The position numbers and the translations under genes were made by a program. Source: Mycobacteriales bacterium (GTDB taxonomy: Bacteria; Actinomycetota; Actinomycetes; JAFAQI01). Taken from it: a stretch of 64,000 nucleotides of DNA. This document shows, in pieces, positions 1 to 64,000 of this stretch. Numbering within the stretch: the stretch's first letter is position 1; every line of letters starts with the position of its first letter. The stretch is taken from NCBI GenBank assembly GCA_035501255.1, contig DATJWM010000008.1, positions 1,488-65,487 on the forward strand, written 5' to 3'. The notes beneath the pieces were generated by a model. That model did not search any database, was not told where the DNA came from, and worked only from the letters and a program-made list of their open reading frames with translations.

Positions 1-826
1 CGCCTCCTCCCCGCCGGGTGAGGTCTCGGCCGAGGTGCCCACCGAGCGCGAGTGGGCAGCGTCGGTGGTTACTGCGGTGGATGCGATTCGCGCCGGCGGG
101 CTGGACAAGGTGGTGCTCGCGCGGGCGATCGACGTGACGGCCGCCTGCAATCTCGACCCGCGCGCCGTCGCCGCTCGGCTGGCCGAGCGTTTCCCTTCCT
201 GCTTCACCTACCTCTGCGATGGCCTGGTCGGGGCCTCTCCGGAGCTGTTGATCCGCCGGCTCGGCCGGCATGCCGAATCGCTGGTGCTCGCCGGGACGGT
301 CCGCCGCGGACGCAGCGCCGAGGAGGACGCCGATCTCGAGCGTGCGCTGCTCGCCTCGACCAAGGACGCCGTCGAGCACCGGCTTGCGTCCGAGTCGGTG
401 CGCGACGTGCTCGACCGGGTGGCCGCGGAGGCGGTCGCGGATCCGACGCCGACGCTGCTGCGGCTGGCCAACGTCACGCACCTCGCCACCCATCTCGAGG
501 CCTGGCTTCCGCCGACTGCGCCGTCGGCGCTCGAGCTCGCGCAGTTGCTGCATCCGTCCGCAGCCGTCGGCGGCACGCCCCGCGATCGGGCGCTGGAGAT
601 GATCACGACGCTCGAAGCGGCGCCCAGGGGCCGCTACGCCGCACCCGTCGGATGGGTCGACGCGGGGGGTGACGGCGAGTTCGCGATCGCGCTTCGATGC
701 GCGCAGCTCTCGGGGCGGGTGGCCCGGCTGTGGGCGGGGGCAGGGATCGTGGCCGATTCCGACGCCGAGGCAGAACTCGCGGAGACGACCGCGAAGTTCG
801 ACGCGGTCCTCGCTGCCCTGACCTGA
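1..826 (+). CDS. menF: Isochorismate synthase, chorismate-binding C-terminal domain (5'-truncated by window edge)
   Basis: Open frame from nt 2 to the stop at 824-826. C-terminus reads GGTPRDRALEMI...GRYAAPVGW...AGAGIV, which is typical of chorismate-utilising MenF/EntC enzymes. It sits next to the menD/C/A/E genes. Confidence 0.75.
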   Translation, partial: ASSPPGEVSAEVPTEREWAASVVTAVDAIRAGGLDKVVLARAIDVTAACNLDPRAVAARLAERFPSCFTYLCDGLVGASPELLIRRLGRHAESLVLAGTVRRGRSAEEDADLERALLASTKDAVEHRLASESVRDVLDRVAAEAVADPTPTLLRLANVTHLATHLEAWLPPTAPSALELAQLLHPSAAVGGTPRDRALEMITTLEAAPRGRYAAPVGWVDAGGDGEFAIALRCAQLSGRVARLWAGAGIVADSDAEAELAETTAKFDAVLAALT

Positions 827-864
827 CGGCGTACCGGCGTGACGCCGCTTCGAGAAGGCCAGCC

Positions 865-2547
865 TCAGCGGAGGCGGGCGTGGAGGGCGGCGTTGGCCGT
901 CCGGTCGGTGCGGACCTCCACGATGCGCAGACCGCCGGTCCCGTGGGTGGGCGGGAGCGTGCGGGCCAGCTCGTCCGGGTCCGTGACGAGCAGGTGCTCG
1001 ACCTCATAGGCGCTGGCCAGTTTCGCGAACGACATCCCGTGCGGGGTGCCGAACAGTCGCTCGAACGCAGCGGGCTGCACCGCCGAACCCTGCGGCAACA
1101 GGGAGAAGATCCCGCCGCCGTCGTTGTTGATCACCACGATGGTGAGGTCGGGCCGGTCGTCCGACCCCGGCGTCAGGCCGTTGATGTCGTGCAGGAGCGA
1201 GAGGTCTCCACACACCGCGACCGTCGGACCCCGCTGCGCGCGGGCGATCGCGGTCCCGACTGCCGTGGACACGAAGCCGTCGATCCCGCTCACCCCTCGA
1301 TTCGCGACGATCTCGATCCCGTCGCGCGGGTTCATGACCAGATCGAGGTCGCGGATCGGCATCGAGGAGGACACGACGAGCGTCGACCCCGGGGGAAGCC
1401 GGTCGACGACGTCGCGGACGACCCGCGGCTCGGTCAGGACGGTCTCGGCGTCGAGGATCGCGTCGAGCCGCTCGCCCGCACCCTCCGCCGCGGTCCGCCA
1501 CCGGGCGGCCCAGTCGGGGGGAGCCGGCGCATGATCGATGCCGTTGAGGCTGCCCGGATAGACGGCCTCGGCGGTTCCAGCGACGTCCCAGTGCCCCCCG
1601 TCAGTCACCACGACGTGCGGCACCGTCCCCAGCCACCCGATCAGCGTCCTCGACAGGCCGACCCGGCCGACGACGACGGCGAGGTCGGGGACATGCGCGG
1701 CGACGAACTTCGGGTCGGCCAGCAGGAGGTCGGTTGCGCGCAAGGCGAGCGTACCGCTGCGAGCGCCGCTGTGCGGTTCGGCGATCAACGGCCAGCGCAG
1801 CCGCTCGGCGAACCGACGGGTGTCGTCCGGCCGCAGATCGCCGGGGTCGCCGGCGATGACCACGCCGCGCTCGGCGGCCGCGATCCGGGCCTGCAGTTCC
1901 GCAGGCGCATGCCGGGCCACCTCGCCGGTGGGGGAGGGGGGTCGCGATGCCCCGAGACCGAGGTCGTGCGGGAACCCGATACCGTCGCTCACCGCAATGA
2001 GCGGCTCGCGCAGCGGCAGGTTCAGGTGGACGGGTCCGCTCGGGTTGCCGGTCTCGCCTCGGCAGTGGGCGCACGCGACCGCGATGAGCTCGCGCCACTC
2101 ATCGACGACTCCTGGCCGGGACTCGGGAGTCTGCACCGTCGGGGCCCACCGCACCGCGCCGCCGTACAGGCCCTCCTGCTCGACGGTCTGGTTGGCGCCG
2201 ATTCCGTGCAGCTCCGGCGGGCGGTCCGCCGTGAGCACGAGCAGCGGAACCCGGGCCAGGTCGGCCTCGAGCACCGCGCCATGGAAGTACGTCGCGGCCG
2301 TGCCGGACGTGCACAGGACGGGGACGACCTGCCGTCCGGCCTTGGCGATTCCCAACGCGAGGTACGCCGCAGACCGCTCGTCGATCCGGACGTGCACCGC
2401 GATATCCGGGTGCTCGAGCAGAGCGAGCGCGAGCGGCGTCGAGCGCGATCCCGGCGCGATGACCGCGTGGCGCACCCCGTCGCGGGCGAGTTCGTCGACC
2501 ACGACGAGCGCGAACGCCCGACCGGCGTTCTCCGCCTCAGCGCCCAC
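865..2547 (-). CDS. menD: 2-succinyl-5-enolpyruvyl-6-hydroxy-3-cyclohexene-1-carboxylate synthase (MenD, ThDP-dependent)
   Basis: Motifs GPVHLNLPLREPL and VVDELARDGVRHAVIAPGSRSTPLA. The listed 701-aa ORF is an N-terminal over-extension. The in-frame GTG at 2547 overlaps the menC stop and gives a 560-aa MenD-sized product. Confidence 0.85.
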   Translation of the reverse strand: MGAEAENAGRAFALVVVDELARDGVRHAVIAPGSRSTPLALALLEHPDIAVHVRIDERSAAYLALGIAKAGRQVVPVLCTSGTAATYFHGAVLEADLARVPLLVLTADRPPELHGIGANQTVEQEGLYGGAVRWAPTVQTPESRPGVVDEWRELIAVACAHCRGETGNPSGPVHLNLPLREPLIAVSDGIGFPHDLGLGASRPPSPTGEVARHAPAELQARIAAAERGVVIAGDPGDLRPDDTRRFAERLRWPLIAEPHSGARSGTLALRATDLLLADPKFVAAHVPDLAVVVGRVGLSRTLIGWLGTVPHVVVTDGGHWDVAGTAEAVYPGSLNGIDHAPAPPDWAARWRTAAEGAGERLDAILDAETVLTEPRVVRDVVDRLPPGSTLVVSSSMPIRDLDLVMNPRDGIEIVANRGVSGIDGFVSTAVGTAIARAQRGPTVAVCGDLSLLHDINGLTPGSDDRPDLTIVVINNDGGGIFSLLPQGSAVQPAAFERLFGTPHGMSFAKLASAYEVEHLLVTDPDELARTLPPTHGTGGLRIVEVRTDRTANAALHARLR

Positions 2548-3481
2548 CGAGCACCTCCTGGGCGTCCCGTCGCCGCTGCTGCCAATGCCGCTCAACCTCG
2601 ATCGGCGCGAGCGCGCCACCCAGCAGGTCGGGTTCCGGAGCGCGGGCCAGGACCGGAAGTGACCCGCGGTCCGGGACCAGCGACGCGGAGCACACATCGC
2701 CGTCGAGGAGCGGCACGGTCGCCAGACCGCATGCGTACGGCAGATCGTCGAGAGCACCCGCGAGGGCAAGGCCCGCCGCGATGCCGATGCTGGTCTCGAT
2801 CGCACTCGAGACGACCACCGGCAGGCCGCATCGTTCGGCGATCCGCAGGCAGGCGCGCACGCCACCGAGCGGTTGCACCTTGAGGACGACGATGTCGGCG
2901 GCCGAACGAACCGCGACCCGTTCGGGGTCGTCCGCCTTACGGATCGACTCGTCGGCCGCGAGCCGAACATCGACGCGACGCCGCAAGGCCGCCATGTCCT
3001 CCAGCGACGCGACCGGTTGCTCGGCGTATTCGAGGTCGAACGCCGACAGTTCCCGCAGCGCCTTGGTCGCCTCGTCGAGGGTCCAGCCGGCGTTCGCGTC
3101 GACGCGTACGCGACCGGTGCTCCCGAGCGCGTCGCGCACCGCCTCCACCCGCGCGAGGTCGTCGGTGAGGCTCTGCCCGGGTTCGGCGACCTTGACTTTC
3201 GCCGTCGCGCATCCCGATGCCGCGACCAGATCGTGGGCCTGCTGCGGCGCGATCGCCGGGACGGTGGTGTTGACCGCGACCCGGGACCGCCGCGGCGACG
3301 GCCAGCCGTCGTTGGCGGCTTCGAGCGCGGCCGCGAGCCAGCGCGCGCTCTCCGTCGCGTCGTACTCGGGGAACGGGGAGAACTCTCCCCAGCCCGACGG
3401 GCCGGAGATCAGCATTCCCTGGCGCCGCTGTTGGCCGCGGAAGGGGATCCGCATCGCGAGGTCGTAGGTCGAGACCGTCAC
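2537..3481 (-). CDS. menC: o-Succinylbenzoate synthase (MenC, enolase superfamily)
   Basis: 314-aa ORF beginning MTVSTYDLAMRIPFRG...GWGEFSPF. The GTG start overlaps the menA stop (GTGA). Confidence 0.8.
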   Translation of the reverse strand: MTVSTYDLAMRIPFRGQQRRQGMLISGPSGWGEFSPFPEYDATESARWLAAALEAANDGWPSPRRSRVAVNTTVPAIAPQQAHDLVAASGCATAKVKVAEPGQSLTDDLARVEAVRDALGSTGRVRVDANAGWTLDEATKALRELSAFDLEYAEQPVASLEDMAALRRRVDVRLAADESIRKADDPERVAVRSAADIVVLKVQPLGGVRACLRIAERCGLPVVVSSAIETSIGIAAGLALAGALDDLPYACGLATVPLLDGDVCSASLVPDRGSLPVLARAPEPDLLGGALAPIEVERHWQQRRRDAQEVLGGR

Positions 3482-4356
3482 CGCGCGGCGAGGAGCAGTC
3501 CGAGGGCGAGGAGGGCGGCGATCGCGAGCTCGAGCTTGCCGGTCCCCCCCAGGGCCGGGATCAAGGCTCGCCCGACGCCGCCGCCGCGCACCGCGCTCAC
3601 CGGCTCACGAGCGAGCGGGACGGCGAGGATCGCGAGCACCGGCCAGGCCGATCGAGCGGCGAGCGGTTCACCGACGACCGCGAGAACGATCCCGGCACCG
3701 ACGGCGAGGACGAACAGTTGGCGGGTTCGGGCCTCGCCGATCCGTACCGCCAGGGTGCGCTTGCCGGCGATCGCGTCGGTTGGCACGTCGCGCAGGTTGT
3801 TGACGACGAGGATCGCCACCGCGAGGACACCGGTCGCGACCGCACCCACCCACGCGGTCAACGGCATCGTGCGGTGCTGGACGTAGGAGGAGCCGAGCGT
3901 GGCGACCAGCCCGAAGAAGACGAAGACGAACACCTCACCCAGACCGCGAGAGGCGTACGGCCGCGGCCCGCCGCTGTAGCCGAGCAACGCGAGGAACATG
4001 CCGACGCCGACCACCAGCAACCACCAGGAGACGAGGGCCGCGAGCAGGAAACCGGCGAGGGCCGCGACCCCCATCGCGACGCCGATGGCGACGCGCATCG
4101 CGCGCGGCGTGACCAGGCCGCTCGCGACCGCTCGCCGCGGGCCGGCGCGCTGCACCGTATCGACCCCCCGTACGCCGTCGAAGTAGTCGTTGGCGAAGTT
4201 CACGGCGACCTGGACCGAAAGCGCGACCACCACGACGAGGGCGAACCTGCCCCACAGGATGCCCGTCGACGCGACCCCCGCCGCTGTGCCGACGATGACC
4301 GGGGCGAGCGATGCCGGCAGCGTGCGAGGGCGCGCCGCCTCGACCCACACGTTCAC
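3478..4356 (-). CDS. menA: 1,4-dihydroxy-2-naphthoate polyprenyltransferase (MenA, UbiA family)
   Basis: 292-aa polytopic membrane protein with NFANDYFDGVRGVD (UbiA Asp-rich motif). GTG start at 4356. Confidence 0.85.
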   Translation of the reverse strand: MNVWVEAARPRTLPASLAPVIVGTAAGVASTGILWGRFALVVVVALSVQVAVNFANDYFDGVRGVDTVQRAGPRRAVASGLVTPRAMRVAIGVAMGVAALAGFLLAALVSWWLLVVGVGMFLALLGYSGGPRPYASRGLGEVFVFVFFGLVATLGSSYVQHRTMPLTAWVGAVATGVLAVAILVVNNLRDVPTDAIAGKRTLAVRIGEARTRQLFVLAVGAGIVLAVVGEPLAARSAWPVLAILAVPLAREPVSAVRGGGVGRALIPALGGTGKLELAIAALLALGLLLAAR

Positions 4357-4430
4357 CCGGTCGTCTCCCTATCGTCTGCTTGGCCGTCCACTCGCCGTCC
4401 TCCCGCGACCGCCACTACCGTCGTACAACG

Positions 4431-5594
4431 ATGCCAGCCCAGCACACCGGCCGACTCCGCACCCTCGCCTATCCGCCGGGTGAGGAGTTCATCGCCGCCT
4501 TCGACGAGGCCTGGGATCGCGGTGACGCCGTGCTGCCGCTCGATCCGGCCGCCCCGGCAGCAGTGCGCGACCGGCTGCTTGCTGCCGTACGGCCGGACGA
4601 GCCGCTCGAGCCGGATGTCGCGCTGGTGATCGCGACCTCGGGCTCAACCGGAGAGCCCAAGGGAGTGCTCCTCAGCCGCGACGCGGTGCACGCATCGGGA
4701 GAGGCCGCCTACGCGCGGATCGGACGGGACCCGAACGATCGGTGGGTGTCCTGCCTGCCGTGGCAGCACATCGGTGGCCTCCAGGTGATGCTGCGGGCCC
4801 GGATGTTCGGGTTGCCGCTCACGATCCTCGACCGGTTCGACGTCGATCGCTTTGCCGCGGTTGACGCGACTCTCGCCTCCATCGTGCCGACCCAACTCGC
4901 GCGGCTGCTCGACGCGGGTGTCGACCTTTCCCGCTTCCGGGTGATCCTCGTCGGGGGTGCGGCCACCCCGGCCCCGTTGCTGGCGCGGGCCCTCGACGCC
5001 GGTGCCCCCATCGTCACGACGTACGGGATGAGCGAGACCTGCGGCGGGTGCGCGTACTCCGGCGTCCCGCTCGACGGGATCGACATCCGGCTCGGGCCCG
5101 GGGGGCGGATCGAGGTCCGTGGACCGACCGTCATGTCGGGTTACCGGCTGCGTCCCGATCTCAGCGAGCAGGCGTTGGTCGGTGGCTGGCTTCTGACCGC
5201 CGACATCGGCGCGTTCGGCCGAGACGGGCGACTCGACGTCCGCGGGCGAGTGGACGACGTCGTCATCAGCGGCGGTGAGAACGTCGTGACGACGCATGTC
5301 GCCGCTGTGCTGTCGGGTCATCCGGCGCTCGACGCGGTCGCGGTCACCGGCGTCGATGACCCCGAGTGGGGCCAGCGGGTGGTGGCGGTCGCCGTGGTGC
5401 GTCCGGGTCAGCCGACACCGACCCTGGCCGAGGTGCGCGAGTGGTGCGCGGACCGGCTGGATCCGCCGTCACGGCCGCGCGGCCTGGTGGTGGTGGCGAA
5501 TGTTCCGATGCTCGGCTCCGGGAAGCCGGACCGGCAAGCGATCCGCCGCCTGGCCGAGCGGGCGGACCGGCCCGGTCAGGCGGCCGAGGCCTAG
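4431..5594 (+). CDS. menE: o-Succinylbenzoate-CoA ligase (MenE, short actinobacterial form)
   Basis: AMP-binding motifs ATSGSTGEPKGV and TYGMSETCG. ATG at 4431 (MPAQHTGRL) is taken as the start within the 427-aa listed ORF. Divergent from menA. Confidence 0.8.
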   Translation: MPAQHTGRLRTLAYPPGEEFIAAFDEAWDRGDAVLPLDPAAPAAVRDRLLAAVRPDEPLEPDVALVIATSGSTGEPKGVLLSRDAVHASGEAAYARIGRDPNDRWVSCLPWQHIGGLQVMLRARMFGLPLTILDRFDVDRFAAVDATLASIVPTQLARLLDAGVDLSRFRVILVGGAATPAPLLARALDAGAPIVTTYGMSETCGGCAYSGVPLDGIDIRLGPGGRIEVRGPTVMSGYRLRPDLSEQALVGGWLLTADIGAFGRDGRLDVRGRVDDVVISGGENVVTTHVAAVLSGHPALDAVAVTGVDDPEWGQRVVAVAVVRPGQPTPTLAEVREWCADRLDPPSRPRGLVVVANVPMLGSGKPDRQAIRRLAERADRPGQAAEA

Positions 5595-5597
5595 CCC

Positions 5598-5774
5598 CTA
5601 CGCCGATTCCGCCCGGAGCCAGTCCGCCGCGGCGAACTCCTCGGAGTAGACCTCCTCGGAGTGCATGGGTGTCGCCAGATCGAGCAGCAGCGTCAGCGGT
5701 ACTCCCGCCTCCAACAGTGACAGCGCCATGGCGGTGCCGTCGTGCACATCGGACGACCGAGTCTCCTTGGTCAT
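5598..5774 (-). CDS. Small hypothetical protein (58 aa, acidic)
   Basis: ATG at 5774 is preceded by GGAGAACGCG (strong SD). Sequence is MTKETRSSDVHDGTAMALSLLEAGVPLTLLLDLATPMHSEEVYSEEFAAADWLRAESA. Lies between menE and ugd. Confidence 0.4.
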   Translation of the reverse strand: MTKETRSSDVHDGTAMALSLLEAGVPLTLLLDLATPMHSEEVYSEEFAAADWLRAESA

Positions 5775-5898
5775 CGCGTTCTCCTTTTGTCGCTTCCCCA
5801 CGTAGTTCCTCGGCTCCATTCGGAGCAGTGGTAATCCGCCATTCGGGCTACTTCGACGGCGAACCCTGTCGACATATCCGACTTTTCGGGCAAGAGCC

Positions 5899-7221
5899 TC
5901 AGGGCCGTCCGAGGGCCCGGTAGTGCCAGCCCGCGTCCCGCCACCGTTGCGGGTCGAGCGCGTTGCGACCGTCGACGATGTTGCGGTGCGCGACCACGCC
6001 GTTGAGCACGGCGGGATCCATCTCGCGGAACTCCTGCCACTCGGTGAGGTGCAGCACAAGGTCGGCGTCGCCGGCGGCGGCAACTGCCGACGGTGCGTAG
6101 GTCAGATGGGGGTACATCGTCCGGGCGTTGTCCATCGCCGCCGGGTCGTAGACGGTGACGAGCGCGCCCAACCGTTGGAGCCGGCTGGCGACGTCCAGGG
6201 CCGGCGAGTCACGGATGTCGTCGCTGTCGGGCTTGAACGCTGCCCCAAGAATCGCCACCCGGCGGTGACGGACGGAGTCGTCGAGGAGCTCGCGGGCGAG
6301 GTCGACCATGCGGGCGCGGCGGCGCAGGTTGATGGCGTCCACCTCGGTGAGAAACGACAGCGCCTGATCGACGCCGAGCTCCCCGGCGCGGGCCATGAAT
6401 GCCCGGATGTCCTTGGGCAGGCAGCCGCCGCCGAAACCGAGCCCGGCATGCAGGAACCGGCCACCGATCCGCGTGTCGTGCGACAGCGCCTCGGAGAGCT
6501 TCTTCACGTCGGCGTGGGTGACCTCGCATACCTCGGCCATCGCGTTGATGAAGGAGATCTTGGTGGCCAGGAAGGCGTTGGCCGCGACCTTGACGAGCTG
6601 TGCGGTCGCGAGATCGGTGACGACGAGCGGGGTGTCGGCCGCGAGCATCGGCGCGTAGACCGCGCGCATGATCTCCTCGCCGCGTGTGCTGGTGACGCCG
6701 ATCACGAGGCGGTCCGGGTGCAGGGTGTCCTCGACCGCGAAACCTTCGCGGAGGAACTCGGGATTCCAGACCAGCTCGATCTCGTTGCCCGCGGGGGCTT
6801 CGTTGACGATCCGGTCCGCGATCCGCTCGGCAGTGCCCACCGGCACCGTCGACTTTCCGGCGAGCGTGCATGGCCGGGTGAGGAGCGGGAGCAACTCGTC
6901 GATGCAGCGATGGACATAGCGAAGGTCTGCGGCGTACTCACCGGCCTTCTGCGGGGTCCCCACACAGAGGAAGTGCACGTCACCGAAGCCGGCCACCTCC
7001 GGGTAAGAGGTCGTGAAGCGCAGACGTCCCGACTCGATGTTCTTGCGGAGCAGCGGTTCGAGTCCCGGCTCGTAGAACGGGACCTCGCCGGCCGAAAGCC
7101 GCGCCACCTTCTCCGCGTCGACGTCGAGGCCGAGCACGTCGTATCCCAGCTCGGCCATGCACACCGCGTGGGTCGCGCCGAGATAGCCGGTCCCGAGCAC
7201 AGTCATCCGTGGTGCAGGCAT
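5899..7221 (-). CDS. ugd: UDP-glucose 6-dehydrogenase
   Basis: MTVLGTGYLGATHAVCMAELGYDVLGLDVD Rossmann N-terminus, with GGxCLPKD in the catalytic region. The start is placed at an internal ATG (MPAPRMTVLG). The alternative start at 7206 is equally plausible. Confidence 0.85.
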   Translation of the reverse strand: MPAPRMTVLGTGYLGATHAVCMAELGYDVLGLDVDAEKVARLSAGEVPFYEPGLEPLLRKNIESGRLRFTTSYPEVAGFGDVHFLCVGTPQKAGEYAADLRYVHRCIDELLPLLTRPCTLAGKSTVPVGTAERIADRIVNEAPAGNEIELVWNPEFLREGFAVEDTLHPDRLVIGVTSTRGEEIMRAVYAPMLAADTPLVVTDLATAQLVKVAANAFLATKISFINAMAEVCEVTHADVKKLSEALSHDTRIGGRFLHAGLGFGGGCLPKDIRAFMARAGELGVDQALSFLTEVDAINLRRRARMVDLARELLDDSVRHRRVAILGAAFKPDSDDIRDSPALDVASRLQRLGALVTVYDPAAMDNARTMYPHLTYAPSAVAAAGDADLVLHLTEWQEFREMDPAVLNGVVAHRNIVDGRNALDPQRWRDAGWHYRALGRP

Positions 7222-7292
7222 TGGAAAATCGTACGGCGGCGACGCCGCATCGACCCTTCCATCCCGGTTTCGCACCTCATTACGATGGCGCC

Positions 7293-8462
7293 GTGGACTC
7301 CGACTTCGACCTGTTCACGTTGCCGGAGGAGCATCAGCTGCTCCGGGCGACGGTTCGCGCGGTCGCCGACGACAAGATCGCGCCGCGAGCGGCCGAGATC
7401 GACGAGACCGCGCAGTTCCCGTGGGACGTGCACGACGCCCTCGTGGCCGCCGACCTGCATGCCGTCCACATCCCGGAGGCCTACGACGGTGTGGGTGCCG
7501 ATGCGATCGCCTCGGCCATCGTCATCGAGGAGATCGCGCGTGCCTGTGCGGCCTCCTCGCTGATTCCGGCGGTCAACAAGCTCGGAACGATGGGCATGAT
7601 CCTGGCCGGCGCCGAGGAACTCAAGGCGACCTACCTCCCGCGGCTGGCCCGCGGTGAGGGAATGTTCAGTTACTGCCTGTCCGAGCCCGAGGCGGGAAGC
7701 GACGCGGCCGCGATGAAGACCCGCGCCATCCACGAGGGCGACGGGTGGGTCATCAACGGGGTGAAGCGCTGGATCACGGGCGGCGGGGTCTCGTCGTACT
7801 ACACCGTCATGGCGGTCACCGACCCCGACAAGGGGGCGAACGGGATTTCCGCGTTCGTCGTCGAGAAGGCGGACGCCGGGGTCAGCTTTGGCGCGCCGGA
7901 AAGCAAGCTCGGCATCAAGGGCTCGCCGACGACCGAGGTCTACTTCGACGACGTGCGGATCCCGGGCGACCGGATCATCGGCGCGCCGGGATCCGGCTTC
8001 AAGACTGCACTCGCCACCCTCGATCACACTCGCCTCACCATCGGTGCGCAGGCCTTGGGGATCGCGCAAGGCGCGGTCGACTACTGCACGCAGTACGTCC
8101 AGCAACGCCAGCAGTTCGGCCGTCCGATCGCGGAGTTTCAGGGAGTGTCGTTCCTGCTTGCCGACATGGCGATGAAGACCGAGGCGGCCAGGTCCCTGAT
8201 CTACACCGCCGCGGCCGCGTCGGAGCGGCTCGCCCCGAACCTGACGTTCCTGTCCGCGGCCGCCAAGTGCTTCGCCTCGGATGTGGCGATGGAGGTCACG
8301 ACCGACGGCGTACAGCTTCTCGGCGGCTACGGCTACACCAAGGACTATCCGCTGGAACGCATGATGCGGGACGCGAAGATCACCCAGATCTATGAAGGCA
8401 CCAACCAGATCCAGCGGCTGGTGATGGCGCGCAACCTGTTGAAGGCCAGTCCGCTGCGTTGA
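7293..8462 (+). CDS. Acyl-CoA dehydrogenase (FadE25-like)
   Basis: YCLSEPEAGSDAAAMKTRA..., GGYGYTKDYPLERMMRDAKITQIYEGTNQIQR. The start is set at the in-frame GTG 7293 (MDSDFDLFTLPEEH) because the listed ATG at 7209 would overlap the divergent ugd start. Start is uncertain. Confidence 0.8.
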   Translation: MDSDFDLFTLPEEHQLLRATVRAVADDKIAPRAAEIDETAQFPWDVHDALVAADLHAVHIPEAYDGVGADAIASAIVIEEIARACAASSLIPAVNKLGTMGMILAGAEELKATYLPRLARGEGMFSYCLSEPEAGSDAAAMKTRAIHEGDGWVINGVKRWITGGGVSSYYTVMAVTDPDKGANGISAFVVEKADAGVSFGAPESKLGIKGSPTTEVYFDDVRIPGDRIIGAPGSGFKTALATLDHTRLTIGAQALGIAQGAVDYCTQYVQQRQQFGRPIAEFQGVSFLLADMAMKTEAARSLIYTAAAASERLAPNLTFLSAAAKCFASDVAMEVTTDGVQLLGGYGYTKDYPLERMMRDAKITQIYEGTNQIQRLVMARNLLKASPLR

Positions 8463-9508
8463 CCGGGCCGGCCGCTGCGCCCTACGACGCGCTTCTCGTC
8501 CTGTCCTTCGGAGGTCCCGAGGGCCCGGACGACGTCCGACCGTTCCTGGACAACGTGACCCGCGGTCGCGCCGTCCCTGCGGAGCGGCTCGCTGCCGTGG
8601 CGGAGCACTATCTCGCCTTCGGCGGGGTGTCGCCGATCAACGCGGCCAATCGGGCGCTGGTCGCCGACGTGCGTGCTGAGCTGGGGCGACACGGGATCAC
8701 CCTCCCCGTCTTCTGGGGCAACCGGAACTGGCATCCGTTCGTGACCGACGCGATGCGGGAGATGGCCGGTGCCGGCGTCCGGCGAGCGCTCGTCTTCTGC
8801 ACCTCGGCGTACGCGTCGTACTCGTCTTGTCGGCAGTACCTCGAGGACCTCGAGCGGGCGCGACAGGAGGTGGGCGATTCCGCTCCGCGGGTCGAGAAGC
8901 TCCGGCACTACTTCGACCACCCGGGGTTCATCGCGCCACAGATCGACGCAGTGCGCGCGGCGCTGGACGGCCGCGGCGCCGAGCGCCGGGCTACCACCCG
9001 GTTGGTCTTCACCGCGCACTCGATCCCGCTCACGATGGCCACGGTGTCGGGTCGGGGGGGCGACACCTACGTTCGCCAGTTGCTCGCCGCGTCGGACCTC
9101 ATCGCCCGCGCGGCCGCGCCCGACCTCGGGTGGGAGCTTGCCTTCCAGAGCCGCAGCGGCCCTGGGTCGGTGCCCTGGTTGGAACCCGACATCGGCAATC
9201 GGCTGCGCGACCTGGTCGTCGACGGGGTTCGTGACGTGGTCGTCGTACCGGTCGGGTTCGTGAGCGACCATGTCGAGGTGGTCTGGGACCTCGACCACGA
9301 GGCGGCCGGAATCGCGGCCGAGCTCGACCTCGGGTTTGCCCGGACGCCGACGCCCGGCGGCGATCCGCGGTTCGTCGCGATGGTGCGCGAGCTCCTCGAC
9401 GAGCGCCTCGATCCGTCGGTCGAGGTGCGGGCGCTGTCGGATCTCGGTCCCAGTGGTGCCGACTGCTCGACAACCTGCTGCCTCCCGGATCGCCCAACTG
9501 TCAGCTAA
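8459..9508 (+). CDS. hemH: Ferrochelatase (coproporphyrin ferrochelatase type)
   Basis: DALLVLSFGGPEGPDDVRPFL and HSIP motifs. TTG start overlaps the fadE stop (TTGA). The stop codon TAA lies inside palindromic element copy 1. Confidence 0.85.
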   Translation: MTGPAAAPYDALLVLSFGGPEGPDDVRPFLDNVTRGRAVPAERLAAVAEHYLAFGGVSPINAANRALVADVRAELGRHGITLPVFWGNRNWHPFVTDAMREMAGAGVRRALVFCTSAYASYSSCRQYLEDLERARQEVGDSAPRVEKLRHYFDHPGFIAPQIDAVRAALDGRGAERRATTRLVFTAHSIPLTMATVSGRGGDTYVRQLLAASDLIARAAAPDLGWELAFQSRSGPGSVPWLEPDIGNRLRDLVVDGVRDVVVVPVGFVSDHVEVVWDLDHEAAGIAAELDLGFARTPTPGGDPRFVAMVRELLDERLDPSVEVRALSDLGPSGADCSTTCCLPDRPTVS

Positions 9509-9553
9509 CGGTCGTTCTGCCGGCGAAAACGCCCAGCTTCTGACGGTTGGGCG
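9491..9553. repeat. Palindromic ~60-bp element, copy 1 (arms CCAACTGTCAG / CTGACGGTTGG, 35-nt conserved core)
   Basis: Read directly: cgcCCAACTGTCAGctaacggtcgttctgccggcgaaaacgcccagcttCTGACGGTTGGgcg. It is near-identical in layout to the copies at 11513 and 25801. Confidence 0.7.
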
Positions 9554-9575
9554 AGGCGGGACTAGCCTGCGCTCC

Positions 9576-11561
9576 GTGGTCGAAGAAGGGGATCTGCTCT
9601 GGCGGCCCTCGGCGGACCGGGTCGCTCGCTCGCACCTGACGGCGTTCGCGGACTCCGTGGCCGAGGCAAGGGGGCGCACGTTTTCCTCCTACGCCGATCT
9701 CCACCGCTGGTCGGTGGACGAGCTCGAGGAATTCTGGGGCGATCTGACCGACTGGCTTGCGATCCGCTGGTCGACCGACCCCATCGAGGTGCTTGCCGAC
9801 CGCAAGATGCCAGGGGCGCGATGGTTCACCGAGGGCCGGCTGAACTATGCCGAGCACCTGCTGTATCCGCTCGTTGCCGTCGATGAGGACTCCGAGGCAG
9901 TGATCGCGGTCCGCGAGGACGACCGCCGAACGGCGCTGACCTGGCGGGAGCTGCGCGCCCAGGTCGGCTGCCTCCGGCACTGGATGCGCGCTCGCGGCGT
10001 CGGTCGCGGGGATCGGGTCGCCGCGTTGCTGCCCAACGGGCTCGAGGCGCTCGTCGCGGTGCTGGCGACCGCGTCGCTGGGCGCCATTTGGTCGAGCTGT
10101 TCACCCGACTTCGGTCCGACGGCGATCGCGGACCGGTTCGCCCAGATCGAGCCGAAGGTGCTGTTCACCGTCGACGGATACTGCTACGGCGGCGCGAGCT
10201 ATGACATCAGGTCCACGGTCGAGGAGCTTCGTCGCTCCCTTCCGAGTCTCGAGCACACCGTCCTCGTCGGCTACCTCGATGACGATGCGATCCTCGACGC
10301 GAGCGTGCGGTGGCCCGAGGCGCTCGCGGACAGCGCTCCGCCGGCGTTTGAACCGATGGGTTTCGCCGAGCCGCTGTGGGTGCTGTTCTCCTCGGGCACG
10401 ACCGGCTTGCCGAAGCCGATCCTGCACGGTCACGGGACGATGCTGGTCGAACACGCCAAGCAGCTGCGGCTCCATCTCGACCTGGGCGCGGACGACCGGT
10501 TCTTCTGGTTCTCGACGACCGGGTGGATGATGTGGAACCTCCTGATCTCCGCCCTTGCGGTCGGCTCGAGCATCGTCCTGTACGACGGCAACCCCGCCTA
10601 CCCGGACGCCTCCCGGATCTGGCGGCTTGCCGAGGCCGAGCGGATCACGTCCCTGGGACTCGGGGCGCCGTTCATTCAGGCGTGTGCAAAAGCCGGACTG
10701 CGGCCCCGCGACACCCTCGACCTCAGCGCCTTGCGGTCGGTCGGCTCCACCGGGGCGCCGTTGCCGCCCGAGGGGTTCGCCTGGGTGTACGACGCGGTCG
10801 GGCCTGATCTGATGCTGTCCTCGCTCTCCGGTGGCACCGATGTCTGCAGCGCGTTTGTCGGCGGAGCGCCCTGGCTTGCGGTCCGCGCCGGCGTGATCCC
10901 TGCTCGGATGCTGGGTTGTGCCGTCGAGGCCTTTGACGCGCGGGGCCGGCCGGTCCTCGACGAGGTCGGTGAGCTCGTGATCACGGCCCCGATGCCGTCG
11001 ATGCCGGTCGGGTTCTGGAACGACCCGGACGGGTCCCGGTTGCGGGAGGCGTACTTCGAGAACTACCCCGGGGTGTGGCGGCACGGCGACTGGGTGAAGT
11101 TCGCCTCCGACGGGTCATGCGTGATCTACGGGCGCAGCGACTCGACCCTCAACCGCGGCGGCGTCCGGATGGGGACGAGCGAGTTCTACCGCGTAGTGGA
11201 GGAGCTTCCCGAGGTCGAGGACTCGATCGTCATCGACACCTCGGCGGCCGGGGTCGAAGGCAGGCTGCTGTTGTTCGTCGTCCTGACTCCGGGCGCATCG
11301 CTCAACGACGTGACGATGGCGTTGCGCAAGCGGATTCGCTCGCAACTCTCGCCGCGGCACGTCCCGGACCGGGTGATCGCGATCGAGGCGGTGCCCAGGA
11401 CGCTCAATGGGAAGAAGTGCGAGGTGCCGGTCAAGCGGGTGCTGGCCGGCGTACCGCTCGCCGAAGCGGTGTCCGCGGGCTCGCTGAAGGACCCGACCAC
11501 CATGACCCCGTTCGTCCAACTGTCAGCAACCGGGCATTCCGGCGGCCACAACCCCCGATAA
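9576..11561 (+). CDS. acsA: Acetoacetyl-CoA synthetase (acetoacetate-CoA ligase)
   Basis: N-terminus LWRPSADRVARSHLTAFAD is typical of acetoacetyl-CoA synthetases. Also carries an AMP-binding SSGTTGLPK motif. GTG 9576 was chosen (661 aa). The listed 763-aa ORF is an upstream over-extension through hemH. Confidence 0.85.
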   Translation: MVEEGDLLWRPSADRVARSHLTAFADSVAEARGRTFSSYADLHRWSVDELEEFWGDLTDWLAIRWSTDPIEVLADRKMPGARWFTEGRLNYAEHLLYPLVAVDEDSEAVIAVREDDRRTALTWRELRAQVGCLRHWMRARGVGRGDRVAALLPNGLEALVAVLATASLGAIWSSCSPDFGPTAIADRFAQIEPKVLFTVDGYCYGGASYDIRSTVEELRRSLPSLEHTVLVGYLDDDAILDASVRWPEALADSAPPAFEPMGFAEPLWVLFSSGTTGLPKPILHGHGTMLVEHAKQLRLHLDLGADDRFFWFSTTGWMMWNLLISALAVGSSIVLYDGNPAYPDASRIWRLAEAERITSLGLGAPFIQACAKAGLRPRDTLDLSALRSVGSTGAPLPPEGFAWVYDAVGPDLMLSSLSGGTDVCSAFVGGAPWLAVRAGVIPARMLGCAVEAFDARGRPVLDEVGELVITAPMPSMPVGFWNDPDGSRLREAYFENYPGVWRHGDWVKFASDGSCVIYGRSDSTLNRGGVRMGTSEFYRVVEELPEVEDSIVIDTSAAGVEGRLLLFVVLTPGASLNDVTMALRKRIRSQLSPRHVPDRVIAIEAVPRTLNGKKCEVPVKRVLAGVPLAEAVSAGSLKDPTTMTPFVQLSATGHSGGHNPR

Positions 11562-11576
11562 TTGACAGTTTGGCGG
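11513..11576. repeat. Palindromic ~60-bp element, copy 2 (arms CCAACTGTCAG / TTGACAGTTTGG)
   Basis: cgtCCAACTGTCAGcaaccgggcattccggcggccacaacccccgataaTTGACAGTTTGGcgg. It overlaps the last ~15 codons and the TAA stop of acsA. Confidence 0.7.
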
Positions 11577-11578
11577 GA

Positions 11579-12220
11579 TCAGTCGAGGCGCGGGTATCCG
11601 GGGACAGTGACGCCGAGGGTGTGGCTGACCCGTTCGGCCTCGGCGTGCGCGGAAAGGCGGGCCGGATCCGGGTGCCGCACCAGGACCGCCGATCCGCTGA
11701 CCGCGAGCGGTCCGATGAGTGCGTAGCCGAGTCCTCCCGGTACGTCGTACCCGATCGTCGTGAGCACCCGCGCGCCGTGCGGGAGGTCCGTCGCGGTCGC
11801 GGCCAGGACATCGTCGCCGGTGGGAGCGGTCGGCACGAACTGGTCGGGTTGGGTGGCGACGAGCCGGCTGAAGTCCGCCCCCATCGGCTCGAAGGTCAGG
11901 ACGTGACAGTCGCCGCCCGCGTCTTCCTCGCCGGCGAAGGAGAGGTCTCCGTCGGCGGAGAACGAGACGATGCCCCCCGCCGCCCAAGTTGCCAGGATGA
12001 TGATCGCGGTCTGCCAGTGCAACGGAAGCCGAACGCTGACGACGATGCCTTCCTCGACGCCATGTTCCTCGAGGTAGTTGGCCGTTTTCGCGACCCAGTT
12101 CGCGGTCGTGGCCACCGAGAGCTCGACCCGCTCGCCGGTCGAGTCGTCGTAGAACGTCAGGAACGGCCGGGCGCCGTCCGCTCGCAACTCGGCGTTCAGC
12201 AGATCGGTGGGTGTGGTCAC
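11579..12220 (-). CDS. Conserved actinobacterial hypothetical protein (degenerate adenylation-fold-like; TIGR03089-like from memory)
   Basis: 213-aa ORF with GTG start. No catalytic motifs recognised. Convergent with acsA. Confidence 0.5.
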   Translation of the reverse strand: MTTPTDLLNAELRADGARPFLTFYDDSTGERVELSVATTANWVAKTANYLEEHGVEEGIVVSVRLPLHWQTAIIILATWAAGGIVSFSADGDLSFAGEEDAGGDCHVLTFEPMGADFSRLVATQPDQFVPTAPTGDDVLAATATDLPHGARVLTTIGYDVPGGLGYALIGPLAVSGSAVLVRHPDPARLSAHAEAERVSHTLGVTVPGYPRLD

Positions 12221-12382
12221 CTGTTGAGCATGCGGTAGTCCGCCGTCGCGGCGCCATCTCGCGATTCACCCGGGCGGCGGGTGTCGCGAGCCAACGCGGT
12301 GAGTTATCCAGGTCTACGCTTAGTGGAGAACCACAACGAACCACGATCACGACAGTCGGGACAGACGGGGAGGGAGCCGCTC

Positions 12383-13513
12383 GTGGCCCCCCGGGTGCTC
12401 GTCGACGCGACCGCGGTGCCCGCCGATCGTGGCGGTGTCGGGCGGTACGTCGACGGACTACTTGCAGCACTTGGCAGTGCCGGTGCTGACCTCGCCATTG
12501 TCTGTCAGCGCTCGGATTCCGAGCGCTACGCACAGATGGCGCCGCGGGCGGAGGTGATCGCCGGCCCGGCCGCGATCGCTCACCGGCCGGCCCGCCTCGC
12601 CTGGGAACAGACCGGCCTCCCGCTCGTCGCGCAGCAGATCGCCGCCGAGGTCGTGCACTCGCCGCATTACACGATGCCGCTGCGGGCCGGGGTTCCGGTG
12701 GTCGTCACGATCCACGACGCGACCTTCTTCACCCAGCCGGACGCGGTGTCGCTCGCGAAAGGCAACTTCTACCGCTCCGCCACCCGGACGGCGTTGCGGC
12801 GCGCCGCCCGCGTCATCGTCCCGAGCAAGGCGACCCGCGATGAGCTGGTGCGGGTGCTCGACGCCGACCCGACCATCATCGACGTTGCCTACCACGGCGT
12901 CGATCCGGCGCTGTTTCACGTGCCAACGGACGCGGACCGGGCCCGGGTCGCGGCGCGCCTCGGACTGCACGGGCCGTACGTCGCCTTCCTCGGTGTCCTC
13001 GAGCCGCGTAAGAACGTCCCGGCGCTGATCCGGGGCTGGGTCGAGGCCGTCAACTGGCGCGACGATCCGCCGGCGCTCGTCCTCGCCGGCGGTACCGGCT
13101 GGGACGACGAGGTCGACGCGGCGATCGCCGAGGTGCCGAGCCACCTTCGAGTGGTGCGGCCCGGCTACCTCCGCTTCGCGGACCTTCCCGGCTTCCTCGG
13201 TGGGGCGACGGTCGTCGCGTTCCCGAGTCACGGGGAGGGCTTCGGCCTGCCGGTCCTCGAGGCGATGGCCTGTGGTACGCCGGTGCTCACGACCCCGCGG
13301 CTCTCCCTCCCCGAGGTGGGGGGCGACGCCGTCGCCTACACCGAGCCGGACGCGGAGTCGATCGGAGCCGCGCTCTCGGCGCTGCTCGACGACGCCGGTC
13401 GGCGCCAGGCCCTGTCCGAGGCGGCGCTGGCTCGGGCTCGGGAGTTCACCTGGCAGGCGAGTGCAGAAGTGCACCTCGCTTCCTATGCCCGCGCGGCCGC
13501 CCTCTCGGCCTGA
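12383..13513 (+). CDS. GT4-family glycosyltransferase (mannosyltransferase-like)
   Basis: C-terminal EGFGLPVLEAMACGTPVL GT4 signature. GTG 12383 is preceded by GGGGAGGGAG (SD). Confidence 0.8.
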   Translation: MAPRVLVDATAVPADRGGVGRYVDGLLAALGSAGADLAIVCQRSDSERYAQMAPRAEVIAGPAAIAHRPARLAWEQTGLPLVAQQIAAEVVHSPHYTMPLRAGVPVVVTIHDATFFTQPDAVSLAKGNFYRSATRTALRRAARVIVPSKATRDELVRVLDADPTIIDVAYHGVDPALFHVPTDADRARVAARLGLHGPYVAFLGVLEPRKNVPALIRGWVEAVNWRDDPPALVLAGGTGWDDEVDAAIAEVPSHLRVVRPGYLRFADLPGFLGGATVVAFPSHGEGFGLPVLEAMACGTPVLTTPRLSLPEVGGDAVAYTEPDAESIGAALSALLDDAGRRQALSEAALARAREFTWQASAEVHLASYARAAALSA

Positions 13514-13527
13514 TCGTCGCGACGCCC

Positions 13528-14598
13528 GTGGAAGCAGTTGTCCTCGTCGGGGGACAGGGGACCCGGCTCCAGCCGTTGACGCTGCGTACGCCGAAGCCGA
13601 TGCTGCCCCTGGCCGGCGTACCGTTCCTGACTCATCAGATCAGCCGGTTGCAGGCGGCCGGAGTCGACCACCTCGTCTTGGCCACCTCATACCGCTCGGA
13701 GGTGTTCACCGAGCACTTCGGTGACGGTCGCGAGCTCGGACTGCGGATCGACTACGTGACCGAGACCGAGCCGCTCGGGACGGGTGGCGGGATTCGCAAC
13801 GTCCTCGGCCAACTGGACTCGGGGCCGGATGACCCAGTGATCATCGCCAACGGCGACGTCCTGTCCGGGCACAACCTCACGGCCCAACTCGACCTGCATC
13901 GGCGGCGAGCGGCGGCGCTGACCTTGCATCTCGTCGAGGTCGACGACCCCAGGGCCTTCGGGTGTGTGCCGATCGATGACGACGATCGCGTGACCGGGTT
14001 CATCGAGAAGTCGCCAGAACCGGTGACCAACCGGGTCAACGCCGGCTGCTACGTCTTTGCGCGCCGGGTGATCGAGCGGATTCCCGCCGGTCGCCCGGTT
14101 TCGGTCGAGCGCGAGACCTTCCCGGCGCTGCTCGCCGCGGACGAGCTGGTCCTCGGCTATGTCGACAACGCGTACTGGCTCGATGTCGGCACGCCGCGCG
14201 CCTTCGTGCGGGGAAGTGCGGACGTCGTTCTCGGCGTCGTCGACTCACCCGCGCTTCCCGGCCCGATCGGCAACGCGCTGATCGATCCGCGGGCGCAGGT
14301 GGCGGCCGGTACGACGATCACGGGCGGATCGGTCATCGGCCCCGGTGCGCGGGTCGAGACGGGAGCCGTCGTCGACGCCGCCGTGATCGGTGCCGATGTC
14401 GTGGTGGGGGCCGGCGCCACCATCGTGCGCTCGCTGGTCGGATCGGGGGCCCAGGTCGGCGCGAACACGTCGGTGACCGATGCCGTTCTCGGCGACGGTT
14501 GCGCGATCGGCGCCGACAACGAACTGGCCGGCGGGATTCGGATCTGGACCGACGCGGTCATCCCCGCCGGTGCGCTCCGGTTCTCGCCGTTGCCGTGA
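13528..14598 (+). CDS. Mannose-1-phosphate guanylyltransferase / sugar nucleotidyltransferase with C-terminal left-handed beta-helix
   Basis: [31 protein letters not shown]-terminal NTP-transferase motif. C-terminal hexapeptide-repeat region. Confidence 0.8.
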
Positions 14599-15619
14599 CC
14601 TGGTCAGCGATGATCCGCACGGTTGCGGTTCGGCCGTCGGCGTCGGCAACCGGCCTCGTCGCGCGCAGACCGTCAGCGGCCAGCGCGCCGGCGAGTCGGC
14701 CCAAGACGTAGCCGACGGTAAGCGACTCCCCGGCGGCGGTGACCGACCGACCGTCAGGGGCGACCGTGATCGAGACCTCGGGGTGCTCGACGGAGGCGAC
14801 CGCCCTGTGAACGTCGGAGATGGGTACGCCCACGCCCGACCCCTCGGTCCGACCGGTCGAGTCCGCCGTGCCCGGATGCACTGGCGCGCTTCGCCGTACC
14901 ACCTCGCGCATCGCCTCCTCGGTGCCGAGGCGGAACATGTCCTGCTCGGCGGCGCGGACGAGTGGTCGTGCTCCGCGCCCAGGATCGTTGCGGGTCAAGG
15001 GAAATCCGCGAATGACCGCGACGGGCGTCGACGACAGCTTGCCTTTGACGAGGTCCGCCGCGGCCGCGAGCTCGTCGGCAATCGCGATCACCGTGGCCTC
15101 GAGCAGGTGCCCCGCCGCGTCCCGCTGACCGCGTAGGTCCCAGAGCACGTCCAGTCCGGCGGCACCGATCGCGACGTCCGTGACCCCCTCGCGCCACGGA
15201 CGTCCCATCGTGTCGCTGACGATCACCGCGACGTCAACGCCCAGCTCTGCCCGCAGCGCGTGCCGGATCGCTCGTGCCGACGCGTCCGGGTCGAGCGGGA
15301 GCAGGGCAACGGTTCCGGCTGGAACGTTGCTCGCGTCGATGCCGGCTGCCGCCATCACGAACCCGTGATGGGTCTGGACGATCTGCGTGTCACCCCGGCG
15401 TGCGACGACGCGCGCCGTCTCGGCCGCCAGGTGGTCCTCGCGCGTGCCCGTGACAAGCCGACCCTCGGCCTTGGACACGACCTTGCTGGTGACCACGAGG
15501 ATGTCCCCGTCGCGCAGGTCAGGCCCGGCGCGGATCACCCACTCCGCGACGGTGGCTCCCTCGCGTGGCGTGATCTCGGGGATCCCGTCGATTCCCCAGA
15601 CCTGAACGGACGCCGTCAC
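14558..15619 (-). CDS. fbiB: Coenzyme F420-0:L-glutamate ligase (CofE / FbiB N-domain homolog) with ~100-aa C-terminal extension
   Basis: [17 protein letters not shown] and GIDASNVP motifs. GTG 15619 overlaps the cofD stop (GTGA). The listed 568-aa ORF over-extends into cofD. Confidence 0.8.
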
Positions 15620-16599
15620 TCGCTCTCCCCGGAGGCGAGGTCGAGCGCCGCGCGGGCCATCGCCTCCGTGGCGGCGAGGTCGGTCATCATCAACGGCACG
15701 GCGGCTGCTCGCAGGCCGGCTGACCGCAGCGAGGACACCGATGATTCGTCGACCAGGTCGACGAGCCACCCGTCGATCAGCCCTCCGCGCGAGCGAGCTC
15801 CGTAATGCAGAGCGACCGCGGCCGCGGTGGTCGGGACACCGATCGCCGACAGGCACGCATCTGCCATACCGCGCACGGGTGCATCGCCGACAATAGGCGA
15901 CAGTCCGACGACCGGTGCGTGCGTGCAGCGCAAGGCGTCGGCGACGCCAGGGACGGCGAGGATGACTCCCACGGACACCACCGGATTGCTCGGGGGCAGG
16001 AGGATGACGTCCGCGTCGCGAATCGAGTCGATGACTCCGGGGGCCGGTGTCGCCGCGCCCACCCCGACGACGTCGAAGCCCGTCGCCGCGACCGATGCGC
16101 GCAGTTCGACCCACCATTGTTGAAAGTGAACCCGGCGGCCGTCGAGGAGATCCACGTGCGTCTCGATCGGGGTGTTCGTGACCGGAAGCAGGCGCACGCC
16201 TGGACGCCAGCGGCGGCACAACCGGTCGGTCACCTGCGAGAGCGGCATCCCGGCGCGCAGCCACTCGCTGCGCAGCAGGTGGGTGGCCAGGTCGAGGTCA
16301 CCGAGCCCGAACCAAGACGGGATCGGCGAGTCCGCATCGCCGTTCGGAAGTCCCTCGGCGTACGCCGTGAGCTCGGAGCGGACGCGGAACGTCTCATCCT
16401 CGCGACCCCAACCCCGTTCGGCCGAGATCCCGCCGCCGAGGGTGTACATCACCGTGTCGAGGTCGGGACAGATCCGCAGTCCGAGCAGGGATAGGTCGTC
16501 ACCGGTGTTGCCGACCACGGTGATGTCGTGACCGAGCGCCCGGAGCCCCAGCAGGAAACGGGCGCCGCCGATCCCGCCGGAGAGGACAGTGACCTGCAC
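15616..16599 (-). CDS. fbiA: 2-phospho-L-lactate transferase (CofD / FbiA)
   Basis: [19 protein letters not shown]...GNTGDD is the hallmark CofD N-terminus. Confidence 0.85.
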
Positions 16600-16660
16600 G
16601 CAGTGCAGTCTTGCCTACCGGTTCGCCTCCGTGCCGACCGGTTCCGCGTAGGGTCGATGC

Positions 16661-19204
16661 ATGCAGCCTCAGGATGCGGCCGCGGTGATCTCCGATTCCG
16701 CGATGCGGCGCGCGCTGCGCCGGGCTGAGGACGGGAAGACCCTCGACGGCGCGGAAGCGGTCATCCTGCTGGGCGCCCGCGGGGCCGACCTCGACCGACT
16801 GAGCGCAGTGGCCGGTCGGGTGCGAGATGCCGGCCTCGAGGCGCTCGGCCGGCCCGGCACGGTGACCTACAGCCGCAAGGTGTTCATCCCGCTGACCCGC
16901 CTGTGCCGGGATCGCTGCCACTACTGCACGTTCGCGACCACGCCGGGTCGCGTCCCGGCGGCGTACCTCTCTCCCGACGAGGTGATGGACGTTGCCAGGG
17001 CGGGTGCTGCCGCGGGGTGCAAGGAGGCGTTGTTCACGCTGGGGGACCGCCCCGAGGACCGGTGGCCGCAGGCGCGCGAGTGGCTCGACGCCCACGGCTT
17101 CGACTCGACCCTCGGTTACGTCCGGGCGATGGCGATCAGGGTCCTCGAGGAGACCGGGTTGTTGCCGCATCTCAACCCGGGGGTGATGTCGTGGGAGGAC
17201 CTTCAGCGGCTCAAGCCGGTCGCGCCCTCGATGGGGCTGATGCTCGAGACGACGGCGGATCTGCCGGCCCACCGCGGAAGCCCGGACAAGGTGCCCGCGG
17301 TCCGGCTGCGGGCGATCGAGGACGCAGGCCGGTCGAACATTGCGTTCACGACCGGTCTGCTCGTAGGGATCGGCGAGAGCGCCGCGGATCGGGTCGAATC
17401 GCTGTTCGCGCTGCGTGCGCTGTCCCGGCAATACGGGCACATCCAGGAAGTCATCATCCAGAACTTCCGGGCCAAGCCCGACACCGCGATGCGGACGGCG
17501 GACGATCTCGGAGTCGACGAGTACGTCGCAACCGTCGCGGTTGCCCGACTGCTCCTCGGTCCCCAAGTGCGAGTCCAGGCGCCGCCGAACCTCGTCGACC
17601 CGCAGGAGTGCCGCCGGCTCCTCGCCGCCGGGGTGGACGACTGGGGTGGGGTGTCACCGGTCACCCCCGATCACGTGAACCCGGAGCGGCCCTGGCCGGC
17701 GCTGGAGGCGCTGGCCACCCTCAGCGCTGAGTCCGGCTACACCTTGACCGAGCGACTCACCGCCCACCCTCGCTATCTCACCGAACCCTGGCTCGATCCC
17801 CGGCTGCGCCCGCACGTCGACGCGCTGCGCGACGACCGTGGCCTGGCAAACCCCGCGGTCACCCCGACCGGGCTTCCGTGGCAGGAGCCGGACGGCGGAT
17901 GGGATGACGCGGGCCGAGTCGACCTGCACGAGACGATCGACACCGAGGGTCGGATCGACCGCACGCGCTCGGACATCGACACGGCGTACGGCGCCTGGGA
18001 TTCGGTGCGGGTCAGCGAGGAGGCCAAGAACCGGGGCAGCGCTGTGGCCGAGCCCGCCGCGGTACAGCGGATTCGCCCCGAGTTCGCGACCGCGCTGCGA
18101 CATGCCGAGCGCGATCCTGCCGGGATCGGCGACTCGGACGCGCTGATCCTGTTCGATGCGTTGCCCGGGGCCGAGATCGAGGCGCTCGCGGAGGTTGCGG
18201 ACGGCCTGCGGCGGGACGCCGTCGGTGACACGGTGACCTACGTCGTCAACCGCAACATCAACTTCACCAACGTCTGTTACACCGGTTGCCGGTTCTGTGC
18301 CTTTGCCCAACGACGAACCGATGCGGACGCCTACACCCTGTCCCTCGACGAGGTCGGCGCACGCGCGGACGCGGCGGTGCTCGTCGGCGCGACCGAGATC
18401 TGCATGCAGGGCGGGATCTCGCCGGAGCTGCCGGCCACGGCGTACTTCGATCTTGCCCGCGAGATCAAGCGGCGCCAGCCCGACCTGCATGTGCACGCGT
18501 TCTCGCCGATGGAAGTGGTCAACGGCGCCACCCGGATGGGCATGTCGATCCGGGACTGGCTGATCGAGGCGAAGGCGGCCGGGGTCGACTCGCTTCCCGG
18601 TACCGCCGCGGAGATTCTCGACGACGACGTTCGATGGGTGCTCACCAAAGGGAAGCTGCCGACCGCGTCCTGGATCGAGGTGGTGACCACCGCCCACAGC
18701 GTCGGCATCCCGACCACCTCGACGATGATGTACGGCCACGTCGACACTCCCGCCCATTGGGTCGCACACCTGAAGTTGCTGGCCCGGCTCCAGGCGGAGT
18801 CGGGGGGGTTTACCGAGTTCGTGCCGTTGCCGTTCGTGCACCACAACGCGCCGCTCTACCTCGCCGGACTTGCTCGGCCGGGTTCGACCCGGCGAGAAGA
18901 CCGGGCGGTGCATGCGATGGCGCGGATCCTGTTGCACGGCCAGATCTCCAACGTGCAGACCTCCTGGGTCAAGTTGGGCACCGAGGGTTGTGTGGAGATG
19001 CTGCGCGGCGGGGTGAACGATCTCGGCGGCACGCTGATGGAGGAGACGATCAGCCGCATGGCCGGTTCGCAGCACGGGTCACGGCGGACGCCTGCGGAGC
19101 TGGTGGCGATTGCGGACGCGGCCGGACGGCCGGCTCGCCAACGTACGACCTTTTACGGCGAGGTGGTGGCGCCGACCCGGACCGAGCTCGAGGTCGCGGG
19201 CTGA
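16661..19204 (+). CDS. fbiC: FO synthase, fused CofG/CofH radical-SAM (FbiC)
   Basis: Two radical-SAM CxxxCxxC motifs ([10 protein letters not shown] and [10 protein letters not shown]) in an 847-aa protein. Confidence 0.9.
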
Positions 19205-19433
19205 CCTGATCACGCTCGGTCGGCCGGATCCGACGGTGATTTCGGACCGGGAACCGGCCGGCCGACCGGATAGTTGTCCACCGCGATACCACCGGTGCAC
19301 TTGACTTTCTGGGTACGACGCGCGTGTAATTCCATGCGTGTCATTCCTCGGGCCTTGTTCTGGCGAGCAGACCTGGGCACGCCGTGGGTCGCGTCAGGAC
19401 GGCCACGGATCGCACGAGGTGGAGGCCAATCTC

Positions 19434-19694
19434 ATGTCCGAGCCGCTGATTCTTCTGCCAGGCGAGGAAACCGAACCGCTGCCGTGGCAGGTCGAGGCCC
19501 TCTGTGCGCAAACCGACCCCGAGGCGTTCTTCCCGGAGAAGGGCGGGTCGACCCGTGAGGCGAAGCGGGTCTGCGGCCGCTGTGACGTGCGTGGTGAGTG
19601 CCTGTCCTACGCGCTCGCTCACGATGAGCGCTTCGGCATCTGGGGCGGGCTGTCCGAGCGGGAACGCCGTCGGTTGAAAAAGCGCGTCGTCTGA
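19434..19694 (+). CDS. whiB: WhiB-family redox-sensing transcription factor (WhiB2/WhmD-like)
   Basis: Four Cys (C-x29-C-x2-C-x5-C pattern: CAQTDPE...CGRCDVRGEC) and the GIWGG turn plus basic tail. ATG 19434 is preceded by GGAGG. Confidence 0.9.
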   Translation: MSEPLILLPGEETEPLPWQVEALCAQTDPEAFFPEKGGSTREAKRVCGRCDVRGECLSYALAHDERFGIWGGLSERERRRLKKRVV

Positions 19695-19812
19695 CGCCGC
19701 CGGCAGCCGACCGTTCAGGAACGGTGGTTGCGGCCTGGCATAAGGTGGGCGCTCGGCTCGCCGCCGCGCGCAGCTTCCCCGCCCTCCGCAGGACCGTGAC
19801 GTAACCCCACCG

Positions 19813-22800
19813 ATGACGCAGCCAGCGCAGGACGATCCCGAGCTGATCGACGATCCGAACGCGGGTGGTTCGTCCGACGACCGCCTCGCGCGCCAGGTCG
19901 TCACCGCCGTCGTCGTCTGCCACGACGGTGCTCGGTGGCTGCCGGAGGTCCTGACCGGGCTCGCCACCCAGACCCGCCGGCCGCAACGATTCGTCGCCGT
20001 CGACGTCGCCAGCTCCGACGCCTCGGTGCAGATCGTCCAGGACTCTCTCGGGGTCTCAAGCGTGGTCGCCGTCGACGCCGGGACTTCGTTGCGCGACGCG
20101 GTCCAGGCGGGCCTTGACGCTTTCGGCGAACCACCGGCCCAAGCGGAGGACGCCGTCGAGTGGGTCTGGCTGCTGCACGACGACTGCGCTCCCGACCCCA
20201 CCGCACTGCAGGAGTTGCTGATCCGGGTCACCCTCTCGCCGTCGGTCTGGGTCGCAGGGCCGAAGGTTCGCAGCTGGGAGGGCGACCACCTCCTCGGCGC
20301 AGGTCTCACGATCGATGCGACCGGGCACATCGACTCCGGGCTCGACGGGGACGAGCTCGACCAGGGTCAGCGCGACGACGTCGACGACGTCCTGGCGGTC
20401 AGCACCGCGGGGGCACTCATCCGCCGGGACGCCTGGGATCTCATCGGCGGCCCGGACCCGGCCTGGTCGAGCTACGGCGCGGAGATCGACTTCGGCTGGC
20501 GGATCAACGCCGCCGGCGGTCGGGTCGCCCTTGCTGCGCGCGCTGTCGTCCGGCACGCCCGGGCGAGCGTTGCCGGCCTCCGAGGCCCGAGCGTTTCCCG
20601 CATGGACCAGAGCACCACCCGCCGCCGGAACGGAATGCAGGTCGTGCTCGCCAACACGGCCGGGTGGCTCGTTCCCCTCTTGCTGCTCCGGTACCTCGTT
20701 GGCGGACTCGGCCGGGCCGTCGGTCTGCTGCTTGTCTCCCGAGCGCCCGGCGCCGCGCTCGCGGAATTGCGCGCCGTCGCCGGGGTGTATGCCGCGGTGC
20801 CTCTCGTCCTCACCGCACGGCGACAACGCGCGCGGACCCGTGAGGTGTCGCACCGCGAGTTGCGGCACCTGTTCCCGCGGGGAGCGCGTCGCTGGCGGTC
20901 CTCGCCGTTACGCGTGGGGCTTCTCACCCACCACCGTCCGGTGCGGGTGCGACTGTCCACCTCGACCGAGACCGGGCCGGTGTCCGAGGACGCCGAGTCG
21001 ATGGCGCTCGGGGAAAGCGCCGTCCTGCGATTCCTCACCAAGCCGGCCACCGTGTTGTTCCTCGGGCTGACGATCCTCGCCGTCCTCGCCGGCCGCCAGG
21101 TCCTTGGCGCGACGTTGTACGGCGGTCGTCTTCTGCCGACCCCAGCCGGCGCGAGTGAGTTGTGGTCGTCCTACGTTGCGGGCTTCCACCCGTCGGGGAT
21201 CGGCTCGATGATTCCGTCACCACCCTGGCTTGCGGTCATCGCGGCGCTGTCCAGCGTCGCGCTCGGCAAGGCCTGGTTCGTCGTCGCCGTTCTCACCCTG
21301 GGCGTCGTACCGCTGTCCGCGCTCAGTGCCTTCACGGCCGCGCGCGCCGTCACGACCTCGGTGCGGATCAGGGTGTGGGTGGCGATCGGATACGGGCTAC
21401 TTCCCGCGATGACGGGTGCGGTTTCCGGTGGCCGGTTGGACGTGGCGGTCGCGGCGATTCTGCTCCCGCAGGTGATGCGGGCGATGGCGGTGGCGCTCGG
21501 CCCCTCGACCGGACGCCCGCGCTGGCGAGCGGCGATCGGGGCCGGCCTGTTGTTGGCCCTGCTGGTGGCGTTCGCGCCCCTGCTGTGGCCGATCGCGCTC
21601 GTCGCAGCCGCGACTGGGATCGCGTTCGCCGCGCTGGCTGCCGAGCCGGCGAGTGCGCTGCTCGCCCGGGTGTACGCGGCCGTCGCGATTCTCGCCCTGC
21701 CGGTGGTGGTGCTGCTTCCGTGGAGCGCGTACGTCTTCGCTCATCCCTCGGTTGCGGTCGATGGCAGCGGTCTTCCCGAGTTTTACGCCTCCGTTCATCC
21801 CCCGTCCGGAGTCGCGCTGACCCTGCTGCACGCGGGCGGGCCCAATCAGCCGCCGGTCTGGATCGGCGTGGCGATCATCGCGGCGGCGGTGCTCGGACTG
21901 ACCCGCCGCAGCCGAGTCGTGGCCGCGTGGCTGGGCGTCGTCCTGCTCGTGGCCGGCGTCGCGATCGCCGTGGCGATGACGCGCGACGCCGGAGTGACAC
22001 CTGGCTATCCGGCGACCCGCCACTGGCCGGGTCTGGCCTTGCTGGTCGCCGGGGCCGGTGCGTTGCTGGCCGCACTGGTCGGAGCGGTCGGTGCCCGTCC
22101 CGCCCTGCGGGCGCATAGTTTCGGCTGGCGCCAGCTCGCCGCAGTGGTGATCGTCGTCCTGGCCCTCGCTTCGACCGCGACAGTCGCCGTGGGGTGGCTG
22201 GTTCGGGGGACCAGCGGCCCGCTGACCTCCGGTAACCCTGCGGTCCTGCCGCTGTTCGTGCAGTCCGAGCTCCAGGTCGACACCTCACCGCGGGCCCTCG
22301 TGTTGCGCTCGACCGGCCGGTCCGTCTCCTACGCGCTCGTCCGGCGCCCGAGCGGGCCGATTCTCGGCGACGCCGACGTCGCGCCCCGTCCTGGTTCGGT
22401 GGCGGCGGCTCGCCTGGCCGATGCAGTGCGCGACTTGCTCGCGCAACGCCCGGGCGCCGCGGGTGAGCTCGCCCCGTTTGCCATCACCTACATCGTGGTC
22501 CCCGACGCCAGCGTCGCGCGGGTACAGGCCGCGCTCGGTCGGGCGTCGACGTTGACGGTCATCCCGGCCAGCGGCGCGACCGTCTGGCGCGCCGGCCTCC
22601 CGACCGGCGAGCTCATGCTGCTCTCACCGGAGGCGGCGACTCGGGCGCTCGATCCGGCGACGACCGTCGCTCCCCTCGGGCAAGTGCTCCCGGCGAAACC
22701 CGGCTCGGCGACGGTCCAGATCCCACCCGGTCCGCCCGGTCGAATCGTCGTCCTTGCCGAGACCACCAGCAAACGGTGGCGGGCCAGCGTCAACGGCCAG

Positions 22801-22992
22801 TCGTTGACGCCGAGGACGGCGTACGGGTGGGCGCAGGCGTTTGTCGTTCCGGCGTCCGGGGGAGACCTTCAGCTCGACCGACCCGCCGGTGGGCGCGACG
22901 CATTGTTGTGGCTCCAGTTGGTGGTCCTGGTCGCCGCGCTCGTCGCGATCGTGCCGGTGCAGCGCGTCGATCACTCGGCGGTGACGTCATGA
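19813..22992 (+). CDS. GT2-family glycosyltransferase fused to a large polytopic membrane domain (1059 aa)
   Basis: N-terminal GT2 fold (VVVCHDGARWL...VAVDVASSD...WLLHDDC), followed by more than 10 hydrophobic helices. Confidence 0.75.
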   Translation: MTQPAQDDPELIDDPNAGGSSDDRLARQVVTAVVVCHDGARWLPEVLTGLATQTRRPQRFVAVDVASSDASVQIVQDSLGVSSVVAVDAGTSLRDAVQAGLDAFGEPPAQAEDAVEWVWLLHDDCAPDPTALQELLIRVTLSPSVWVAGPKVRSWEGDHLLGAGLTIDATGHIDSGLDGDELDQGQRDDVDDVLAVSTAGALIRRDAWDLIGGPDPAWSSYGAEIDFGWRINAAGGRVALAARAVVRHARASVAGLRGPSVSRMDQSTTRRRNGMQVVLANTAGWLVPLLLLRYLVGGLGRAVGLLLVSRAPGAALAELRAVAGVYAAVPLVLTARRQRARTREVSHRELRHLFPRGARRWRSSPLRVGLLTHHRPVRVRLSTSTETGPVSEDAESMALGESAVLRFLTKPATVLFLGLTILAVLAGRQVLGATLYGGRLLPTPAGASELWSSYVAGFHPSGIGSMIPSPPWLAVIAALSSVALGKAWFVVAVLTLGVVPLSALSAFTAARAVTTSVRIRVWVAIGYGLLPAMTGAVSGGRLDVAVAAILLPQVMRAMAVALGPSTGRPRWRAAIGAGLLLALLVAFAPLLWPIALVAAATGIAFAALAAEPASALLARVYAAVAILALPVVVLLPWSAYVFAHPSVAVDGSGLPEFYASVHPPSGVALTLLHAGGPNQPPVWIGVAIIAAAVLGLTRRSRVVAAWLGVVLLVAGVAIAVAMTRDAGVTPGYPATRHWPGLALLVAGAGALLAALVGAVGARPALRAHSFGWRQLAAVVIVVLALASTATVAVGWLVRGTSGPLTSGNPAVLPLFVQSELQVDTSPRALVLRSTGRSVSYALVRRPSGPILGDADVAPRPGSVAAARLADAVRDLLAQRPGAAGELAPFAITYIVVPDASVARVQAALGRASTLTVIPASGATVWRAGLPTGELMLLSPEAATRALDPATTVAPLGQVLPAKPGSATVQIPPGPPGRIVVLAETTSKRWRASVNGQSLTPRTAYGWAQAFVVPASGGDLQLDRPAGGRDALLWLQLVVLVAALVAIVPVQRVDHSAVTS

Positions 22993-24443
22993 GGCGGCTC
23001 CCGCTCGCGCTCACCATCGCGGCGCTCGTCATCCTCGCGGTCGTGGGATCCCTGACCGGTTCGTCTGCGGCGCCGCAGGTGAGCGCACCCGTCACGATTC
23101 CGGTCACCGCACTGACCCTCGTCTGCCCGCCGATCAGCGGTTCGTCGGGGGAGAACGCGATGATCGTGGCAACCAACGCGGCCGGGGCGCTGACGCCGCC
23201 CACCCAGGCGGTTGGTGAGGTGAGGGCAACCGTCCTCGCCGGGCGCAAGAGCACGACCACCCGGTTGCACCTGACGCCCAACGCCACGATCAAGGCTCGG
23301 CGGGGGGTCAACCAGACCGTGGAGATCGTCGCGCGAGGCTCGATCGCCGCGGCGCTCGCCGCGGACCAGTTGGCCGAGACCGGCACTGGTCGCTACCGCG
23401 GATTGCGCGGCGGGCGCTGCGAAACCCCTGGCACCGACTGGTGGTTTGCCGGTGCGGAGGGACGGGTCGGGTTCAGCGACACGTTGACCGTCGCGAACCC
23501 GGCGCCGACCGCGGCCCTGGTGGCCGTGTCGATCTGGAGCGACAAGGGTCAGGTCGCCAACAGCCGGCTCGACTCGGTTCGGGTGCCGGCGCGGTCGGTC
23601 GTGCGCCTGCCGATGGCGACGGTCGCGCCGGACCGGGCGTCGCTGGTCCTGCACGTCCACGCGAACAGTGGCGCCGTGACGGCGACCGTGATCGATCGGC
23701 GTACCGCGGCGCTTCGGTCCAACGGCGGGGACAACCTTCCGCCGACGCAGGGACCGACCCGGCACGCGGTCCTCAGCGGGTTCGCTGCCGGGATGGGTCC
23801 GCGGTGGGTCATCGTCGGCAACCCGACGCCGGTCGACGCGACCGTCACGATGCGATTGGCGGCCAGATCCGGAACCTTCACGCCGACGGTCGCGAACCAA
23901 TTGGTCATTCCTGCCGGTCGAACCCGTGCGATCCGGCTGACGTCGGCGTTCGGGTCCTCACCCGGTGCGGTGGAGGTCAACAGCGATCAGCCGGTGGTGA
24001 GCGAAGGGCTGTCCGTCACGCCACAACGGCCGCGCCGTCCGGACCTGATGTGGGTGGCGGCAACACCGGCGCTTGATGGGTCTGCGGTCGTCGCGGCCGG
24101 GCGGGATCCCGACGCTGGGCCAACCACGTTGGTCCTGACCGCCCCGCAGGGCGCGACGAGTGTGCGGGTCACCGGCTTGAGCGGGCGCTCCCGCTCGATC
24201 GCCGTCCCCGCGGGGCGAACGGTGTCGGTCGACATCACGGACACGATCAAGACCCACTCACCCGATCAGTGGAGTTTCGTCGTGGCACCGAAGGGGCCAG
24301 GTCCGGTCTACGGTGCGCGGATGCTGTCGTTCGCGGGCGCCCACGGCGCGCTCGTCACCGGACAGCCGTTGGTGGCGCTGCCGGGCCCGACAACCCTGAC
24401 CCAGGTGCGCGAGGATCCACGAGTGGCCGTGAACGGTGGGTAA
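22989..24443 (+). CDS. Secreted/membrane-anchored hypothetical protein, partner of the GT2 membrane protein
   Basis: ATG 22989 overlaps the upstream stop (ATGA). Signal/anchor MRRLPLALTIAALVILAVVGSLTGSSAAP. Remainder has no recognisable domain. Confidence 0.65.
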   Translation: MRRLPLALTIAALVILAVVGSLTGSSAAPQVSAPVTIPVTALTLVCPPISGSSGENAMIVATNAAGALTPPTQAVGEVRATVLAGRKSTTTRLHLTPNATIKARRGVNQTVEIVARGSIAAALAADQLAETGTGRYRGLRGGRCETPGTDWWFAGAEGRVGFSDTLTVANPAPTAALVAVSIWSDKGQVANSRLDSVRVPARSVVRLPMATVAPDRASLVLHVHANSGAVTATVIDRRTAALRSNGGDNLPPTQGPTRHAVLSGFAAGMGPRWVIVGNPTPVDATVTMRLAARSGTFTPTVANQLVIPAGRTRAIRLTSAFGSSPGAVEVNSDQPVVSEGLSVTPQRPRRPDLMWVAATPALDGSAVVAAGRDPDAGPTTLVLTAPQGATSVRVTGLSGRSRSIAVPAGRTVSVDITDTIKTHSPDQWSFVVAPKGPGPVYGARMLSFAGAHGALVTGQPLVALPGPTTLTQVREDPRVAVNGG

Positions 24444-24461
24444 ACCGTTCGCGGCGGCGGC

Positions 24462-24902
24462 TCACGACGAGGATTCGCCGGGACCGAAGCCAGGATCGAC
24501 GACGTCAGGATCCAACCCGAGGTAGTTGGCGATCACCTGTACGACCACGTCATGGATCAGGTCCTCGAGGTCCTCGATCGAACGCGCGCGGAGCTCGATC
24601 GGCTTGCGGTACAAGACGATGTGCGTCGGTCGCCGCCCATGCCCGGGGATGATCTGGGCAAGCACGACGCCGCCTGATTCGATCGCGCCCTCGAGCAAAG
24701 GGTGAGTCGGGTCGAGGTCGGTGCTGGGCACGAGGTCGACGGCGAACTCGACTCCGGCCAGTTGCTCGCGCCAGCGATGCTCGACGTGCTCGACCGCGCT
24801 GCTCGCGATCCGGTCGAAGCGGTCCGCCGGCGCGGTCGCGATCGGGACGCCGCGACCGACGAGCGGCCCGCGGATGCCACGCCCGTGGCGGTCGCGCCTC
24901 AC
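24462..24902 (-). CDS. Conserved actinobacterial hypothetical protein (Rv3259-like position)
   Basis: 146-aa ORF. Function unknown. Start uncertain. Confidence 0.5.
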   Translation of the reverse strand: MRRDRHGRGIRGPLVGRGVPIATAPADRFDRIASSAVEHVEHRWREQLAGVEFAVDLVPSTDLDPTHPLLEGAIESGGVVLAQIIPGHGRRPTHIVLYRKPIELRARSIEDLEDLIHDVVVQVIANYLGLDPDVVDPGFGPGESSS

Positions 24903-24994
24903 GGGGCAAGCCTAATGGCGCTGTGGAGGCCCGCTGGGCCCGCGCAACTCTGCGGCGACACGAGGCGCGTTGAACCGCGCGGTGATGGCCGTGG

Positions 24995-25399
24995 GTGCTC
25001 GTGGGCGGTACCGTCGCGCGAGTGAGCCCACTGCGCCGCTGCTCGCGGATTACCTGCGCCCGCGCTGCTGTGGCCACGCTCACCTACGTGTACTCCGACT
25101 CGACAGCAGTGGTCGGCCCGCTGGCGACGTACGCCGAACCGCACTCCTATGACCTGTGCGAGGTCCATGCGCACGGGCTGACCGCTCCGCGCGGTTGGGA
25201 AGTGGTTCGGCTCGACATCGATGCGGCGAGCGCCACCCCGGGGGCCGACGATCTCGAGGCGCTCGCGGACGCGGTCCGCGAGGCGGCCCGGCCGGTGGGC
25301 CCGTTCATCGAGGGACCGCCGCCGTTGCCCGAGTTCGATCTCGAGGAGATTGCCCGTCGCGGTCACCTCCGCGTCCTGCGGACGCCGACCACCTCCTGA
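24995..25399 (+). CDS. DUF3499-family protein
   Basis: RRCSRITCARAAVATLTYVY...DLCEVHAHGLTAPRGWEVVRL is the characteristic DUF3499 core. The start could instead be GTG 25022. Confidence 0.75.
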   Translation: MLVGGTVARVSPLRRCSRITCARAAVATLTYVYSDSTAVVGPLATYAEPHSYDLCEVHAHGLTAPRGWEVVRLDIDAASATPGADDLEALADAVREAARPVGPFIEGPPPLPEFDLEEIARRGHLRVLRTPTTS

Positions 25400-25530
25400 A
25401 CCAGCCGCGGGCGCGGCCGGTCGGAGGTATTAACCGATTTGCGGCGGAAACGCCCGGTTCTCAAGGGAACTCGAGGCACCGCCGATGGTTGGTGCCTAAC
25501 CATGACGTCCACTCCTGGAGACCCCACGCC

Positions 25531-25794
25531 ATGAAGACCACTGCCCGCCACCAGATCCCCGAGCAGCGCACCGCCTCGCCCTCGTCGCTGACCCGCCCCG
25601 GAGCGCGCAGTGGCGCCGAGTGCCCGAGCTGCGGGAGTGAGCGTCTGACGTTGCTGGTGATGACGCTCACCGACGGCTCGCCCGTGAGCTTCTCCTCGTG
25701 TCACAACTGCGAGCACCGGGTCTGGACCGGCGAGGCCGGTCGACTGGAGTTCTCCGACGTTCTGAGCCGCGCCACCAAGCGCAAGGCCTCCTGA
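25531..25794 (+). CDS. Small zinc-ribbon hypothetical protein (87 aa)
   Basis: CPSCGSE...CHNCEHRVW (paired CxxC). ATG lies 11 nt after GGAG. Immediately followed by palindromic element copy 3. Confidence 0.4.
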   Translation: MKTTARHQIPEQRTASPSSLTRPGARSGAECPSCGSERLTLLVMTLTDGSPVSFSSCHNCEHRVWTGEAGRLEFSDVLSRATKRKAS

Positions 25795-25800
25795 TCGCTT

Positions 25801-25863
25801 CGCCCACCTGTCACTTAACGGGCGTCTGCCGTCGCAGAATGACCGGTAACTGACAGTTGGACG
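25801..25863. repeat. Palindromic ~60-bp element, copy 3 (arms CCACCTGTCAC / CTGACAGTTGG)
   Basis: cgcCCACCTGTCACttaacgggcgtctgccgtcgcagaatgaccggtaaCTGACAGTTGGacg. It directly abuts the phosphomannomutase start. Confidence 0.7.
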
Positions 25864-25901
25864 AAACCTGGCCTTCTCCGGGCTGGGCTAGCGTCGGCCA
25901 C

Positions 25902-27254
25902 GTGAGCACGCTCGACGCGATCTTCAAGGCCTATGACATCCGGGGGATCGTCCCTGACGAGCTCGACGAGTCGATCGCCCGAGCGGTCGGGGGTGCTTTT
26001 GTCGCGCACCTCGGCGCGAGCCGGGTCGTCACCGGCTACGACATGCGCGACTCCTCGCCCGGTCTCGCTGCCGCCTTTGCCGCCGGCGCGAGCGAGCAGG
26101 GCGCCGATGTGGTCGAAATCGGCCTCGCCTCGACCGACCTGCTCTACTTCGCCTCGGGCTCGCTCGATGTGCCCGGGGCGATGTTCACCGCCTCGCACAA
26201 TCCGGCCCGATACAACGGGATCAAGTTGTGTCGGGCGGGCGCTGCTCCGGTCGGCGAGGACAGCGGTCTCGCGGACATCCGGTCGCTCGTGGAGGCCGGC
26301 GTTCCTGCCTCCGCCGCTTCGCGCGGAACGGTGTCCCAGCGCTCGATGCTCGCGGGATATGCGGCGTACCTCAAGGGGCTCGTGCCGGGCCTCGAGCAGA
26401 TCCGGCCGCTGGCGGTGGTCGTCGACGCGGGTAACGGCATGGGCGGCCTGACCGTGCCGGAGGTCTTCGCCGGTCTGCCCCTGGAGGTCACCGCGCTCTA
26501 CTTCGAGCTCGACGGGAGCTTCCCGCACCACGAGGCGAACCCGCTCGACCCAGCGAACATGCGCGACCTGCAGGCGGCTGTGCGCAGCACTGGCGCCGAC
26601 CTCGGACTGGCCTTCGACGGCGATGCCGACCGGTGCTTCGTGGTCGACGAACGGGCCGCGATCGTCCCCCCGTCGGCGCTCACGGCACTGATCGCCGACC
26701 GCGAACTGAGCCGCGAGCCGGGGGCGAGCATCATCCACAACCTCATCACCTCCCACGCCGTGCCTGAGATCGTCCGGGAGCGGGGCGGCGTCCCGATCCG
26801 GACCCGCGTCGGGCATTCCTTCATCAAGGCAACGATGGCCGAGACCGGGGCGGTCTTCGGCGGCGAGCATTCCGGCCACTTCTACTTCCGCGACTTCTGG
26901 CGGGCGGACTCGGGGATGCTTGCGGCACTCCATGTGCTTGCGGCCTTGGGAACGCAGCCCGGCCCGCTCTCCGAGCTGCTCGCGACCTACGTTCGGTACG
27001 CCACCTCCGGTGAGATCAACAGCGCGGTCGCCGACCCCGGGGCCGCGACGGCCGCCGTGCGGCACGCGTTCGAGGGCCGGCCCGGCGTCGTGATCGATGA
27101 TCTCGACGGGATGACCGTTGACCTCGCCGACGGGTCGTGGTTCAACCTGCGTCCTTCCAATACCGAGCCGCTCCTGCGGCTCAACGCCGAGGCGCCCAGC
27201 GCGGCGAAAGTCGACGCCCTGACCGACGAGGTCCTCGCGCTCGTCCGCGGCTGA
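25902..27254 (+). CDS. manB: Phosphomannomutase/phosphoglucomutase
   Basis: LDAIFKAYDIRG N-terminus and active-site TASHNP. GTG 25902 chosen. The listed TTG 25857 lies inside the palindromic element. Confidence 0.85.
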   Translation: MSTLDAIFKAYDIRGIVPDELDESIARAVGGAFVAHLGASRVVTGYDMRDSSPGLAAAFAAGASEQGADVVEIGLASTDLLYFASGSLDVPGAMFTASHNPARYNGIKLCRAGAAPVGEDSGLADIRSLVEAGVPASAASRGTVSQRSMLAGYAAYLKGLVPGLEQIRPLAVVVDAGNGMGGLTVPEVFAGLPLEVTALYFELDGSFPHHEANPLDPANMRDLQAAVRSTGADLGLAFDGDADRCFVVDERAAIVPPSALTALIADRELSREPGASIIHNLITSHAVPEIVRERGGVPIRTRVGHSFIKATMAETGAVFGGEHSGHFYFRDFWRADSGMLAALHVLAALGTQPGPLSELLATYVRYATSGEINSAVADPGAATAAVRHAFEGRPGVVIDDLDGMTVDLADGSWFNLRPSNTEPLLRLNAEAPSAAKVDALTDEVLALVRG

Positions 27255-27285
27255 CCCCTTCGGGGGTGGCGACTAGGGTGAGGTC

Positions 27286-27465
27286 GTGAACCTGGACCAA
27301 ACGTTGCTGGAGATCCTCGCCTGCCCGAACTGCCGGGCGCAGCTTCGTGTCGATGACGCTGCCGGTGAGCTCGTCTGCACCGGCTGCGGCTTCGCCTATC
27401 CCGTCCACGACGACATCCCGGTGCTCCTCATCGACGAGGCTCGCCGACCCGACACCGGCTCCTAG
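27286..27465 (+). CDS. Trm112-like small zinc-ribbon protein (59 aa)
   Basis: Hand-translated from GTG 27286: VNLDQTLLEILACPNCRAQL...CTGCGFAYPVHDDIPVLLIDEAR. SD is GGGTGAGG. This ORF is not in the supplied track. Confidence 0.7.
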   Translation: MNLDQTLLEILACPNCRAQLRVDDAAGELVCTGCGFAYPVHDDIPVLLIDEARRPDTGS

Positions 27466-27479
27466 CCGCCGCCTCCTCG

Positions 27480-28631
27480 ATGGCCGCGATCGACCTCGAC
27501 CGGCTCGACGACGCCGACGCCATCGCCGCGCTGGACGCGAGCGACATGCTGCGCGCGGTGGCGAGTTCGGCGGCCCAGGTGCGCGCCGCCCACACCGCCA
27601 CCGAGGAGGCCGCACTCAGCGCGCTTGCCTTTGACGCCCGGCCGCGCGCGGTCGTCGTCACCGGCATGGGCGGCTCGGCCATCGCCGGCGAGGCGCTCGC
27701 TGCGGTCGCGGGCGTTCGCTGCCCCGTCCCGGTCGTCGTCCATCGGGGATACGGCCTGCCCGGTTGGGTGGGCGCGGCCGACGTCGTCATGGCGGTGTCG
27801 TGCTCGGGGACGACCGCGGAGACCCTCACCGCGGCCGCCGAGGCCGCCCGCCGGGGAGCGCGGCTCCTCGGCGTCGGTGCGGCCGACTCGCAGCTCGAGT
27901 CGCAGTGCCTGGCCGGCGGCGGACGTTTCGTGCCGGTGACGACGTGGCTCTCGCCACGCTCGTCGTTCTGGACTCTCGCGGTGCCGCTGCTGCTCGCCGG
28001 ACATCGCTTCGGCCTGCTCGACCTCGGCCCCGATGTCGGCGCGCTGGAGGCCACCGCTGCCTCCCTCGAGTCGATCGCGACGATGTGCGGACCTGATCGC
28101 GAGTCCTACACCAATCCCGCCAAGGCACTGGCCGCCGAACTCGCCGGCAGCCTCCCGCTGATCTGGGGCACCGGTCAGCTCGGCCCGCTCGCTGCCGCGC
28201 GGCTGGGCGCCCAGATCGCCGAGAACGCCAAGCTCCCTTCCGTCGTGGGTGCGCTGCCCGAGGCGCATCACAACCAGGTGGTCGCCTTCGACGGCGCGAT
28301 GGCGGGCGGCCGATCCGAGGACGACCTGTTCCGGGATCGCGTCGAGGACGAGGAGCCCTATCGGCTTCGGCTCGTCCTGGTGCGCGACGACGACGCGGAC
28401 GAGGGCGCGAAGAAGCGGGCGCACATCTCGGCGGACCTCGCGAGCGAGCGCGGCATCCGGGTGTCGGTGCTCGGCGCGCAGGGGGAGACCACGCTGGAAC
28501 GCCTCGCCTCGCTGATCGCCACCCTTGACTACGCCAGCGTTTATCTTGCGCTGGCGTACGGCGTTGACCCCACGCCGATCGCTGCGATCGACGAGCTCAA
28601 GCGAGCCCTCGCGGCACCGACGTACCCTTAG
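27480..28631 (+). CDS. SIS-domain bifunctional phosphoglucose/phosphomannose isomerase family protein
   Basis: Two SIS-like halves ([13 protein letters not shown]..., [13 protein letters not shown]). 383 aa. Confidence 0.7.
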
Positions 28632-28665
28632 CGCAACCGCTCCGGTGCCACGTCAAGGAGAGTTC

Positions 28666-30096
28666 ATGGAGTTTCGCGTCGCTGATCTCAGCCTCGCCGA
28701 GTTCGGCCGCAAGGAAATCACGCTGGCCGAGCACGAGATGCCCGGGTTGATGGCCACCCGCGCGGAGTACGGCGAAGCCAGGCCGCTGGCGGGGGCGCGC
28801 ATCACTGGTTCGCTGCACATGACGGTCCAGACCGCAGTCCTCATCGAGACCCTGGTCGCTGTCGGCGCCGAGGTTCGTTGGGCCTCCTGCAACATCTTCT
28901 CGACCCAGGATCACGCGGCTGCCGCGGTCGTCGTCGGTCCCACCGGGACGGTCGACGCGCCGGCCGGCGTGCCGGTGTTCGCCTGGAAGGGCGAGACCCT
29001 GGAGGAGTACTGGGAGTGCACCGACGCCGCGCTTCGCTGGCCGGGCGGCGCCGGGCCGAACATGCTGCTCGATGACGGCGGAGATGCGACCCTGTTGGTT
29101 CACAAGGGTGTCGAGTTCGAAAAGGCGGGCGTCGTCCCCGACCCGTCGACGGCGGACAACGAGGAGTACGCCGTCGTGCTGGGGTTGTTGTCGCGGTCAT
29201 TCAGCGACGACGCCACCAGATGGACCAACATCGCCAACGGCATCAAGGGCGTGACCGAGGAGACGACGACCGGGGTCCACCGGCTCTATCAGATGCACGA
29301 CCGAGGCGAGTTGCTGTTCCCGGCGATCAACGTCAACGACTCGGTGACGAAGTCGAAGTTCGACAACAAGTACGGCTGCCGGCATTCGCTGATTGACGGG
29401 ATCAACCGCGGCACCGACGTCTTGATCGGCGGCAAGGTGGCGGTCGTCTGCGGATACGGCGACGTCGGCAAGGGCTGCGCGGAATCATTGCGCGGGCAGG
29501 GCGCGCGGGTGGTGATCACCGAGATCGATCCGATCTGTGCGTTGCAAGCCGCCATGGACGGTTACCAGGTGGCAACGCTCGACGACCTCGTCGAGACGGC
29601 CGACATCTTCGTCACCGCGACCGGCAACTTCAACATCATCACGGCCGCGAACATGCAGCGAATGAAGCAAGGCGCGATCGTCGGCAACATCGGTCACTTC
29701 GACAATGAGATCGACATGGCCGGGCTCGCGGCGTTGCCGGGCGCGCGTAAGTCGACCGTCAAGCCGCAGGTCGACGAGTGGTTCTTTGCCGACGGGCACT
29801 CGATCCTGGTGCTCTCCGAAGGTCGCTTGCTCAACCTCGGCAACGCGACCGGACACCCGTCGTTCGTGATGAGCAACTCCTTCACCAACCAGACGATCGC
29901 GCAGATCGAACTGTTCACGAAGACCGACAGCTATCCGATCGGCGTGCACGTGCTCCCGAAACATCTCGACGAGAAGGTCGCCAGGCTGCACCTCGATGCG
30001 CTCGGCGTGCGGCTCACCACGCTGAGTGCGGAGCAGGCGGACTACATCGGCGTACCCGTCGACGGGCCGTACAAGCCGGATACCTACCGGTACTGA
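28666..30096 (+). CDS. ahcY: Adenosylhomocysteinase
   Basis: ATG 28666 after AAGGAGAG. Motifs [16 protein letters not shown] and NAD-binding [10 protein letters not shown]. 476 aa. Confidence 0.9.
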
Positions 30097-30160
30097 GCCC
30101 GCCTGCCGCAAGAACTGCGGAACCGCCAACTCGGGCGAACGCTGGTGCGACCATGGATCC

Positions 30161-30838
30161 GTGAAGGCGCGCGTACTCGTCGTTGACGACGACCCTGCAC
30201 TGGCCGAGATGCTGGGCATCGTCTTGCGCAACGAGGGATTCGACCCGTCCTTCGTCGGGGACGGGGACAAGGCGCTCGCAGCTTTTCGCGCGACCAAGCC
30301 GGATCTGGTCCTGCTCGACCTGATGCTGCCGGGCACCGACGGGGTCGACGTGTGCCGGGCGATCCGTGCCGAGAGCGGGACGCCGATCGTCATGCTCACC
30401 GCCCGCAGCGACACGATCGACGTTGTCATCGGTCTTGAGTCGGGGGCGGACGACTACATCGTCAAGCCGTTCAAGCCCAAGGAACTCGTCGCACGGATGC
30501 GGGCGCGGTTGCGCCGCAACGACGACGCCGACCTCGAGGCGCTGACGATCGGCGACCTGACGATCGACATCGGTGGTCACGCGGTGAGCCGGAATGGCAC
30601 CCGGATTTCCTTGACACCGCTCGAGTTCGACCTTCTGGCGGCCTTGGCGCGACGCCCCCGGCATGTCTTCACCCGGGATCAGCTTCTGGAGCAGGTGTGG
30701 GGCTACCGACACCTTGCCGACACCCGGCTGGTGAACGTGCACGTGCAGCGGTTGCGGGCGAAGGTCGAGCGCGACCCGGACCATCCGGAGATCGTGGTCA
30801 CCGTCCGCGGGGTCGGGTACAAGGCCGGACCGACGTGA
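30161..30838 (+). CDS. mtrA: OmpR-family response regulator MtrA
   Basis: VLVVDDDPALAEML...DLVLLDLMLPGTDG receiver domain plus winged-helix C-terminus. GTG 30161. 225 aa. Confidence 0.9.
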   Translation: MKARVLVVDDDPALAEMLGIVLRNEGFDPSFVGDGDKALAAFRATKPDLVLLDLMLPGTDGVDVCRAIRAESGTPIVMLTARSDTIDVVIGLESGADDYIVKPFKPKELVARMRARLRRNDDADLEALTIGDLTIDIGGHAVSRNGTRISLTPLEFDLLAALARRPRHVFTRDQLLEQVWGYRHLADTRLVNVHVQRLRAKVERDPDHPEIVVTVRGVGYKAGPT

Positions 30839-32517
30839 GCGGAGGCCTCCGGGTGATCCACCGCGTGACCGGCCTCCCCGGCGCGGTACGTCGCCGGTGG
30901 CGGCGTTCGTTGTCCGTCCGCGTGGTTGCCTCCACGCTCGTGCTCTCCGCGGGGGTCAGCCTCCTGCTGGGCGCGACGATCCTCGCCCAGGTGCGTAGCG
31001 GCTTGCTCGACTCGGCGAGCAGGTCCGCGTTGGCGCAGCTCAGCAGCGGTGTGGGCCGGGCCCAAAACCAGTTCCTCGCCCAGCCCGGGTCGAACCCGAG
31101 GGCGGCCGAGCAGACGGCGTATGAGGTCATCACCGCGCTGTCCCCGCGCCCGGACCAGGACGACTACGACGTGGCGATGCTGCCCTCAACTCCCGGCCTC
31201 GGCTCGTTCTTCAGCCAGCGCGCGGACCTTGCGAGCATCCCGCCCGCACTTGCGCGGCAGGTTGCCGGACAGACCCGCGAGGCGTGGACGTTTTCCAGCG
31301 TGCCGACCAACAGCGGCGCGGGCGTTCCGGGGATCGTTGCCGGTGCCGCGATTCCGGGCGCTGGTGGCCGCTACCAGCTCTACTACCTGTTCCCGCTGAC
31401 CCGCGAGGTCTCGACGCTGCGCCTGGTCGAACGCACGATGATCCTTGCCGGCATCGCGCTTGTCGCGTTCCTCGCTGCTCTCGCCGCACTGATCACCCGT
31501 CAGGTCGTGCGGCCGGTTCGCCAGGCTGCCTCGACCGCCGAGCGACTCGCCTCCGGGCGGCTCGAGGAGCGAATGACCATCCGGGGCGAGGATGACCTTG
31601 CGACCCTAGCGGCGTCGTTCAACCGGATGGCCGATACGGTCCAGGAACAGATCTCCCAGCTGCGCGAGCTGTCTCGCCTTCAGCAACGGTTCGTGGCGGA
31701 CGTGTCGCACGAGCTGCGTACTCCGATCACCACGATCCGGATGGCAGCGGATGTACTGCACGAGTCGAGCGAGGGCCTCTCACCGGAGTTGAGCCGGTCC
31801 TCCGAACTGCTCCAGGCGCAGCTCGATCGCTTCGAACTCCTGCTCGCTGACCTGCTCGAGATCAGCCGGCACGACGCCGGCGCGGCCGTCCTCGATGCGG
31901 AACCGGTCGACCTCACCAGTCTGGTGTCGCGAGTTGTCTCGCTCGCCTCACCCCTTGCGACCCGTCGCGGGTGCGCCCTTAGCGTCGATGTTCCCACCGA
32001 TCCGGTCATCGTCGAGGTCGACTCGCGGCGGATCGAACGCGTCTTGCGCAATCTGGTCGACAACGCGATCGAGCACAGCGAGGGCCAGCCGGTGGACGTC
32101 CGGCTCCGCGGCGCCGAGGGCGGTGTCGCGATCGCCGTGTCCGACCGAGGGGTGGGCTTGCGACCTGGCGAGGCTGCGCTGGTGTTCGGGCGGTTCTGGC
32201 GGGCGGACCCGGCCCGTGCTCGAACAACCGGCGGTACCGGACTCGGCCTGTCGATCGCGCTCGAGGACGTTCGGCTGCACGGAGGCTGGTTGCAGGCCTG
32301 GGGCCAGCCGGGGCAGGGGTCGGTGTTCCGGGTCACGCTTGCTTGGCACCCGGGCGAGCGAATCGAGTCCTCTCCACTCCCGCTCGGGCCGGCCGAGGCC
32401 ACCGTGCAGGAGGCTCCGTCGGCGCAGGAGACCACGACTGCGGCGGAGACGACATCGGCGGCGGACGCGACGACGGCGGCCAAGCCGGGACGCGCCCCGG
32501 AGTCCACGCGTGCGTAG
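30835..32517 (+). CDS. mtrB: Sensor histidine kinase MtrB
   Basis: GTG overlaps the mtrA stop (GTGA). HAMP domain, H-box FVADVSHELRTP and ATPase motifs. 560 aa. Confidence 0.85.
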   Translation: MSGGLRVIHRVTGLPGAVRRRWRRSLSVRVVASTLVLSAGVSLLLGATILAQVRSGLLDSASRSALAQLSSGVGRAQNQFLAQPGSNPRAAEQTAYEVITALSPRPDQDDYDVAMLPSTPGLGSFFSQRADLASIPPALARQVAGQTREAWTFSSVPTNSGAGVPGIVAGAAIPGAGGRYQLYYLFPLTREVSTLRLVERTMILAGIALVAFLAALAALITRQVVRPVRQAASTAERLASGRLEERMTIRGEDDLATLAASFNRMADTVQEQISQLRELSRLQQRFVADVSHELRTPITTIRMAADVLHESSEGLSPELSRSSELLQAQLDRFELLLADLLEISRHDAGAAVLDAEPVDLTSLVSRVVSLASPLATRRGCALSVDVPTDPVIVEVDSRRIERVLRNLVDNAIEHSEGQPVDVRLRGAEGGVAIAVSDRGVGLRPGEAALVFGRFWRADPARARTTGGTGLGLSIALEDVRLHGGWLQAWGQPGQGSVFRVTLAWHPGERIESSPLPLGPAEATVQEAPSAQETTTAAETTSAADATTAAKPGRAPESTRA

Positions 32518-34192
32518 GTCTGCGCTCGCGGGCGCTGCGCTCCTCGCGGTCCTCGCCGGGTGCGCGAGCGTCCCCCGGTCCGGGCCGGTGCATGTCGGGC
32601 GGGCGCTTCCCGGCGGCCTCGGCGAGCAGGTCGGATCGATCGGTGGGCGACCGTCGGGGCCGGTCGAGGGCATGTCGCCGCAACAGCTGGTCAACGCCTT
32701 CCTCGACGCGCAGGCGGACGCCGCCGACGGGTTCGCGGTTGCGCGGACCTTCCTCGCGCCCGGGGCGTCGTGGAACCCTCGCGCCGGCACCACCATCTAC
32801 GACGATGCCTCGTTCCGGGTGACGCGAACGGGTCCGCGGACGGTGGTGATCGACGCGAACCGAACCGGGGTCATCGACTCCCGCGGTGACTACCAGGCGA
32901 GCCCGGGCGCGGTGCGCTGGCGATTCGTCCTGGCCCGCAGTGCCGGTCAATGGCGGATCTCGCACCTTCCGTCCGGCGCGCTGGTGGGATCCGAGGACGC
33001 CGCCCGCGCGCTCGAGCCGGTGTCCGTGTACTACCTCAATCAGACCCAAACGGCGGTGGTGGCCGAACCGCTGGTGTTGTCGCTGGACGAGCAGGGTTTC
33101 GCGACCCGGCTCGTGCAGGAACTCCTCGACGGCCCCGGTGCCGGAATCGCGCCGGCCGTGACCTCGGCGATCCCGCGCAACACCTCGCTCCAGGGCAATG
33201 TGACGATCGATTCAGACGGGGTCGCCGAACTCAACCTGATCGTCAGCGGGCCGCAACTGTCCTCGAGCCAGCTCGAGCGGCTCTCGGCGCAGGTCGTGTG
33301 GACGCTGCGCCAGGCGTCCGGGGTAACGGCGGTTCGCATCCTCGTCAACGGGGCGCTCGTCGCACCCGAAGGGGTCATCCGCACCCAGCCGATCCTGTCC
33401 TGGGCGATGTTCGACCCCTCGGTCCCGCCACCGCAAGCCGGGACGCTGTTCCTGCGGTCCGGCAGGGTGGTCGGACACGAGCTGACGGTGCCCGCGGCGT
33501 TGCGCGGCGGCGGGATCACCGCCGTCGCCATGGGCGCCGACGGTGCCCGCGTCGCTGCCCTGCGCGGAGCCGGCGTGTCCACACTCCTGGTGGGACCCGC
33601 CGCCGGCCCGCTCACCTCTGCGCTGAGGGCGGCGTCCTACACCCCGCCTGCTTTCGACCCGGCCGGCGATGTCTATCTGGCCCGCAGGTCCCAGGGTGTC
33701 TCAACCTTGCTCGAGGTGCCGGTCCACGGGCGGCCCCACTCCGTGCCCGTGGCCGCCCGGATCCGGCGGGCCGGGATCGACGCGGTGGCGGTCTCCCGGG
33801 ACGGCACCCGGATCGCCCTCGTCACCGGGGGTGTGGGCGAGGAGCAGTTGCGGGTCGGTCTGATCACCGGTGAAGGCGCCCGGCCCGCGGTGACGCGCCC
33901 GCGGGTCGTGCTGGCGGGCGGGCGGGCGGTCAGCGGGGTCGCCTGGGCGAACGGAACCGAGATCGCCACCACCGCCTCGACGCGTTCGGGAGGACGCCGC
34001 GTCGTCGTCGTGTCCGTCGACGGCTACACGACGCGGACGTTGCCGGGAGCAGGACTGCGTGGCTCGCCGACCGAGGTCGCCGCGCTTCCCGGGCATCCGA
34101 CGCTTGCGGGTGCGGGTGGAGCGATTTGGGCCTTCTCGGCGCACCGCTGGCGCCGGCTGTCCACAGGAAGCGCGCCCGCGTACGCCGGATAG
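32510..34192 (+). CDS. lpqB: Lipoprotein LpqB (MtrAB accessory)
   Basis: GTG 32510 overlaps the mtrB 3' end. Lipobox MRRSALAGAALLAVLAGC. 560 aa. The listed 765-aa ORF is an over-extension. Confidence 0.85.
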   Translation: MRRSALAGAALLAVLAGCASVPRSGPVHVGRALPGGLGEQVGSIGGRPSGPVEGMSPQQLVNAFLDAQADAADGFAVARTFLAPGASWNPRAGTTIYDDASFRVTRTGPRTVVIDANRTGVIDSRGDYQASPGAVRWRFVLARSAGQWRISHLPSGALVGSEDAARALEPVSVYYLNQTQTAVVAEPLVLSLDEQGFATRLVQELLDGPGAGIAPAVTSAIPRNTSLQGNVTIDSDGVAELNLIVSGPQLSSSQLERLSAQVVWTLRQASGVTAVRILVNGALVAPEGVIRTQPILSWAMFDPSVPPPQAGTLFLRSGRVVGHELTVPAALRGGGITAVAMGADGARVAALRGAGVSTLLVGPAAGPLTSALRAASYTPPAFDPAGDVYLARRSQGVSTLLEVPVHGRPHSVPVAARIRRAGIDAVAVSRDGTRIALVTGGVGEEQLRVGLITGEGARPAVTRPRVVLAGGRAVSGVAWANGTEIATTASTRSGGRRVVVVSVDGYTTRTLPGAGLRGSPTEVAALPGHPTLAGAGGAIWAFSAHRWRRLSTGSAPAYAG

Positions 34193-34248
34193 TCCACAAC
34201 CGCGCCGGGTCGATGGCCGTCCGGGTCCGGTCGCGGCACGCTTGGACC

Positions 34249-34968
34249 ATGGCAGGATCCCTCGCGCGCCTCCTCGACGCGATCCTCCCGGTCGACTGTG
34301 CGGGATGCGGCGCCCCGGCAGCCCTCGTGTGCGAGCGCTGCGCCCACCGGCTGTCCGGCCCGGCCCGAGTCGTGTGGCCGTCGCCCACTCCACCCGGCCT
34401 GCCGACGCCCTGGGCGGTCACGCCGTACGCCGGCGAGTCCCGGGAGTTGATTCTCGCCGCCAAGGAGCGTGGCATGGTCGGCGTGCGGCGCACCCTGTGC
34501 GCTGCGTTGACGGTGTCCGCGTCGACCGCCGTCGCCGCCGCTGCTCCGGCCGGCCCGGTCCTGGTGGTCGCCATGCCGTCCGCGCGGCGGGCGGTGCGCG
34601 AGCGCGGCGAGGACCTGATGCTCCTCATGGCCCGGTCCGTCGCTCGGTCATTGCGACGCGACGGGTGCGACGCCCGGCAGGTACCTGCACTGCGGCACGG
34701 ACGTCGAGTCGCCGATTCGGCCGGCCTGAGCGCCGCGGCCCGCCTCGCGAATCTTGACGGTGCGATCGTCGTGCGGTCGGGGCTTCGCCCGGGACTCGCC
34801 GGGATGGACGTCCTGGTCGTCGACGACGTCATCACCACCGGCGCCTCGATGGCGCAGGCCGCGCGAGCGTTACGCGATTGTCATGCTCGGGTGATCGGCG
34901 GAGCAGCGATTGCCGCGACGCTACGGACCTCCGGCCGCGCATTCGGTCGGACCCCCCGGCTTGGGTGA
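34249..34968 (+). CDS. ComF-family / phosphoribosyltransferase-domain protein
   Basis: N-terminal Cys cluster (CAGCG...CERC) and PRTase motif VLVVDDVITTGAS. The start may be ATG 34213. Confidence 0.75.
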   Translation: MAGSLARLLDAILPVDCAGCGAPAALVCERCAHRLSGPARVVWPSPTPPGLPTPWAVTPYAGESRELILAAKERGMVGVRRTLCAALTVSASTAVAAAAPAGPVLVVAMPSARRAVRERGEDLMLLMARSVARSLRRDGCDARQVPALRHGRRVADSAGLSAAARLANLDGAIVVRSGLRPGLAGMDVLVVDDVITTGASMAQAARALRDCHARVIGGAAIAATLRTSGRAFGRTPRLG

Positions 34969-35032
34969 TCGCCGCGACGGGGGTTACCGTCGGCGGGGGG
35001 CCAGTGGCGGCGGGGAATTGATCGGTGAGGGG

Positions 35033-35677
35033 ATGCGTGTGGACATCGTCGTGAAGTCGCGGCATACCGAGATCGACGACCGCTTTCGCGGGAGTGTTCA
35101 TGAAAAGCTGGGTCGGCTCGCGAAGTTGGACCCGAGCTGCGAGCGGGTCGACGTGGTCGTCGTGGAGGAGCGCAACCCGCGCCAGGCGGACGTGCGGATG
35201 CGGGTCGAGCTCACCTGCCGTCGGCGGGGTCCGGTGATTCGCGCCGAGGCCGCCTCGGCGGACGAGTACGCCGCCCTCGACCTTGCCGTCGGCAAGCTCG
35301 ACATGACCCTGCGACGGGCGGCCGACCGGCGACGGGTGCACCACGGAAGCCGTACGCCGGTGTCGGTCGCGGCCGCGACCAGCCAGATGGCAGACGGCGG
35401 CGTATCCACTCAGACGGTGGACGGTCAGGAGTCCGCCGCGGTCGACCGCCCCTCCGAGACCGACGACGCCGACGCCGATCTGCCCTTCGTCGTCCGCGAA
35501 AAGGTGCACTCAGCGTCGCCGATGAGCCTCGATCAGGCTCTGTTCGAAATGGAACTCGTCGGTCACGATTTCTACCTCTACGTCGACGAGGCGCACGGAG
35601 CTCCGAGCGTGGTCTACCGGCGTCGCGGGTACGACTACGGCGTGGTCCGGCTCAGGCTCGACGAGCAGGCCCGCTAG
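35033..35677 (+). CDS. hpf: Ribosome hibernation-promoting factor, long form
   Basis: MRVDIVVKSRHTEI...FRGSVHEKLGRL N-terminal domain plus a C-terminal dimerisation domain. SD GGTGAGGGG. 214 aa. Confidence 0.85.
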   Translation: MRVDIVVKSRHTEIDDRFRGSVHEKLGRLAKLDPSCERVDVVVVEERNPRQADVRMRVELTCRRRGPVIRAEAASADEYAALDLAVGKLDMTLRRAADRRRVHHGSRTPVSVAAATSQMADGGVSTQTVDGQESAAVDRPSETDDADADLPFVVREKVHSASPMSLDQALFEMELVGHDFYLYVDEAHGAPSVVYRRRGYDYGVVRLRLDEQAR

Positions 35678-35800
35678 CTGTCGTTACGCGGCTTTCGCGG
35701 CTCGCCGAAATCCGGCCTTAACGTCCCGTCCGTGCCATCATGAGCGCGCAAGGGGGAATGAGCACGATCCTGCCCGGAAGTCGGACCTGTGGAGGGCTCG

Positions 35801-36514
35801 GTGAGCGAGACGACCGGCGGCGGAGCTGGTGCGCCGCTGCCGCCGGGGACGGGTGATCCGATCAGGGTGCTGATCGTCGACGACCACGCGCTGTTTCGTC
35901 GGGGGTTGGAGATGGTGCTCGCGCAGGAGCCCGATATCGATGTTGTCGGTGAGGCCGAGGACGGTGCCGACGCGGTCGAGAAGGCTGCGGAGACGACCCC
36001 CGACATCGTCTTGATGGATGTGCGGATGCCGAAGCGGGGCGGGATTGATGCCTGCACCGCGATCAAGGACGCGGTGCCCAGCAGCAAGATCATCATGCTG
36101 ACGATCAGCGACGAGGAAGCCGACCTCTACGACGCGATCAAGGCCGGCGCGATGGGGTACCTGCTCAAGGAGATCTCCATCGACGAGGTGGCGTCGGCGA
36201 TCCGAGCGGTGCACGGCGGCCAGTCGCTGATCTCGCCGTCGATGGCCTCCAAACTCCTCAACGAATTCGCGTCGATGATTAAGCGCGGTGACGAGCGACA
36301 GCAGGTGCCGGCCCCTCGGCTGACCGATCGGGAGATGGAAGTCTTGCGTCTCGTGGCGAAAGGCCTCAACAACCGGGACATCGCCAAGCAGCTCTACATC
36401 TCCGAGAACACGGTGAAGAACCACATCCGCAACATCCTCGAGAAGCTTCAGTTGCACTCCCGCATGGAGGCCGTCGTCTACGCGGTGCGGGAGAAGTTGC
36501 TCGAGATCACCTGA
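35801..36514 (+). CDS. NarL/FixJ (LuxR-type) response regulator, orphan
   Basis: Receiver domain IRVLIVDDHALFRRGL...DIVLMDVRMP and LuxR HTH LTDREMEVLRLVAKGLNNRDIAKQLYISENTVKNH. No adjacent kinase. GTG 35789 is also possible as start. Confidence 0.8.
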   Translation: MSETTGGGAGAPLPPGTGDPIRVLIVDDHALFRRGLEMVLAQEPDIDVVGEAEDGADAVEKAAETTPDIVLMDVRMPKRGGIDACTAIKDAVPSSKIIMLTISDEEADLYDAIKAGAMGYLLKEISIDEVASAIRAVHGGQSLISPSMASKLLNEFASMIKRGDERQQVPAPRLTDREMEVLRLVAKGLNNRDIAKQLYISENTVKNHIRNILEKLQLHSRMEAVVYAVREKLLEIT

Positions 36515-36592
36515 TCGACCTCCGATCGGTCCGCGGCGTACCCAGCTCGCTCGGGTCAGGATTGGGACCACGACTCTGATTGGATCCGCGGG

Positions 36593-37654
36593 GTGACCTA
36601 CCTGACCCGCTCGGACCGGATCATCGTCGGCGCGTCGGCGCTCCTCACGCTGGTCGCGGGCCTTCTCGCCTACGGCCACGGCAACGAAACCGCGACCTTC
36701 ATCGTCTCGGCGTTCGCGCTCGCCGCGCTCGCCGCGCTCGTCGGGCGCTGCGTCGAGCAGGTTTCCGACCGGCTGGGTTCGGGTGCGACCGGGGTCGTGC
36801 AAAGCGCGCTGGGGAACCTGCCCGAGCTGTTCGTCTGCATCTTCGCGCTCCGATCCGGACTCACCGAGGTGGTGGAGTCGGCGATCATTGGCTCGATCCT
36901 TGGCAATGTCCTGCTGGTCCTCGGGGCCGCGTTCTTGATCGGCGGCTTGCGTAACGGCAAGCAGACCTTCGACGGTGGCCGCGCCCGGATGCTGATCGCG
37001 TTGATGATCCTCGCGGTCGCTGCCATGTTGGTTCCGAGCCTTGCCTCCTATGTGCACACCCCCGCCGCCGCGCACGAACAGGTGCTGTCCGACGTCGCGT
37101 CGATCGTGCTGCTCACGGTCTTCGTGCTGTCGCTTCCGGCGTCGATCCGCCGGGCCGAGGCCGAGGGAGGGGATCCCGGCCGCCACGAAGCGAGCTGGCC
37201 GATGTCCGTGGCGGTGATGGGACTCGCGATCACCGGTGTGCTCGCGGCCCTGGTGTCGGACTGGTTCGTCGACGCGCTCCTTCCTGCACTCGACGCCCTG
37301 CACATCTCGCAGGCGTTTGCCGGTCTCGTGATCGTCGCCATTGCCGGCAACGCCGTGGAGAACGTGGTGGGGGTTCAGCTGGCCCGCCGCAACCAGCCCG
37401 ACACGGCGGTCTCGGTCATCCTCAACTCGCCGATCCAGATCGCGCTCGTGCTCGCGCCGGTGCTCGTGCTCATCTCGCCGATCCTCGGCGGCGCGAACTT
37501 CACACTGGTCTTCCCGCCGCTGCTCGTCACGACGGTGGTGTCCGCCATCCTCGCGGTCAGCTTCGTGATCGTCGACGGCGAATCCGATTGGCTCGAGGGG
37601 GTGGCGCTCCTCGGCCTCTACACGGTGATCGCCGCGTCCTTCTGGTGGGGGTAG
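36593..37654 (+). CDS. Ca2+/H+ (cation/proton) exchanger, CAX family
   Basis: Two alpha-repeat motifs (GNLPELF and GNAVENV). 353-aa polytopic membrane protein. Confidence 0.8.
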   Translation: MTYLTRSDRIIVGASALLTLVAGLLAYGHGNETATFIVSAFALAALAALVGRCVEQVSDRLGSGATGVVQSALGNLPELFVCIFALRSGLTEVVESAIIGSILGNVLLVLGAAFLIGGLRNGKQTFDGGRARMLIALMILAVAAMLVPSLASYVHTPAAAHEQVLSDVASIVLLTVFVLSLPASIRRAEAEGGDPGRHEASWPMSVAVMGLAITGVLAALVSDWFVDALLPALDALHISQAFAGLVIVAIAGNAVENVVGVQLARRNQPDTAVSVILNSPIQIALVLAPVLVLISPILGGANFTLVFPPLLVTTVVSAILAVSFVIVDGESDWLEGVALLGLYTVIAASFWWG

Positions 37655-37689
37655 CGGCGACCCACACCCCTGGCGTACGACGGCCGGTC

Positions 37690-37703
37690 GGCGCACGTGC
37701 GCC
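37690..37703. promoter_or_regulatory. Perfect 14-bp palindrome GGCGCACGTGCGCC in the secA 5' region
   Basis: Read directly. The sequence is identical to its own reverse complement. It lies ~65 nt upstream of the secA start, followed by a TTGACG -35-like hexamer. Confidence 0.3.
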
Positions 37704-37766
37704 CTAGACTTGACGGCGCGTGGTCGGCCCTGACCGCGCATGCTCGCGAGGTGGCTGGAGGAGTCC

Positions 37767-40619
37767 GTGGCGGTATTCGACCGGATCATGCGTGCCGGCG
37801 AGACCCGGATCGTCCGCAAGCTTGAGGCGATTGCCGGGCAGGTCACGCTGCTCGAAGAGGACTACCGGGCGATGTCCGACGAGGAGCTCAAGGCCACGAC
37901 CGAGGAGTTTCGCGAGCGGCTGGAGGACGGCGAGTCCCTCGACGACCTGATGGTCGAAGCATTCGGGGTTGTGCGCGAGGCCGCGTGGCGAGTGCTCGGG
38001 CAACGGCCCTTCGACGTCCAGGTGATGGGCGCCGGAGCGCTGCACATGGGCAACATCGCCGAGATGCGGACCGGCGAGGGAAAGACGCTGACGGGGGTGA
38101 TGCCCGCCTACCTCAATGCTCTGTCGGGCAACGGCGTCCACGTCGTCACGACCAACGACTACCTCGCGAAACGAGATGCCGAGTGGATGGGTCGCATCCA
38201 CCGATTCCTCGGCCTGAAGGTCGGCGTGATCCTCGCGTCGATGACACCGGCCGAGCGACGTGAGCAGTACGCCTGTGACATCACCTACGGGACGAACAAC
38301 GAGTTCGGCTTCGACTACCTGCGGGACAACATGGCCTGGCAGGAAGACGAGCTCGTTCAGCGCGGCCACAACTTCGCGATCGTTGACGAGGTCGACTCGA
38401 TTCTGATCGACGAAGCGCGGACGCCGTTGATCATCAGCGGTCCGGCCGAGCACAACGCAAAGTGGTACCTCGAGTTCGCGCGAATCGCGAGCCGACTGGT
38501 CCGCGACGTCGACTACGAGTGTGACGAGGGCAAGCGGACGATGAGCGTCCTCGAGTCCGCGGTCGAACGGGTCGAGGACGAACTCGGGATCGACAACCTC
38601 TACGAGGCGGTCAACACCCCACTGGTCGGCTATCTCAACAACGCGTTGAAGGCGAAGGAGCTGTTCAAGCGCGACAAGGACTATGTCGTGATGAACGGCG
38701 AGGTCCTGATCGTCGACGAGTTCACCGGTCGAATCCTCGCGGGCCGCCGCTACAACGAGGGCATGCATCAGGCCATCGAGGCCAAAGAAGGCGTCGAGAT
38801 CAAGCAGGAGAACCAGACCCTCGCGACGATCACCCTCCAGAACTACTTCCGGCTCTACGACAAGCTCGGCGGCATGACCGGCACGGCCGCGACCGAGGCC
38901 GCCGAGTTCGACCAGGTCTACAAGCTCGGCGTCGTAACGATTCCGACCAACCGGCCGATGGTGCGGGCCGACCAGCCCGACATCGTCTACAAGACTCAGG
39001 ACGCGAAGTGGTCCGCGGTGGTGGACGACATCGCCGACCGGCACGAGAAGGGCCAACCGATCCTCGTCGGAACCACCAGCGTCGAGAACAGCGAACACCT
39101 GTCTGGCCTGCTGCTGCGCCGCGGCGTTCCGCATGAGGTGCTCAACGCGAAGTACCACGAGAAGGAGGCCGCGATCATCGCGCAGGCCGGCCGCCGTGGA
39201 GCGGTGACGGTCGCCACCAACATGGCCGGTCGCGGCACCGACATCATGCTCGGGGGAAACCCCGAGTCGATGGCCACGATGGAGCTCGCGGCGCGCGGGC
39301 TGACCCCCGCCGAGACACCCGACGACTTCGAGGCGGCGTGGTCAGGTGCGTTGGAGAAGGCCAAGGCGTCGGTCGCGGCCGAGCACGACGAGGTGGTCGA
39401 CCTCGGCGGCTTGTACGTGCTGGGCACCGAGCGCCACGACGCGCGTCGGATCGACAACCAACTCCGGGGACGTTCCGGCCGCCAGGGAGACCCGGGTGAG
39501 TCCCGGTTCTACCTGTCGTTGGGCGACGACCTCATGCAGCTGTTCAACGCCCACATGGTCGAGTCGATCATGGACCGGCTCAACCTTCCCGACGATGTCC
39601 CGATCGAGTCGAAGATGGTGTCCCGGTCGATTCGGTCGGCCCAGACCCAGATCGAGCAGCAGAACTTCGAGATCCGCAAGAACGTCTTGAAGTACGACGA
39701 AGTTCTCAACCGGCAGCGGACCGTCATCTACGACGAGCGCCACCGGGTCCTTGCCGGCGAGGACCTCCGTGAGGAGATCGCGCACATGATCGAGGACGTC
39801 GTTGCTGCCTATGTCGACGGTGCCACCGGCGAGGGCTACAGCGAGGACTGGGACCTCGACGCGTTGTGGACCAACCTCAAGACCCTCTATCCGGTGGCAG
39901 TCACCGTCGAGGAGCTCGATGAGCGCTCCGGTGGATCCCTGTCGACCGAGTATCTGCGCGACGAGCTGATCGACGACGCACTCGGCGCCTACGAACGCCG
40001 GGAGGAGCAGCTCGGCATGACGCCGGACGACGAGCCGGTGCTGCGCATGCTCGAACGCCAGGTGCTGCTGACCGTGCTCGACCGGCGCTGGCGCGAGCAC
40101 CTCTACGAGATGGACTACCTGCAAGAGGGCATCCAGTTGCGCGGTTATGGGCAGCGGGATCCGCTCGTCGAGTACCAGCGCGAGGCCTTCGACATGTTCA
40201 CCGCGATGATGGATGGCATCAAGGAGGAGTCGGTCGGGTTCCTGTTCTACGCCGACGTGAGCATCCAGGCCGTGGGCGACGACGACGTCGTCGTGGACGA
40301 GGAAGGTGTGCTCGTCGTACCGGTCGAGGGGGACGAGGGAGCGAGCGCGATCGGCGTCCCGCAGGTCGTGGACAGCGCTGCCGCTCAGGAGCGGGCCGCC
40401 GTCGGCGACGTGCTCAGCAAGGCGCTCGGCGACGCGTACCGCCCGGCCAACCTCCAGTTCAGCGCGCCGACCATCGACGGTGAAGGCGGTGTCGAGCGGC
40501 ACGCGCAGGCCGCTCCGGCGGGGTCTGCGTCGTTCGCCAACACCTCGCGCAATGCGCCGTGTCCGTGCGGGTCGGGCCGCAAGTACAAGCGGTGCCACGG
40601 CGCTCCACAGGGAGCGTGA
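37767..40619 (+). CDS. secA: Preprotein translocase ATPase SecA
   Basis: DEAD-motor motifs ([28 protein letters not shown]) and C-terminal zinc finger [17 protein letters not shown] 37767 chosen by N-terminal alignment to SecA. ATG 37740 is possible. Confidence 0.9.
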
Positions 40620-40637
40620 CCGGGTCGCGTTCGATGC

Positions 40638-41099
40638 TCAGCCGGCCCGGACGGCCGTGCACTTCCACCCCGCGGTGGTGGCGTCGAGTCGGAACGCGAG
40701 CGCGTGCCGCCGACCGCCGGTCGCCACGACCGCGCATGCCTCGATCGCGCCGGCGATCGGTGCGGTGATCCGCACTGACGTCAGGGTCGGGCACTGGGTG
40801 GGTGCGCCGCAGGTGCTGCCGAGCCGGCCGGCCTGGCGTTCGAGGTTGCGCCGGACGTCGAGGGCGGTCACCGGCGCGAGCTGATCGGCGGGTCGCAGGC
40901 CGCAGAGCACTTCGGCGATCGCTTGAGCCACGACCGTGGCGAACTGTCGGGCTGGTGGCAGCGGCCGGATCGGGGTGCGCGCGTACGGCGTCGTTCGCGG
41001 CGGAACCAGCCGAAGCCGAGCCGGTGCCGTCGAGGCCGCCGGCAGGCCGAGGGCGAGCTCGTTCGTGGTTGGGGCTGGCTGGCGTGCCGACTGCTGCAT
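40638..41099 (-). CDS. Rv3235-family protein (paralog A)
   Basis: C-terminal domain AQAIAEVLCGLRPADQLA...ACAVV..GRRHALAFRL...W.CTA. ATG 41099 is preceded by GAGGGGGA. Confidence 0.6.
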   Translation of the reverse strand: MQQSARQPAPTTNELALGLPAASTAPARLRLVPPRTTPYARTPIRPLPPARQFATVVAQAIAEVLCGLRPADQLAPVTALDVRRNLERQAGRLGSTCGAPTQCPTLTSVRITAPIAGAIEACAVVATGGRRHALAFRLDATTAGWKCTAVRAG

Positions 41100-41235
41100 G
41101 GTCGGTCCCCCTCGTTGCTGGCCGGTCCGCGCTCGATCCGGGATCGACAGTGGCCCGAAGTTGGCCGCAGGTGGGGACAATCCGCAGTCCGTGAGAGGCG
41201 GTGGCCAACCATGGCCAGGTGGGGGACGGCCCACC

Positions 41236-41793
41236 TCACCCGACCTGCAGGGCGGTGCAGCGCCACCGGTCGCGAGCACCCTCGATCCGGAACGCGAGCG
41301 CGCGACGGCGCGGGCCGGTGTCGACCACGGCACAGACCTCCACCACGCCGTCCCGCGGCTCACCCACGTGAACCGACCCGACGACCGGACGCCGCGCCGG
41401 CGCACCTGGCCGCGCTCCGAAGCGTCCGGCACCGCGCTCGAGGAGGGCGAGCACATCCAGGGTGGCGACCGCGCTGAGCTGACTGGGGGCGCGGGCCCCG
41501 GCGAGCACTTCGGCGATCGCCTGCGCGAGCCCGGCTGTCCACACGCGCAGGTTGGGCGGCGGCTCTCGGCGCGATCGGTCGGTGCCCTCGGCGACCCCGG
41601 CGGCCGGCGGGACCAGTCGGAGTGGCACGGCCCCGCGCGTGGTCGGGGGAAAGGCGAGCGCGAGGCTGCCGTGGACGACCGGCGCAACGGGTTCGTCACG
41701 TTCATCGTCGTACGGGGGATCGAGGGGTGGTGCCGGTCGAAGGTGCAGTCCGGGGGGCGCGGGCACGAGCTGAAGTGCCCGGTGGCGGGTCAT
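41236..41793 (-). CDS. Rv3235-family protein (paralog B)
   Basis: Same C-terminal domain (AQAIAEVLAGARAPSQLS...VCAVVDTGPRRRALAFRIE...WRCTAL). PPYDDE motif. ATG overlaps the LysM gene stop (ATGA). Confidence 0.6.
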   Translation of the reverse strand: MTRHRALQLVPAPPGLHLRPAPPLDPPYDDERDEPVAPVVHGSLALAFPPTTRGAVPLRLVPPAAGVAEGTDRSRREPPPNLRVWTAGLAQAIAEVLAGARAPSQLSAVATLDVLALLERGAGRFGARPGAPARRPVVGSVHVGEPRDGVVEVCAVVDTGPRRRALAFRIEGARDRWRCTALQVG

Positions 41794-42449
41794 CGCTTGG
41801 CTCGCACCGGCGCGGGTGGGTGCAGGCGCTCGCCGGGCCGGATCACCGAGGGGTCCGGGCCGATCTCGACGCGATTGGCGGCGTACCAGGCGTGCCAGGC
41901 TCTCGTCACCTCCGCCGCTGAGGCGTCGGGTGCGAGATGACGGGCGGCGATCCCCCACAGGGTGTCTCCTGGGCCGACGGTGACGGTGGGCGTCCGGCCG
42001 GGCGCCGGCCGGTCTGGACCGGCGCGCAGCCCCGGCCAGTCGAGTGCGCCGGCCACCGCCGGACGACCGATCGGGGCGACTGCGGCGCTTGCAGCCCTCG
42101 CCGCCGATGCGCTCGCCACCGAGCCGAGGATCGAGGACGCCACCGCAACCGTCGTCGCGAGTTCGACGACCTCGCGGACGCGCCGTGGGGTGAGGCGCCG
42201 AACTGCGCGATGCGCCGAGGCGGCCCTCCCCGCCAGCTGGCCGGCGGCGGCGAGGCCGACGGTCGCGAGCAGGTAGGCCGCCAGTGCCCAGGCGACCCAC
42301 TCACACCCGCGCACGACGTCCGCGGTGGCGGTGGCGGTCGCGCTCGGTGCAGGTGGTCGCAGGTGCCAGGTCACCGCCAGCGCCGCCGCGGCGGCGGCCA
42401 CCAGGAGCAGGGCGCGAGGAGTGCGGGTGCGGACGGGTTGTGCGGTCAT
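41790..42449 (-). CDS. Membrane-anchored LysM-domain protein
   Basis: N-terminal TM segment and C-terminal LysM domain (VTVGPGDTLWGIAARHL...VIRPGERL). ATG 42449 after GGAGG. Confidence 0.7.
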   Translation of the reverse strand: MTAQPVRTRTPRALLLVAAAAAALAVTWHLRPPAPSATATATADVVRGCEWVAWALAAYLLATVGLAAAGQLAGRAASAHRAVRRLTPRRVREVVELATTVAVASSILGSVASASAARAASAAVAPIGRPAVAGALDWPGLRAGPDRPAPGRTPTVTVGPGDTLWGIAARHLAPDASAAEVTRAWHAWYAANRVEIGPDPSVIRPGERLHPPAPVRAKR

Positions 42450-42553
42450 CGAGGCCTCCACTGCTCGGAAGGCCCAGATCGTAGTTAGCGTGCGTTTGCC
42501 TTCGGTAGACACGATTAGCGATCGGTGGATAAACCCGTGCGACACTGCTCGAC

Positions 42554-43108
42554 GTGCGCTGGGATCGCCTCTTCGACGACCTCGAGGCTCAACTGGCCGA
42601 GGCGGCCGATCTCGATCTGGATGCCGAGATCGCCGACCGCACCCGCCGCGAGCTGGCCACGGTCACGCTCGTCGACCGGGTCCGGGCGAGCGTGGGGAGG
42701 CATCTGGAGATCCACGCGGACGGCGCGGGAACCGTGCGCGGTGAGCTTGTCCGAGCCGGGCCGGACTGGTTGCTCCTCGACGACGCCGGGCGCAGCCGCG
42801 TGGTGGCCGTTGCGGCGGTCAGCGCAGCGTCGGGACTGGCCGACCACCTCCTTGCCCCCGCCGGTGAAGTGGCGGCGCGTCTGGACCTTCGCTACCTACT
42901 GCGCGGATTGGCGCGGGACCGGGCCACCGTCGGCGTGACCACCCGCGACGGCATGCACCGGTGGGGGACGATCGACCGGGTCGGCGCCGATCACCTTGAT
43001 CTCGCCGAACACCCCGCCGACACGCAGCGCCGCCCGGCCGACGTTCGCGCGGTGCGGGCGATCGCGCTCGCCGGGCTGGCGGTGGTCAGCGCCGAACCAC
43101 GCCGCTAG
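42554..43108 (+). CDS. Hypothetical protein (184 aa)
   Basis: ORF with GTG start. No recognisable motif. Convergent with the HTH gene and separated from it by 3 nt. Confidence 0.4.
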   Translation: MRWDRLFDDLEAQLAEAADLDLDAEIADRTRRELATVTLVDRVRASVGRHLEIHADGAGTVRGELVRAGPDWLLLDDAGRSRVVAVAAVSAASGLADHLLAPAGEVAARLDLRYLLRGLARDRATVGVTTRDGMHRWGTIDRVGADHLDLAEHPADTQRRPADVRAVRAIALAGLAVVSAEPRR

Positions 43109-43110
43109 GC

Positions 43111-43350
43111 CTAGGCGCGCGCCTCGCCCTCGTCGCGTCCGAAGGGGTGGCTTTCGACGAATTCGCGGGTGCGCTCATGGGCTTGGGCGATGAAGGTTTC
43201 CAGCGCGGCGCGCTCAACCCGCCACTGGCCCCGCCCTCCGACCTTCATCGCCGGCAGCTCGCCGCTGCGCACGAGGGCGTAGGTCTGCGCGGCCGAGATG
43301 TTGAGGACCTCCGCGACATCCGACAGCCGCAGGAACCGGGGCTCGGTCAT
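43111..43350 (-). CDS. Helix-turn-helix DNA-binding protein (excisionase/MerR-like, 79 aa)
   Basis: LRLSDVAEVLNISAAQTYALVRSGELPAMKVGGRGQWRV HTH. Divergent from the SAF/ParA pair. Confidence 0.65.
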   Translation of the reverse strand: MTEPRFLRLSDVAEVLNISAAQTYALVRSGELPAMKVGGRGQWRVERAALETFIAQAHERTREFVESHPFGRDEGEARA

Positions 43351-43487
43351 GCCGGCCAGTGTGGCACTCCGCTCCGATCGCAGCGCCCGCGTCCACAGGC
43401 GACCGGCGGCGCCGGCCTGTGGACAACGCCCGCCGCGCTGACCGGTCCCGCGCCACGATAGGGCGCGTCGACCGAGGAGGAGACCAC

Positions 43488-44165
43488 GTGTCAGACCGAG
43501 CCCCTCGCGCGAGCCGGCTCGCCGTCGCCCGCTGGCTGGACACCCGAGTGGTGGTCGGCGTCCTTCTCGTGCTCGCCTCGGTCGTTGCCGGCTCTCGAAT
43601 CCTCGCGTCCTCCGATCGGTACGCAGCCGTCTACGCGGCTCGGTCCCCGCTCACGCCGGGCGAGCGGGTGGGCAGTGCCGACCTTGAGGTCGCGCGGGTG
43701 CGGTTCGCCGGTGCTGCCTCCGCCTACATTCGTGCCACCGCGGCCGCACCGCTCGGCTATACCGTCACCCGCTACGTCGGCGCCGGCGAGCTGGTGCCGG
43801 TGGCCGCCTTGTCCGCTGCGTCGACCCCGGCGAACGCCACCCGCCTGGTGACCGTCCCGGTGCCGTCCCAGCACCTCCCGCAGGACATCGCGCGCGGCGA
43901 CCTCGTCGATGTCTACCTCACCGCGAAGGGATCGGGCGGTTCGTCGAGGGCGCCGCGCCGGGTGCTGCGGTCGGCCCTCGTCGAGGGGGTGCAAGGCGCA
44001 AGCGAGATCGCCTCGGACGGATCCAGCGTCGGCCTCGTGCTTGCGGTGCCGACCGCGAGCGTGCCGGTGGTGATCGGTGCGGTGGAGGGCGGCGCGCTCG
44101 ATGTCGTCCGGGTGCCCGGTCCGATCGATGCCTCGGACGGCTCCGGGAAAGCGGTCGGCCGGTGA
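43488..44165 (+). CDS. SAF-domain protein, Flp pilus assembly CpaB-like
   Basis: GTG after GAGGAGGAG. N-terminal TM anchor then SAF-like domain. 225 aa. Confidence 0.6.
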   Translation: MSDRAPRASRLAVARWLDTRVVVGVLLVLASVVAGSRILASSDRYAAVYAARSPLTPGERVGSADLEVARVRFAGAASAYIRATAAAPLGYTVTRYVGAGELVPVAALSAASTPANATRLVTVPVPSQHLPQDIARGDLVDVYLTAKGSGGSSRAPRRVLRSALVEGVQGASEIASDGSSVGLVLAVPTASVPVVIGAVEGGALDVVRVPGPIDASDGSGKAVGR

Positions 44166-45421
44166 GCCTGCCCGTCCTGACCGCCGGCGGCGATCCGCGT
44201 TGGGAGGCGGAGCTCACCGCGGCCCTGGGGATCGGTGACCACGGGGTGGAGGTGGTGCGACGGTGCGTCGACGTCGCCGACCTGCTTGCTGCTGCCGCCG
44301 CCGGACTCGCCCGTGCGGTCGTCGTCTCGGCCGACCTGCGGCGCTTCGACGGTGCCGCGGTCGCCCGCCTGCACGCTGCCGGGGTCGCGGTGATCGGGGT
44401 CGCGGCCGACTCCGCCGGGCAGGCGCGGCTGCACCAGATCGGCTCCGACCGGGTGCTCGCCACCGGCGCGAGCGCCGGCGAGGTGGCGGCTGCTTTGCGC
44501 GATGCCCTCCTCGATCCCCCCGCGCGCACCGGTGACACCGAGCCGGGCGGGCCGACCGCCCCGCTCGGCGGCGGTGGCGATCCGATCGGTGAAGTGGTGG
44601 CCGTCTGGGGACCGACGGGCGCCCCCGGCCGGACGACGATCGCCGTGAACATCGCCGCGGAGCTGGCGGCCCGTGGTCACCGGGTCACCGTGGTCGACGC
44701 GGACACCTACGGCGCGGCGGTGGGTCAGGTCCTCGGGTTGCTCGATGAGGCCCCGGGCGTGGCCGCGGCCTGCCGGCAGGCCAACCACGGCACCCTCGAC
44801 GCCGTCGCTCTCAGCGGGCTGGCCGCCGAGGTGGCGCCCGGCCTTCGCGTTCTCACCGGAGTCACCCGGGTCGATCGATGGCCGGAAATCCGCCCCGCCG
44901 CGCTCGCCACGGTCCTCGAGCTGTGCCGACGCGACGCGGCCTACGTCGTGGTCGACTGCGGGTTCTGTCTCGAGCAGGACGAGGAGCTCGCCTACGACAC
45001 CGCAGCCCCGCGCCGCAACGGCGCCTCGATTGCCGCGCTCGAGGCGGCCCACGCCGTCGTCATGGTCACCGGATCGGATCCGCTCGGGCTCGCGCGGTTC
45101 GTCCGGGCGGGGGAGCACTGCCGAGGCCTGGCCGGGACCGCCCGGGTGATCCCGGTCGCGAACCGTCTGCGGCGCGGGGTGGTCGGGGCGGGCGACCCGC
45201 GCCGCGCCGTCTCCACCGCGCTCGAGCGCTACGCCGGGCTGACGAGCGTCCACATCGTGCCGGAGGACCGCGCGGCGTGCGACGCGGCGCTCGCGGCGGG
45301 CCGCACGCTCGCCGAGGCGGCACCGCGCTCACCCGCGCGGGCGGCGATCGCGGAACTCGCGGTCGCGATCACCGGGGTCACCCCGGGCCGCGCGCGGCGA
45401 CGTCAGGGTCGCGACAGGTAA
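44162..45421 (+). CDS. ParA/MinD-type ATPase with N-terminal receiver-like domain (TadZ/CpaE/Ssd-like)
   Basis: GTG overlaps the upstream stop (GTGA). Deviant Walker [17 protein letters not shown]. 419 aa. Confidence 0.65.
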
Positions 45422-46626
45422 GGTCCGAGCTCCTGGCGGGCCACCGAGCGGAGGTGGACCTCGTCGGGTCCGTCCGCGAGGCGCAGGGTGCGCGCGTGGG
45501 CGTACATCTCGGCGAGCGGAAAGTCCTCGCTCACCCCGGCCGCGCCGTGGACCTGGATGGCGCGATCGATCACCGCGCAGGCGACCCTCGGGGCGATCAC
45601 CTTGATCGCCGCGATCTCACTGCGGGCACCCTTCGCGCCGACCGTGTCGATCAGCCACGCGGTCTTCAGGGTCATCAGCCGGGCCTGTTCGATCTCCAGC
45701 CGCGACTCGGCGATCTGCGCCTGGATGACGCCCTGAGCTGCGAGCACCTTGCCGAACGCGACTCGCGACGCCGCCCGCGCGCAGGTCAAATCGAGCGCCC
45801 GTTCGGCCATGCCGAGCGCCCGCATGCAGTGGTGGATGCGGCCCGGGCCGAGGCGGGCCTGCGCGATCGCGAAGCCGCCGCCTTCGGTACCGATCAGGTT
45901 GGCGGCCGGCACCCGCACGTTGTCGAAGGTGAGCTCGCAGTGTCCGTGCTGGTCCTGATACCCGAACACCGGGAGCGGCCGCACCACCGTGACTCCGGGC
46001 GTGTCCATCGCAACGAGCACCATCGACTGCTGGGCGTGGCGAGCGGCGTCGGGATTCGTCTTTCCCATGACGATCAGCACGGCGCACCGCGGGTCCGCGC
46101 TCCCACTGATCCACCATTTGCGTCCGTTGATCAGGTAATCATCGCCGTCGCGGCGGATGTCGGTGGCGATGTTCGTGGCGTCCGACGACGCGACCGCCGG
46201 CTCGGTCATCGCGAACGCCGAACGGATCTCACCGGCGAGCAACGGTTCCAGCCAGCGCTCCTTCTGCTCAGGCGTGCCGAACAGGTGCAGCACCTCCATG
46301 TTGCCGGTGTCGGGCGCGGCGCCGTTGATTGCCTCGGGTGCGAGACGGACCGATCGCCCGGTGATTTCGGCGAGGACCGCGTAGTCGAGGTTGCTCAGCC
46401 CCGAGATGGCCGGAAGGAACAGGTTCCACAGCCCGCGGTTGCGGGCCTCGGCCTTCAGGTCCTCGATGACCGGCGGAACGTCATGGGGTTTGCCGTCGGC
46501 GATCAGGGCCTGGCGTTGGGCGTGGTAGACCGGCTCGCTCGGATAGACGTGGGCGTGCATGAAATCGTTGAGGCGCCGCGCGTACTCCTCGGCGATCGGC
46601 GACGGGGCGAAGTCCACGCCCGACAC
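45403..46626 (-). CDS. Acyl-CoA dehydrogenase (ACAD10/11-like)
   Basis: [15 protein letters not shown]-terminus, [15 protein letters not shown] and other ACAD motifs. GTG 46626 chosen. Start uncertain. Confidence 0.8.
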
Positions 46627-46693
46627 CTTAGGTTCTCGCGCGCGAGCCAGGTTCTCACGCGCGGGCCGTGGCCGTCTCTTAGCATCGTTGTCC

Positions 46694-47251
46694 GTGACGA
46701 TTCCCGGCCGCGGCGATCTGTCCCCGCCGCACCGGCCGCACCGTGCCGGCCGCTGGCTGGTCACCGCCGCGGTCCTCGCGATTTTGGTTGGCGGCGGGTA
46801 CGCCGCCGTCATGTGGTTGACCGGGTCGTCGTCGGCGAAGTCGGCCGCGCCGCCGCAGCCGTGCCCCGCCGCGGCGCAGGCGCACGGTGTGCACCCGGCT
46901 CAGGTGGATCTCGTCGTGCTCAACGGGACGGCCCGGATCGGCCTTGCCTCGACGGCCGCATCAACCCTCGAGCAACGCGGCTTTCAGATCACGACGGTCG
47001 GCAACACCCCGACGCTCATCAGCGGTGTCGCGGTCGTGCGATTCCCGCACCGCCTGCGACGCGACGCGCAGTTGGTTGCCGCTCAGATATCCGGGGCAAC
47101 CGAACACGTCGCTCACGTTCACTCGATCGCGCTCGAGTTGGGTCCGGACTTCACCGGCTTGCGGAGCCGGGCAAAAGCCAAGGCGGCCTACCGGCACGCG
47201 CTCGCCGCTGCGGGCAGCACCCCGCAGCCCACCTGTACCCCCTCCTCGTAG
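46694..47251 (+). CDS. LytR_C-domain membrane-anchored protein
   Basis: TM anchor then [29 protein letters not shown] (LytR C-terminal domain). TTG 46688 is an alternative start. Confidence 0.6.
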
Positions 47252-47263
47252 AGCCTCAGGACC

Positions 47264-47914
47264 GTGGCGAAGGCGCGCGCCCTGATCGTCGACTGGGGTG
47301 GAGTGCTCACCAACTCCCTCCAGGACACGATGACGACCTGGTGCGAGACCGACGGGATCGACTACGAGGCGTTCCGCGCGGTACTGGCGGACTGGCTGGG
47401 TGCGTCCTACGGCGATGACGCGACGACCAACCCGATCCACGCCCTCGAACGGGGCGAGATGGAGGTGCCGGACTTCGAGGCCGAGCTTGCCGCTCGGCTG
47501 CGTGCCCGGGACGGCGGGACGCCGGAGCCGACCGGCCTGCTGACCCGGATGTTCGCGGGGTTCGAACCGCAGCCGCCGATGGTTCGCGCCGTACGTCGAG
47601 CCAAGGCCGCGGGCGTTGCGACGGCGCTTCTGTCCAACTCGTGGGGCAACGACTACCCGCGCACGGGATGGGAGGAGATGTTCGACGAGGTGGTCATCTC
47701 CGGCGAGGTCGGGATGCGCAAGCCCGAGCCGCGGATCTACCGGCTGGTGGCCCAGCGCCTCGACCTCGATCCGAGAAGGTGCGTGTTCGTCGACGACCTG
47801 ATGCCCAACGTCCGCGCAGCGGTCGACGTCGGGATGGTGGGGGTCCATCACGTGACCCCCCAGCAGACCCTCGACGAGCTCGAGCCGCTCTTCGAGACCG
47901 ACCTGCGCCACTAA
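47264..47914 (+). CDS. HAD-superfamily hydrolase (subfamily IA)
   Basis: Motif I LIVDWGGVLT and motif IV FVDD. 216 aa. Confidence 0.75.
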   Translation: MAKARALIVDWGGVLTNSLQDTMTTWCETDGIDYEAFRAVLADWLGASYGDDATTNPIHALERGEMEVPDFEAELAARLRARDGGTPEPTGLLTRMFAGFEPQPPMVRAVRRAKAAGVATALLSNSWGNDYPRTGWEEMFDEVVISGEVGMRKPEPRIYRLVAQRLDLDPRRCVFVDDLMPNVRAAVDVGMVGVHHVTPQQTLDELEPLFETDLRH

Positions 47915-47958
47915 CCGACGGATGCCAACCCATCGCTGGTAGTGCAAGACTTCAGGTG

Positions 47959-48957
47959 ATGACCGGATCTCGTGACCTCCCCACGCCGGTCGAGCCACCC
48001 CCTCGTCGCGGGCTCGTGCTCGGCGGCGGCGGAGTCCTGGGCGCGGCGTGGATGATCGGCGCGCTGTCCGCCCTCGCCGACGCGCTCGACTGGGATCCGC
48101 GCGCGGCCGAGACGATCGTCGGGACGTCGGCCGGATCGGTGCTCGCGGCGTTGCTCGGCAGCGGGCTGTCGGTCCACCAGCTCATCAACCACCAGCGCGG
48201 CATCGTGATCCCTGGCGATCTGGTGATCGACTTCGATCCGGACACCGCGAGCGGTGGCTCGCTTCCCCCCCGGCCCGCGCTGCGGCTCGGTTCCGGCGCG
48301 CTCCTTCGGCGCTCGGTTCGCCATCCGCGCCAACTTCCTCCGCTCGCCGTCCTCGCCGGCCTGGCACCGCGTGGTCGCGGCACCCTCGCGGCCGTCGGCG
48401 ACCTGGTGTTCGCGGTGAACCCGGAAGGGACCTGGCCGACCCGGCCGGCCTTGCGGTTGGTGGCGATGGACTACGAGACCGGGGAGCGGGTCGCCTTCGG
48501 CAGCCCCGACGCGCCGGGGGCGCCGCTGGCCGAGGCGGTGATGGCGTCGTCATCGATCCCGGGGTGGTACGCGCCGTGTCCGATCAACGGCCGCCGGTAC
48601 GTCGATGGCGGCGCGTTGTCCCCGACCTCGATCGACCTGCTCGCCGACGGCGGGCTGGACGAGGTGTACGTGCTGGCGCCGATGGTGTCCTTCGACTACG
48701 ACCGTCCCTCCTCGGTCGTCGCCCGGCTGGAGCGCCGGTTTCGCCGGCAGATGACCAAGCGGGCGCTGCGCGAGGCCGGCCGGGTTCGTCGCGGCGGGAC
48801 GCGCGTGACCGTCCTCGGGCCCGGTCGCGAGGATCTGGAGGCGATCGGGGCCAACCTGATGGACCACCGCCGTCGTACCGACGTTCTCGACACCGCGATG
48901 TACACCACCGCCGCGGTGCTGGCCGGACCGTCGACCGAGCTGTCCGCCTCGGCCTAG
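47959..48957 (+). CDS. Patatin-like phospholipase
   Basis: GGGVLGAAWMIGAL (oxyanion), GTSAGS (nucleophile elbow), DGG (catalytic Asp). Confidence 0.8.
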   Translation: MTGSRDLPTPVEPPPRRGLVLGGGGVLGAAWMIGALSALADALDWDPRAAETIVGTSAGSVLAALLGSGLSVHQLINHQRGIVIPGDLVIDFDPDTASGGSLPPRPALRLGSGALLRRSVRHPRQLPPLAVLAGLAPRGRGTLAAVGDLVFAVNPEGTWPTRPALRLVAMDYETGERVAFGSPDAPGAPLAEAVMASSSIPGWYAPCPINGRRYVDGGALSPTSIDLLADGGLDEVYVLAPMVSFDYDRPSSVVARLERRFRRQMTKRALREAGRVRRGGTRVTVLGPGREDLEAIGANLMDHRRRTDVLDTAMYTTAAVLAGPSTELSASA

Positions 48958-48967
48958 AGCCGGCCTG

Positions 48968-49471
48968 ATGCGCGTCTACCTGCCGGCGACGCTCGGTTTG
49001 CTCGCGCGCTGGGTGGCGGCCGGCGTCGCGCTAGTCCCTGGTGACGGTTCGGCCGACCGCGGGTTCGCCGTCACCCCGGCGCTGCGCGAGTGGTACCGCG
49101 AGGCCGACATCGACGAGCTCGAGTACGCCGCGCAGGTCGACGCCTCGATCGGATCGCTGCGACTGCTCGCCGCCGATCCGGGCGTCGTACGCCGCCGGGT
49201 GATCCTTGCCGCGGACCTGGCCGACGAGGCGCTGCGGCCGGACTCCCTGCGGGGCCGGGCGGTGGTCGCCGTCGACGGTCCGATCCCGATCTCCCGATGG
49301 GCGAGTGCGCTCGTCGACGAACCGGAGGCGCAGGCGACCGTCGCGGCTGCGATCGACGCGCTCGGCCTCGCCGACCGCGGCGATGACGACGCGCGGTTTG
49401 CGGTCGACGAGGCGCAGGCGCACGAGCTGGGCTGGTACGCCGTTTCAGAGCTTCGCTACCTGTTCGACTAG
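48968..49471 (+). CDS. Hypothetical protein (167 aa)
   Basis: ATG ORF in codon-biased frame. No recognisable motifs. Confidence 0.45.
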   Translation: MRVYLPATLGLLARWVAAGVALVPGDGSADRGFAVTPALREWYREADIDELEYAAQVDASIGSLRLLAADPGVVRRRVILAADLADEALRPDSLRGRAVVAVDGPIPISRWASALVDEPEAQATVAAAIDALGLADRGDDDARFAVDEAQAHELGWYAVSELRYLFD

Positions 49472-49509
49472 GTGGGGCTGCGTGGCCGGCAGTGGCAGGA
49501 TGAGCCTCG

Positions 49510-51138
49510 ATGGACGCAATCAGCGCGGTGCCAGGACCGGTCAACGAGCCGGTTCTTTCCTACGCCCCCGGGTCGCCCGAACGCCAGCAGCTCGCCTCCG
49601 CGCTGGAGACGATCCGATCCGCATCGCCGGTCGACCTGGCGCTCACGATCGGCGGCGAGCGGGTCGCGGGTGAGGGTGCGCCGATCGAGGTCGTGGCGCC
49701 GCATCGGCATGCAGCGGTTCTCGGCCATACCTGGAACGCCACGACGAGCCAGGTCGGCGCCGCGGTGGACGCCGCCCTGGCCGCTCGTGCGTCCTGGCGG
49801 GCGCTCGACTTCGACGAGCGGGCGGCGGTCTTCCTCAAGGCCGCCGACATCCTGACCGGACCCCGTCGCGCGCAGGTCAACGCGGCGACGATGCTCGGGC
49901 AGTCGAAGACCTGCTTCCAGGCCGAGATCGACGCCGCCTGCGAGCTCGCCGACTTCTGGCGGTTCAACGTGCACTTCGCGCAGGAGATCCATCGCGACCA
50001 GCCGAGGTCGTCGCCCGGAGTGTGGAACCGGTTCGACCACCGGCCGCTCGAGGGGTTCGTCCTCGCGATCACCCCGTTCAACTTCACCGCGATCGCCGGT
50101 AACCTCCCGACCGCGCCCGCGTTGATGGGGGCGTGCGTGGTGTGGAAGCCGTCACCCACCCAGGCCCTGTCCGCCCAGGTCGTGCTGGAGGTCCTCGAGC
50201 AGGCGGGTCTGCCGCCGGGTGTGATCAACCTCGTGACCGGTGACGGGCACGCCGTCAGCGAGGTTGCCCTCGTTCACCCCGACCTCGCCGGGATCCACTT
50301 CACGGGATCGACCGCGACGTTCCGCCGGCTCTGGCAGTCGATCGGTGCGAACCTGCCCGCCTATCGCGACTACCCCAGGATCGTGGGTGAGACGGGCGGC
50401 AAGGATTTCGTGATCGCGCATCCATCGGCCGATCTCGACGCGCTGCGGGTTGGCCTGATCCGCGGCGCCTTCGAATACCAGGGTCAGAAGTGCTCGGCGG
50501 CGTCGCGCGCCTATCTCCCCGAGTCGGTGTGGACCACACTGCGCGACGACCTGCTCGCCCAGACCGACGGTCTCGCGATGGGCGACCCGTGCAACTTCAC
50601 CAACTTCCTCGGTGCGGTCATCGACCGCCGCGCGTTCGACCGGCACGCCCGGGTTTTCGAGCAAGCCCGCGCCGATGCATCGCTGTCGGTGCTGGCCGGG
50701 GGGACGACGGAGGACACCGAGGGCTTCTTCGTGCGGCCGACGATTCTGCTCGCCGACGATCCTGGTCATGAGGTGTTCACGACCGAGTTCTTCGGCCCGA
50801 TCCTTTCTGTCTTCGTCTATCCCGATGCCGACTTCGAGCAGATGCTCGCGACCGCCGCGACCACGTCGCCGTACGCCCTCACCGGCGCGATCTTCGCGCG
50901 CGACCGCGAGGCGGTGGCGACGGCGACCGAGGCGCTGCGGTATGCCGCCGGCAACTTCTACATCAACGACAAGCCCACCGGGGCAGTCGTCGGCCAGCAA
51001 CCCTTCGGCGGGGCGCGAGCGAGTGGCACCGACGACAAGGCGGGATCGGCGCACAACCTGTTGCGGTGGACCAGTCCACGGGTGATCAAGGAGACCTTCG
51101 TCGCGCCGACGGACTACCGCTATCCGCACATGGGCTGA
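49510..51138 (+). CDS. pruA: L-glutamate gamma-semialdehyde (1-pyrroline-5-carboxylate) dehydrogenase
   Basis: ALDH-superfamily member with catalytic FEYQGQKCSAAS and ETGGKD motifs. 542 aa. Confidence 0.85.
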   Translation: MDAISAVPGPVNEPVLSYAPGSPERQQLASALETIRSASPVDLALTIGGERVAGEGAPIEVVAPHRHAAVLGHTWNATTSQVGAAVDAALAARASWRALDFDERAAVFLKAADILTGPRRAQVNAATMLGQSKTCFQAEIDAACELADFWRFNVHFAQEIHRDQPRSSPGVWNRFDHRPLEGFVLAITPFNFTAIAGNLPTAPALMGACVVWKPSPTQALSAQVVLEVLEQAGLPPGVINLVTGDGHAVSEVALVHPDLAGIHFTGSTATFRRLWQSIGANLPAYRDYPRIVGETGGKDFVIAHPSADLDALRVGLIRGAFEYQGQKCSAASRAYLPESVWTTLRDDLLAQTDGLAMGDPCNFTNFLGAVIDRRAFDRHARVFEQARADASLSVLAGGTTEDTEGFFVRPTILLADDPGHEVFTTEFFGPILSVFVYPDADFEQMLATAATTSPYALTGAIFARDREAVATATEALRYAAGNFYINDKPTGAVVGQQPFGGARASGTDDKAGSAHNLLRWTSPRVIKETFVAPTDYRYPHMG

Positions 51139-51147
51139 CCGGCTCGC

Positions 51148-51495
51148 TCAGCCCTCCGCTTGTCGCATGGCTTCTTTCACATAGTGGGCGAAGCGCTGCT
51201 GCGCGGCCTGCTTGCTGACACCGAGGGCCGTACCGATGGTCGCCCACGGCACCTCGTGCGCCCGACACTCGCCCACGATCGAGAGCAGCGCCCAGTCGAC
51301 CCGTTCGGCAATCGCGGCCAGATGTCCGAGCGCGGCGAGGAGCGCGGGTGGCTCGTCGGACACCGGATCCCCGGACTCCGCGACCGCGGTTCGCAGGCTG
51401 CGGATGACCGCCGCCAGTGCCCGGTCGGGGATCCGCTCACCGCCCAGCCAGCCGAGGTCGGCGTAGGAGGGGTACGGCCACGGGGAGTCTGTCAT
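51148..51495 (-). CDS. Small HTH DNA-binding protein (115 aa), divergent from the giant repeat-protein gene
   Basis: C-terminal HTH VPWATIGTALGVSKQAAQQRFAHYV. ATG 51495. Confidence 0.55.
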   Translation of the reverse strand: MTDSPWPYPSYADLGWLGGERIPDRALAAVIRSLRTAVAESGDPVSDEPPALLAALGHLAAIAERVDWALLSIVGECRAHEVPWATIGTALGVSKQAAQQRFAHYVKEAMRQAEG

Positions 51496-51559
51496 CGGTC
51501 ACCGGATCCAGGTCGGGTTGAGCCGGGCGAGTCGGTCCGAGCGTCCCCCGACACCCCGA

Positions 51560-51570
51560 TCTTGTCAAGA
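51560..51570. promoter_or_regulatory. 11-bp palindrome TCTTGtCAAGA overlapping a TTGACG -35-like hexamer in the divergent intergenic region
   Basis: Read directly. Located between the HTH gene (start 51495) and the giant gene (start 51662). Confidence 0.25.
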
Positions 51571-51661
51571 AAGGTTGACGAAATCGGCCGACCACCCCGC
51601 TACGCCAAACGGATGAAGGGAATGCGACCCCGGACGGTCAAGGCGGACCTGGATCAGGTCG

Positions 51662-54600
51662 ATGTTCGCGCTGATGGGGAGGTATTGGTTTCGGCGGGTA
51701 CGCGGCAACGAGTGGGGCCGCGTGGCTGCGGCTTGCCTCGCCGCTGCGCTGTTCACCGCCGGCGGGTTGACCAACGTCGACGGATCGGCATCCGCGGCAC
51801 CGGGCGATGCTTCGATTTCCAGCGCCCCGCCGGCTCGGACCGCGACCGATGGATCGACCACGACGACCCTCGACTGGACGATCTCCACCCCCGCCGTCGA
51901 GACCCAGTGCGAGCTCACCCGGGACGGTAATCCGATCGCGGCCTACCCGGCCGCGGACTGTTCGAGCGGCGATGTCAGCTTCGACGTCACGAGCTGGGGT
52001 GCCTACACCCTGACCGTGACGCCGACGGTGGGCAACGGCGCGACCTCATCCGTCAGTGTCGTACCGACCGCGGTCGAGCTCGACTCGGCGCCGACGAGTC
52101 CGGGCAACGACCGCACCCCGACGTGGACGTTCTCCGCCCTCGCCGCTGCGGACAGCGTCGAGTGCACCCTCACCGGTCCGGCCGGCTCGGTCGTCGACGA
52201 CCAGACGTCGTGCACCAGTCCATACACCGCACCCGACCTGTCCGGGGTGGCACCTGCCGACGGAGGCCCCGGCACCTACCACCTCGCCGTCGTCCAGACC
52301 GGCGACGGGCAGGCGTCGGACCCGCTGACGTCCGCCTACGCGTGGCAGCCCCCGGCGCCGACCGTGACCGCCGACGCGTCGCTGGGATACTCCCGCAGCC
52401 CGACGTTCACCGTGGGCAACCTCGACGGGGCCGCGACCACAACCTGCACGCTCGATCCACCCTCGGGTGGACCGGCGGTGTCGGTCGCCGCCTGTGGAGC
52501 GTCGACGAAACTCGATCTGACCGGCGGCGACGACGGTACGTACACGGTCCACGTCCGCCAGAGCGTCAACGGCGTCACCAGCGACCCCGCGAGCGCGACC
52601 TACACGTTGGACACCCATATCCCCAGTACGCCGACCGTGTCCGCGTCGTCGAGTTTCGGCACCGGCCCGCACGCGACCTTCATGGTCGGCAACATCGACC
52701 CGGACGCGCAGGCGGAGTGCACCGTGACCGGCCCGTCGGCGGTCCCCAACTCGGCCGTCACGTGCGCGAGCCCGCAGACGGCGGTCGACCTGTCCGGACT
52801 GGCCGCAGGAACCTACACGCTGTCCGTGGTCGAACGCGACACGGCCGGCCGGGACGGCCCGGCGGCTACGGCGACCTACGAATACCTGCCGACCGCGCCC
52901 CCCGCACCCGAGGTCACCCCCGCGACCCGGACCGACAACGTCCGGTCGCCGCAGCTGTCGGTCACCGACGCGGAGAACGCGACCCTGACCTACAGCTGCA
53001 CCGTCACCGGCCCGTCTCCCGTCGCCAACCCGGATTGCTCGAGTGGCTCCCCGACACTGGACCTGTCCGGGGCCGCAGACGGCACCTACACACTCCATGT
53101 CACCGCCACCGACAGCGCCGGTCAGACGAGCAGCGCGGGTACGGCGACCTACACCCTCGACACCTTCACTCCCGACCCGACCGTGACGCTCACCTCACCC
53201 GCGACGTCGCCGGGAAGCGTGACGGCGGTCACCTTCTTGATCGGCGACTCCGAATCCGGGGACACCTTGACCTGCACCTGGTCGGGTCCGGCGACCAACA
53301 CCTCAGGTCCATGCCCGCCCGGCGGCGGCTTTGTCGCGAGCGGCGGTTCGGGTGTCTACACGTTGACCGTGACCGCGAAGGACCAGGTCGGCAACACCAC
53401 CGATTCCGGCGGGAACCCCGCCCGCGTGACCGCCACCTATGTCCTCGACAACAGCACCCCCGCGCCGGTCGTCACGCTGACCAGCGCGTCGAGCCCCAAC
53501 TCACCGCCCGGAGCGGACGCGTCGAGCAGCCAAACTGCGTCGTACTCGATCGTCGACAGCGAGGCCACCTCCGGTCCTGACACGTTCGACTGCGTGTGGA
53601 CCGGCCCCGGGTCGACCACCGTCCACACTCCGGGTTGCAGCAGTGGTGCCGCGTTCACCGCTTCCGGCGGCGAGGGGTATTACCACCTCACGGTCACGGC
53701 GACCGACACGCTCGGCAACTCCGCCTCCACGTCGAAGACCTACCTGTTCGACGCGACGACTGGGGCGCCGGTGGTCTCCCTCAACGGACCGTGGACCGAA
53801 CCGCTCACGACGACGACACCCTCGTTCTCCTTCTCCGACCCGGCGGAGGTGCTCGATGGTCCCGACACCTACACCTGCGACCTGGTCGGTCCCGACCACG
53901 TGGATGCCGGCTTCTCGCCGTGCGCGAGTGGGCCGATCACCACGGCCGGCCATGGCGGTGACGGCGCATACACGCTGACCGTCGCGGCGATGGACGCGCT
54001 CGGCAACGTGGACACCTCCGGTGGAGTGCTCGCGACCACCAGCTACCCGTTCACCGTGGACACGACGACGCCGGACCCGACCGTCACCGTCAACACCGCG
54101 TTGTCATCGCACGGCACGGCGAACGTCGTGACTCCGTCGATCTCGATCTCGGACAGCGAGGCCGGCGACACCCTCACCTGCACGTGGACCGACCCGCACG
54201 GCACAACGGTCTTCTCGGGTGCGTGCCCGCAGCCGTGGACGATCGGCACCGATGGCATCGACGGCACGTACGTGTTGACCGTCGATGCGACGGACCAGGC
54301 CGGCAACACCACCGACCCGTCCGGACACCCTGCCAGCACGACCATCAGCTACACCTACGACGGCTCAACACCGAAGCCGGTCCTCAGCCTGACCACTCCG
54401 GTCTCCCCGCACGGGGTCGGGACGTCGAAGTCGCCGACCTTCTCGATCTCGGACTCGGAGACCACTGATCTGCCCGAGACGTTGACCTGCGGTTGGGTCG
54501 ATCCGCACGGCGTCGTCACGACCGCGCCCTGCCCGTCGGGCGGCACGTTCTCGGCGGGCGCCGGGGACGGCACGTACACGCTGATGGTGGACGCCTCCGA

Positions 54601-57600
54601 CTCGCTCGGAAACGCCACGGACCCGGCCGGCAACCCCGCGACGGCCATGGCGACCTACACGCTGGACGCCACGACCCCGGATCCCACCGTCACCCTCATC
54701 ACGCCCGTCTCGTCCGCCGGCACCGCGACGACAACCTCCCCGCAGTTCTCCATCATCGACAACGAGACGCTCGACGGTCCCGACACATTGGTGTGCACGT
54801 GGACCACGCCGGGTCCGATTGCGAGCGCGACGACGACACCGTGCCCGCCCAACGGCATCTTCGCTGCGACCAGCGGGGACGGCACGTACACCTTGACGGT
54901 GACCGCGACCGACGCGCTGGGCAACAGCACCGATCCCGCCGGCCACCCTGCATCCGCCAGTGCGACCTACACCCTGGACGCGACGACTCCCGACCCGGTC
55001 GTGAGCCTTCTCACGCCGCTCTCGCTCGCCGGTACGGCGAACAGCAAGGCGCCGGTCTTCGCGATCAGCGACGGCGAGAGCGCGGACGGGCCATCGACCC
55101 TGGGCTGTACCTGGACCGCGCCCGGCGGCTCAACCATCAGTGCGGGGACCTGCCCCGCCAACGGCACCTTCCCGGCCATGTCGGGAGACGGCACCTACAC
55201 GTTGACCGTCACCGCGACCGACGCGCTCGGCAATGTGCTGGACCCGCTCGGAAAGCTTGCGCAGACCACCGCGACGTACACGCTCGATGCCACGACGTTC
55301 GCCCCGGTCGTCACGTTGTTCAACCCGACAAGCTCTCCGGGCAACGTGAAGAAGCCGGCGTTCACCTTCACCGACGCCGAGACCGTTGATGTTCCGGAGA
55401 CCTTCAGCTGTACGTGGGTCGGACCGGACCACGTCACGATCAGCAGCGGCGCCTGCACCAGCGGTCAGACGTTCCCCACGAGTGGGCACGGTGACGGCGC
55501 GTACACGTTGACCGTGACCGCCAGCGACGCGCTCGGCAACGCCGTGGACGCCACCGGCAACCCGACGGTGACGGTGTTCACCTACCTGCGGGACACGACC
55601 ACGCCTGACCCCACGGTCACGCTCACGACCCAGGCCTCGCTGACGAGCCCAGCACCCCCGACGTCCACGGTGAAGAACCCGGTGTACTCGATCACCGACT
55701 CCGAAGCCGTCGACGGCCCGGACACGTTGACCTGCTCGTGGACCACACCCGGACCCAGTCCGGTCACGACGACCGGCGTGTGCCCGGCGAACGGCCGGTT
55801 CGCGGCCACCGCCGGCGACGGCACCTACACCTTGACCGTCACTGCTCAAGACGCGCTGGGCAACACGGTGGACGGCGCCGGAAACCCGGCCTCGACGACG
55901 GTCACCTACACCCTCGACACTGCCACGCCGAGCCCAACGGTGTCGCTCGCGAGCGGGACCTCGCCGTCGACCAACACCGACCCGGCGTTCACCATCACCG
56001 ACGCGGAGTCGGTCGATCCTCCCGAGACCTACCTGTGCGACTGGATCGGGCCCAATGGGATCGACTCCGGCGCCTCGCCCTGCACCAGCGGTGCGGACTT
56101 CCCAACCGCCGGTCACGGAGGCGACGGCGTGTACACGCTCACCGTCACCGCCACCGACGCGTTGGGCAACACGACCGACCCGGTCACCGGCCGGCCCGCG
56201 TCGACGACGGTCGCCTACACCCTCGACACCGCGACGCCCGTGCCGACCGTCGCCCTGACCGCCGGTGAGCACACGCCGTCGAACAACACCTCCCCGGCGT
56301 TCGCGTTCTCCTCGACGGATGCCTACGACGGGCCGGACACCTACGCCTGCGTCTGGGTCGGGCCCGACGGAGTGAACACCGGACCGGCCAGTTGCGCGAG
56401 TGGTGACCACTTCGCCACGGCAGGCCACGGCGGCGACGGTAGGTACGTTCTCACCGTCACGGCCACCGACAAGCTCGGGAACTCGGCGACTTCGGCGCCG
56501 TTCGTCTACAGCCTCGACACCTCGACGCCGGTACCGGTCGTTGCCCAAACGGCCCCGGTCGCCACGGTGGCGAACTCGCTGACACCGACCTTCTCCCTCA
56601 CCGACGCCGAGACTCAGGACGGTCCCGACACCTTCACCTGCAACTGGGTGGGACCGAGTGGCACCGCGGTGTCCAACGCCGCCTGCACCGACGGCGTGGT
56701 TCTGCCGGCCTCGGCCGGCGACGGGGTCTACACCCTCACTGTCACTGCGATCGACACGGTCGGGAACACCGCGTCAGCCGCACCGCTCACCTACACCCTC
56801 GACACCACGCCACCGCTACCACCGATCGTCACCCTCAACAGCGCGACCCGCTCCTCGATCGCGACGGGGTACTGGACCTGGCAGTACGCCTACGCAGACA
56901 CCGACTCGGCGGAGGAGACCGCCTCGTGCACGGTGACCGGTCCCGGCGGGTGGACGCAGACCGTGCCCGGCTGCGCGCATGAGCTCTCGGTCGTCCTCGG
57001 CGGTGGCGACGGCGCGTACGTGCTGACCGTGACGCTGACCGACGAGGCCGACAACTCGACCTCTTCGGTGGCACCGACCTACAACCTGGACTCCACCGCC
57101 CCGGCCGGACCGGTGGTCCGCAACCTGAACCCGAGAAGCGGTGAGGGCCGCACCCGCCATCCGAGCTGGACGATCGTGGTGCCCCCGGGCTCCGATGCGC
57201 TCTGCACGCTGATCCAGGGCGGGCGCAATGGCACCCGGCTGATCGTCGACGAACAGTGCCCGAAGCCGGCGCAGTTCAGCCTGGCCGGGCGACCGGACGG
57301 GCAGTACACGCTGCGAGTCGTCGCCTACGACAAGGTCGGCAACGTCAGCGCCCCTGCCTGGGGCTACTACCTGCTCGCGCCCGACGCCCCGAAGGTCCTG
57401 CCGCCGGCGGACGACTCCTCGCCTGCGGTCTGGACGGTGCGCGGCAACCCGACCGACAGCAACGTGTGCACACTCGAGCACGGCGGGAAAGTCGTCTCCG
57501 CCCCCCGCTCGTGCGGGAACAACCCGACGTATGACATGCGGTCCCTCCCGGACGGGACCTACACCCTGTCGGTGTACCAGGTGGGGGTCCAGGGGCTGCA

Positions 57601-58054
57601 AGGGCCTCCGGGGACGGCGAGCTGGCACTGGTCGGTGCGCGGATCCACGCAGCCACCGCCGAGAACCCAGGTCGGCCCGGGCGACCGCAAGCGTCGCCAC
57701 CCTGGCCCGACTCGGTCAGGGCAGCAGCAGACGATCGTTCCTCCGGTCCGAGGCCATCCGCACCTCAACGCCGGCGGTGACACCGGGCCGCCGCTCAACA
57801 TCCACCTGCCGCTCCAGACTCCGGACCGCATCAGCAAGGACGTGGTCCAAGCGGTCCGGGGGGTGGTCCACACGGTCGGCCGAGCGGGGGGTGGCACCGG
57901 ATTCCCGCTGCTCCTCCTCGGCCTGGTGATGCTCTTCCTGCTGGCGCAAAACCGGATCGACCGCAGGGACCCGAAACTTGCCTCCGCTTCGATTGCTGCC
58001 GATGACTTGGTGGAGTTCGAACCACCTCCGAGTCAGCGAGAGGACACCCCATGA
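51662..58054 (+). CDS. Giant secreted cell-surface protein (2130 aa) with ~20 tandem Ig-like repeats and a C-terminal membrane anchor (putative adhesin)
   Basis: Signal peptide with AxA site (SASAAPGD). About 20 units of ~100 aa each carry the motif C..W.GP...C..G..F....DGTYTLTVTATDALGN. C-terminal hydrophobic helix FPLLLLGLVMLFLLA plus RIDRRDPK. No LPXTG. Confidence 0.8.
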   Translation: MFALMGRYWFRRVRGNEWGRVAAACLAAALFTAGGLTNVDGSASAAPGDASISSAPPARTATDGSTTTTLDWTISTPAVETQCELTRDGNPIAAYPAADCSSGDVSFDVTSWGAYTLTVTPTVGNGATSSVSVVPTAVELDSAPTSPGNDRTPTWTFSALAAADSVECTLTGPAGSVVDDQTSCTSPYTAPDLSGVAPADGGPGTYHLAVVQTGDGQASDPLTSAYAWQPPAPTVTADASLGYSRSPTFTVGNLDGAATTTCTLDPPSGGPAVSVAACGASTKLDLTGGDDGTYTVHVRQSVNGVTSDPASATYTLDTHIPSTPTVSASSSFGTGPHATFMVGNIDPDAQAECTVTGPSAVPNSAVTCASPQTAVDLSGLAAGTYTLSVVERDTAGRDGPAATATYEYLPTAPPAPEVTPATRTDNVRSPQLSVTDAENATLTYSCTVTGPSPVANPDCSSGSPTLDLSGAADGTYTLHVTATDSAGQTSSAGTATYTLDTFTPDPTVTLTSPATSPGSVTAVTFLIGDSESGDTLTCTWSGPATNTSGPCPPGGGFVASGGSGVYTLTVTAKDQVGNTTDSGGNPARVTATYVLDNSTPAPVVTLTSASSPNSPPGADASSSQTASYSIVDSEATSGPDTFDCVWTGPGSTTVHTPGCSSGAAFTASGGEGYYHLTVTATDTLGNSASTSKTYLFDATTGAPVVSLNGPWTEPLTTTTPSFSFSDPAEVLDGPDTYTCDLVGPDHVDAGFSPCASGPITTAGHGGDGAYTLTVAAMDALGNVDTSGGVLATTSYPFTVDTTTPDPTVTVNTALSSHGTANVVTPSISISDSEAGDTLTCTWTDPHGTTVFSGACPQPWTIGTDGIDGTYVLTVDATDQAGNTTDPSGHPASTTISYTYDGSTPKPVLSLTTPVSPHGVGTSKSPTFSISDSETTDLPETLTCGWVDPHGVVTTAPCPSGGTFSAGAGDGTYTLMVDASDSLGNATDPAGNPATAMATYTLDATTPDPTVTLITPVSSAGTATTTSPQFSIIDNETLDGPDTLVCTWTTPGPIASATTTPCPPNGIFAATSGDGTYTLTVTATDALGNSTDPAGHPASASATYTLDATTPDPVVSLLTPLSLAGTANSKAPVFAISDGESADGPSTLGCTWTAPGGSTISAGTCPANGTFPAMSGDGTYTLTVTATDALGNVLDPLGKLAQTTATYTLDATTFAPVVTLFNPTSSPGNVKKPAFTFTDAETVDVPETFSCTWVGPDHVTISSGACTSGQTFPTSGHGDGAYTLTVTASDALGNAVDATGNPTVTVFTYLRDTTTPDPTVTLTTQASLTSPAPPTSTVKNPVYSITDSEAVDGPDTLTCSWTTPGPSPVTTTGVCPANGRFAATAGDGTYTLTVTAQDALGNTVDGAGNPASTTVTYTLDTATPSPTVSLASGTSPSTNTDPAFTITDAESVDPPETYLCDWIGPNGIDSGASPCTSGADFPTAGHGGDGVYTLTVTATDALGNTTDPVTGRPASTTVAYTLDTATPVPTVALTAGEHTPSNNTSPAFAFSSTDAYDGPDTYACVWVGPDGVNTGPASCASGDHFATAGHGGDGRYVLTVTATDKLGNSATSAPFVYSLDTSTPVPVVAQTAPVATVANSLTPTFSLTDAETQDGPDTFTCNWVGPSGTAVSNAACTDGVVLPASAGDGVYTLTVTAIDTVGNTASAAPLTYTLDTTPPLPPIVTLNSATRSSIATGYWTWQYAYADTDSAEETASCTVTGPGGWTQTVPGCAHELSVVLGGGDGAYVLTVTLTDEADNSTSSVAPTYNLDSTAPAGPVVRNLNPRSGEGRTRHPSWTIVVPPGSDALCTLIQGGRNGTRLIVDEQCPKPAQFSLAGRPDGQYTLRVVAYDKVGNVSAPAWGYYLLAPDAPKVLPPADDSSPAVWTVRGNPTDSNVCTLEHGGKVVSAPRSCGNNPTYDMRSLPDGTYTLSVYQVGVQGLQGPPGTASWHWSVRGSTQPPPRTQVGPGDRKRRHPGPTRSGQQQTIVPPVRGHPHLNAGGDTGPPLNIHLPLQTPDRISKDVVQAVRGVVHTVGRAGGGTGFPLLLLGLVMLFLLAQNRIDRRDPKLASASIAADDLVEFEPPPSQREDTP
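53130..56800 (+). repeat. Intragenic tandem ~300-bp DNA repeats encoding the Ig-like units
   Basis: Recurrent near-identical stretches, e.g. gacggcac(g/c)tacac(g/c)ttgaccgt(g/c)accgcgaccgacgcgct(g/c)ggcaa at ~54885 and ~55190. Confidence 0.6.
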
Positions 58055-59622
58055 CGGCCGCCGGGCAGCCGAGCAGCGACCTTGTGCCGCTGAGCGAACG
58101 CCTGCTCTACCTGCGGGTCATGCGGGCCGTCCTGGTCGCCCTGGTCGTCCTCGACGCGGCGCTGCTCCCACAGTTGCTGCGCACCTCGTTCCTCGTTGTC
58201 GCCTCGGTGTCGCTCGGGTACCTCCTCGTGTGCCTGGCGATCGAAGGCATTTGGCGGCTGATGCGACGGCCGGGGCTGTGGCTGTTCGGGGCACTTCTGA
58301 TGCTCGACGGCGTCTATCTCGCGGCCGCGACCTACACCTGCGGCGGCTCCGTTGGCCCGGTCCGCTATCTCGTGCTGGTCTACCTCTGCGCGGTCACCCT
58401 GCTCGGTTCGTACCGGACCGGCCTGAAGGTCGCGTTGTGGCAATCGTTGATGCAGATCAGCGTCTTCTACGCCCAGACCAGCGGGCTGCTGGCCAGCTTC
58501 GGCGGTGCTGCGGCCACCGCGACCGAGTGGTATCGGCTGGTCGCGTTCATCTTCGCGCTGTGGGCGTTGACGTTCACGACCGCGACCCTCGCCGCCGTCA
58601 ACGAGCGCGAGCTGCGGCGACGTCGCTATGAGTTCGAGCAACTGGCCCAGATGGGCCGGGACCTGGAAAACGCCGAAGACCCGCTGTCGGTCGGTGACGT
58701 CCTGCTCGGTGCCCTGGCCGACACGTTCGCCTTCCGCCGGATGGCCCTGTTCGAGGTGGGCGAGGACACCCCCCGCATGCTGACCTCGCGCGGGTTGCTC
58801 GACGCGGTGGTCGGAGACTTCCGGCTGGGGGACAAGTCGGTGCTGCGGGTGGTCAACGACTCGCGGGAGACCCTGCTCGTCTCCGAGGTCGATGAGGTCG
58901 CCGACCCGTGGCTCGCCGCGGTCATGCCCGCCGGGCGCAACCTTGCCGTCGTCCCGCTCGTCGCCGACGGCGTCGTCGGCGTTCTCGTGGTCGAGACCGG
59001 ACCGCGCCCGAAGGTCCGGATCGAACGCCGCGTCATCGCCACCATCGAGCGCTACGCCAGCCATGCCGCGCTCGCGATTCGCAACGCGAACCTGCTCGCC
59101 CGCGTGCAGCAGATGGCGGTCACGGACGGGTTGACCGAGCTGTCCAACCGTCGCGCCTTCGACCGATCGCTGGAGCGCGAGCTCGGTCGCGCGGCCCGCA
59201 CCGAGGGCCGGTTGTCGGTGGTCCTTCTCGACATCGACCACTTCAAGAATCTCAACGACAACCACGGTCACGTCGTCGGCGACAACGTGCTCCGGCAGAT
59301 CGCCAGGGCGCTCGCCCTGTGCGGGCGCGAGTACGACACGGTCGCGCGCTATGGAGGCGAGGAGTTTGCCGCCGTCCTGCCTGGCTGCTCGTCCGGACTG
59401 GCGATGCAAGTCGCCGAGCGACTGCGCGTGGCGGTCGAGGAAGCTCCCAGCGACGTCCACGTCACCGCGAGCTGTGGGGTGGCGACCTACCCCTACGACG
59501 GGATCGACGTCGACAGCCTGCTGAGCGCGGCCGACCGGGCGCTCTACGCCTCGAAGCGGGCCGGTCGCAACCAGGTGCGATCCGCCGAGCAGACCCGGCT
59601 GGACGCGGCCGCCACCGGCTGA
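58051..59622 (+). CDS. Membrane-bound GAF-GGDEF diguanylate cyclase
   Basis: ATG overlaps the giant-gene stop (ATGA). Domain order is ~190-aa polytopic N-terminus, a GAF-like domain, then GGDEF with intact GGEEF and I-site REYD (REYDTVARYGGEEF). Confidence 0.85.
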   Translation: MTAAGQPSSDLVPLSERLLYLRVMRAVLVALVVLDAALLPQLLRTSFLVVASVSLGYLLVCLAIEGIWRLMRRPGLWLFGALLMLDGVYLAAATYTCGGSVGPVRYLVLVYLCAVTLLGSYRTGLKVALWQSLMQISVFYAQTSGLLASFGGAAATATEWYRLVAFIFALWALTFTTATLAAVNERELRRRRYEFEQLAQMGRDLENAEDPLSVGDVLLGALADTFAFRRMALFEVGEDTPRMLTSRGLLDAVVGDFRLGDKSVLRVVNDSRETLLVSEVDEVADPWLAAVMPAGRNLAVVPLVADGVVGVLVVETGPRPKVRIERRVIATIERYASHAALAIRNANLLARVQQMAVTDGLTELSNRRAFDRSLERELGRAARTEGRLSVVLLDIDHFKNLNDNHGHVVGDNVLRQIARALALCGREYDTVARYGGEEFAAVLPGCSSGLAMQVAERLRVAVEEAPSDVHVTASCGVATYPYDGIDVDSLLSAADRALYASKRAGRNQVRSAEQTRLDAAATG

Positions 59623-59683
59623 GCGCCCAGGCGGGTCGCCCCTCTCCCAGACAGGTAGGACATACTGGGCAACTCGCACGAAT

Positions 59684-59714
59684 CGCTTCCGCCCCGGATC
59701 CCGGAGCGGAAGCG
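59684..59714 (+). terminator. Putative stem-loop (9-bp stem CGCTTCCGC/GCGGAAGCG, 13-nt loop) downstream of the DGC gene
   Basis: Perfect inverted repeat read directly. No U-tract. Confidence 0.2.
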
Positions 59715-59886
59715 CCGCGTGTGGGACCGTGCGCGAGAGGCCGCGAGGCCTCCCACGACGGCGGTTTCCCCGGAACTACGCCGCTGACGCTCGGACCGCG
59801 TCAAGCGGGCATCGCGCCCAGCCGATGGTGAATACGTGTCGACGGGAGAACTGACCTTCGTGGCAGGGAGGCCTGCGGGTTCGCGC

Positions 59887-61407
59887 ATGTCCCGCCGGAC
59901 GCGTCGGACCGGCCTGGTCGCGCTGACCGGCGTTCTCGCCGCCACCGCCCTCGCCCTGCCCGCGGCTGCGCACCCGGCGAGCGACAAGGCCCACCGGGTC
60001 GCGGTGCCGCACGGCATCCGGTTGGTCAATGTCTCCCCGTCCTCGTTTCAGGTCGAGAGCGCCCCGACCGAGAACGCCAAGCGCTATCGCGTGTTCGCCT
60101 CGACCAAGCGCAGCAACCTGTTCACCGCCAACGTCAGCCGCGCGCAGGCCTCGGCGCTGTTCTCCCACCCCCAGGTGCGGATCGCGGGTCTGCACTACAC
60201 GACCCGGCCGTACTACTACCGGCTCGAAGCAGTCAACGGGTCGCGCCATCGGTTCTCCCGTGACATCTACGAACTGGGTCTTCAACCACCCTCTCCGACC
60301 GGGCTCACAGTGCGAACGAGCGCGGCCGGCGGCACCTACCTCACGTGGGACAGTTCGTCCGCCACCGGGTTTCTCGTCACCGTGGCGAGGAACCCGGCGA
60401 TGACGCAGGGCCGGGTCAACTACCGCTTGACGAGCAACACGCACCAGTTCAGTCCTCCGCATCTCGTCGCGGGCCGGACGTACTACTTCCGGGTGCGCGC
60501 ACTGAACGACGCCACTCGCTCCGCTGACGCGGCGAGTGCCAACGGCACCGCGGGATCGAAGGAGCAACGCGTCCGGGTGATGACCTACAACGTGCTCGAG
60601 GCGTTCGATGACGGCCGGCTCGAGGGCAGCGGCCGGGTCGCGCCGTGGTCGAAACGCAAGGTGCGGGCCGCCGCGCTCATCCGCAAGGCTCACCCGGACG
60701 TGGTGGCCGTCCAGGAAGCCGCTTCGTGGGTCAAGGGCGTTCGCGGTCCACGCCAGATCGACTCCCTGCGCGCCCAGCTGCACGGGGTCTACGCGCTGGC
60801 GCACACCGAGATCCCGCCGAGCCAGCCGCACTATCTGCGGACCGGGGTGTACATCCTGTATCGCAAGTCGCAGTATCGCGCTGTCGGCCACGGTGGCCAC
60901 TGGGGTCTTGGAAACCGGCGCTGGGCGGCGTACCAGATCCTCGCCGACCGAGCGACCGGCGCGAAATTCCTGTTCGTCGACCCGCACCTGCTGGTCGGTC
61001 CAGGACGCGCCAATGACGTCAAGCGCAAGCACGAGACCCAGCGCCTGGTGTCGCGGGCGAAAGCCAAGGCGAAGCGGGCCGGGGTGCCGTTGGTCTACGC
61101 GGGCGACTTCAACTCCGACCAAACCGCGAAACACCCACTGAACGCGCCCGAGATGGTGATGTCGACGCACAACGTGGTCAACACCTTCGCGGCTGCACCG
61201 GTTCGGACGAACGCCGAGTACAACTCGGCGAACGGCTACGAACGCCGGCCGCCGCGCTTCGGCGACCACATCGACTACGTCTTCGCCGCACCGAGCGTCT
61301 CCGTCCTCGCCTGGCACCTGCTCCTCGACCTGCACCACGGGGAGTTCTCGGGCGTCATCCCGTCCGACCACAACCCTCTCGTCGTGGATCTTCAGTACCC
61401 GTACTGA
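59887..61407 (+). CDS. Secreted FN3-FN3-endonuclease/exonuclease/phosphatase (EEP) family protein, paralog 1
   Basis: RR-containing signal peptide MSRRTRRTGLVALTGVLAATALALPAAAHP and two FN3-like modules. EEP motifs VMTYNVLE...VVAVQEA...YAGDFNSD...SDHNPLVVDL. GTG 59836 is an alternative start. Confidence 0.75.
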   Translation: MSRRTRRTGLVALTGVLAATALALPAAAHPASDKAHRVAVPHGIRLVNVSPSSFQVESAPTENAKRYRVFASTKRSNLFTANVSRAQASALFSHPQVRIAGLHYTTRPYYYRLEAVNGSRHRFSRDIYELGLQPPSPTGLTVRTSAAGGTYLTWDSSSATGFLVTVARNPAMTQGRVNYRLTSNTHQFSPPHLVAGRTYYFRVRALNDATRSADAASANGTAGSKEQRVRVMTYNVLEAFDDGRLEGSGRVAPWSKRKVRAAALIRKAHPDVVAVQEAASWVKGVRGPRQIDSLRAQLHGVYALAHTEIPPSQPHYLRTGVYILYRKSQYRAVGHGGHWGLGNRRWAAYQILADRATGAKFLFVDPHLLVGPGRANDVKRKHETQRLVSRAKAKAKRAGVPLVYAGDFNSDQTAKHPLNAPEMVMSTHNVVNTFAAAPVRTNAEYNSANGYERRPPRFGDHIDYVFAAPSVSVLAWHLLLDLHHGEFSGVIPSDHNPLVVDLQYPY

Positions 61408-61506
61408 ATCCGAGTGGGTCGCCAGCCTCCGGCCGACTCCGTTCGGCGCTCTGGTTGAGCCGGTTGGGCGATCCAGACCCCCTGCTCAGCGGCCGTTTTT
61501 CTACTT

Positions 61507-63036
61507 ATGAGCAGGCGCCGAGTGCGGCTTGCCGCCGTCGCGATGTCGGCGGCGTGCGGTCTTGCCGGCCTCGCCGTGCCCACGATCGCCCACGCTGGCA
61601 CCAGCCGCCCCGAGTTGCCGACGTCGGTCCAGCTGGTGCGGGTAACGCCGTCGTCGTTCACGGTCTCCGCGATCGGGGCCCACAACGCGCACCAGTTCCG
61701 GCTCTTTGCCTCGACGACCCGCAGCAACTTGTTCGTCCGCAACATCAAGGCGGCAACCAAGTCGCACCTCTCCTCGAGCCCGACGGTGGCGCTTCACGGC
61801 CTGAAGTACGCCGCCGAGCCGTACTACTACCGCCTCGAGGTCTTCAACGGGCAGCGGCATCGCTTCTCCTCGACGATCTACTCGGTCGGCCTGCTCCCCG
61901 CCGTGCCGACCGACCTTGCCGCAACCGTCACGATGAACGGCACGTTCCTCACCTGGAGCAGCGGCCCCGCCTCGGGCTTCCAGATCACCGAGGCCACCGA
62001 CGAGGCGATGACCCAGGACGTGCGCACATTCACGACGTCCGGGATGACGACGTCGTTCACTCCGCCCGATCTGGTCGCCGGGACGACGTACTACTTCGAG
62101 GTCGCAGCGCTCAACAACGACACCGCGTCGGCACCCACGAGTCCGGTCTCCGCCGTGCCGGAAACCGACAGCCAGGACGTTCGGGTGATGACCTACAACA
62201 TCCTGGAGTCCTTCGACGACGGTCGAGCTGAGGGCGGCGGTCACGTCGCGCCGTGGTCGGAGCGGGTCAACGGAGTGGTCAACTACATCCGCCAAGGCGC
62301 GCCGGACGTGGTGGCAATCGAGGAAGGCGCGGGCTGGGCGTACGGCTCGAAAGGTCCGCGCCAGGTCGACCAGGTCGTCTCGGAGCTGGGCGACTACTCG
62401 CTCGCGGACACTGAGATCCCGCCGACCGAACCGCACTACCTGCGCACCGGCGTGTACGTGCTCTACAAGACCTCCGAGTACACCGCGATCGGCCAGGGTG
62501 ACCATTGGGACCTCGGAGACACTCGCTGGGCGGCGTACCAAATCCTTCAGAACAACGTCACCGGGGCGACCTTCCTGATGGTCGCAGCGCACCTGCTTGT
62601 CGGTCAGGGAGCCGCTTATGACAAGAAGCGGGAGGCGGAGACGACCAACCTGCTCTCCCTCGCCAACGCCTACGCGGCGGCGAACGGCAACATTCCGATC
62701 GTGTACGCCGGGGACTTCAACTCCGACAACGCCCGCCGGCGCACCTTCAACGCCCCCGCCGTGGTCATGCAGGGGGCCGACGTGAGCGATGCGTTCAACG
62801 TCGCGGTGCACAAGTCGATGACGAAGTACGACTCGGCGAACGGCTACATGCGCAAGCCCCCGAAGTTCAGCGAGCGGCTGGACTACGTCTGGGCCCCGCA
62901 GGGGGTGGCGGTCACGAGCTGGACCCAGCTCCTGAACCTCAACAAGGGCAAGGTGGTCGGGGTGATTCCCTCCGATCACAACCCGGTCGTCGCCGGCGTC
63001 CAGGTGCCGTACGCACCACCCGCTCCGTCGGACTAG
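61507..63036 (+). CDS. Secreted FN3-FN3-EEP family protein, paralog 2
   Basis: Signal peptide MSRRRVRLAAVAMSAACGLAGLAVPTIAHA. Same architecture and motifs as paralog 1 (VMTYNILESFDDGR...SDHNPVVAGV). Confidence 0.8.
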   Translation: MSRRRVRLAAVAMSAACGLAGLAVPTIAHAGTSRPELPTSVQLVRVTPSSFTVSAIGAHNAHQFRLFASTTRSNLFVRNIKAATKSHLSSSPTVALHGLKYAAEPYYYRLEVFNGQRHRFSSTIYSVGLLPAVPTDLAATVTMNGTFLTWSSGPASGFQITEATDEAMTQDVRTFTTSGMTTSFTPPDLVAGTTYYFEVAALNNDTASAPTSPVSAVPETDSQDVRVMTYNILESFDDGRAEGGGHVAPWSERVNGVVNYIRQGAPDVVAIEEGAGWAYGSKGPRQVDQVVSELGDYSLADTEIPPTEPHYLRTGVYVLYKTSEYTAIGQGDHWDLGDTRWAAYQILQNNVTGATFLMVAAHLLVGQGAAYDKKREAETTNLLSLANAYAAANGNIPIVYAGDFNSDNARRRTFNAPAVVMQGADVSDAFNVAVHKSMTKYDSANGYMRKPPKFSERLDYVWAPQGVAVTSWTQLLNLNKGKVVGVIPSDHNPVVAGVQVPYAPPAPSD

Positions 63037-63090
63037 GCCGCTCGTGGGCTGCAGGCCCCGCTGCTTGGATACTTGATATAGCGTCCTCCC

Positions 63091-64000
63091 GTGGCAACGA
63101 CGCAAGCCCAGTACAACCTCGCGCAGGTGCACGAGGCGGTCAGCGCGGTCGTCCCTGACCGGCTCGCGGTCATCGCGCCCGAAGGTCGCTACACCTATCG
63201 TGACCTGACCGAGGCCAGCCGGCGGTTCGCGAGCGCGCTGCGCGCTCGCGGTTGTGGAGCGGTCCGACCGCGCGCCGAGCTCGCCGGTCACGAGTCCGGA
63301 CAGGACCATCTCGCGCTCTACCTGCACAATGGCGTCGAGTACCTGGTCGGCATGCTCGGCGCTTATAAGGCCCGGCTCGCGCCGCTGAACGTCAACTACC
63401 GGTACGTCGCTGAGGAACTGCGCTACGTGCTGGAGAACTCGGCCGCGAAGGTCGTGCTCTGTCACGACGCGCTCGCCCCCGTGCTCGCCGGCGTACTGCC
63501 CTCGCTGCCGGGGGTCGAGCTGGTCGTCCAGGTGGCCGACGGGTCGGAGCAGGAGCTGCTGCCTGGGGCGGTGCGCTACGAGGACTTCCTGCGGGAAGGC
63601 TCGCCCGAGCCGCTCGACGTCGAACTGTCGCCGGACGACCTCTACATCCTCTACACCGGCGGAACGACCGGGAGCCCGAAGGGCGTGCTGTGGCGCCAGC
63701 ACGACATCTTCGTCTCCGCCATGGGCGGTCGGCCGTTCGGCGCGACCGAACCGCGGGCATCGCTCGAGGAGATCACCGACGCGGTTGCCGCGAGTGGTGA
63801 GACCCGGCTGATGATTCTGGCTCCCCTGATGCACGGGGCCGCGCAGTGGGCGAGCTTCACGTCGTTCTCGATGGGCGGGACGGTGGTCGTGTCGCCGAAC
63901 GTTCATCACTTCGACCCGGTCGAGATCCTCAAGACGGTCGAGCGGGAGCGGGTCGTCAGTCTCCAAATCGTCGGTGACGCGATGGGGCGCCCGATTGTCG
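63091..64000 (+). CDS. Acyl-CoA synthetase (AMP-binding, FadD-like), 3'-truncated by window edge
   Basis: Hand-translated from GTG 63091 with no stop to the window end. AMP-binding motif YTGGTTGSPKGV. Absent from the track because it has no stop in the window. Confidence 0.7.
   Translation, partial: MATTQAQYNLAQVHEAVSAVVPDRLAVIAPEGRYTYRDLTEASRRFASALRARGCGAVRPRAELAGHESGQDHLALYLHNGVEYLVGMLGAYKARLAPLNVNYRYVAEELRYVLENSAAKVVLCHDALAPVLAGVLPSLPGVELVVQVADGSEQELLPGAVRYEDFLREGSPEPLDVELSPDDLYILYTGGTTGSPKGVLWRQHDIFVSAMGGRPFGATEPRASLEEITDAVAASGETRLMILAPLMHGAAQWASFTSFSMGGTVVVSPNVHHFDPVEILKTVERERVVSLQIVGDAMGRPIV

Follow-up and report, generated by a model that had tools for sequence, protein, structure and literature searches.

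Dispersed palindromic repeats at gene 3' ends in an uncultured Mycobacteriales bacterium, probable remnants of a non-autonomous mobile element

The stretch of DNA analysed here (64,000 nucleotides, hereafter the window) derives from an uncultured Mycobacteriales bacterium of soil and contains three copies of a palindromic repeat. These copies and the genes that surround them are listed below.

8459-9508, + strand: hemH, encoding a ferrochelatase (PF00762, 5e-81), with its TAA stop (9506-9508) within copy 1
9490-9554, no strand assigned: copy 1 of the palindromic repeat, between hemH and the acetoacetyl-CoA synthetase (AACS) gene; 67.4 bits
9563-9578, + strand: ancestral junction 3' of copy 1, made of TAG (hemH frame), CCTGCGCTCC and the GTG start of AACS
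9576-11561, + strand: AACS gene, with its stop (11559-11561) within copy 2
11512-11576, no strand assigned: copy 2, within the last AACS codons and ending 2 bp before the stop of the convergent ORF; 58.7 bits
11579-12220, - strand: convergent AMP-binding-like ORF, conserved in relatives, with its stop 2 bp from copy 2
25531-25794, + strand: conserved 87-aa CxxC…CxxC (zinc-ribbon) ORF, stop at 25792-25794; an 85-aa orthologue exists in the relative L071
25800-25864, no strand assigned: copy 3, between the zinc-ribbon ORF and manB; 57.5 bits
25889-25904, + strand: ancestral junction 3' of copy 3, made of TAG, CGTCGGCCAC and the GTG start of manB
25902-27254, + strand: manB (phosphomannomutase), downstream of copy 3

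A sequence-only reading of the same DNA had placed three related elements at the 3' ends of + strand genes. Both parts of this claim were confirmed. With the filters off, the family covariance model gave the three cores listed above 47.6-67.4 bits, the next-best match in the window reaching 14.2 bits; moreover the stops of hemH and AACS lie inside copies 1 and 2 and that of the zinc-ribbon ORF, which had no match in Pfam, lies 5 bp before copy 3. The arm consensus in the window copies is TCGYCCAACTGTCAG / CTGACAGTTGGRCGA, and in each copy exactly 35 bp separate the two 11-mers, so that the span is 57 bp; allowing at most one mismatch, the 11-mer occurs four times against 0.71 expected. The 11-bp arms that had been described are thus present with a constant span, but only three of the six are perfect 11-mers, and the interior, described as conserved, is just 49-60% identical between pairs of window copies.

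The inverted repeat of copy 1 reaches 9483-9561, with 22-nt arms (9483-9504 and 9540-9561) that are 86% complementary, and its fold has a free energy of -44.2 kcal/mol (z = -4.8). Copy 2 is the most decayed of the three: it retains 18 of 29 Watson-Crick pairs and its + strand folds no better than shuffled sequence (z = -1.24). Copy 3 is included in a 97-bp insertion (25792-25888) with respect to L071. Identical copies are present in the independent assemblies ENA ERZ27256576, ENA ERZ27256499 and JGI Ga0335085, and since the same sequences recur in these assemblies the copies are not an assembly artefact.

These three copies belong to a family found at no fewer than 23 distinct loci with common arms and the fixed 57-bp span, the 20 further loci coming from the JGI metagenomes Ga0335083/85. 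The window species itself occurs in the JGI samples, where two contigs, L013 and L070, match the window at 99.7% identity. The family consensus is a single near-perfect long palindrome, cgCCCAACTGTCAG-TTATC-GGGCGTTTT-(7 variable nt)-AAAACGCCC-GATAA-CTGACAGTTGGGcg, of which the window copies are degenerate versions. It is composed of two halves of about 29 nt, inverted around a hypervariable centre of 7-9 nt. Each half (CGCCC-AACTG-T-CAGTT-ATC-GGGCG-TTTT) is itself an imperfect palindrome, so that the layout is that of a REP doublet and resembles a REPIN. Terminal inverted repeats are present, with arms of 15-22 nt (TCGCCCAACTGTCAG), and the whole element measures about 65-80 bp. Copies are 75-91% identical to the consensus and only 62-77% identical to each other, which describes a star-like relation, and in members such as L062, L047 and L014 the palindrome is nearly perfect. 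The local density is three copies per 64-kb window. Length is strictly constant among the members. Over the stem columns that the search pattern left free the mean entropy is about 0.6 bit, and it rises to about 1.5 bit over the central nine columns. Such uneven conservation and constant length are not predicted by neutral decay alone and imply either some constraint on the stem or a mutable palindrome centre.

The arm pattern gave six chance-like matches and no family member across 185,579 species-representative genomes (one per species), and its only matches among viral contigs fell in gut-phage coding sequence unrelated to the family and spanned 63 bp. No copy was found with the covariance model in about 67 kb of syntenic relatives, a repeat search in one of these relatives (L066) returned only noise, and a literature search with the arm sequence retrieved unrelated primers only.

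The association with gene ends extends to the whole family. At 20 of the 23 copies a long ORF of high GC3 ends between 38 bp before and 51 bp into the core, the stop offsets clustering at -2 to -12, +15/+16 and +47/+51 relative to the core start. Such ORFs converge from both sides at 10 of the 23 copies, and no copy (0/23) lies in a divergent promoter region. The neighbours are core genes such as pknB/GATase, holA/rpsT, folE, nifU and kdpDE, and the element often fills the gap between convergent genes of this kind, with the stop codons beside or within it. In the window, the position of the hemH stop inside copy 1 means that the last residues of the ferrochelatase, ending in DRPTVS, are encoded by the element; in the relatives the C-termini differ beyond the Cys-Cys pair. 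Likewise the 14-residue tail of AACS, QLSATGHSGGHNPR, is read from copy 2, whereas AACS homologues terminate 3-12 residues, mostly 5-8, past a PF(V/L) motif.

In syntenic relatives, of which even the nearest are still distant (74-81% protein identity), none of the three window sites is occupied. The gap between hemH and AACS is 67 bp in the window and 1-10 bp in the relatives, three of which (L066, L067 and L068) have TAG, 10 nt and GTG at this junction. In L067 and L068 the convergent ORF runs over the AACS stop by 4 and 18 bp, so that an element would have no space there. Between the zinc-ribbon ORF and manB the gap is 107 bp here and 9 bp in L071, where the junction reads AGC TAG CGTCGCAGC GTG. 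As the ancestral stop, spacer and start also survive intact just downstream of copies 1 and 3, we conclude that the window copies are insertions. Strains 99.6-99.8% identical show no presence/absence polymorphism at the copies, which lends no support to recent mobility.

The sequence-only reading had advised a check for flanking target-site duplications; among 22 copies the flanking sequence showed no consistent direct repeat, and no conserved target was recognised at the copies. What the flanks do show is a continuation of the inverted repeat (CCCC…GGGG); the direct similarities are weak and inconsistent (GGCCTCC / GGCCTTCTCC at copy 3, CCTGC…CTCC at copy 1). No transposase was found beside the copies in the 66-kb contig and the short metagenome contigs, including some 20 short flanking ORFs. 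In L063 a gene flanked by two copies was considered as the mobiliser and discarded, its product being glyoxalase-like. A variant family on contig L043, with the same outer arms of about 24 nt and a different inner stem, flanks a gene for a single protein of AbiEi_4 plus restriction-endonuclease-like type; as this protein has no homologue at the other loci examined, it counts only as a lead to a mobilising gene.

With respect to RNA structure, intact copies are predicted to fold on either strand into a long hairpin of -39 to -68 kcal/mol, the half hairpins being weak (mean -7 kcal/mol). The family fold is either one long hairpin or two REP-like half hairpins. The small inner hairpin (ACGG-N7-CCGN) previously described is not a feature of the 23-copy family, in which the inner segments GGGCGTTTT and AAAACGCCC pair across the centre. 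Nor did the compensatory variation reported there survive comparison with a shuffled control: for the long hairpin the share of paired cells is 85.9%, shuffles giving 84.8%, and 105 of 500 shuffles reached the observed covariation score. Mismatches of the G-U and A-C types, counted by sense strand, number 14 and 8, which is not a significant bias. The idea of a conserved two-stem RNA is therefore not upheld, and the common orientation attributed to the copies has no meaning, since the element is a symmetric palindrome whose strands score about equally with the covariance model. The missing compensation and strand bias, together with the + strand hairpin of copy 2 at background level, fit neutral decay after insertion.

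In each half a conserved run of 3-5 T comes after the stem. A terminator scan detected no terminator-like site at any copy: the long hairpin is not followed by a T-run, and the half hairpin with TTTT remains below the threshold of the scan. A promoter scan was likewise negative at the copies. In Rfam the whole window gave no match at the gathering score, and a permissive search with the three copies and a consensus-like copy gave no bacterial family, the latter having only sub-threshold matches to generic miRNA-precursor hairpins. This agrees with the earlier statement that no known riboswitch or sRNA is involved. That reading had named chance copies without structural covariation, or a match to a known family, as the outcome that would speak against a novel element; 20 further loci were found and no Rfam family was matched, but the structural covariation is not significant.

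The REP/MITE-like character suggested from the letters is upheld by the 23 or more dispersed loci, their star-like relation, their location at gene 3' ends and the three empty sites in relatives. The REP/REPIN elements of Proteobacteria are mobilised by RAYT transposases (Bertels & Rainey 2011, PMC3116915; Di Nocera et al. 2013, PMC3733652). Like them, the present repeats are extragenic palindromes scattered downstream of genes, in the gaps of convergent or co-directional pairs. They share the inverted doublet, whose long hairpin combines conserved arms with a spacer that varies more, the imperfect palindrome in each half, the lack of target-site duplication and the lineage-specific families. 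They differ in that the GTAG/CGTC tag (PMC3733652) or its complement is absent from the consensus, that the half-unit hairpin is weak, and that no RAYT is found among the neighbours on the 66-kb contig and the short metagenome contigs. The host is also different, being an actinobacterium: REP families have been described mainly in Proteobacteria, and a text search of PMC3733652 found no mention of Actinobacteria.

Within the same bacterial order, the "Tuberculosis Rho-independent terminator" (TRIT) of Mycobacterium is a conserved palindromic motif, mostly bidirectional, with 147 copies in M. tuberculosis at or overlapping stop codons (around -8) (Gardner et al. 2011, PMC3152330). It has been reported only in Mycobacterium and treated as a terminator, not as an insertion (PMC3152330). 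The likeness lies in a sequence-conserved bidirectional palindrome, dispersed in copies set tightly on stop codons. The family sequence appears to differ from TRIT, as the arm pattern is unmatched in the species-representative genomes, which should include mycobacteria. MITEs at gene ends, such as the Correia, Rickettsia palindromic and enterobacterial RU/ERIC elements, are known to add stops or C-terminal residues (see PMC2759123). The repeats resemble them in being short and non-coding, with terminal inverted repeats and star-like divergence, and in extending or terminating ORFs, as in the tails of hemH and AACS. With 65-80 bp, however, they stand at the small extreme for MITEs and consist almost wholly of inverted repeats, they lack target-site duplications, and the loci examined contain no related autonomous IS. 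What is new about the family is its sequence; its kind (REP/REPIN, MITE or mycobacterial TRIT-like) is already familiar. It is not a new type of regulator, and by itself it opens no new mechanism.

As the probable explanation we propose a lineage-specific, non-autonomous palindromic mobile repeat, of which the window contains three old copies in partial decay. The star-like relation to the consensus shows that copies spread from a master sequence, and the sites that they entered are the stop regions or last codons of genes. Those at gene ends would persist because insertion there is nearly harmless: the element carries TGA and TAA stops in two of the three frames on both strands, and convergent junctions would offer dispensable space. 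Mobilisation would depend on a trans-acting enzyme, RAYT/HUH-like or another nuclease, recognising the conserved arms as hairpin DNA. As by-products, the predicted hairpin of transcribed intact copies should impede 3' exonucleases or RNA polymerase, and it would uncouple formerly adjacent genes. A role of this modelled hairpin at mRNA 3' ends is plausible but unproven.

The repeats could also be primarily a selected RNA or transcription signal, namely a sequence-conserved bidirectional terminator or a protective 3'-end hairpin as proposed for TRIT. Each half, with its GC stem and the UUUU that follows, would then act on the transcripts that approach from its own side, stopping or protecting them. 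The strict 3'-end placement, often between convergent genes, the very stable long hairpins, the T run after the stem of each half, stems far better conserved than the centre and the same placement of TRIT around stop codons (PMC3152330) all argue for this. We nevertheless regard it as rather unlikely, because no canonical terminator was detected at the copies, the half hairpins are weak, covariation and G-U strand bias are both absent and the + strand of copy 2 folds no better than random. Moreover the sites are empty in relatives with adjacent or overlapping genes, so these loci can do without such an element, and in M. tuberculosis the termini mapped by Term-seq overlap with each set of predicted terminators, that of TRIT among them, by only 2-4% (bioRxiv 10.1101/2022.06.01.494293). 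A DNA site for a nucleoid-associated protein, a topoisomerase or a recombinase would account for the conservation of sequence blocks rather than of base pairing and for the outer arms kept by the L043 variant in spite of its different inner stem; it would consist of the GGGCGTTTT boxes and of a pair of 11-bp palindromic boxes (AACTGTCAGTT) set about four helical turns (42 bp) from one another. REP/BIME elements of E. coli bind gyrase and IHF, and by analogy the present repeats might do likewise. This seems improbable to us: there is no candidate protein, a palindrome spanning the whole unit far exceeds what a binding site needs, the 42-bp spacing follows automatically from the symmetry, and the copies decay and are missing from the sites in relatives.

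The repeats might further be taken for integron attC sites (59-base elements) of a cluster lacking its integrase, since they are imperfect palindromes 3' of ORFs, of similar length (about 59-65 bp), their ends GCCCAAC…GTTGGGC fit the R''/R' consensus RYYYAAC/GTTRRRY, and copies 1 and 2, 2 kb apart, bracket the single ORF AACS. Symmetry, synteny and gene context lead us to reject this as very improbable. Many members, being essentially perfect palindromes, lack the asymmetric arms and extrahelical bases required of attC; the order hemH, AACS and convergent ORF is kept in relatives without elements, so AACS is not a cassette; and other copies lie between convergent core genes (holA/rpsT, pknB/GATase), and neither a co-oriented array nor an integrase occurs in the window or the loci examined. 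Chance similarity among GC-rich hairpins, which are abundant in high-GC genomes (178 inverted repeats are listed for the window), or an assembly artefact is barely conceivable and is refuted by the margin of more than 30 bits with which the model sets the three copies apart, by the three independent assemblies and by the sequence common to the 20 further loci.

With these repeats a sequence-novel palindromic family is added to a phylum in which elements of the REP/REPIN type are barely documented. The clean before/after junctions show such elements to be insertions into gene ends, and bear on whether the mycobacterial TRIT motif is an evolved terminator or mobile DNA. A broader generalisation, which we put forward as unlikely, would be that Actinobacteria harbour their own REPIN-like mobile hairpins, served by an enzyme other than a GTAG-type RAYT, and that conserved "terminators" of the TRIT kind are mobile too. 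If true, the element would be a self-spreading cassette that brings stops and a hairpin and rewires the coupling of operons, as between hemH and AACS or between the zinc-ribbon ORF and manB. On a practical level, the repeats mislead gene callers, as illustrated by the element-encoded C-terminal tails on hemH and AACS, and they can pass for structured RNAs or attC sites in automated scans.

Direct reading of the sequence bears out three palindromic elements where the sequence-only reading had placed them:

9490-9554, copy 1, between hemH (ferrochelatase, +) and AACS (acetoacetyl-CoA synthetase, +)
11512-11576, copy 2, between AACS (+) and a convergent ORF (11579-12220, -)
25800-25864, copy 3, between a zinc-ribbon ORF (25531-25794) and manB (phosphomannomutase, +)

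They share the form TCGYCCAACTGTCAG, 35 bp, CTGACAGTTGGRCGA. The 11-bp arms described earlier are perfect in three of six cases and carry one or two mismatches in the other three; allowing up to one mismatch, the 11-mer occurs four times in the window against 0.71 expected. In copy 1 the inverted repeat spans 22 nt (9483-9504/9540-9561). A covariance model made from the wider family and applied to the window with its filters disabled scored the three copies at 47.6-67.4 bits and the runner-up at 14.2 bits, so that the window holds exactly three, far beyond chance. Other long imperfect inverted repeats, at 5533-5596 (the 3' end of the + strand gene 4299-5594), 51340-51459 and 52951-52999, are unrelated to the family (14 bits or less with its model).

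The window sequence is that of ENA metagenome contig ERZ27256576 k141_3526852 (66 kb). It has 70% G+C and a typically actinobacterial gene order (whiB, DUF3499-manB, mtrAB-lpqB, F420 genes), and its nearest protein relatives, 'Mycobacteriales bacterium' MAGs or Jatrophihabitans, show only ~75-80% identity. Contigs 99.6-99.8% identical to it in another ENA assembly and in JGI Ga0335085 hold the same copies unchanged, and therefore the elements are real and fixed in the population; no recent presence/absence polymorphism was seen among these contigs.

The arm pattern used for searching fits copies 1 and 2, and copy 3 via the opposite strand. Across 185,579 species, each represented by one genome, it gave no credible hit, and among metagenome contigs it found about 25, every one from Ga0335083/85, with 66-72% G+C and a span of exactly 57 bp in each. 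Counting the window copies and one additional copy recovered by the covariance model (L063, 3208-3276), there are 23 distinct loci. The family consensus is a single near-perfect palindrome, cgCCCAACTGTCAG TTATC GGGCGTTTT (7 variable nt) AAAACGCCC GATAA CTGACAGTTGGGcg, frequently lengthened by CCCC…GGGG or CTGAT…ATCAG. Copies are 75-91% identical to this consensus versus 62-77% to one another, the pattern left when a master sequence spreads and its copies then decay independently. With a 63-bp span the pattern also matches one conserved human-gut metagenome sequence (GGTGGAGGTGTTCCAACTGTCAGGAGCCTGCTCGC…; L010, L019, L020, L024, L026, L040-L042, L051, L054, L058, L061), unrelated to the family, and viral loci (L072-L082), matched by pattern and span alone.

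Conservation runs in blocks: the outer arm, whose apparent conservation is inflated by ascertainment of the additional copies via the arm pattern, and GGGCGTTTT/AAAACGCCC are almost invariant, the 5 nt separating them vary and frequently do not pair, and the 9 central alignment columns are near random. Either half forms an imperfect palindrome of its own (CGCCC-AACTG-T-CAGTT-ATC-GGGCG, then 3-5 T), which makes the complete element an inverted doublet of REP-like units, the REPIN layout. The half-unit hairpin is weak (mean -7 kcal/mol, down to -15 in some variants), and the folding energies of intact members are -39 to -68 kcal/mol. Window copies keep 18-21 Watson-Crick pairs out of 29, against 22-27 in other members, and the + strand fold of copy 2 does not surpass that of shuffled sequence (z = -1.24). 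The inner hairpin ACGG-N7-CCGN noted previously belongs to these decayed copies and is not a family trait; the shared orientation of the copies carries no information, because the unit is symmetric and both strands score alike.

A long, high-GC3 ORF reads into 20 of the 23 copies, its stop beginning from 38 bp before the core (the 65-bp element body) to 51 bp inside it. Ten copies receive such ORFs from both sides, between convergent genes, and none of the 23 loci lies between divergent genes. Stops fall in three clusters, just outside the core (-2 to -12), at +15/+16 and at +47/+51, the latter two being the element's own TAA/TGA triplets; by direct inspection, the consensus has stops in two of the three frames whichever way it is read. 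Core genes flank the copies, including pknB (PASTA domain)/GATase, holA/rpsT, folE, nifU, Fe-S assembly, SpoU methylases, kdpDE, hemH and manB, and no transposase or integrase adjoins any copy.

In syntenic relatives the gene order is identical and the element absent.

Junctions in the relatives and in the window
hemH/AACS: gap of 1-10 bp in L066, L067 and L068; 67 bp in the window
AACS/convergent ORF: overlap of 4 bp (L067) or 18 bp (L068); copy 2 between them in the window
zinc-ribbon ORF/manB: gap of 9 bp in L071; 107 bp in the window

Directly downstream of copy 1 the window retains …GAC TAG CCTGCGCTCC GTG, and downstream of copy 3 …GGC TAG CGTCGGCCAC GTG, both aligning with the stop, spacer and start of the relatives; the old TAG after copy 1 remains in the hemH frame. 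It follows that the elements inserted within the final codons of the genes upstream, giving them new stops. Both hemH (…DRPTVS*) and AACS (…QLSATGHSGGHNPR*) now have element-encoded tails; AACS homologues terminate 3-12 residues past the PF(V/L) motif, mostly 5-8.

The convergent ORF (213 aa), which faces AACS, has no more of an AMP-binding domain than its ~70 N-terminal residues; the three relatives all keep the ORF at this position (201-222 aa), so it is a genuine short gene, not a recent truncation. The zinc-ribbon ORF (87 aa, two CxxC pairs, between DUF3499 and manB) encodes a small zinc-ribbon-like protein with no Pfam match and is kept in a relative with 80% manB identity (85 aa, L071 2679-2936). 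At the same AACS 3' end, L066 (74% AACS identity) carries at ~11975-12055 an unrelated palindromic stretch of ~80-100 bp (…GCCATCGCATGGCTGATCAGCCATGCGATG…), without a second copy in the 22 kb covered. Its presence suggests that hairpin elements of different kinds keep arriving at convergent junctions.

The upstream stop TAG, then NNT, 6-7 nt and a GTG start follow one another at the two co-directional junctions and also in every relative:

window, 9563-9578 and 25889-25904
L066, ~9997-10013
L067, ~165-181
L068, ~9988-10003
L071, ~2934-2948

TAG-NNT forms a putative TANNNT (-10-like) box overlapping the stop, positioned as it would be for a leaderless AACS or manB transcript; it did not score in the promoter scan, which is of E. 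coli type. Copies 1 and 3 sit just upstream of the box and leave it intact, and copy 1 places its CTGACG exactly 17 nt upstream of TAGCCT.

The REP/MITE-like reading thus holds: the palindromic repeats form a dispersed family, restricted to one lineage, with members inserted at gene ends. We consider it probable that the repeat is mobile and REPIN/MITE-like, and that its effects on RNA, if any, are incidental. That the element is primarily a selected bidirectional terminator or stabiliser seems unlikely. The proposed compensatory variation did not survive comparison with shuffles (85.9% of cells paired versus 84.8 ± 0.6%, 21 copies), the covariation score was equalled in 105 of 500 shuffles (21 copies), and two-sided change in more than two copies occurred at one pair only (columns 25/45, GC to CG, four copies). 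Sense-strand mismatches comprised 14 G-U versus 8 A-C; scans detected no canonical promoter or terminator at the copies, and the Rfam search gave no matching family. Uniform neutral decay does not predict the invariant length or the clearly stronger conservation of the stems relative to the centre, so either constraint acts on the stems or mutations arise readily at the centre of the palindrome. A DNA-binding site is less probable still. An attC site would fit the ends (RYYYAAC/GTTRRRY), the length (~59-65 bp) and the two copies bracketing one ORF, and fails on symmetry, synteny and gene context; it is, like chance, scarcely credible.

In architecture and distribution the closest systems are REP/REPIN-RAYT (PMC3116915, PMC3733652), although their GTAG/CGTC tag is absent here. 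Closest in host and placement, compared by description, is TRIT of Mycobacterium, with 147 palindromic copies, mostly bidirectional and centred ~8 nt inside stop codons (PMC3152330); Term-seq casts doubt on its role as a terminator (bioRxiv 10.1101/2022.06.01.494293). That the arm pattern is missing from the species-representative genomes, which should include mycobacteria, argues for two different sequences. By sequence the family is new, by kind it is known; it has moderate value as a clean case of gene-end insertion and as a lead to where TRIT-like motifs come from.

For the mobile repeat that we favour, a trans-acting enzyme recognising the conserved arms, probably as hairpin DNA, would mobilise the copies; no target-site duplication is visible in their flanks. 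Copies would persist at gene ends since insertion there is harmless, because the element brings its own stops and leaves the downstream start region intact. The hairpin could plausibly block exonucleases or polymerase on transcripts from both sides, and might uncouple genes formerly adjacent.

A variant family on another contig (L043 923-2061, Ga0136617_10121096) retains the ~24-nt outer arms (CCCCGGATTCCGCCAACTGTCAG) with a different inner stem and a 51-bp span. Two inverted copies (63 nt, 92% complementary) flank a gene (324 aa) whose AbiEi_4 and restriction-endonuclease-like (MTES_1575) matches are weak and which may be a lead to the mobilising gene or a coincidence. The unit lies between a convergent P450 and another gene, and both TGA stops abut CCCCGG…CCGCCAAC.

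Follow-up and report, generated by a model that had tools for sequence, protein, structure and literature searches.

A giant tail-anchored surface protein gene coupled to a PilS-like 6TM-GAF-GGDEF cyclase gene: a predicted two-gene signalling cassette of Actinomycetota

Membrane sensors that are set by a co-encoded single-pass protein through transmembrane (TM) contacts include WalK, with YycH/YycI, and LiaS, with LiaF. The riboswitch-controlled adhesins of Firmicutes, CbpA and those of C. difficile, are sortase-anchored. For these proteins, B. thuringiensis CbpA and the C. difficile surface proteins, the link to c-di-GMP is controlled by a riboswitch (PMC7423583, PMC7865049). In P. aeruginosa, PilS binds PilA, a subunit of a surface structure, directly at its conserved membrane segment through six TM segments (PMC6058289), and a report on Caulobacter describes membrane pilin as raising c-di-GMP, with PilA acting through PleC and PleD (PMC7196804). 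A different arrangement is that of LapA/LapD/LapG in Pseudomonas fluorescens, where a giant repeat-rich surface protein is tied genetically to membrane c-di-GMP signalling (PMC3032545, PMC3032553). Among actinobacterial enzymes, Streptomyces CdgE is a characterised GAF-GGDEF cyclase (PMC6205966, PMC7911125). The locus described here lies in a stretch of 64,000 nucleotides from a Mycobacteriales bacterium (contig DATJWM010000008.1), hereafter the window, and joins a gene for a giant surface protein to one for a diguanylate cyclase. The junction reads cccc-ATGA-cgg, in which the TGA of the giant gene and the ATG of the cyclase gene share 4 nt. The features of the locus as far as this junction are as follows.

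51148..51495, minus strand: gene for a 115-aa protein, divergent from the giant gene, with positional counterparts in 14 close loci and in L055
51496..51661, plus strand: intergenic stretch 5' of the giant gene, presumed promoter and 5' UTR
51662..58054, plus strand: gene for the giant tail-anchored surface protein, 2130 aa, coordinates and length checked as exact
51662..51799, plus strand: signal-peptide-like N-terminus, aa 1-46, predicted cleavage after ASA (read from the translation)
51863..57703, plus strand: 20 tandem Big_13-type Ig-like domains, aa 68-2014, one Cys pair each (self-HMM, Pfam Big_13)
57704..57901, plus strand: Pro/Gly/Arg-rich spacer, aa 2015-2080, ending in VQxVVxxVGxAGGGTG (translation, orthologous tail alignments)
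57902..57946, plus strand: C-terminal TM helix FPLLLLGLVMLFLLA, aa 2081-2095 (hydropathy maximum; conserved P...F in tail alignment A3)
57947..58051, plus strand: conserved cytoplasmic tail QNRIDRRDPKLA, aa 2096-2107, then ...L-x-F-x-PPP to the C-terminus (tail alignments)
58051..58054, plus strand: ATGA stop/start overlap, a signature of translational coupling (junction sequence)

The preliminary description had read a signal peptide, about 20 Cys-pair Ig-like units and a C-terminal TM segment without a sortase motif in the giant protein, and this reading holds, the N-terminus being signal-peptide-like. The translated N-terminus has a basic n-region, the segment VAAACLAAALFTAGGL and then ASA followed by AP. 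An HMM made from the giant's own repeats finds exactly 20 units over aa 68-2014, each of 83-106 aa and with exactly two Cys 13-18 residues apart, which together account for 40 of the 41 Cys of the protein; the 41st lies inside the signal peptide. The units are 27-64% identical in pairwise comparison and match Big_13 (2.1e-60, 202 bits) and related bacterial Ig-like families in Pfam, and TRF finds no DNA-level tandem repeat in the gene. If the paired Cys are read as disulfides, the array would consist of 20 disulfide-containing domains and probably forms a stretched-out filament with a length of tens of nm. The spacer, whose closing motif is lineage-conserved in alignments of orthologous tails, presumably spans the cell wall.

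Outside the N-terminus the giant has a single hydrophobic segment, at aa ~2079-2096. In the tail that follows, with its motif Q-N-R-I-D-R-R-D-P-K-L-A, the residues Q, D, D-P-K-L and F are invariant in alignments of 33 and 52 sequences. LPXTG is absent, the regular expression L[PA]xT[GAS] matching nothing near the C-terminus, and the last 141 aa match nothing at E<=10 in Pfam or NCBIfam, sorting-signal models (PEP-CTERM, GlyGly-CTERM) included. The tail is carried by 1895 protein clusters (50% identity) and always placed at the extreme C-terminus, whereas the ectodomains vary: tail-bearing ORFs run from 145 to 3269 aa, some with Big_13 arrays and others free of any Pfam domain. Locus L018 has a tail protein of only ~170 aa beside a sensor of 70% identity, in one locus the Ig array has been deleted, and L009 retains a remnant of the tail. 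Judged from these comparisons, the Ig array is evidently dispensable within the lineage, and what is conserved beside the sensor is not the array but the TM helix with its cytoplasmic tail.

The sensor itself is encoded by the second gene, with the following features.

58051..59622, plus strand: gene for the 6TM(PilS-like)-GAF-GGDEF diguanylate cyclase, 523 aa, coordinates and length likewise exact
58090..58599, plus strand: six-helix membrane domain, aa 14-183 (AF2 model, PF25323 in relatives)
58600..58671, plus strand: juxtamembrane signalling helix with invariant NERELRRRR, aa 184-192 (conservation, AF2)
58681..59118, plus strand: GAF domain, aa 211-356 (Pfam in relatives, Foldseek match to Dcsbis 4zmu)
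59116..59574, plus strand: GGDEF catalytic domain, aa 356-508 (Pfam 6.5e-46, motifs)
59326-59337, plus strand: I-site REYD (RxxD), R426-D429 (motif)
59353-59367, plus strand: GGEEF active-site motif, aa 435-439 (motif)

The earlier identification of this protein as a polytopic-membrane diguanylate cyclase with intact GGEEF and RxxD is confirmed by these motifs and by an alignment-based AF2 model (pLDDT 83.5), which places six TM helices, a GAF-like alpha/beta domain and GGDEF in that order. The best PDB matches of the model in Foldseek, over 335-414 columns, are GAF-GGDEF cyclases, Dcsbis (4zmu) among them, and phytochrome-GGDEF cyclases. Of the two cytoplasmic domains that had been named, GGDEF is matched directly (PF00990, E 6.5e-46; TIGR00254, 162.6 bits), whereas Pfam finds no GAF in the window cyclase itself at E<=0.01, and the GAF assignment draws on matches in 31 of 38 relatives (29-31 for GAF, GAF_2 and GAF_3). 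R426-E-Y-D429 is followed by TVARY-GGEEF, so that RxxD ends five residues upstream of GGEEF, and D394, N402, D411, R426, D429, GGEEF, K502 and R506 are invariant in the 38 relatives. By motif position rather than structural superposition, we take D394, N402, D411, K502 and R506 to be the equivalents of PleD D327, N335, D344, K442 and R446. With its catalytic and I-site residues intact, the protein is predicted to be an active-looking, product-inhibited cyclase. Its cytoplasmic architecture is that of Dcsbis/PA2771 and CdgE; unlike these soluble enzymes, whose descriptions list neither TM segments nor a surface-protein gene coupled to them, it has a 6TM N-terminal domain and an apparently obligate partner.

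The membrane domain may belong to or be close to the Pfam family 6TM_PilS (PF25323), which 16 of the 38 relatives match at E<=0.01 (best 2.8e-7); the window cyclase aligns with it end to end at an insignificant 8 bits (E 2.8; gathering score 27 bits). The outside loops of the sensor are at most 8 aa long, with no loop position conserved at 90% or more. D86 in TM3 and S120-x-R122-x-G124 on a cytoplasmic loop are invariant; in the window cyclase this loop reads SYRTG, with Y121, T123 and K126 nearly invariant, and positions 119-126 (SYRTGxK) have a conservation score of 0.88. In the juxtamembrane helix, 12 of 24 positions are at least 90% conserved, and the most conserved non-catalytic residues of the sensor are those of the cytoplasmic membrane face. 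Invariant residues such as D86, S120 and R122 might also be expected if the 6TM domain served specifically to sort or process proteins that bear a new C-terminal sorting signal, in the manner of a sortase, exosortase or rhombosortase, with signalling secondary, and the tripartite C-terminus of the giant, with its small Pro motif, ~14-residue hydrophobic helix and basic cluster, has the look of such a signal. A rhomboid gene is also found nearby in 12 distant loci. We regard this explanation as highly improbable, because the strongest conservation is cytoplasmic and reaches ~35 residues past the helix, whereas known sorting signals differ, and because the 6TM domain, in relatives, matches a sensor family and has no invariant Cys or His, while no NCBIfam sorting-signal model matches the tail. 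The cyclophilin-rhomboid genes are limited to those 12 loci, and since cyclophilin and rhomboid genes neighbour each other in actinobacterial genomes generally, their proximity is probably unrelated synteny.

The pair of genes recurs in Frankiaceae-like Mycobacteriales, Acidimicrobiales, Solirubrobacterales/Thermoleophilia and Nitriliruptorales, all examples being MAGs or metagenomes of uncultured soil Actinomycetota. Starting from the sensor, a tail-bearing ORF ends -29 to +19 nt from the sensor start in 65 of the 78 GTDB loci that include upstream DNA, L047 is one more that was missed by the regular expression, and 12 or 13 of the 78 have no detectable tail gene. Starting from the tail motif alone, 66 of 69 metagenome loci, a set that includes near-duplicates (e.g. 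L145 and L148), have a sensor gene within -32 to +29 nt, and three have no adjacent co-directional sensor. The gene linkage is reciprocal and near-obligate, and the pairing is not absolute. The signature of translational coupling, first read from the ATGA overlap of the window, extends well beyond it, the same 4-nt overlap being the dominant junction (94 of 132 homologous pairs). Distant loci share no further conserved gene. The possibility, raised at the outset, that the adjacency is unique to one strain fails decisively because it holds across four classes of Actinomycetota, and the statement that no equivalent actinobacterial module was known agrees with the libraries and literature searched, where none was found. 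On this comparative evidence, the giant and cyclase genes are one instance of a phylum-wide two-gene cassette that is predicted to serve in signalling. The two genes could also be functionally unrelated and co-transcribed only as hitch-hikers in one operon; this reading is disfavoured and very unlikely, given that both the reciprocal linkage across the four classes and the overlap persist at sensor identities of 37-80%, and given an invariant tail that is essentially confined to genes beside a 6TM-GAF sensor.

Nor does the pair lie in an accessory-looking block, as had been suggested, but in a syntenic core region of unremarkable GC content, where the upstream patatin, DUF6912, aldehyde dehydrogenase and small divergent genes are syntenic in 13-15 related loci. 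The divergent 115-aa protein, for which Pfam gives weak matches only, of HTH/Myb-like type, is a lineage-specific conserved neighbour outside the phylum-wide core, and a regulatory role for it is possible. No sigma-70-like consensus site was found in 51496..51661.

The output domain of the cassette varies. Among tail-anchored loci, ~10% have a histidine-kinase (HK) output in place of GGDEF on the same PilS-like 6TM-GAF module, six loci having the order 6TM_PilS-GAF-HisKA_3-HATPase_c with the tail core D-R-R-D-P-K-L-A unchanged. The 6TM_PilS scores of the HK variants, 29.1 and 34.9 bits, exceed the gathering score, and at one such locus a NarL-type response regulator follows. Because the tail is kept with an HK output, it would track the sensor and not c-di-GMP, and this domain-swap pattern, taken by itself, argues that information flows from surface protein to sensor rather than from c-di-GMP to adhesin.

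Flow in the latter direction would mean that c-di-GMP from the coupled cyclase acts locally on the giant, for instance by binding its tail or an unlinked effector, and governs adhesin retention, shedding or display in the manner of LapD. The active-looking cyclase with an I-site, typical of locally acting diguanylate cyclases, the co-translation of the genes through the 4-nt overlap, the Arg/Asp-rich tail with its tandem RxD-RxD and the precedent of LapD/LapA are all consistent with such control. We nevertheless consider it quite unlikely: the tail core is the same beside an HK partner that makes no c-di-GMP, the Ig array is dispensable, and no LapD-like receptor, EAL, PilZ, protease or conserved third gene accompanies the pair. 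A c-di-GMP riboswitch is likewise absent, Rfam models including c-di-GMP-I and -II giving no match in the window at gathering score, nor in 51100-51900 at E<=1. The preliminary description had likened the locus to LapA/LapD in its logic, and a giant repeat-rich surface protein tied genetically to membrane c-di-GMP signalling is indeed common to both. Every tested defining feature of that logic fails, however. Unlike LapD, a receptor with HAMP, degenerate GGDEF and EAL, the cassette enzyme is a predicted synthase, which scores 57.6 bits against the NCBIfam LapD cutoff of 1020 and has no EAL domain; LapG or another conserved protease, T1SS and the N-terminal retention module are missing, export being by a Sec-type signal and TM anchor; and the linkage follows the sensor domain, not c-di-GMP. 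The Firmicutes adhesins are similar in being Gram-positive surface proteins linked to c-di-GMP, but the cassette has neither riboswitch nor LPXTG and is linked to the cyclase gene itself.

The reading that we favour on balance, by analogy with PilS-PilA, is that the surface protein is a docked co-sensor that feeds the cyclase. Gene 1 would encode a Sec-exported protein that has a freely variable ectodomain and is anchored in the cytoplasmic membrane through a C-terminal TM helix, itself followed by the invariant cytoplasmic motif QNRIDRRDPKLA...F.PPP. Gene 2, translationally coupled, would supply a PilS-like 6TM domain almost devoid of extracellular loops, a GAF domain and a product-inhibited GGDEF. 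The first protein may bind the second in a stoichiometric complex, its TM helix and tail docking at the 6TM domain and the juxtamembrane face. How active the cyclase is would then depend, by way of the signalling helix and GAF domain, on the state of the surface protein: its membrane amount, its engagement with a ligand or a surface, the tension on it, or whether its ectodomain has been lost. The net effect would be outside-in signalling that ends in c-di-GMP, as in PilS reading PilA within the membrane and not LapD controlling LapA. The HK variants are architecturally PilS-like. Unlike PilA, the partner is a type I tail-anchored protein, not a pilin, and its conserved part is C-terminal and largely cytoplasmic; unlike PilS, the sensor has GAF rather than PAS in the middle and mostly GGDEF as output, its HK variants are of the HisKA_3/NarL rather than NtrC type, and the genes are joined in one overlapping operon. 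YycH/YycI-WalK and LiaF-LiaS are of the same general kind, a polytopic or membrane sensor with a co-encoded single-pass partner, but the cassette differs from them in its families, in the huge hypervariable ectodomain and unique invariant cytoplasmic motif of the partner, and in an output that is mainly c-di-GMP.

PilS and PilA are equally the precedent for a narrower explanation, in which the 6TM sensor gauges the membrane amount of the tail-anchored protein and feeds back on the operon, the surroundings of the ectodomain being irrelevant. The 6TM_PilS-like sensor domain and the conserved membrane and juxtamembrane segment of the partner are as expected for such stock-keeping, and where a NarL-type regulator is present, HK variants could control transcription directly. 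In the 90% of cassettes with GGDEF output, however, no c-di-GMP-responsive transcription factor or riboswitch is linked, and the strong diversification of the ectodomain is left without explanation; the two readings are inseparable on sequence data alone, and we think this one unlikely. The docked co-sensor may also be taken further, with the Ig filament as a mechanical or ligand antenna whose contact with a surface or neighbour cell would be passed through TM helix and tail to the 6TM-GAF module and switch the cyclase, an extension that we put forward as a doubtful but specific proposal. If true, it would be a dedicated device for outside-in surface sensing, the first to be described in Actinomycetota, and the tail would define a new C-terminal sensor-docking family through which any ectodomain could be plugged into c-di-GMP or two-component output.

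Nearly all that is known of c-di-GMP signalling in Actinomycetota comes from Streptomyces development (BldD, CdgA-F) and from mycobacteria, and to our knowledge most cyclases have no known input. The present cyclase family arrives with a probable input attached, a co-translated surface protein that is invariant solely in the segment predicted to contact the sensor. The tail family, absent from Pfam and NCBIfam as searched, could serve to annotate thousands of 'hypothetical' surface proteins of soil metagenomes, and the natural GGDEF-to-histidine-kinase swaps both speak to the direction of signalling and make it accessible to experiment. With its coupled genes and conserved tail, the cassette suggests that cell surface and intracellular signalling are connected in a manner not described so far and, if the docking model is true, Gram-positive cells would couple giant wall-spanning proteins to second-messenger output without machinery of the LapD/LapG type.

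Two co-directional genes in the window, encoding a giant surface protein built of Ig-like repeats and a membrane-bound cyclase, meet at a junction that reads ...gacacccc-ATGA-cggcc, where the upstream gene's stop and the downstream gene's start have four bases in common and no terminator-like site lies between them. The reading frames, their lengths and the ATGA overlap are exactly as the preliminary description gave them. The pair and its immediate neighbours are:

51148-51495, minus strand: divergent gene, 115 aa, weak HTH/Myb-like matches only
51662-58054, plus strand: giant surface protein, 2130 aa
58051-59622, plus strand: cyclase (sensor), 523 aa
59836-61407 and 61507-63036, plus strand: two secreted proteins with FN3 and endonuclease/exonuclease/phosphatase (EEP) domains, 50% identical paralogues

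A hidden Markov model iterated from the giant's own repeats resolves exactly 20 units over residues 68-2014, each of 83-106 aa and each with exactly two cysteines spaced 13-18 residues apart, and Pfam places the protein among the Big_13 repeat proteins (202 bits), with a series of related bacterial Ig-like families also matching. The N-terminus resembles a Sec signal peptide, and the sole other hydrophobic stretch lies at residues ~2079-2096, so that the earlier observation of a signal peptide, about 20 Cys-pair Ig-like units and a transmembrane (TM) anchor holds in nearly every detail. The giant lacks LPXTG, giving no sign of sortase anchoring, and matches none of the NCBIfam models of known C-terminal sorting signals. 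The units are old: they share only 27-64% pairwise identity, TRF detects no tandem repetition at the DNA level, and recent repeat expansion is rejected.

The cyclase carries a complete GGDEF domain (E 6.5e-46), and the intact GGEEF and RxxD I-site reported for it are both present, GGEEF at residues 435-439 and REYD ending exactly five residues before it; these features place it among predicted active GGDEF cyclases. The GAF domain also reported for it is not detected by Pfam in the window sequence itself, and is supported at the level of family (31 of 38 members) and structure. An AlphaFold2 model built from an alignment of 63 orthologues (pLDDT 83.5, against only 39 for a single-sequence run) has six TM helices (14-38, 47-71, 76-96, 104-118, 121-144 and one from 153), after which a long signalling helix leads to an alpha/beta domain (211-356) and then a GGDEF fold. 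Among PDB structures it is matched best by the GAF-GGDEF cyclase Dcsbis and by cyclases linked to a phytochrome. The PilS-like 6TM domain (PF25323) is found in 16 of the 38 family members, the window cyclase's own match not being significant. The characterised actinobacterial GAF-GGDEF cyclase, Streptomyces CdgE, is described as having no TM segments (PMC6205966, PMC7911125), in contrast to the six of the window cyclase, and was rejected as an orthologue.

When GTDB species genomes were scanned with the N-terminal half of the sensor (TM plus GAF, without GGDEF), 239 relatives were recovered. The best 80 are all metagenome-assembled genomes (MAGs), comprising a near group of Frankiaceae/Mycobacteriales at 63-80% identity and far groups of Acidimicrobiales, Solirubrobacterales/Thermoleophilaceae and Nitriliruptorales at 37-50%. 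Upstream DNA is available for 78 loci, and in 65 of them a co-directional reading frame ends -29 to +19 nt from the sensor start, as extrapolated from alignments in the distant loci. The end of this frame is constant: a short hydrophobic helix followed by Q-[ND]-R-I-D-R-[RSN]-D-P-K-L-A-(L)-A-P...L-x-F-x-P-P-P. Outside these 65, locus L047 has the motif with one substitution. Conversely, when metagenome contigs were scanned with this tail alone, 66 of 69 loci, a set containing near-duplicates, had a sensor gene starting -32 to +29 nt from the tail-gene stop. In both scans loci were located by exact matches to short peptide patterns and the best 80 alone were kept, and the frequencies describe those samples. 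Over all 132 pairs, 94 junctions are 4-nt overlaps and 6 are 1-nt overlaps. The adjacency noticed in the window recurs from either end, the pairing is ancient and reciprocal, and that the two genes merely hitch-hike together is an unlikely account of it. All-against-all clustering of reading frames from 82 loci, in which a protease, PilZ, glycosyltransferase or regulator was sought, revealed no further gene that the distant groups have in common and nothing beyond lineage-specific synteny.

The setting of the pair does not agree with the accessory block originally proposed. The window matches a contig of a Mycobacteriales MAG at 100%, GC content is flat across the region, and the nearer upstream genes (patatin, DUF6912, aldehyde dehydrogenase and the small divergent gene) are syntenic with the pair in 13-15 related loci. 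About 11-23 kb upstream lie sahH, lpqB, hpf, a Na/Ca exchanger, a LuxR-type response regulator and secA (window 28525-40619), conserved actinobacterial genes that place the module in the core chromosome; in the genes scanned, the stretch resembles the conserved actinobacterial sahH-mtrAB-lpqB-secA region. The variable part is instead downstream of the cyclase, where the FN3-EEP pair looks like a truly variable insertion; a homologue occurs in just one of 82 related loci (L017). The 115-aa divergent protein, which occupies the corresponding place in 14 close loci and in the distant locus L055, could be a local regulator. In 10 close relatives the cyclase is followed by a convergent gene for a 1418-aa protein with FHA and double FtsK/SpoIIIE ATPase domains (for example L002, 11466-15722, minus strand), an architecture that resembles the type VII secretion ATPases EccC/EssC. 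The window, whose end lies 964 nt past the second EEP gene, shows no such gene. In 12 distant loci of one sub-lineage (L069 6920-8830, L063 11229-12938 and 10 others) the cyclase is closely followed by genes for a cyclophilin and a rhomboid intramembrane protease. These two genes lie side by side in actinobacterial genomes at large, and the adjacency is therefore probably unrelated synteny; a rhomboid beside a single-pass TM partner is nonetheless a lead for ectodomain shedding.

The conserved element of the partner is the tail, not the adhesin part. Tail-bearing frames range from 145 to 3269 aa. In the lineage to which the window belongs, the longest has 2784 aa and the shortest, in locus L018 (8833-9402), ~170 aa; the L018 partner lacks Ig domains and consists of a signal peptide, a linker of low complexity and the tail. 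In locus L009 (9940-10000) the giant gene is deleted and the last ~18 tail codons, ...DADDMVDFSTPPSRRGRP and the stop, remain before the cyclase; in both loci the partner gene has been naturally reduced. When 1.84 billion representative proteins were searched exhaustively with a tail profile, 1895 clusters carried the tail (1028 at E<=1e-10), always at the extreme C-terminus, in proteins of up to 2672 aa; the long ones bear Big_13-type arrays, and no Pfam domain is present in several of 350-480 aa. No Pfam or NCBIfam model matches the tail, even at E<=10, and two alignments, of 33 and of 52 tails, show no variation at its Q, D, D-P-K-L and distal F. With a signal peptide at the N-terminus and basic residues clustered behind the helix, the motif has to be cytoplasmic. 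Searched with the tail profile, a word-indexed database of 5.8 billion proteins gave solely fragments of 38-107 aa, and two that were checked were frameshift-broken gene calls on long-read contigs rather than true mini-proteins. In the long-read metagenome contigs L083 and L084 (ERZ250395xx) apparent frameshifts split the locus into many short calls, accounting for spurious 60-100-aa "tail-only" database proteins.

Conservation in the sensor is likewise concentrated inside the cell. Its three outside loops are at most 8 residues long, with no position conserved at >=90%, and the sensor would therefore have no means of perceiving the exterior directly. Its most constrained non-catalytic parts are the cytoplasmic loop 119-126 (SYRTGxK; mean majority fraction 0.88) and the juxtamembrane NERELRRRR helix (12 of 24 positions at least 90% conserved), a conserved face predicted to reach the membrane at precisely the position of the invariant motif of the partner. 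That the six-helix domain is a sorting enzyme for the partner is unlikely. The nearest functional precedent is PilS, which uses its six TM segments to bind PilA at the membrane segment of the latter (PMC6058289), and second to it Caulobacter, in which membrane pilin raises c-di-GMP (PMC7196804).

In six tail loci (L131, L133, L145, L148, L152 and L160) the cyclase is replaced by a 6TM_PilS-GAF-HisKA_3-HATPase_c kinase, with 6TM_PilS matches above the Pfam gathering score; in L152 a NarL-type response regulator (Response_reg plus GerE) follows. The partners of these kinases are short and free of Ig domains, yet retain Q-N-x-[LMIV]-D-R-R-D-P-K-L-A. The tail therefore follows the sensor module rather than c-di-GMP, and c-di-GMP binding by its tandem RxD-RxD is disfavoured. 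The LapD-like logic first suggested, in which c-di-GMP would control the adhesin from inside out, is possible but disfavoured, since the kinase variants carry the tail too and every Lap component, including LapD and LapG, is absent. No c-di-GMP riboswitch was found at the locus.

From the linkage, architectures and residue conservation shown by this purely computational analysis we infer both docking and the direction of signalling. In the best-supported model, the tail-anchored surface protein and the sensor would form a stoichiometric membrane complex, in which the former would use its TM helix and cytoplasmic motif to dock on the 6TM/juxtamembrane face of the sensor and would act as its input. 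The GAF domain and signalling helix would pass this input on to the output domain, an active, product-inhibited cyclase in most cases and a kinase in some lineages. The sensor might read engagement of, or tension on, the ectodomain, or its loss, or might merely count copies in the membrane, three versions that sequence does not separate.

The literature searched yielded no published description of the cassette. All homologues found come from uncultured organisms, as do the top 120 matches to a Solirubrobacteraceae query, which returned no cultured host, and this origin may explain the lack of description. A membrane sensor with a co-encoded single-pass accessory protein is a known general kind of system; what appears to be new here is a large C-terminal domain family, and the unusual partner, giant Ig-array surface proteins.
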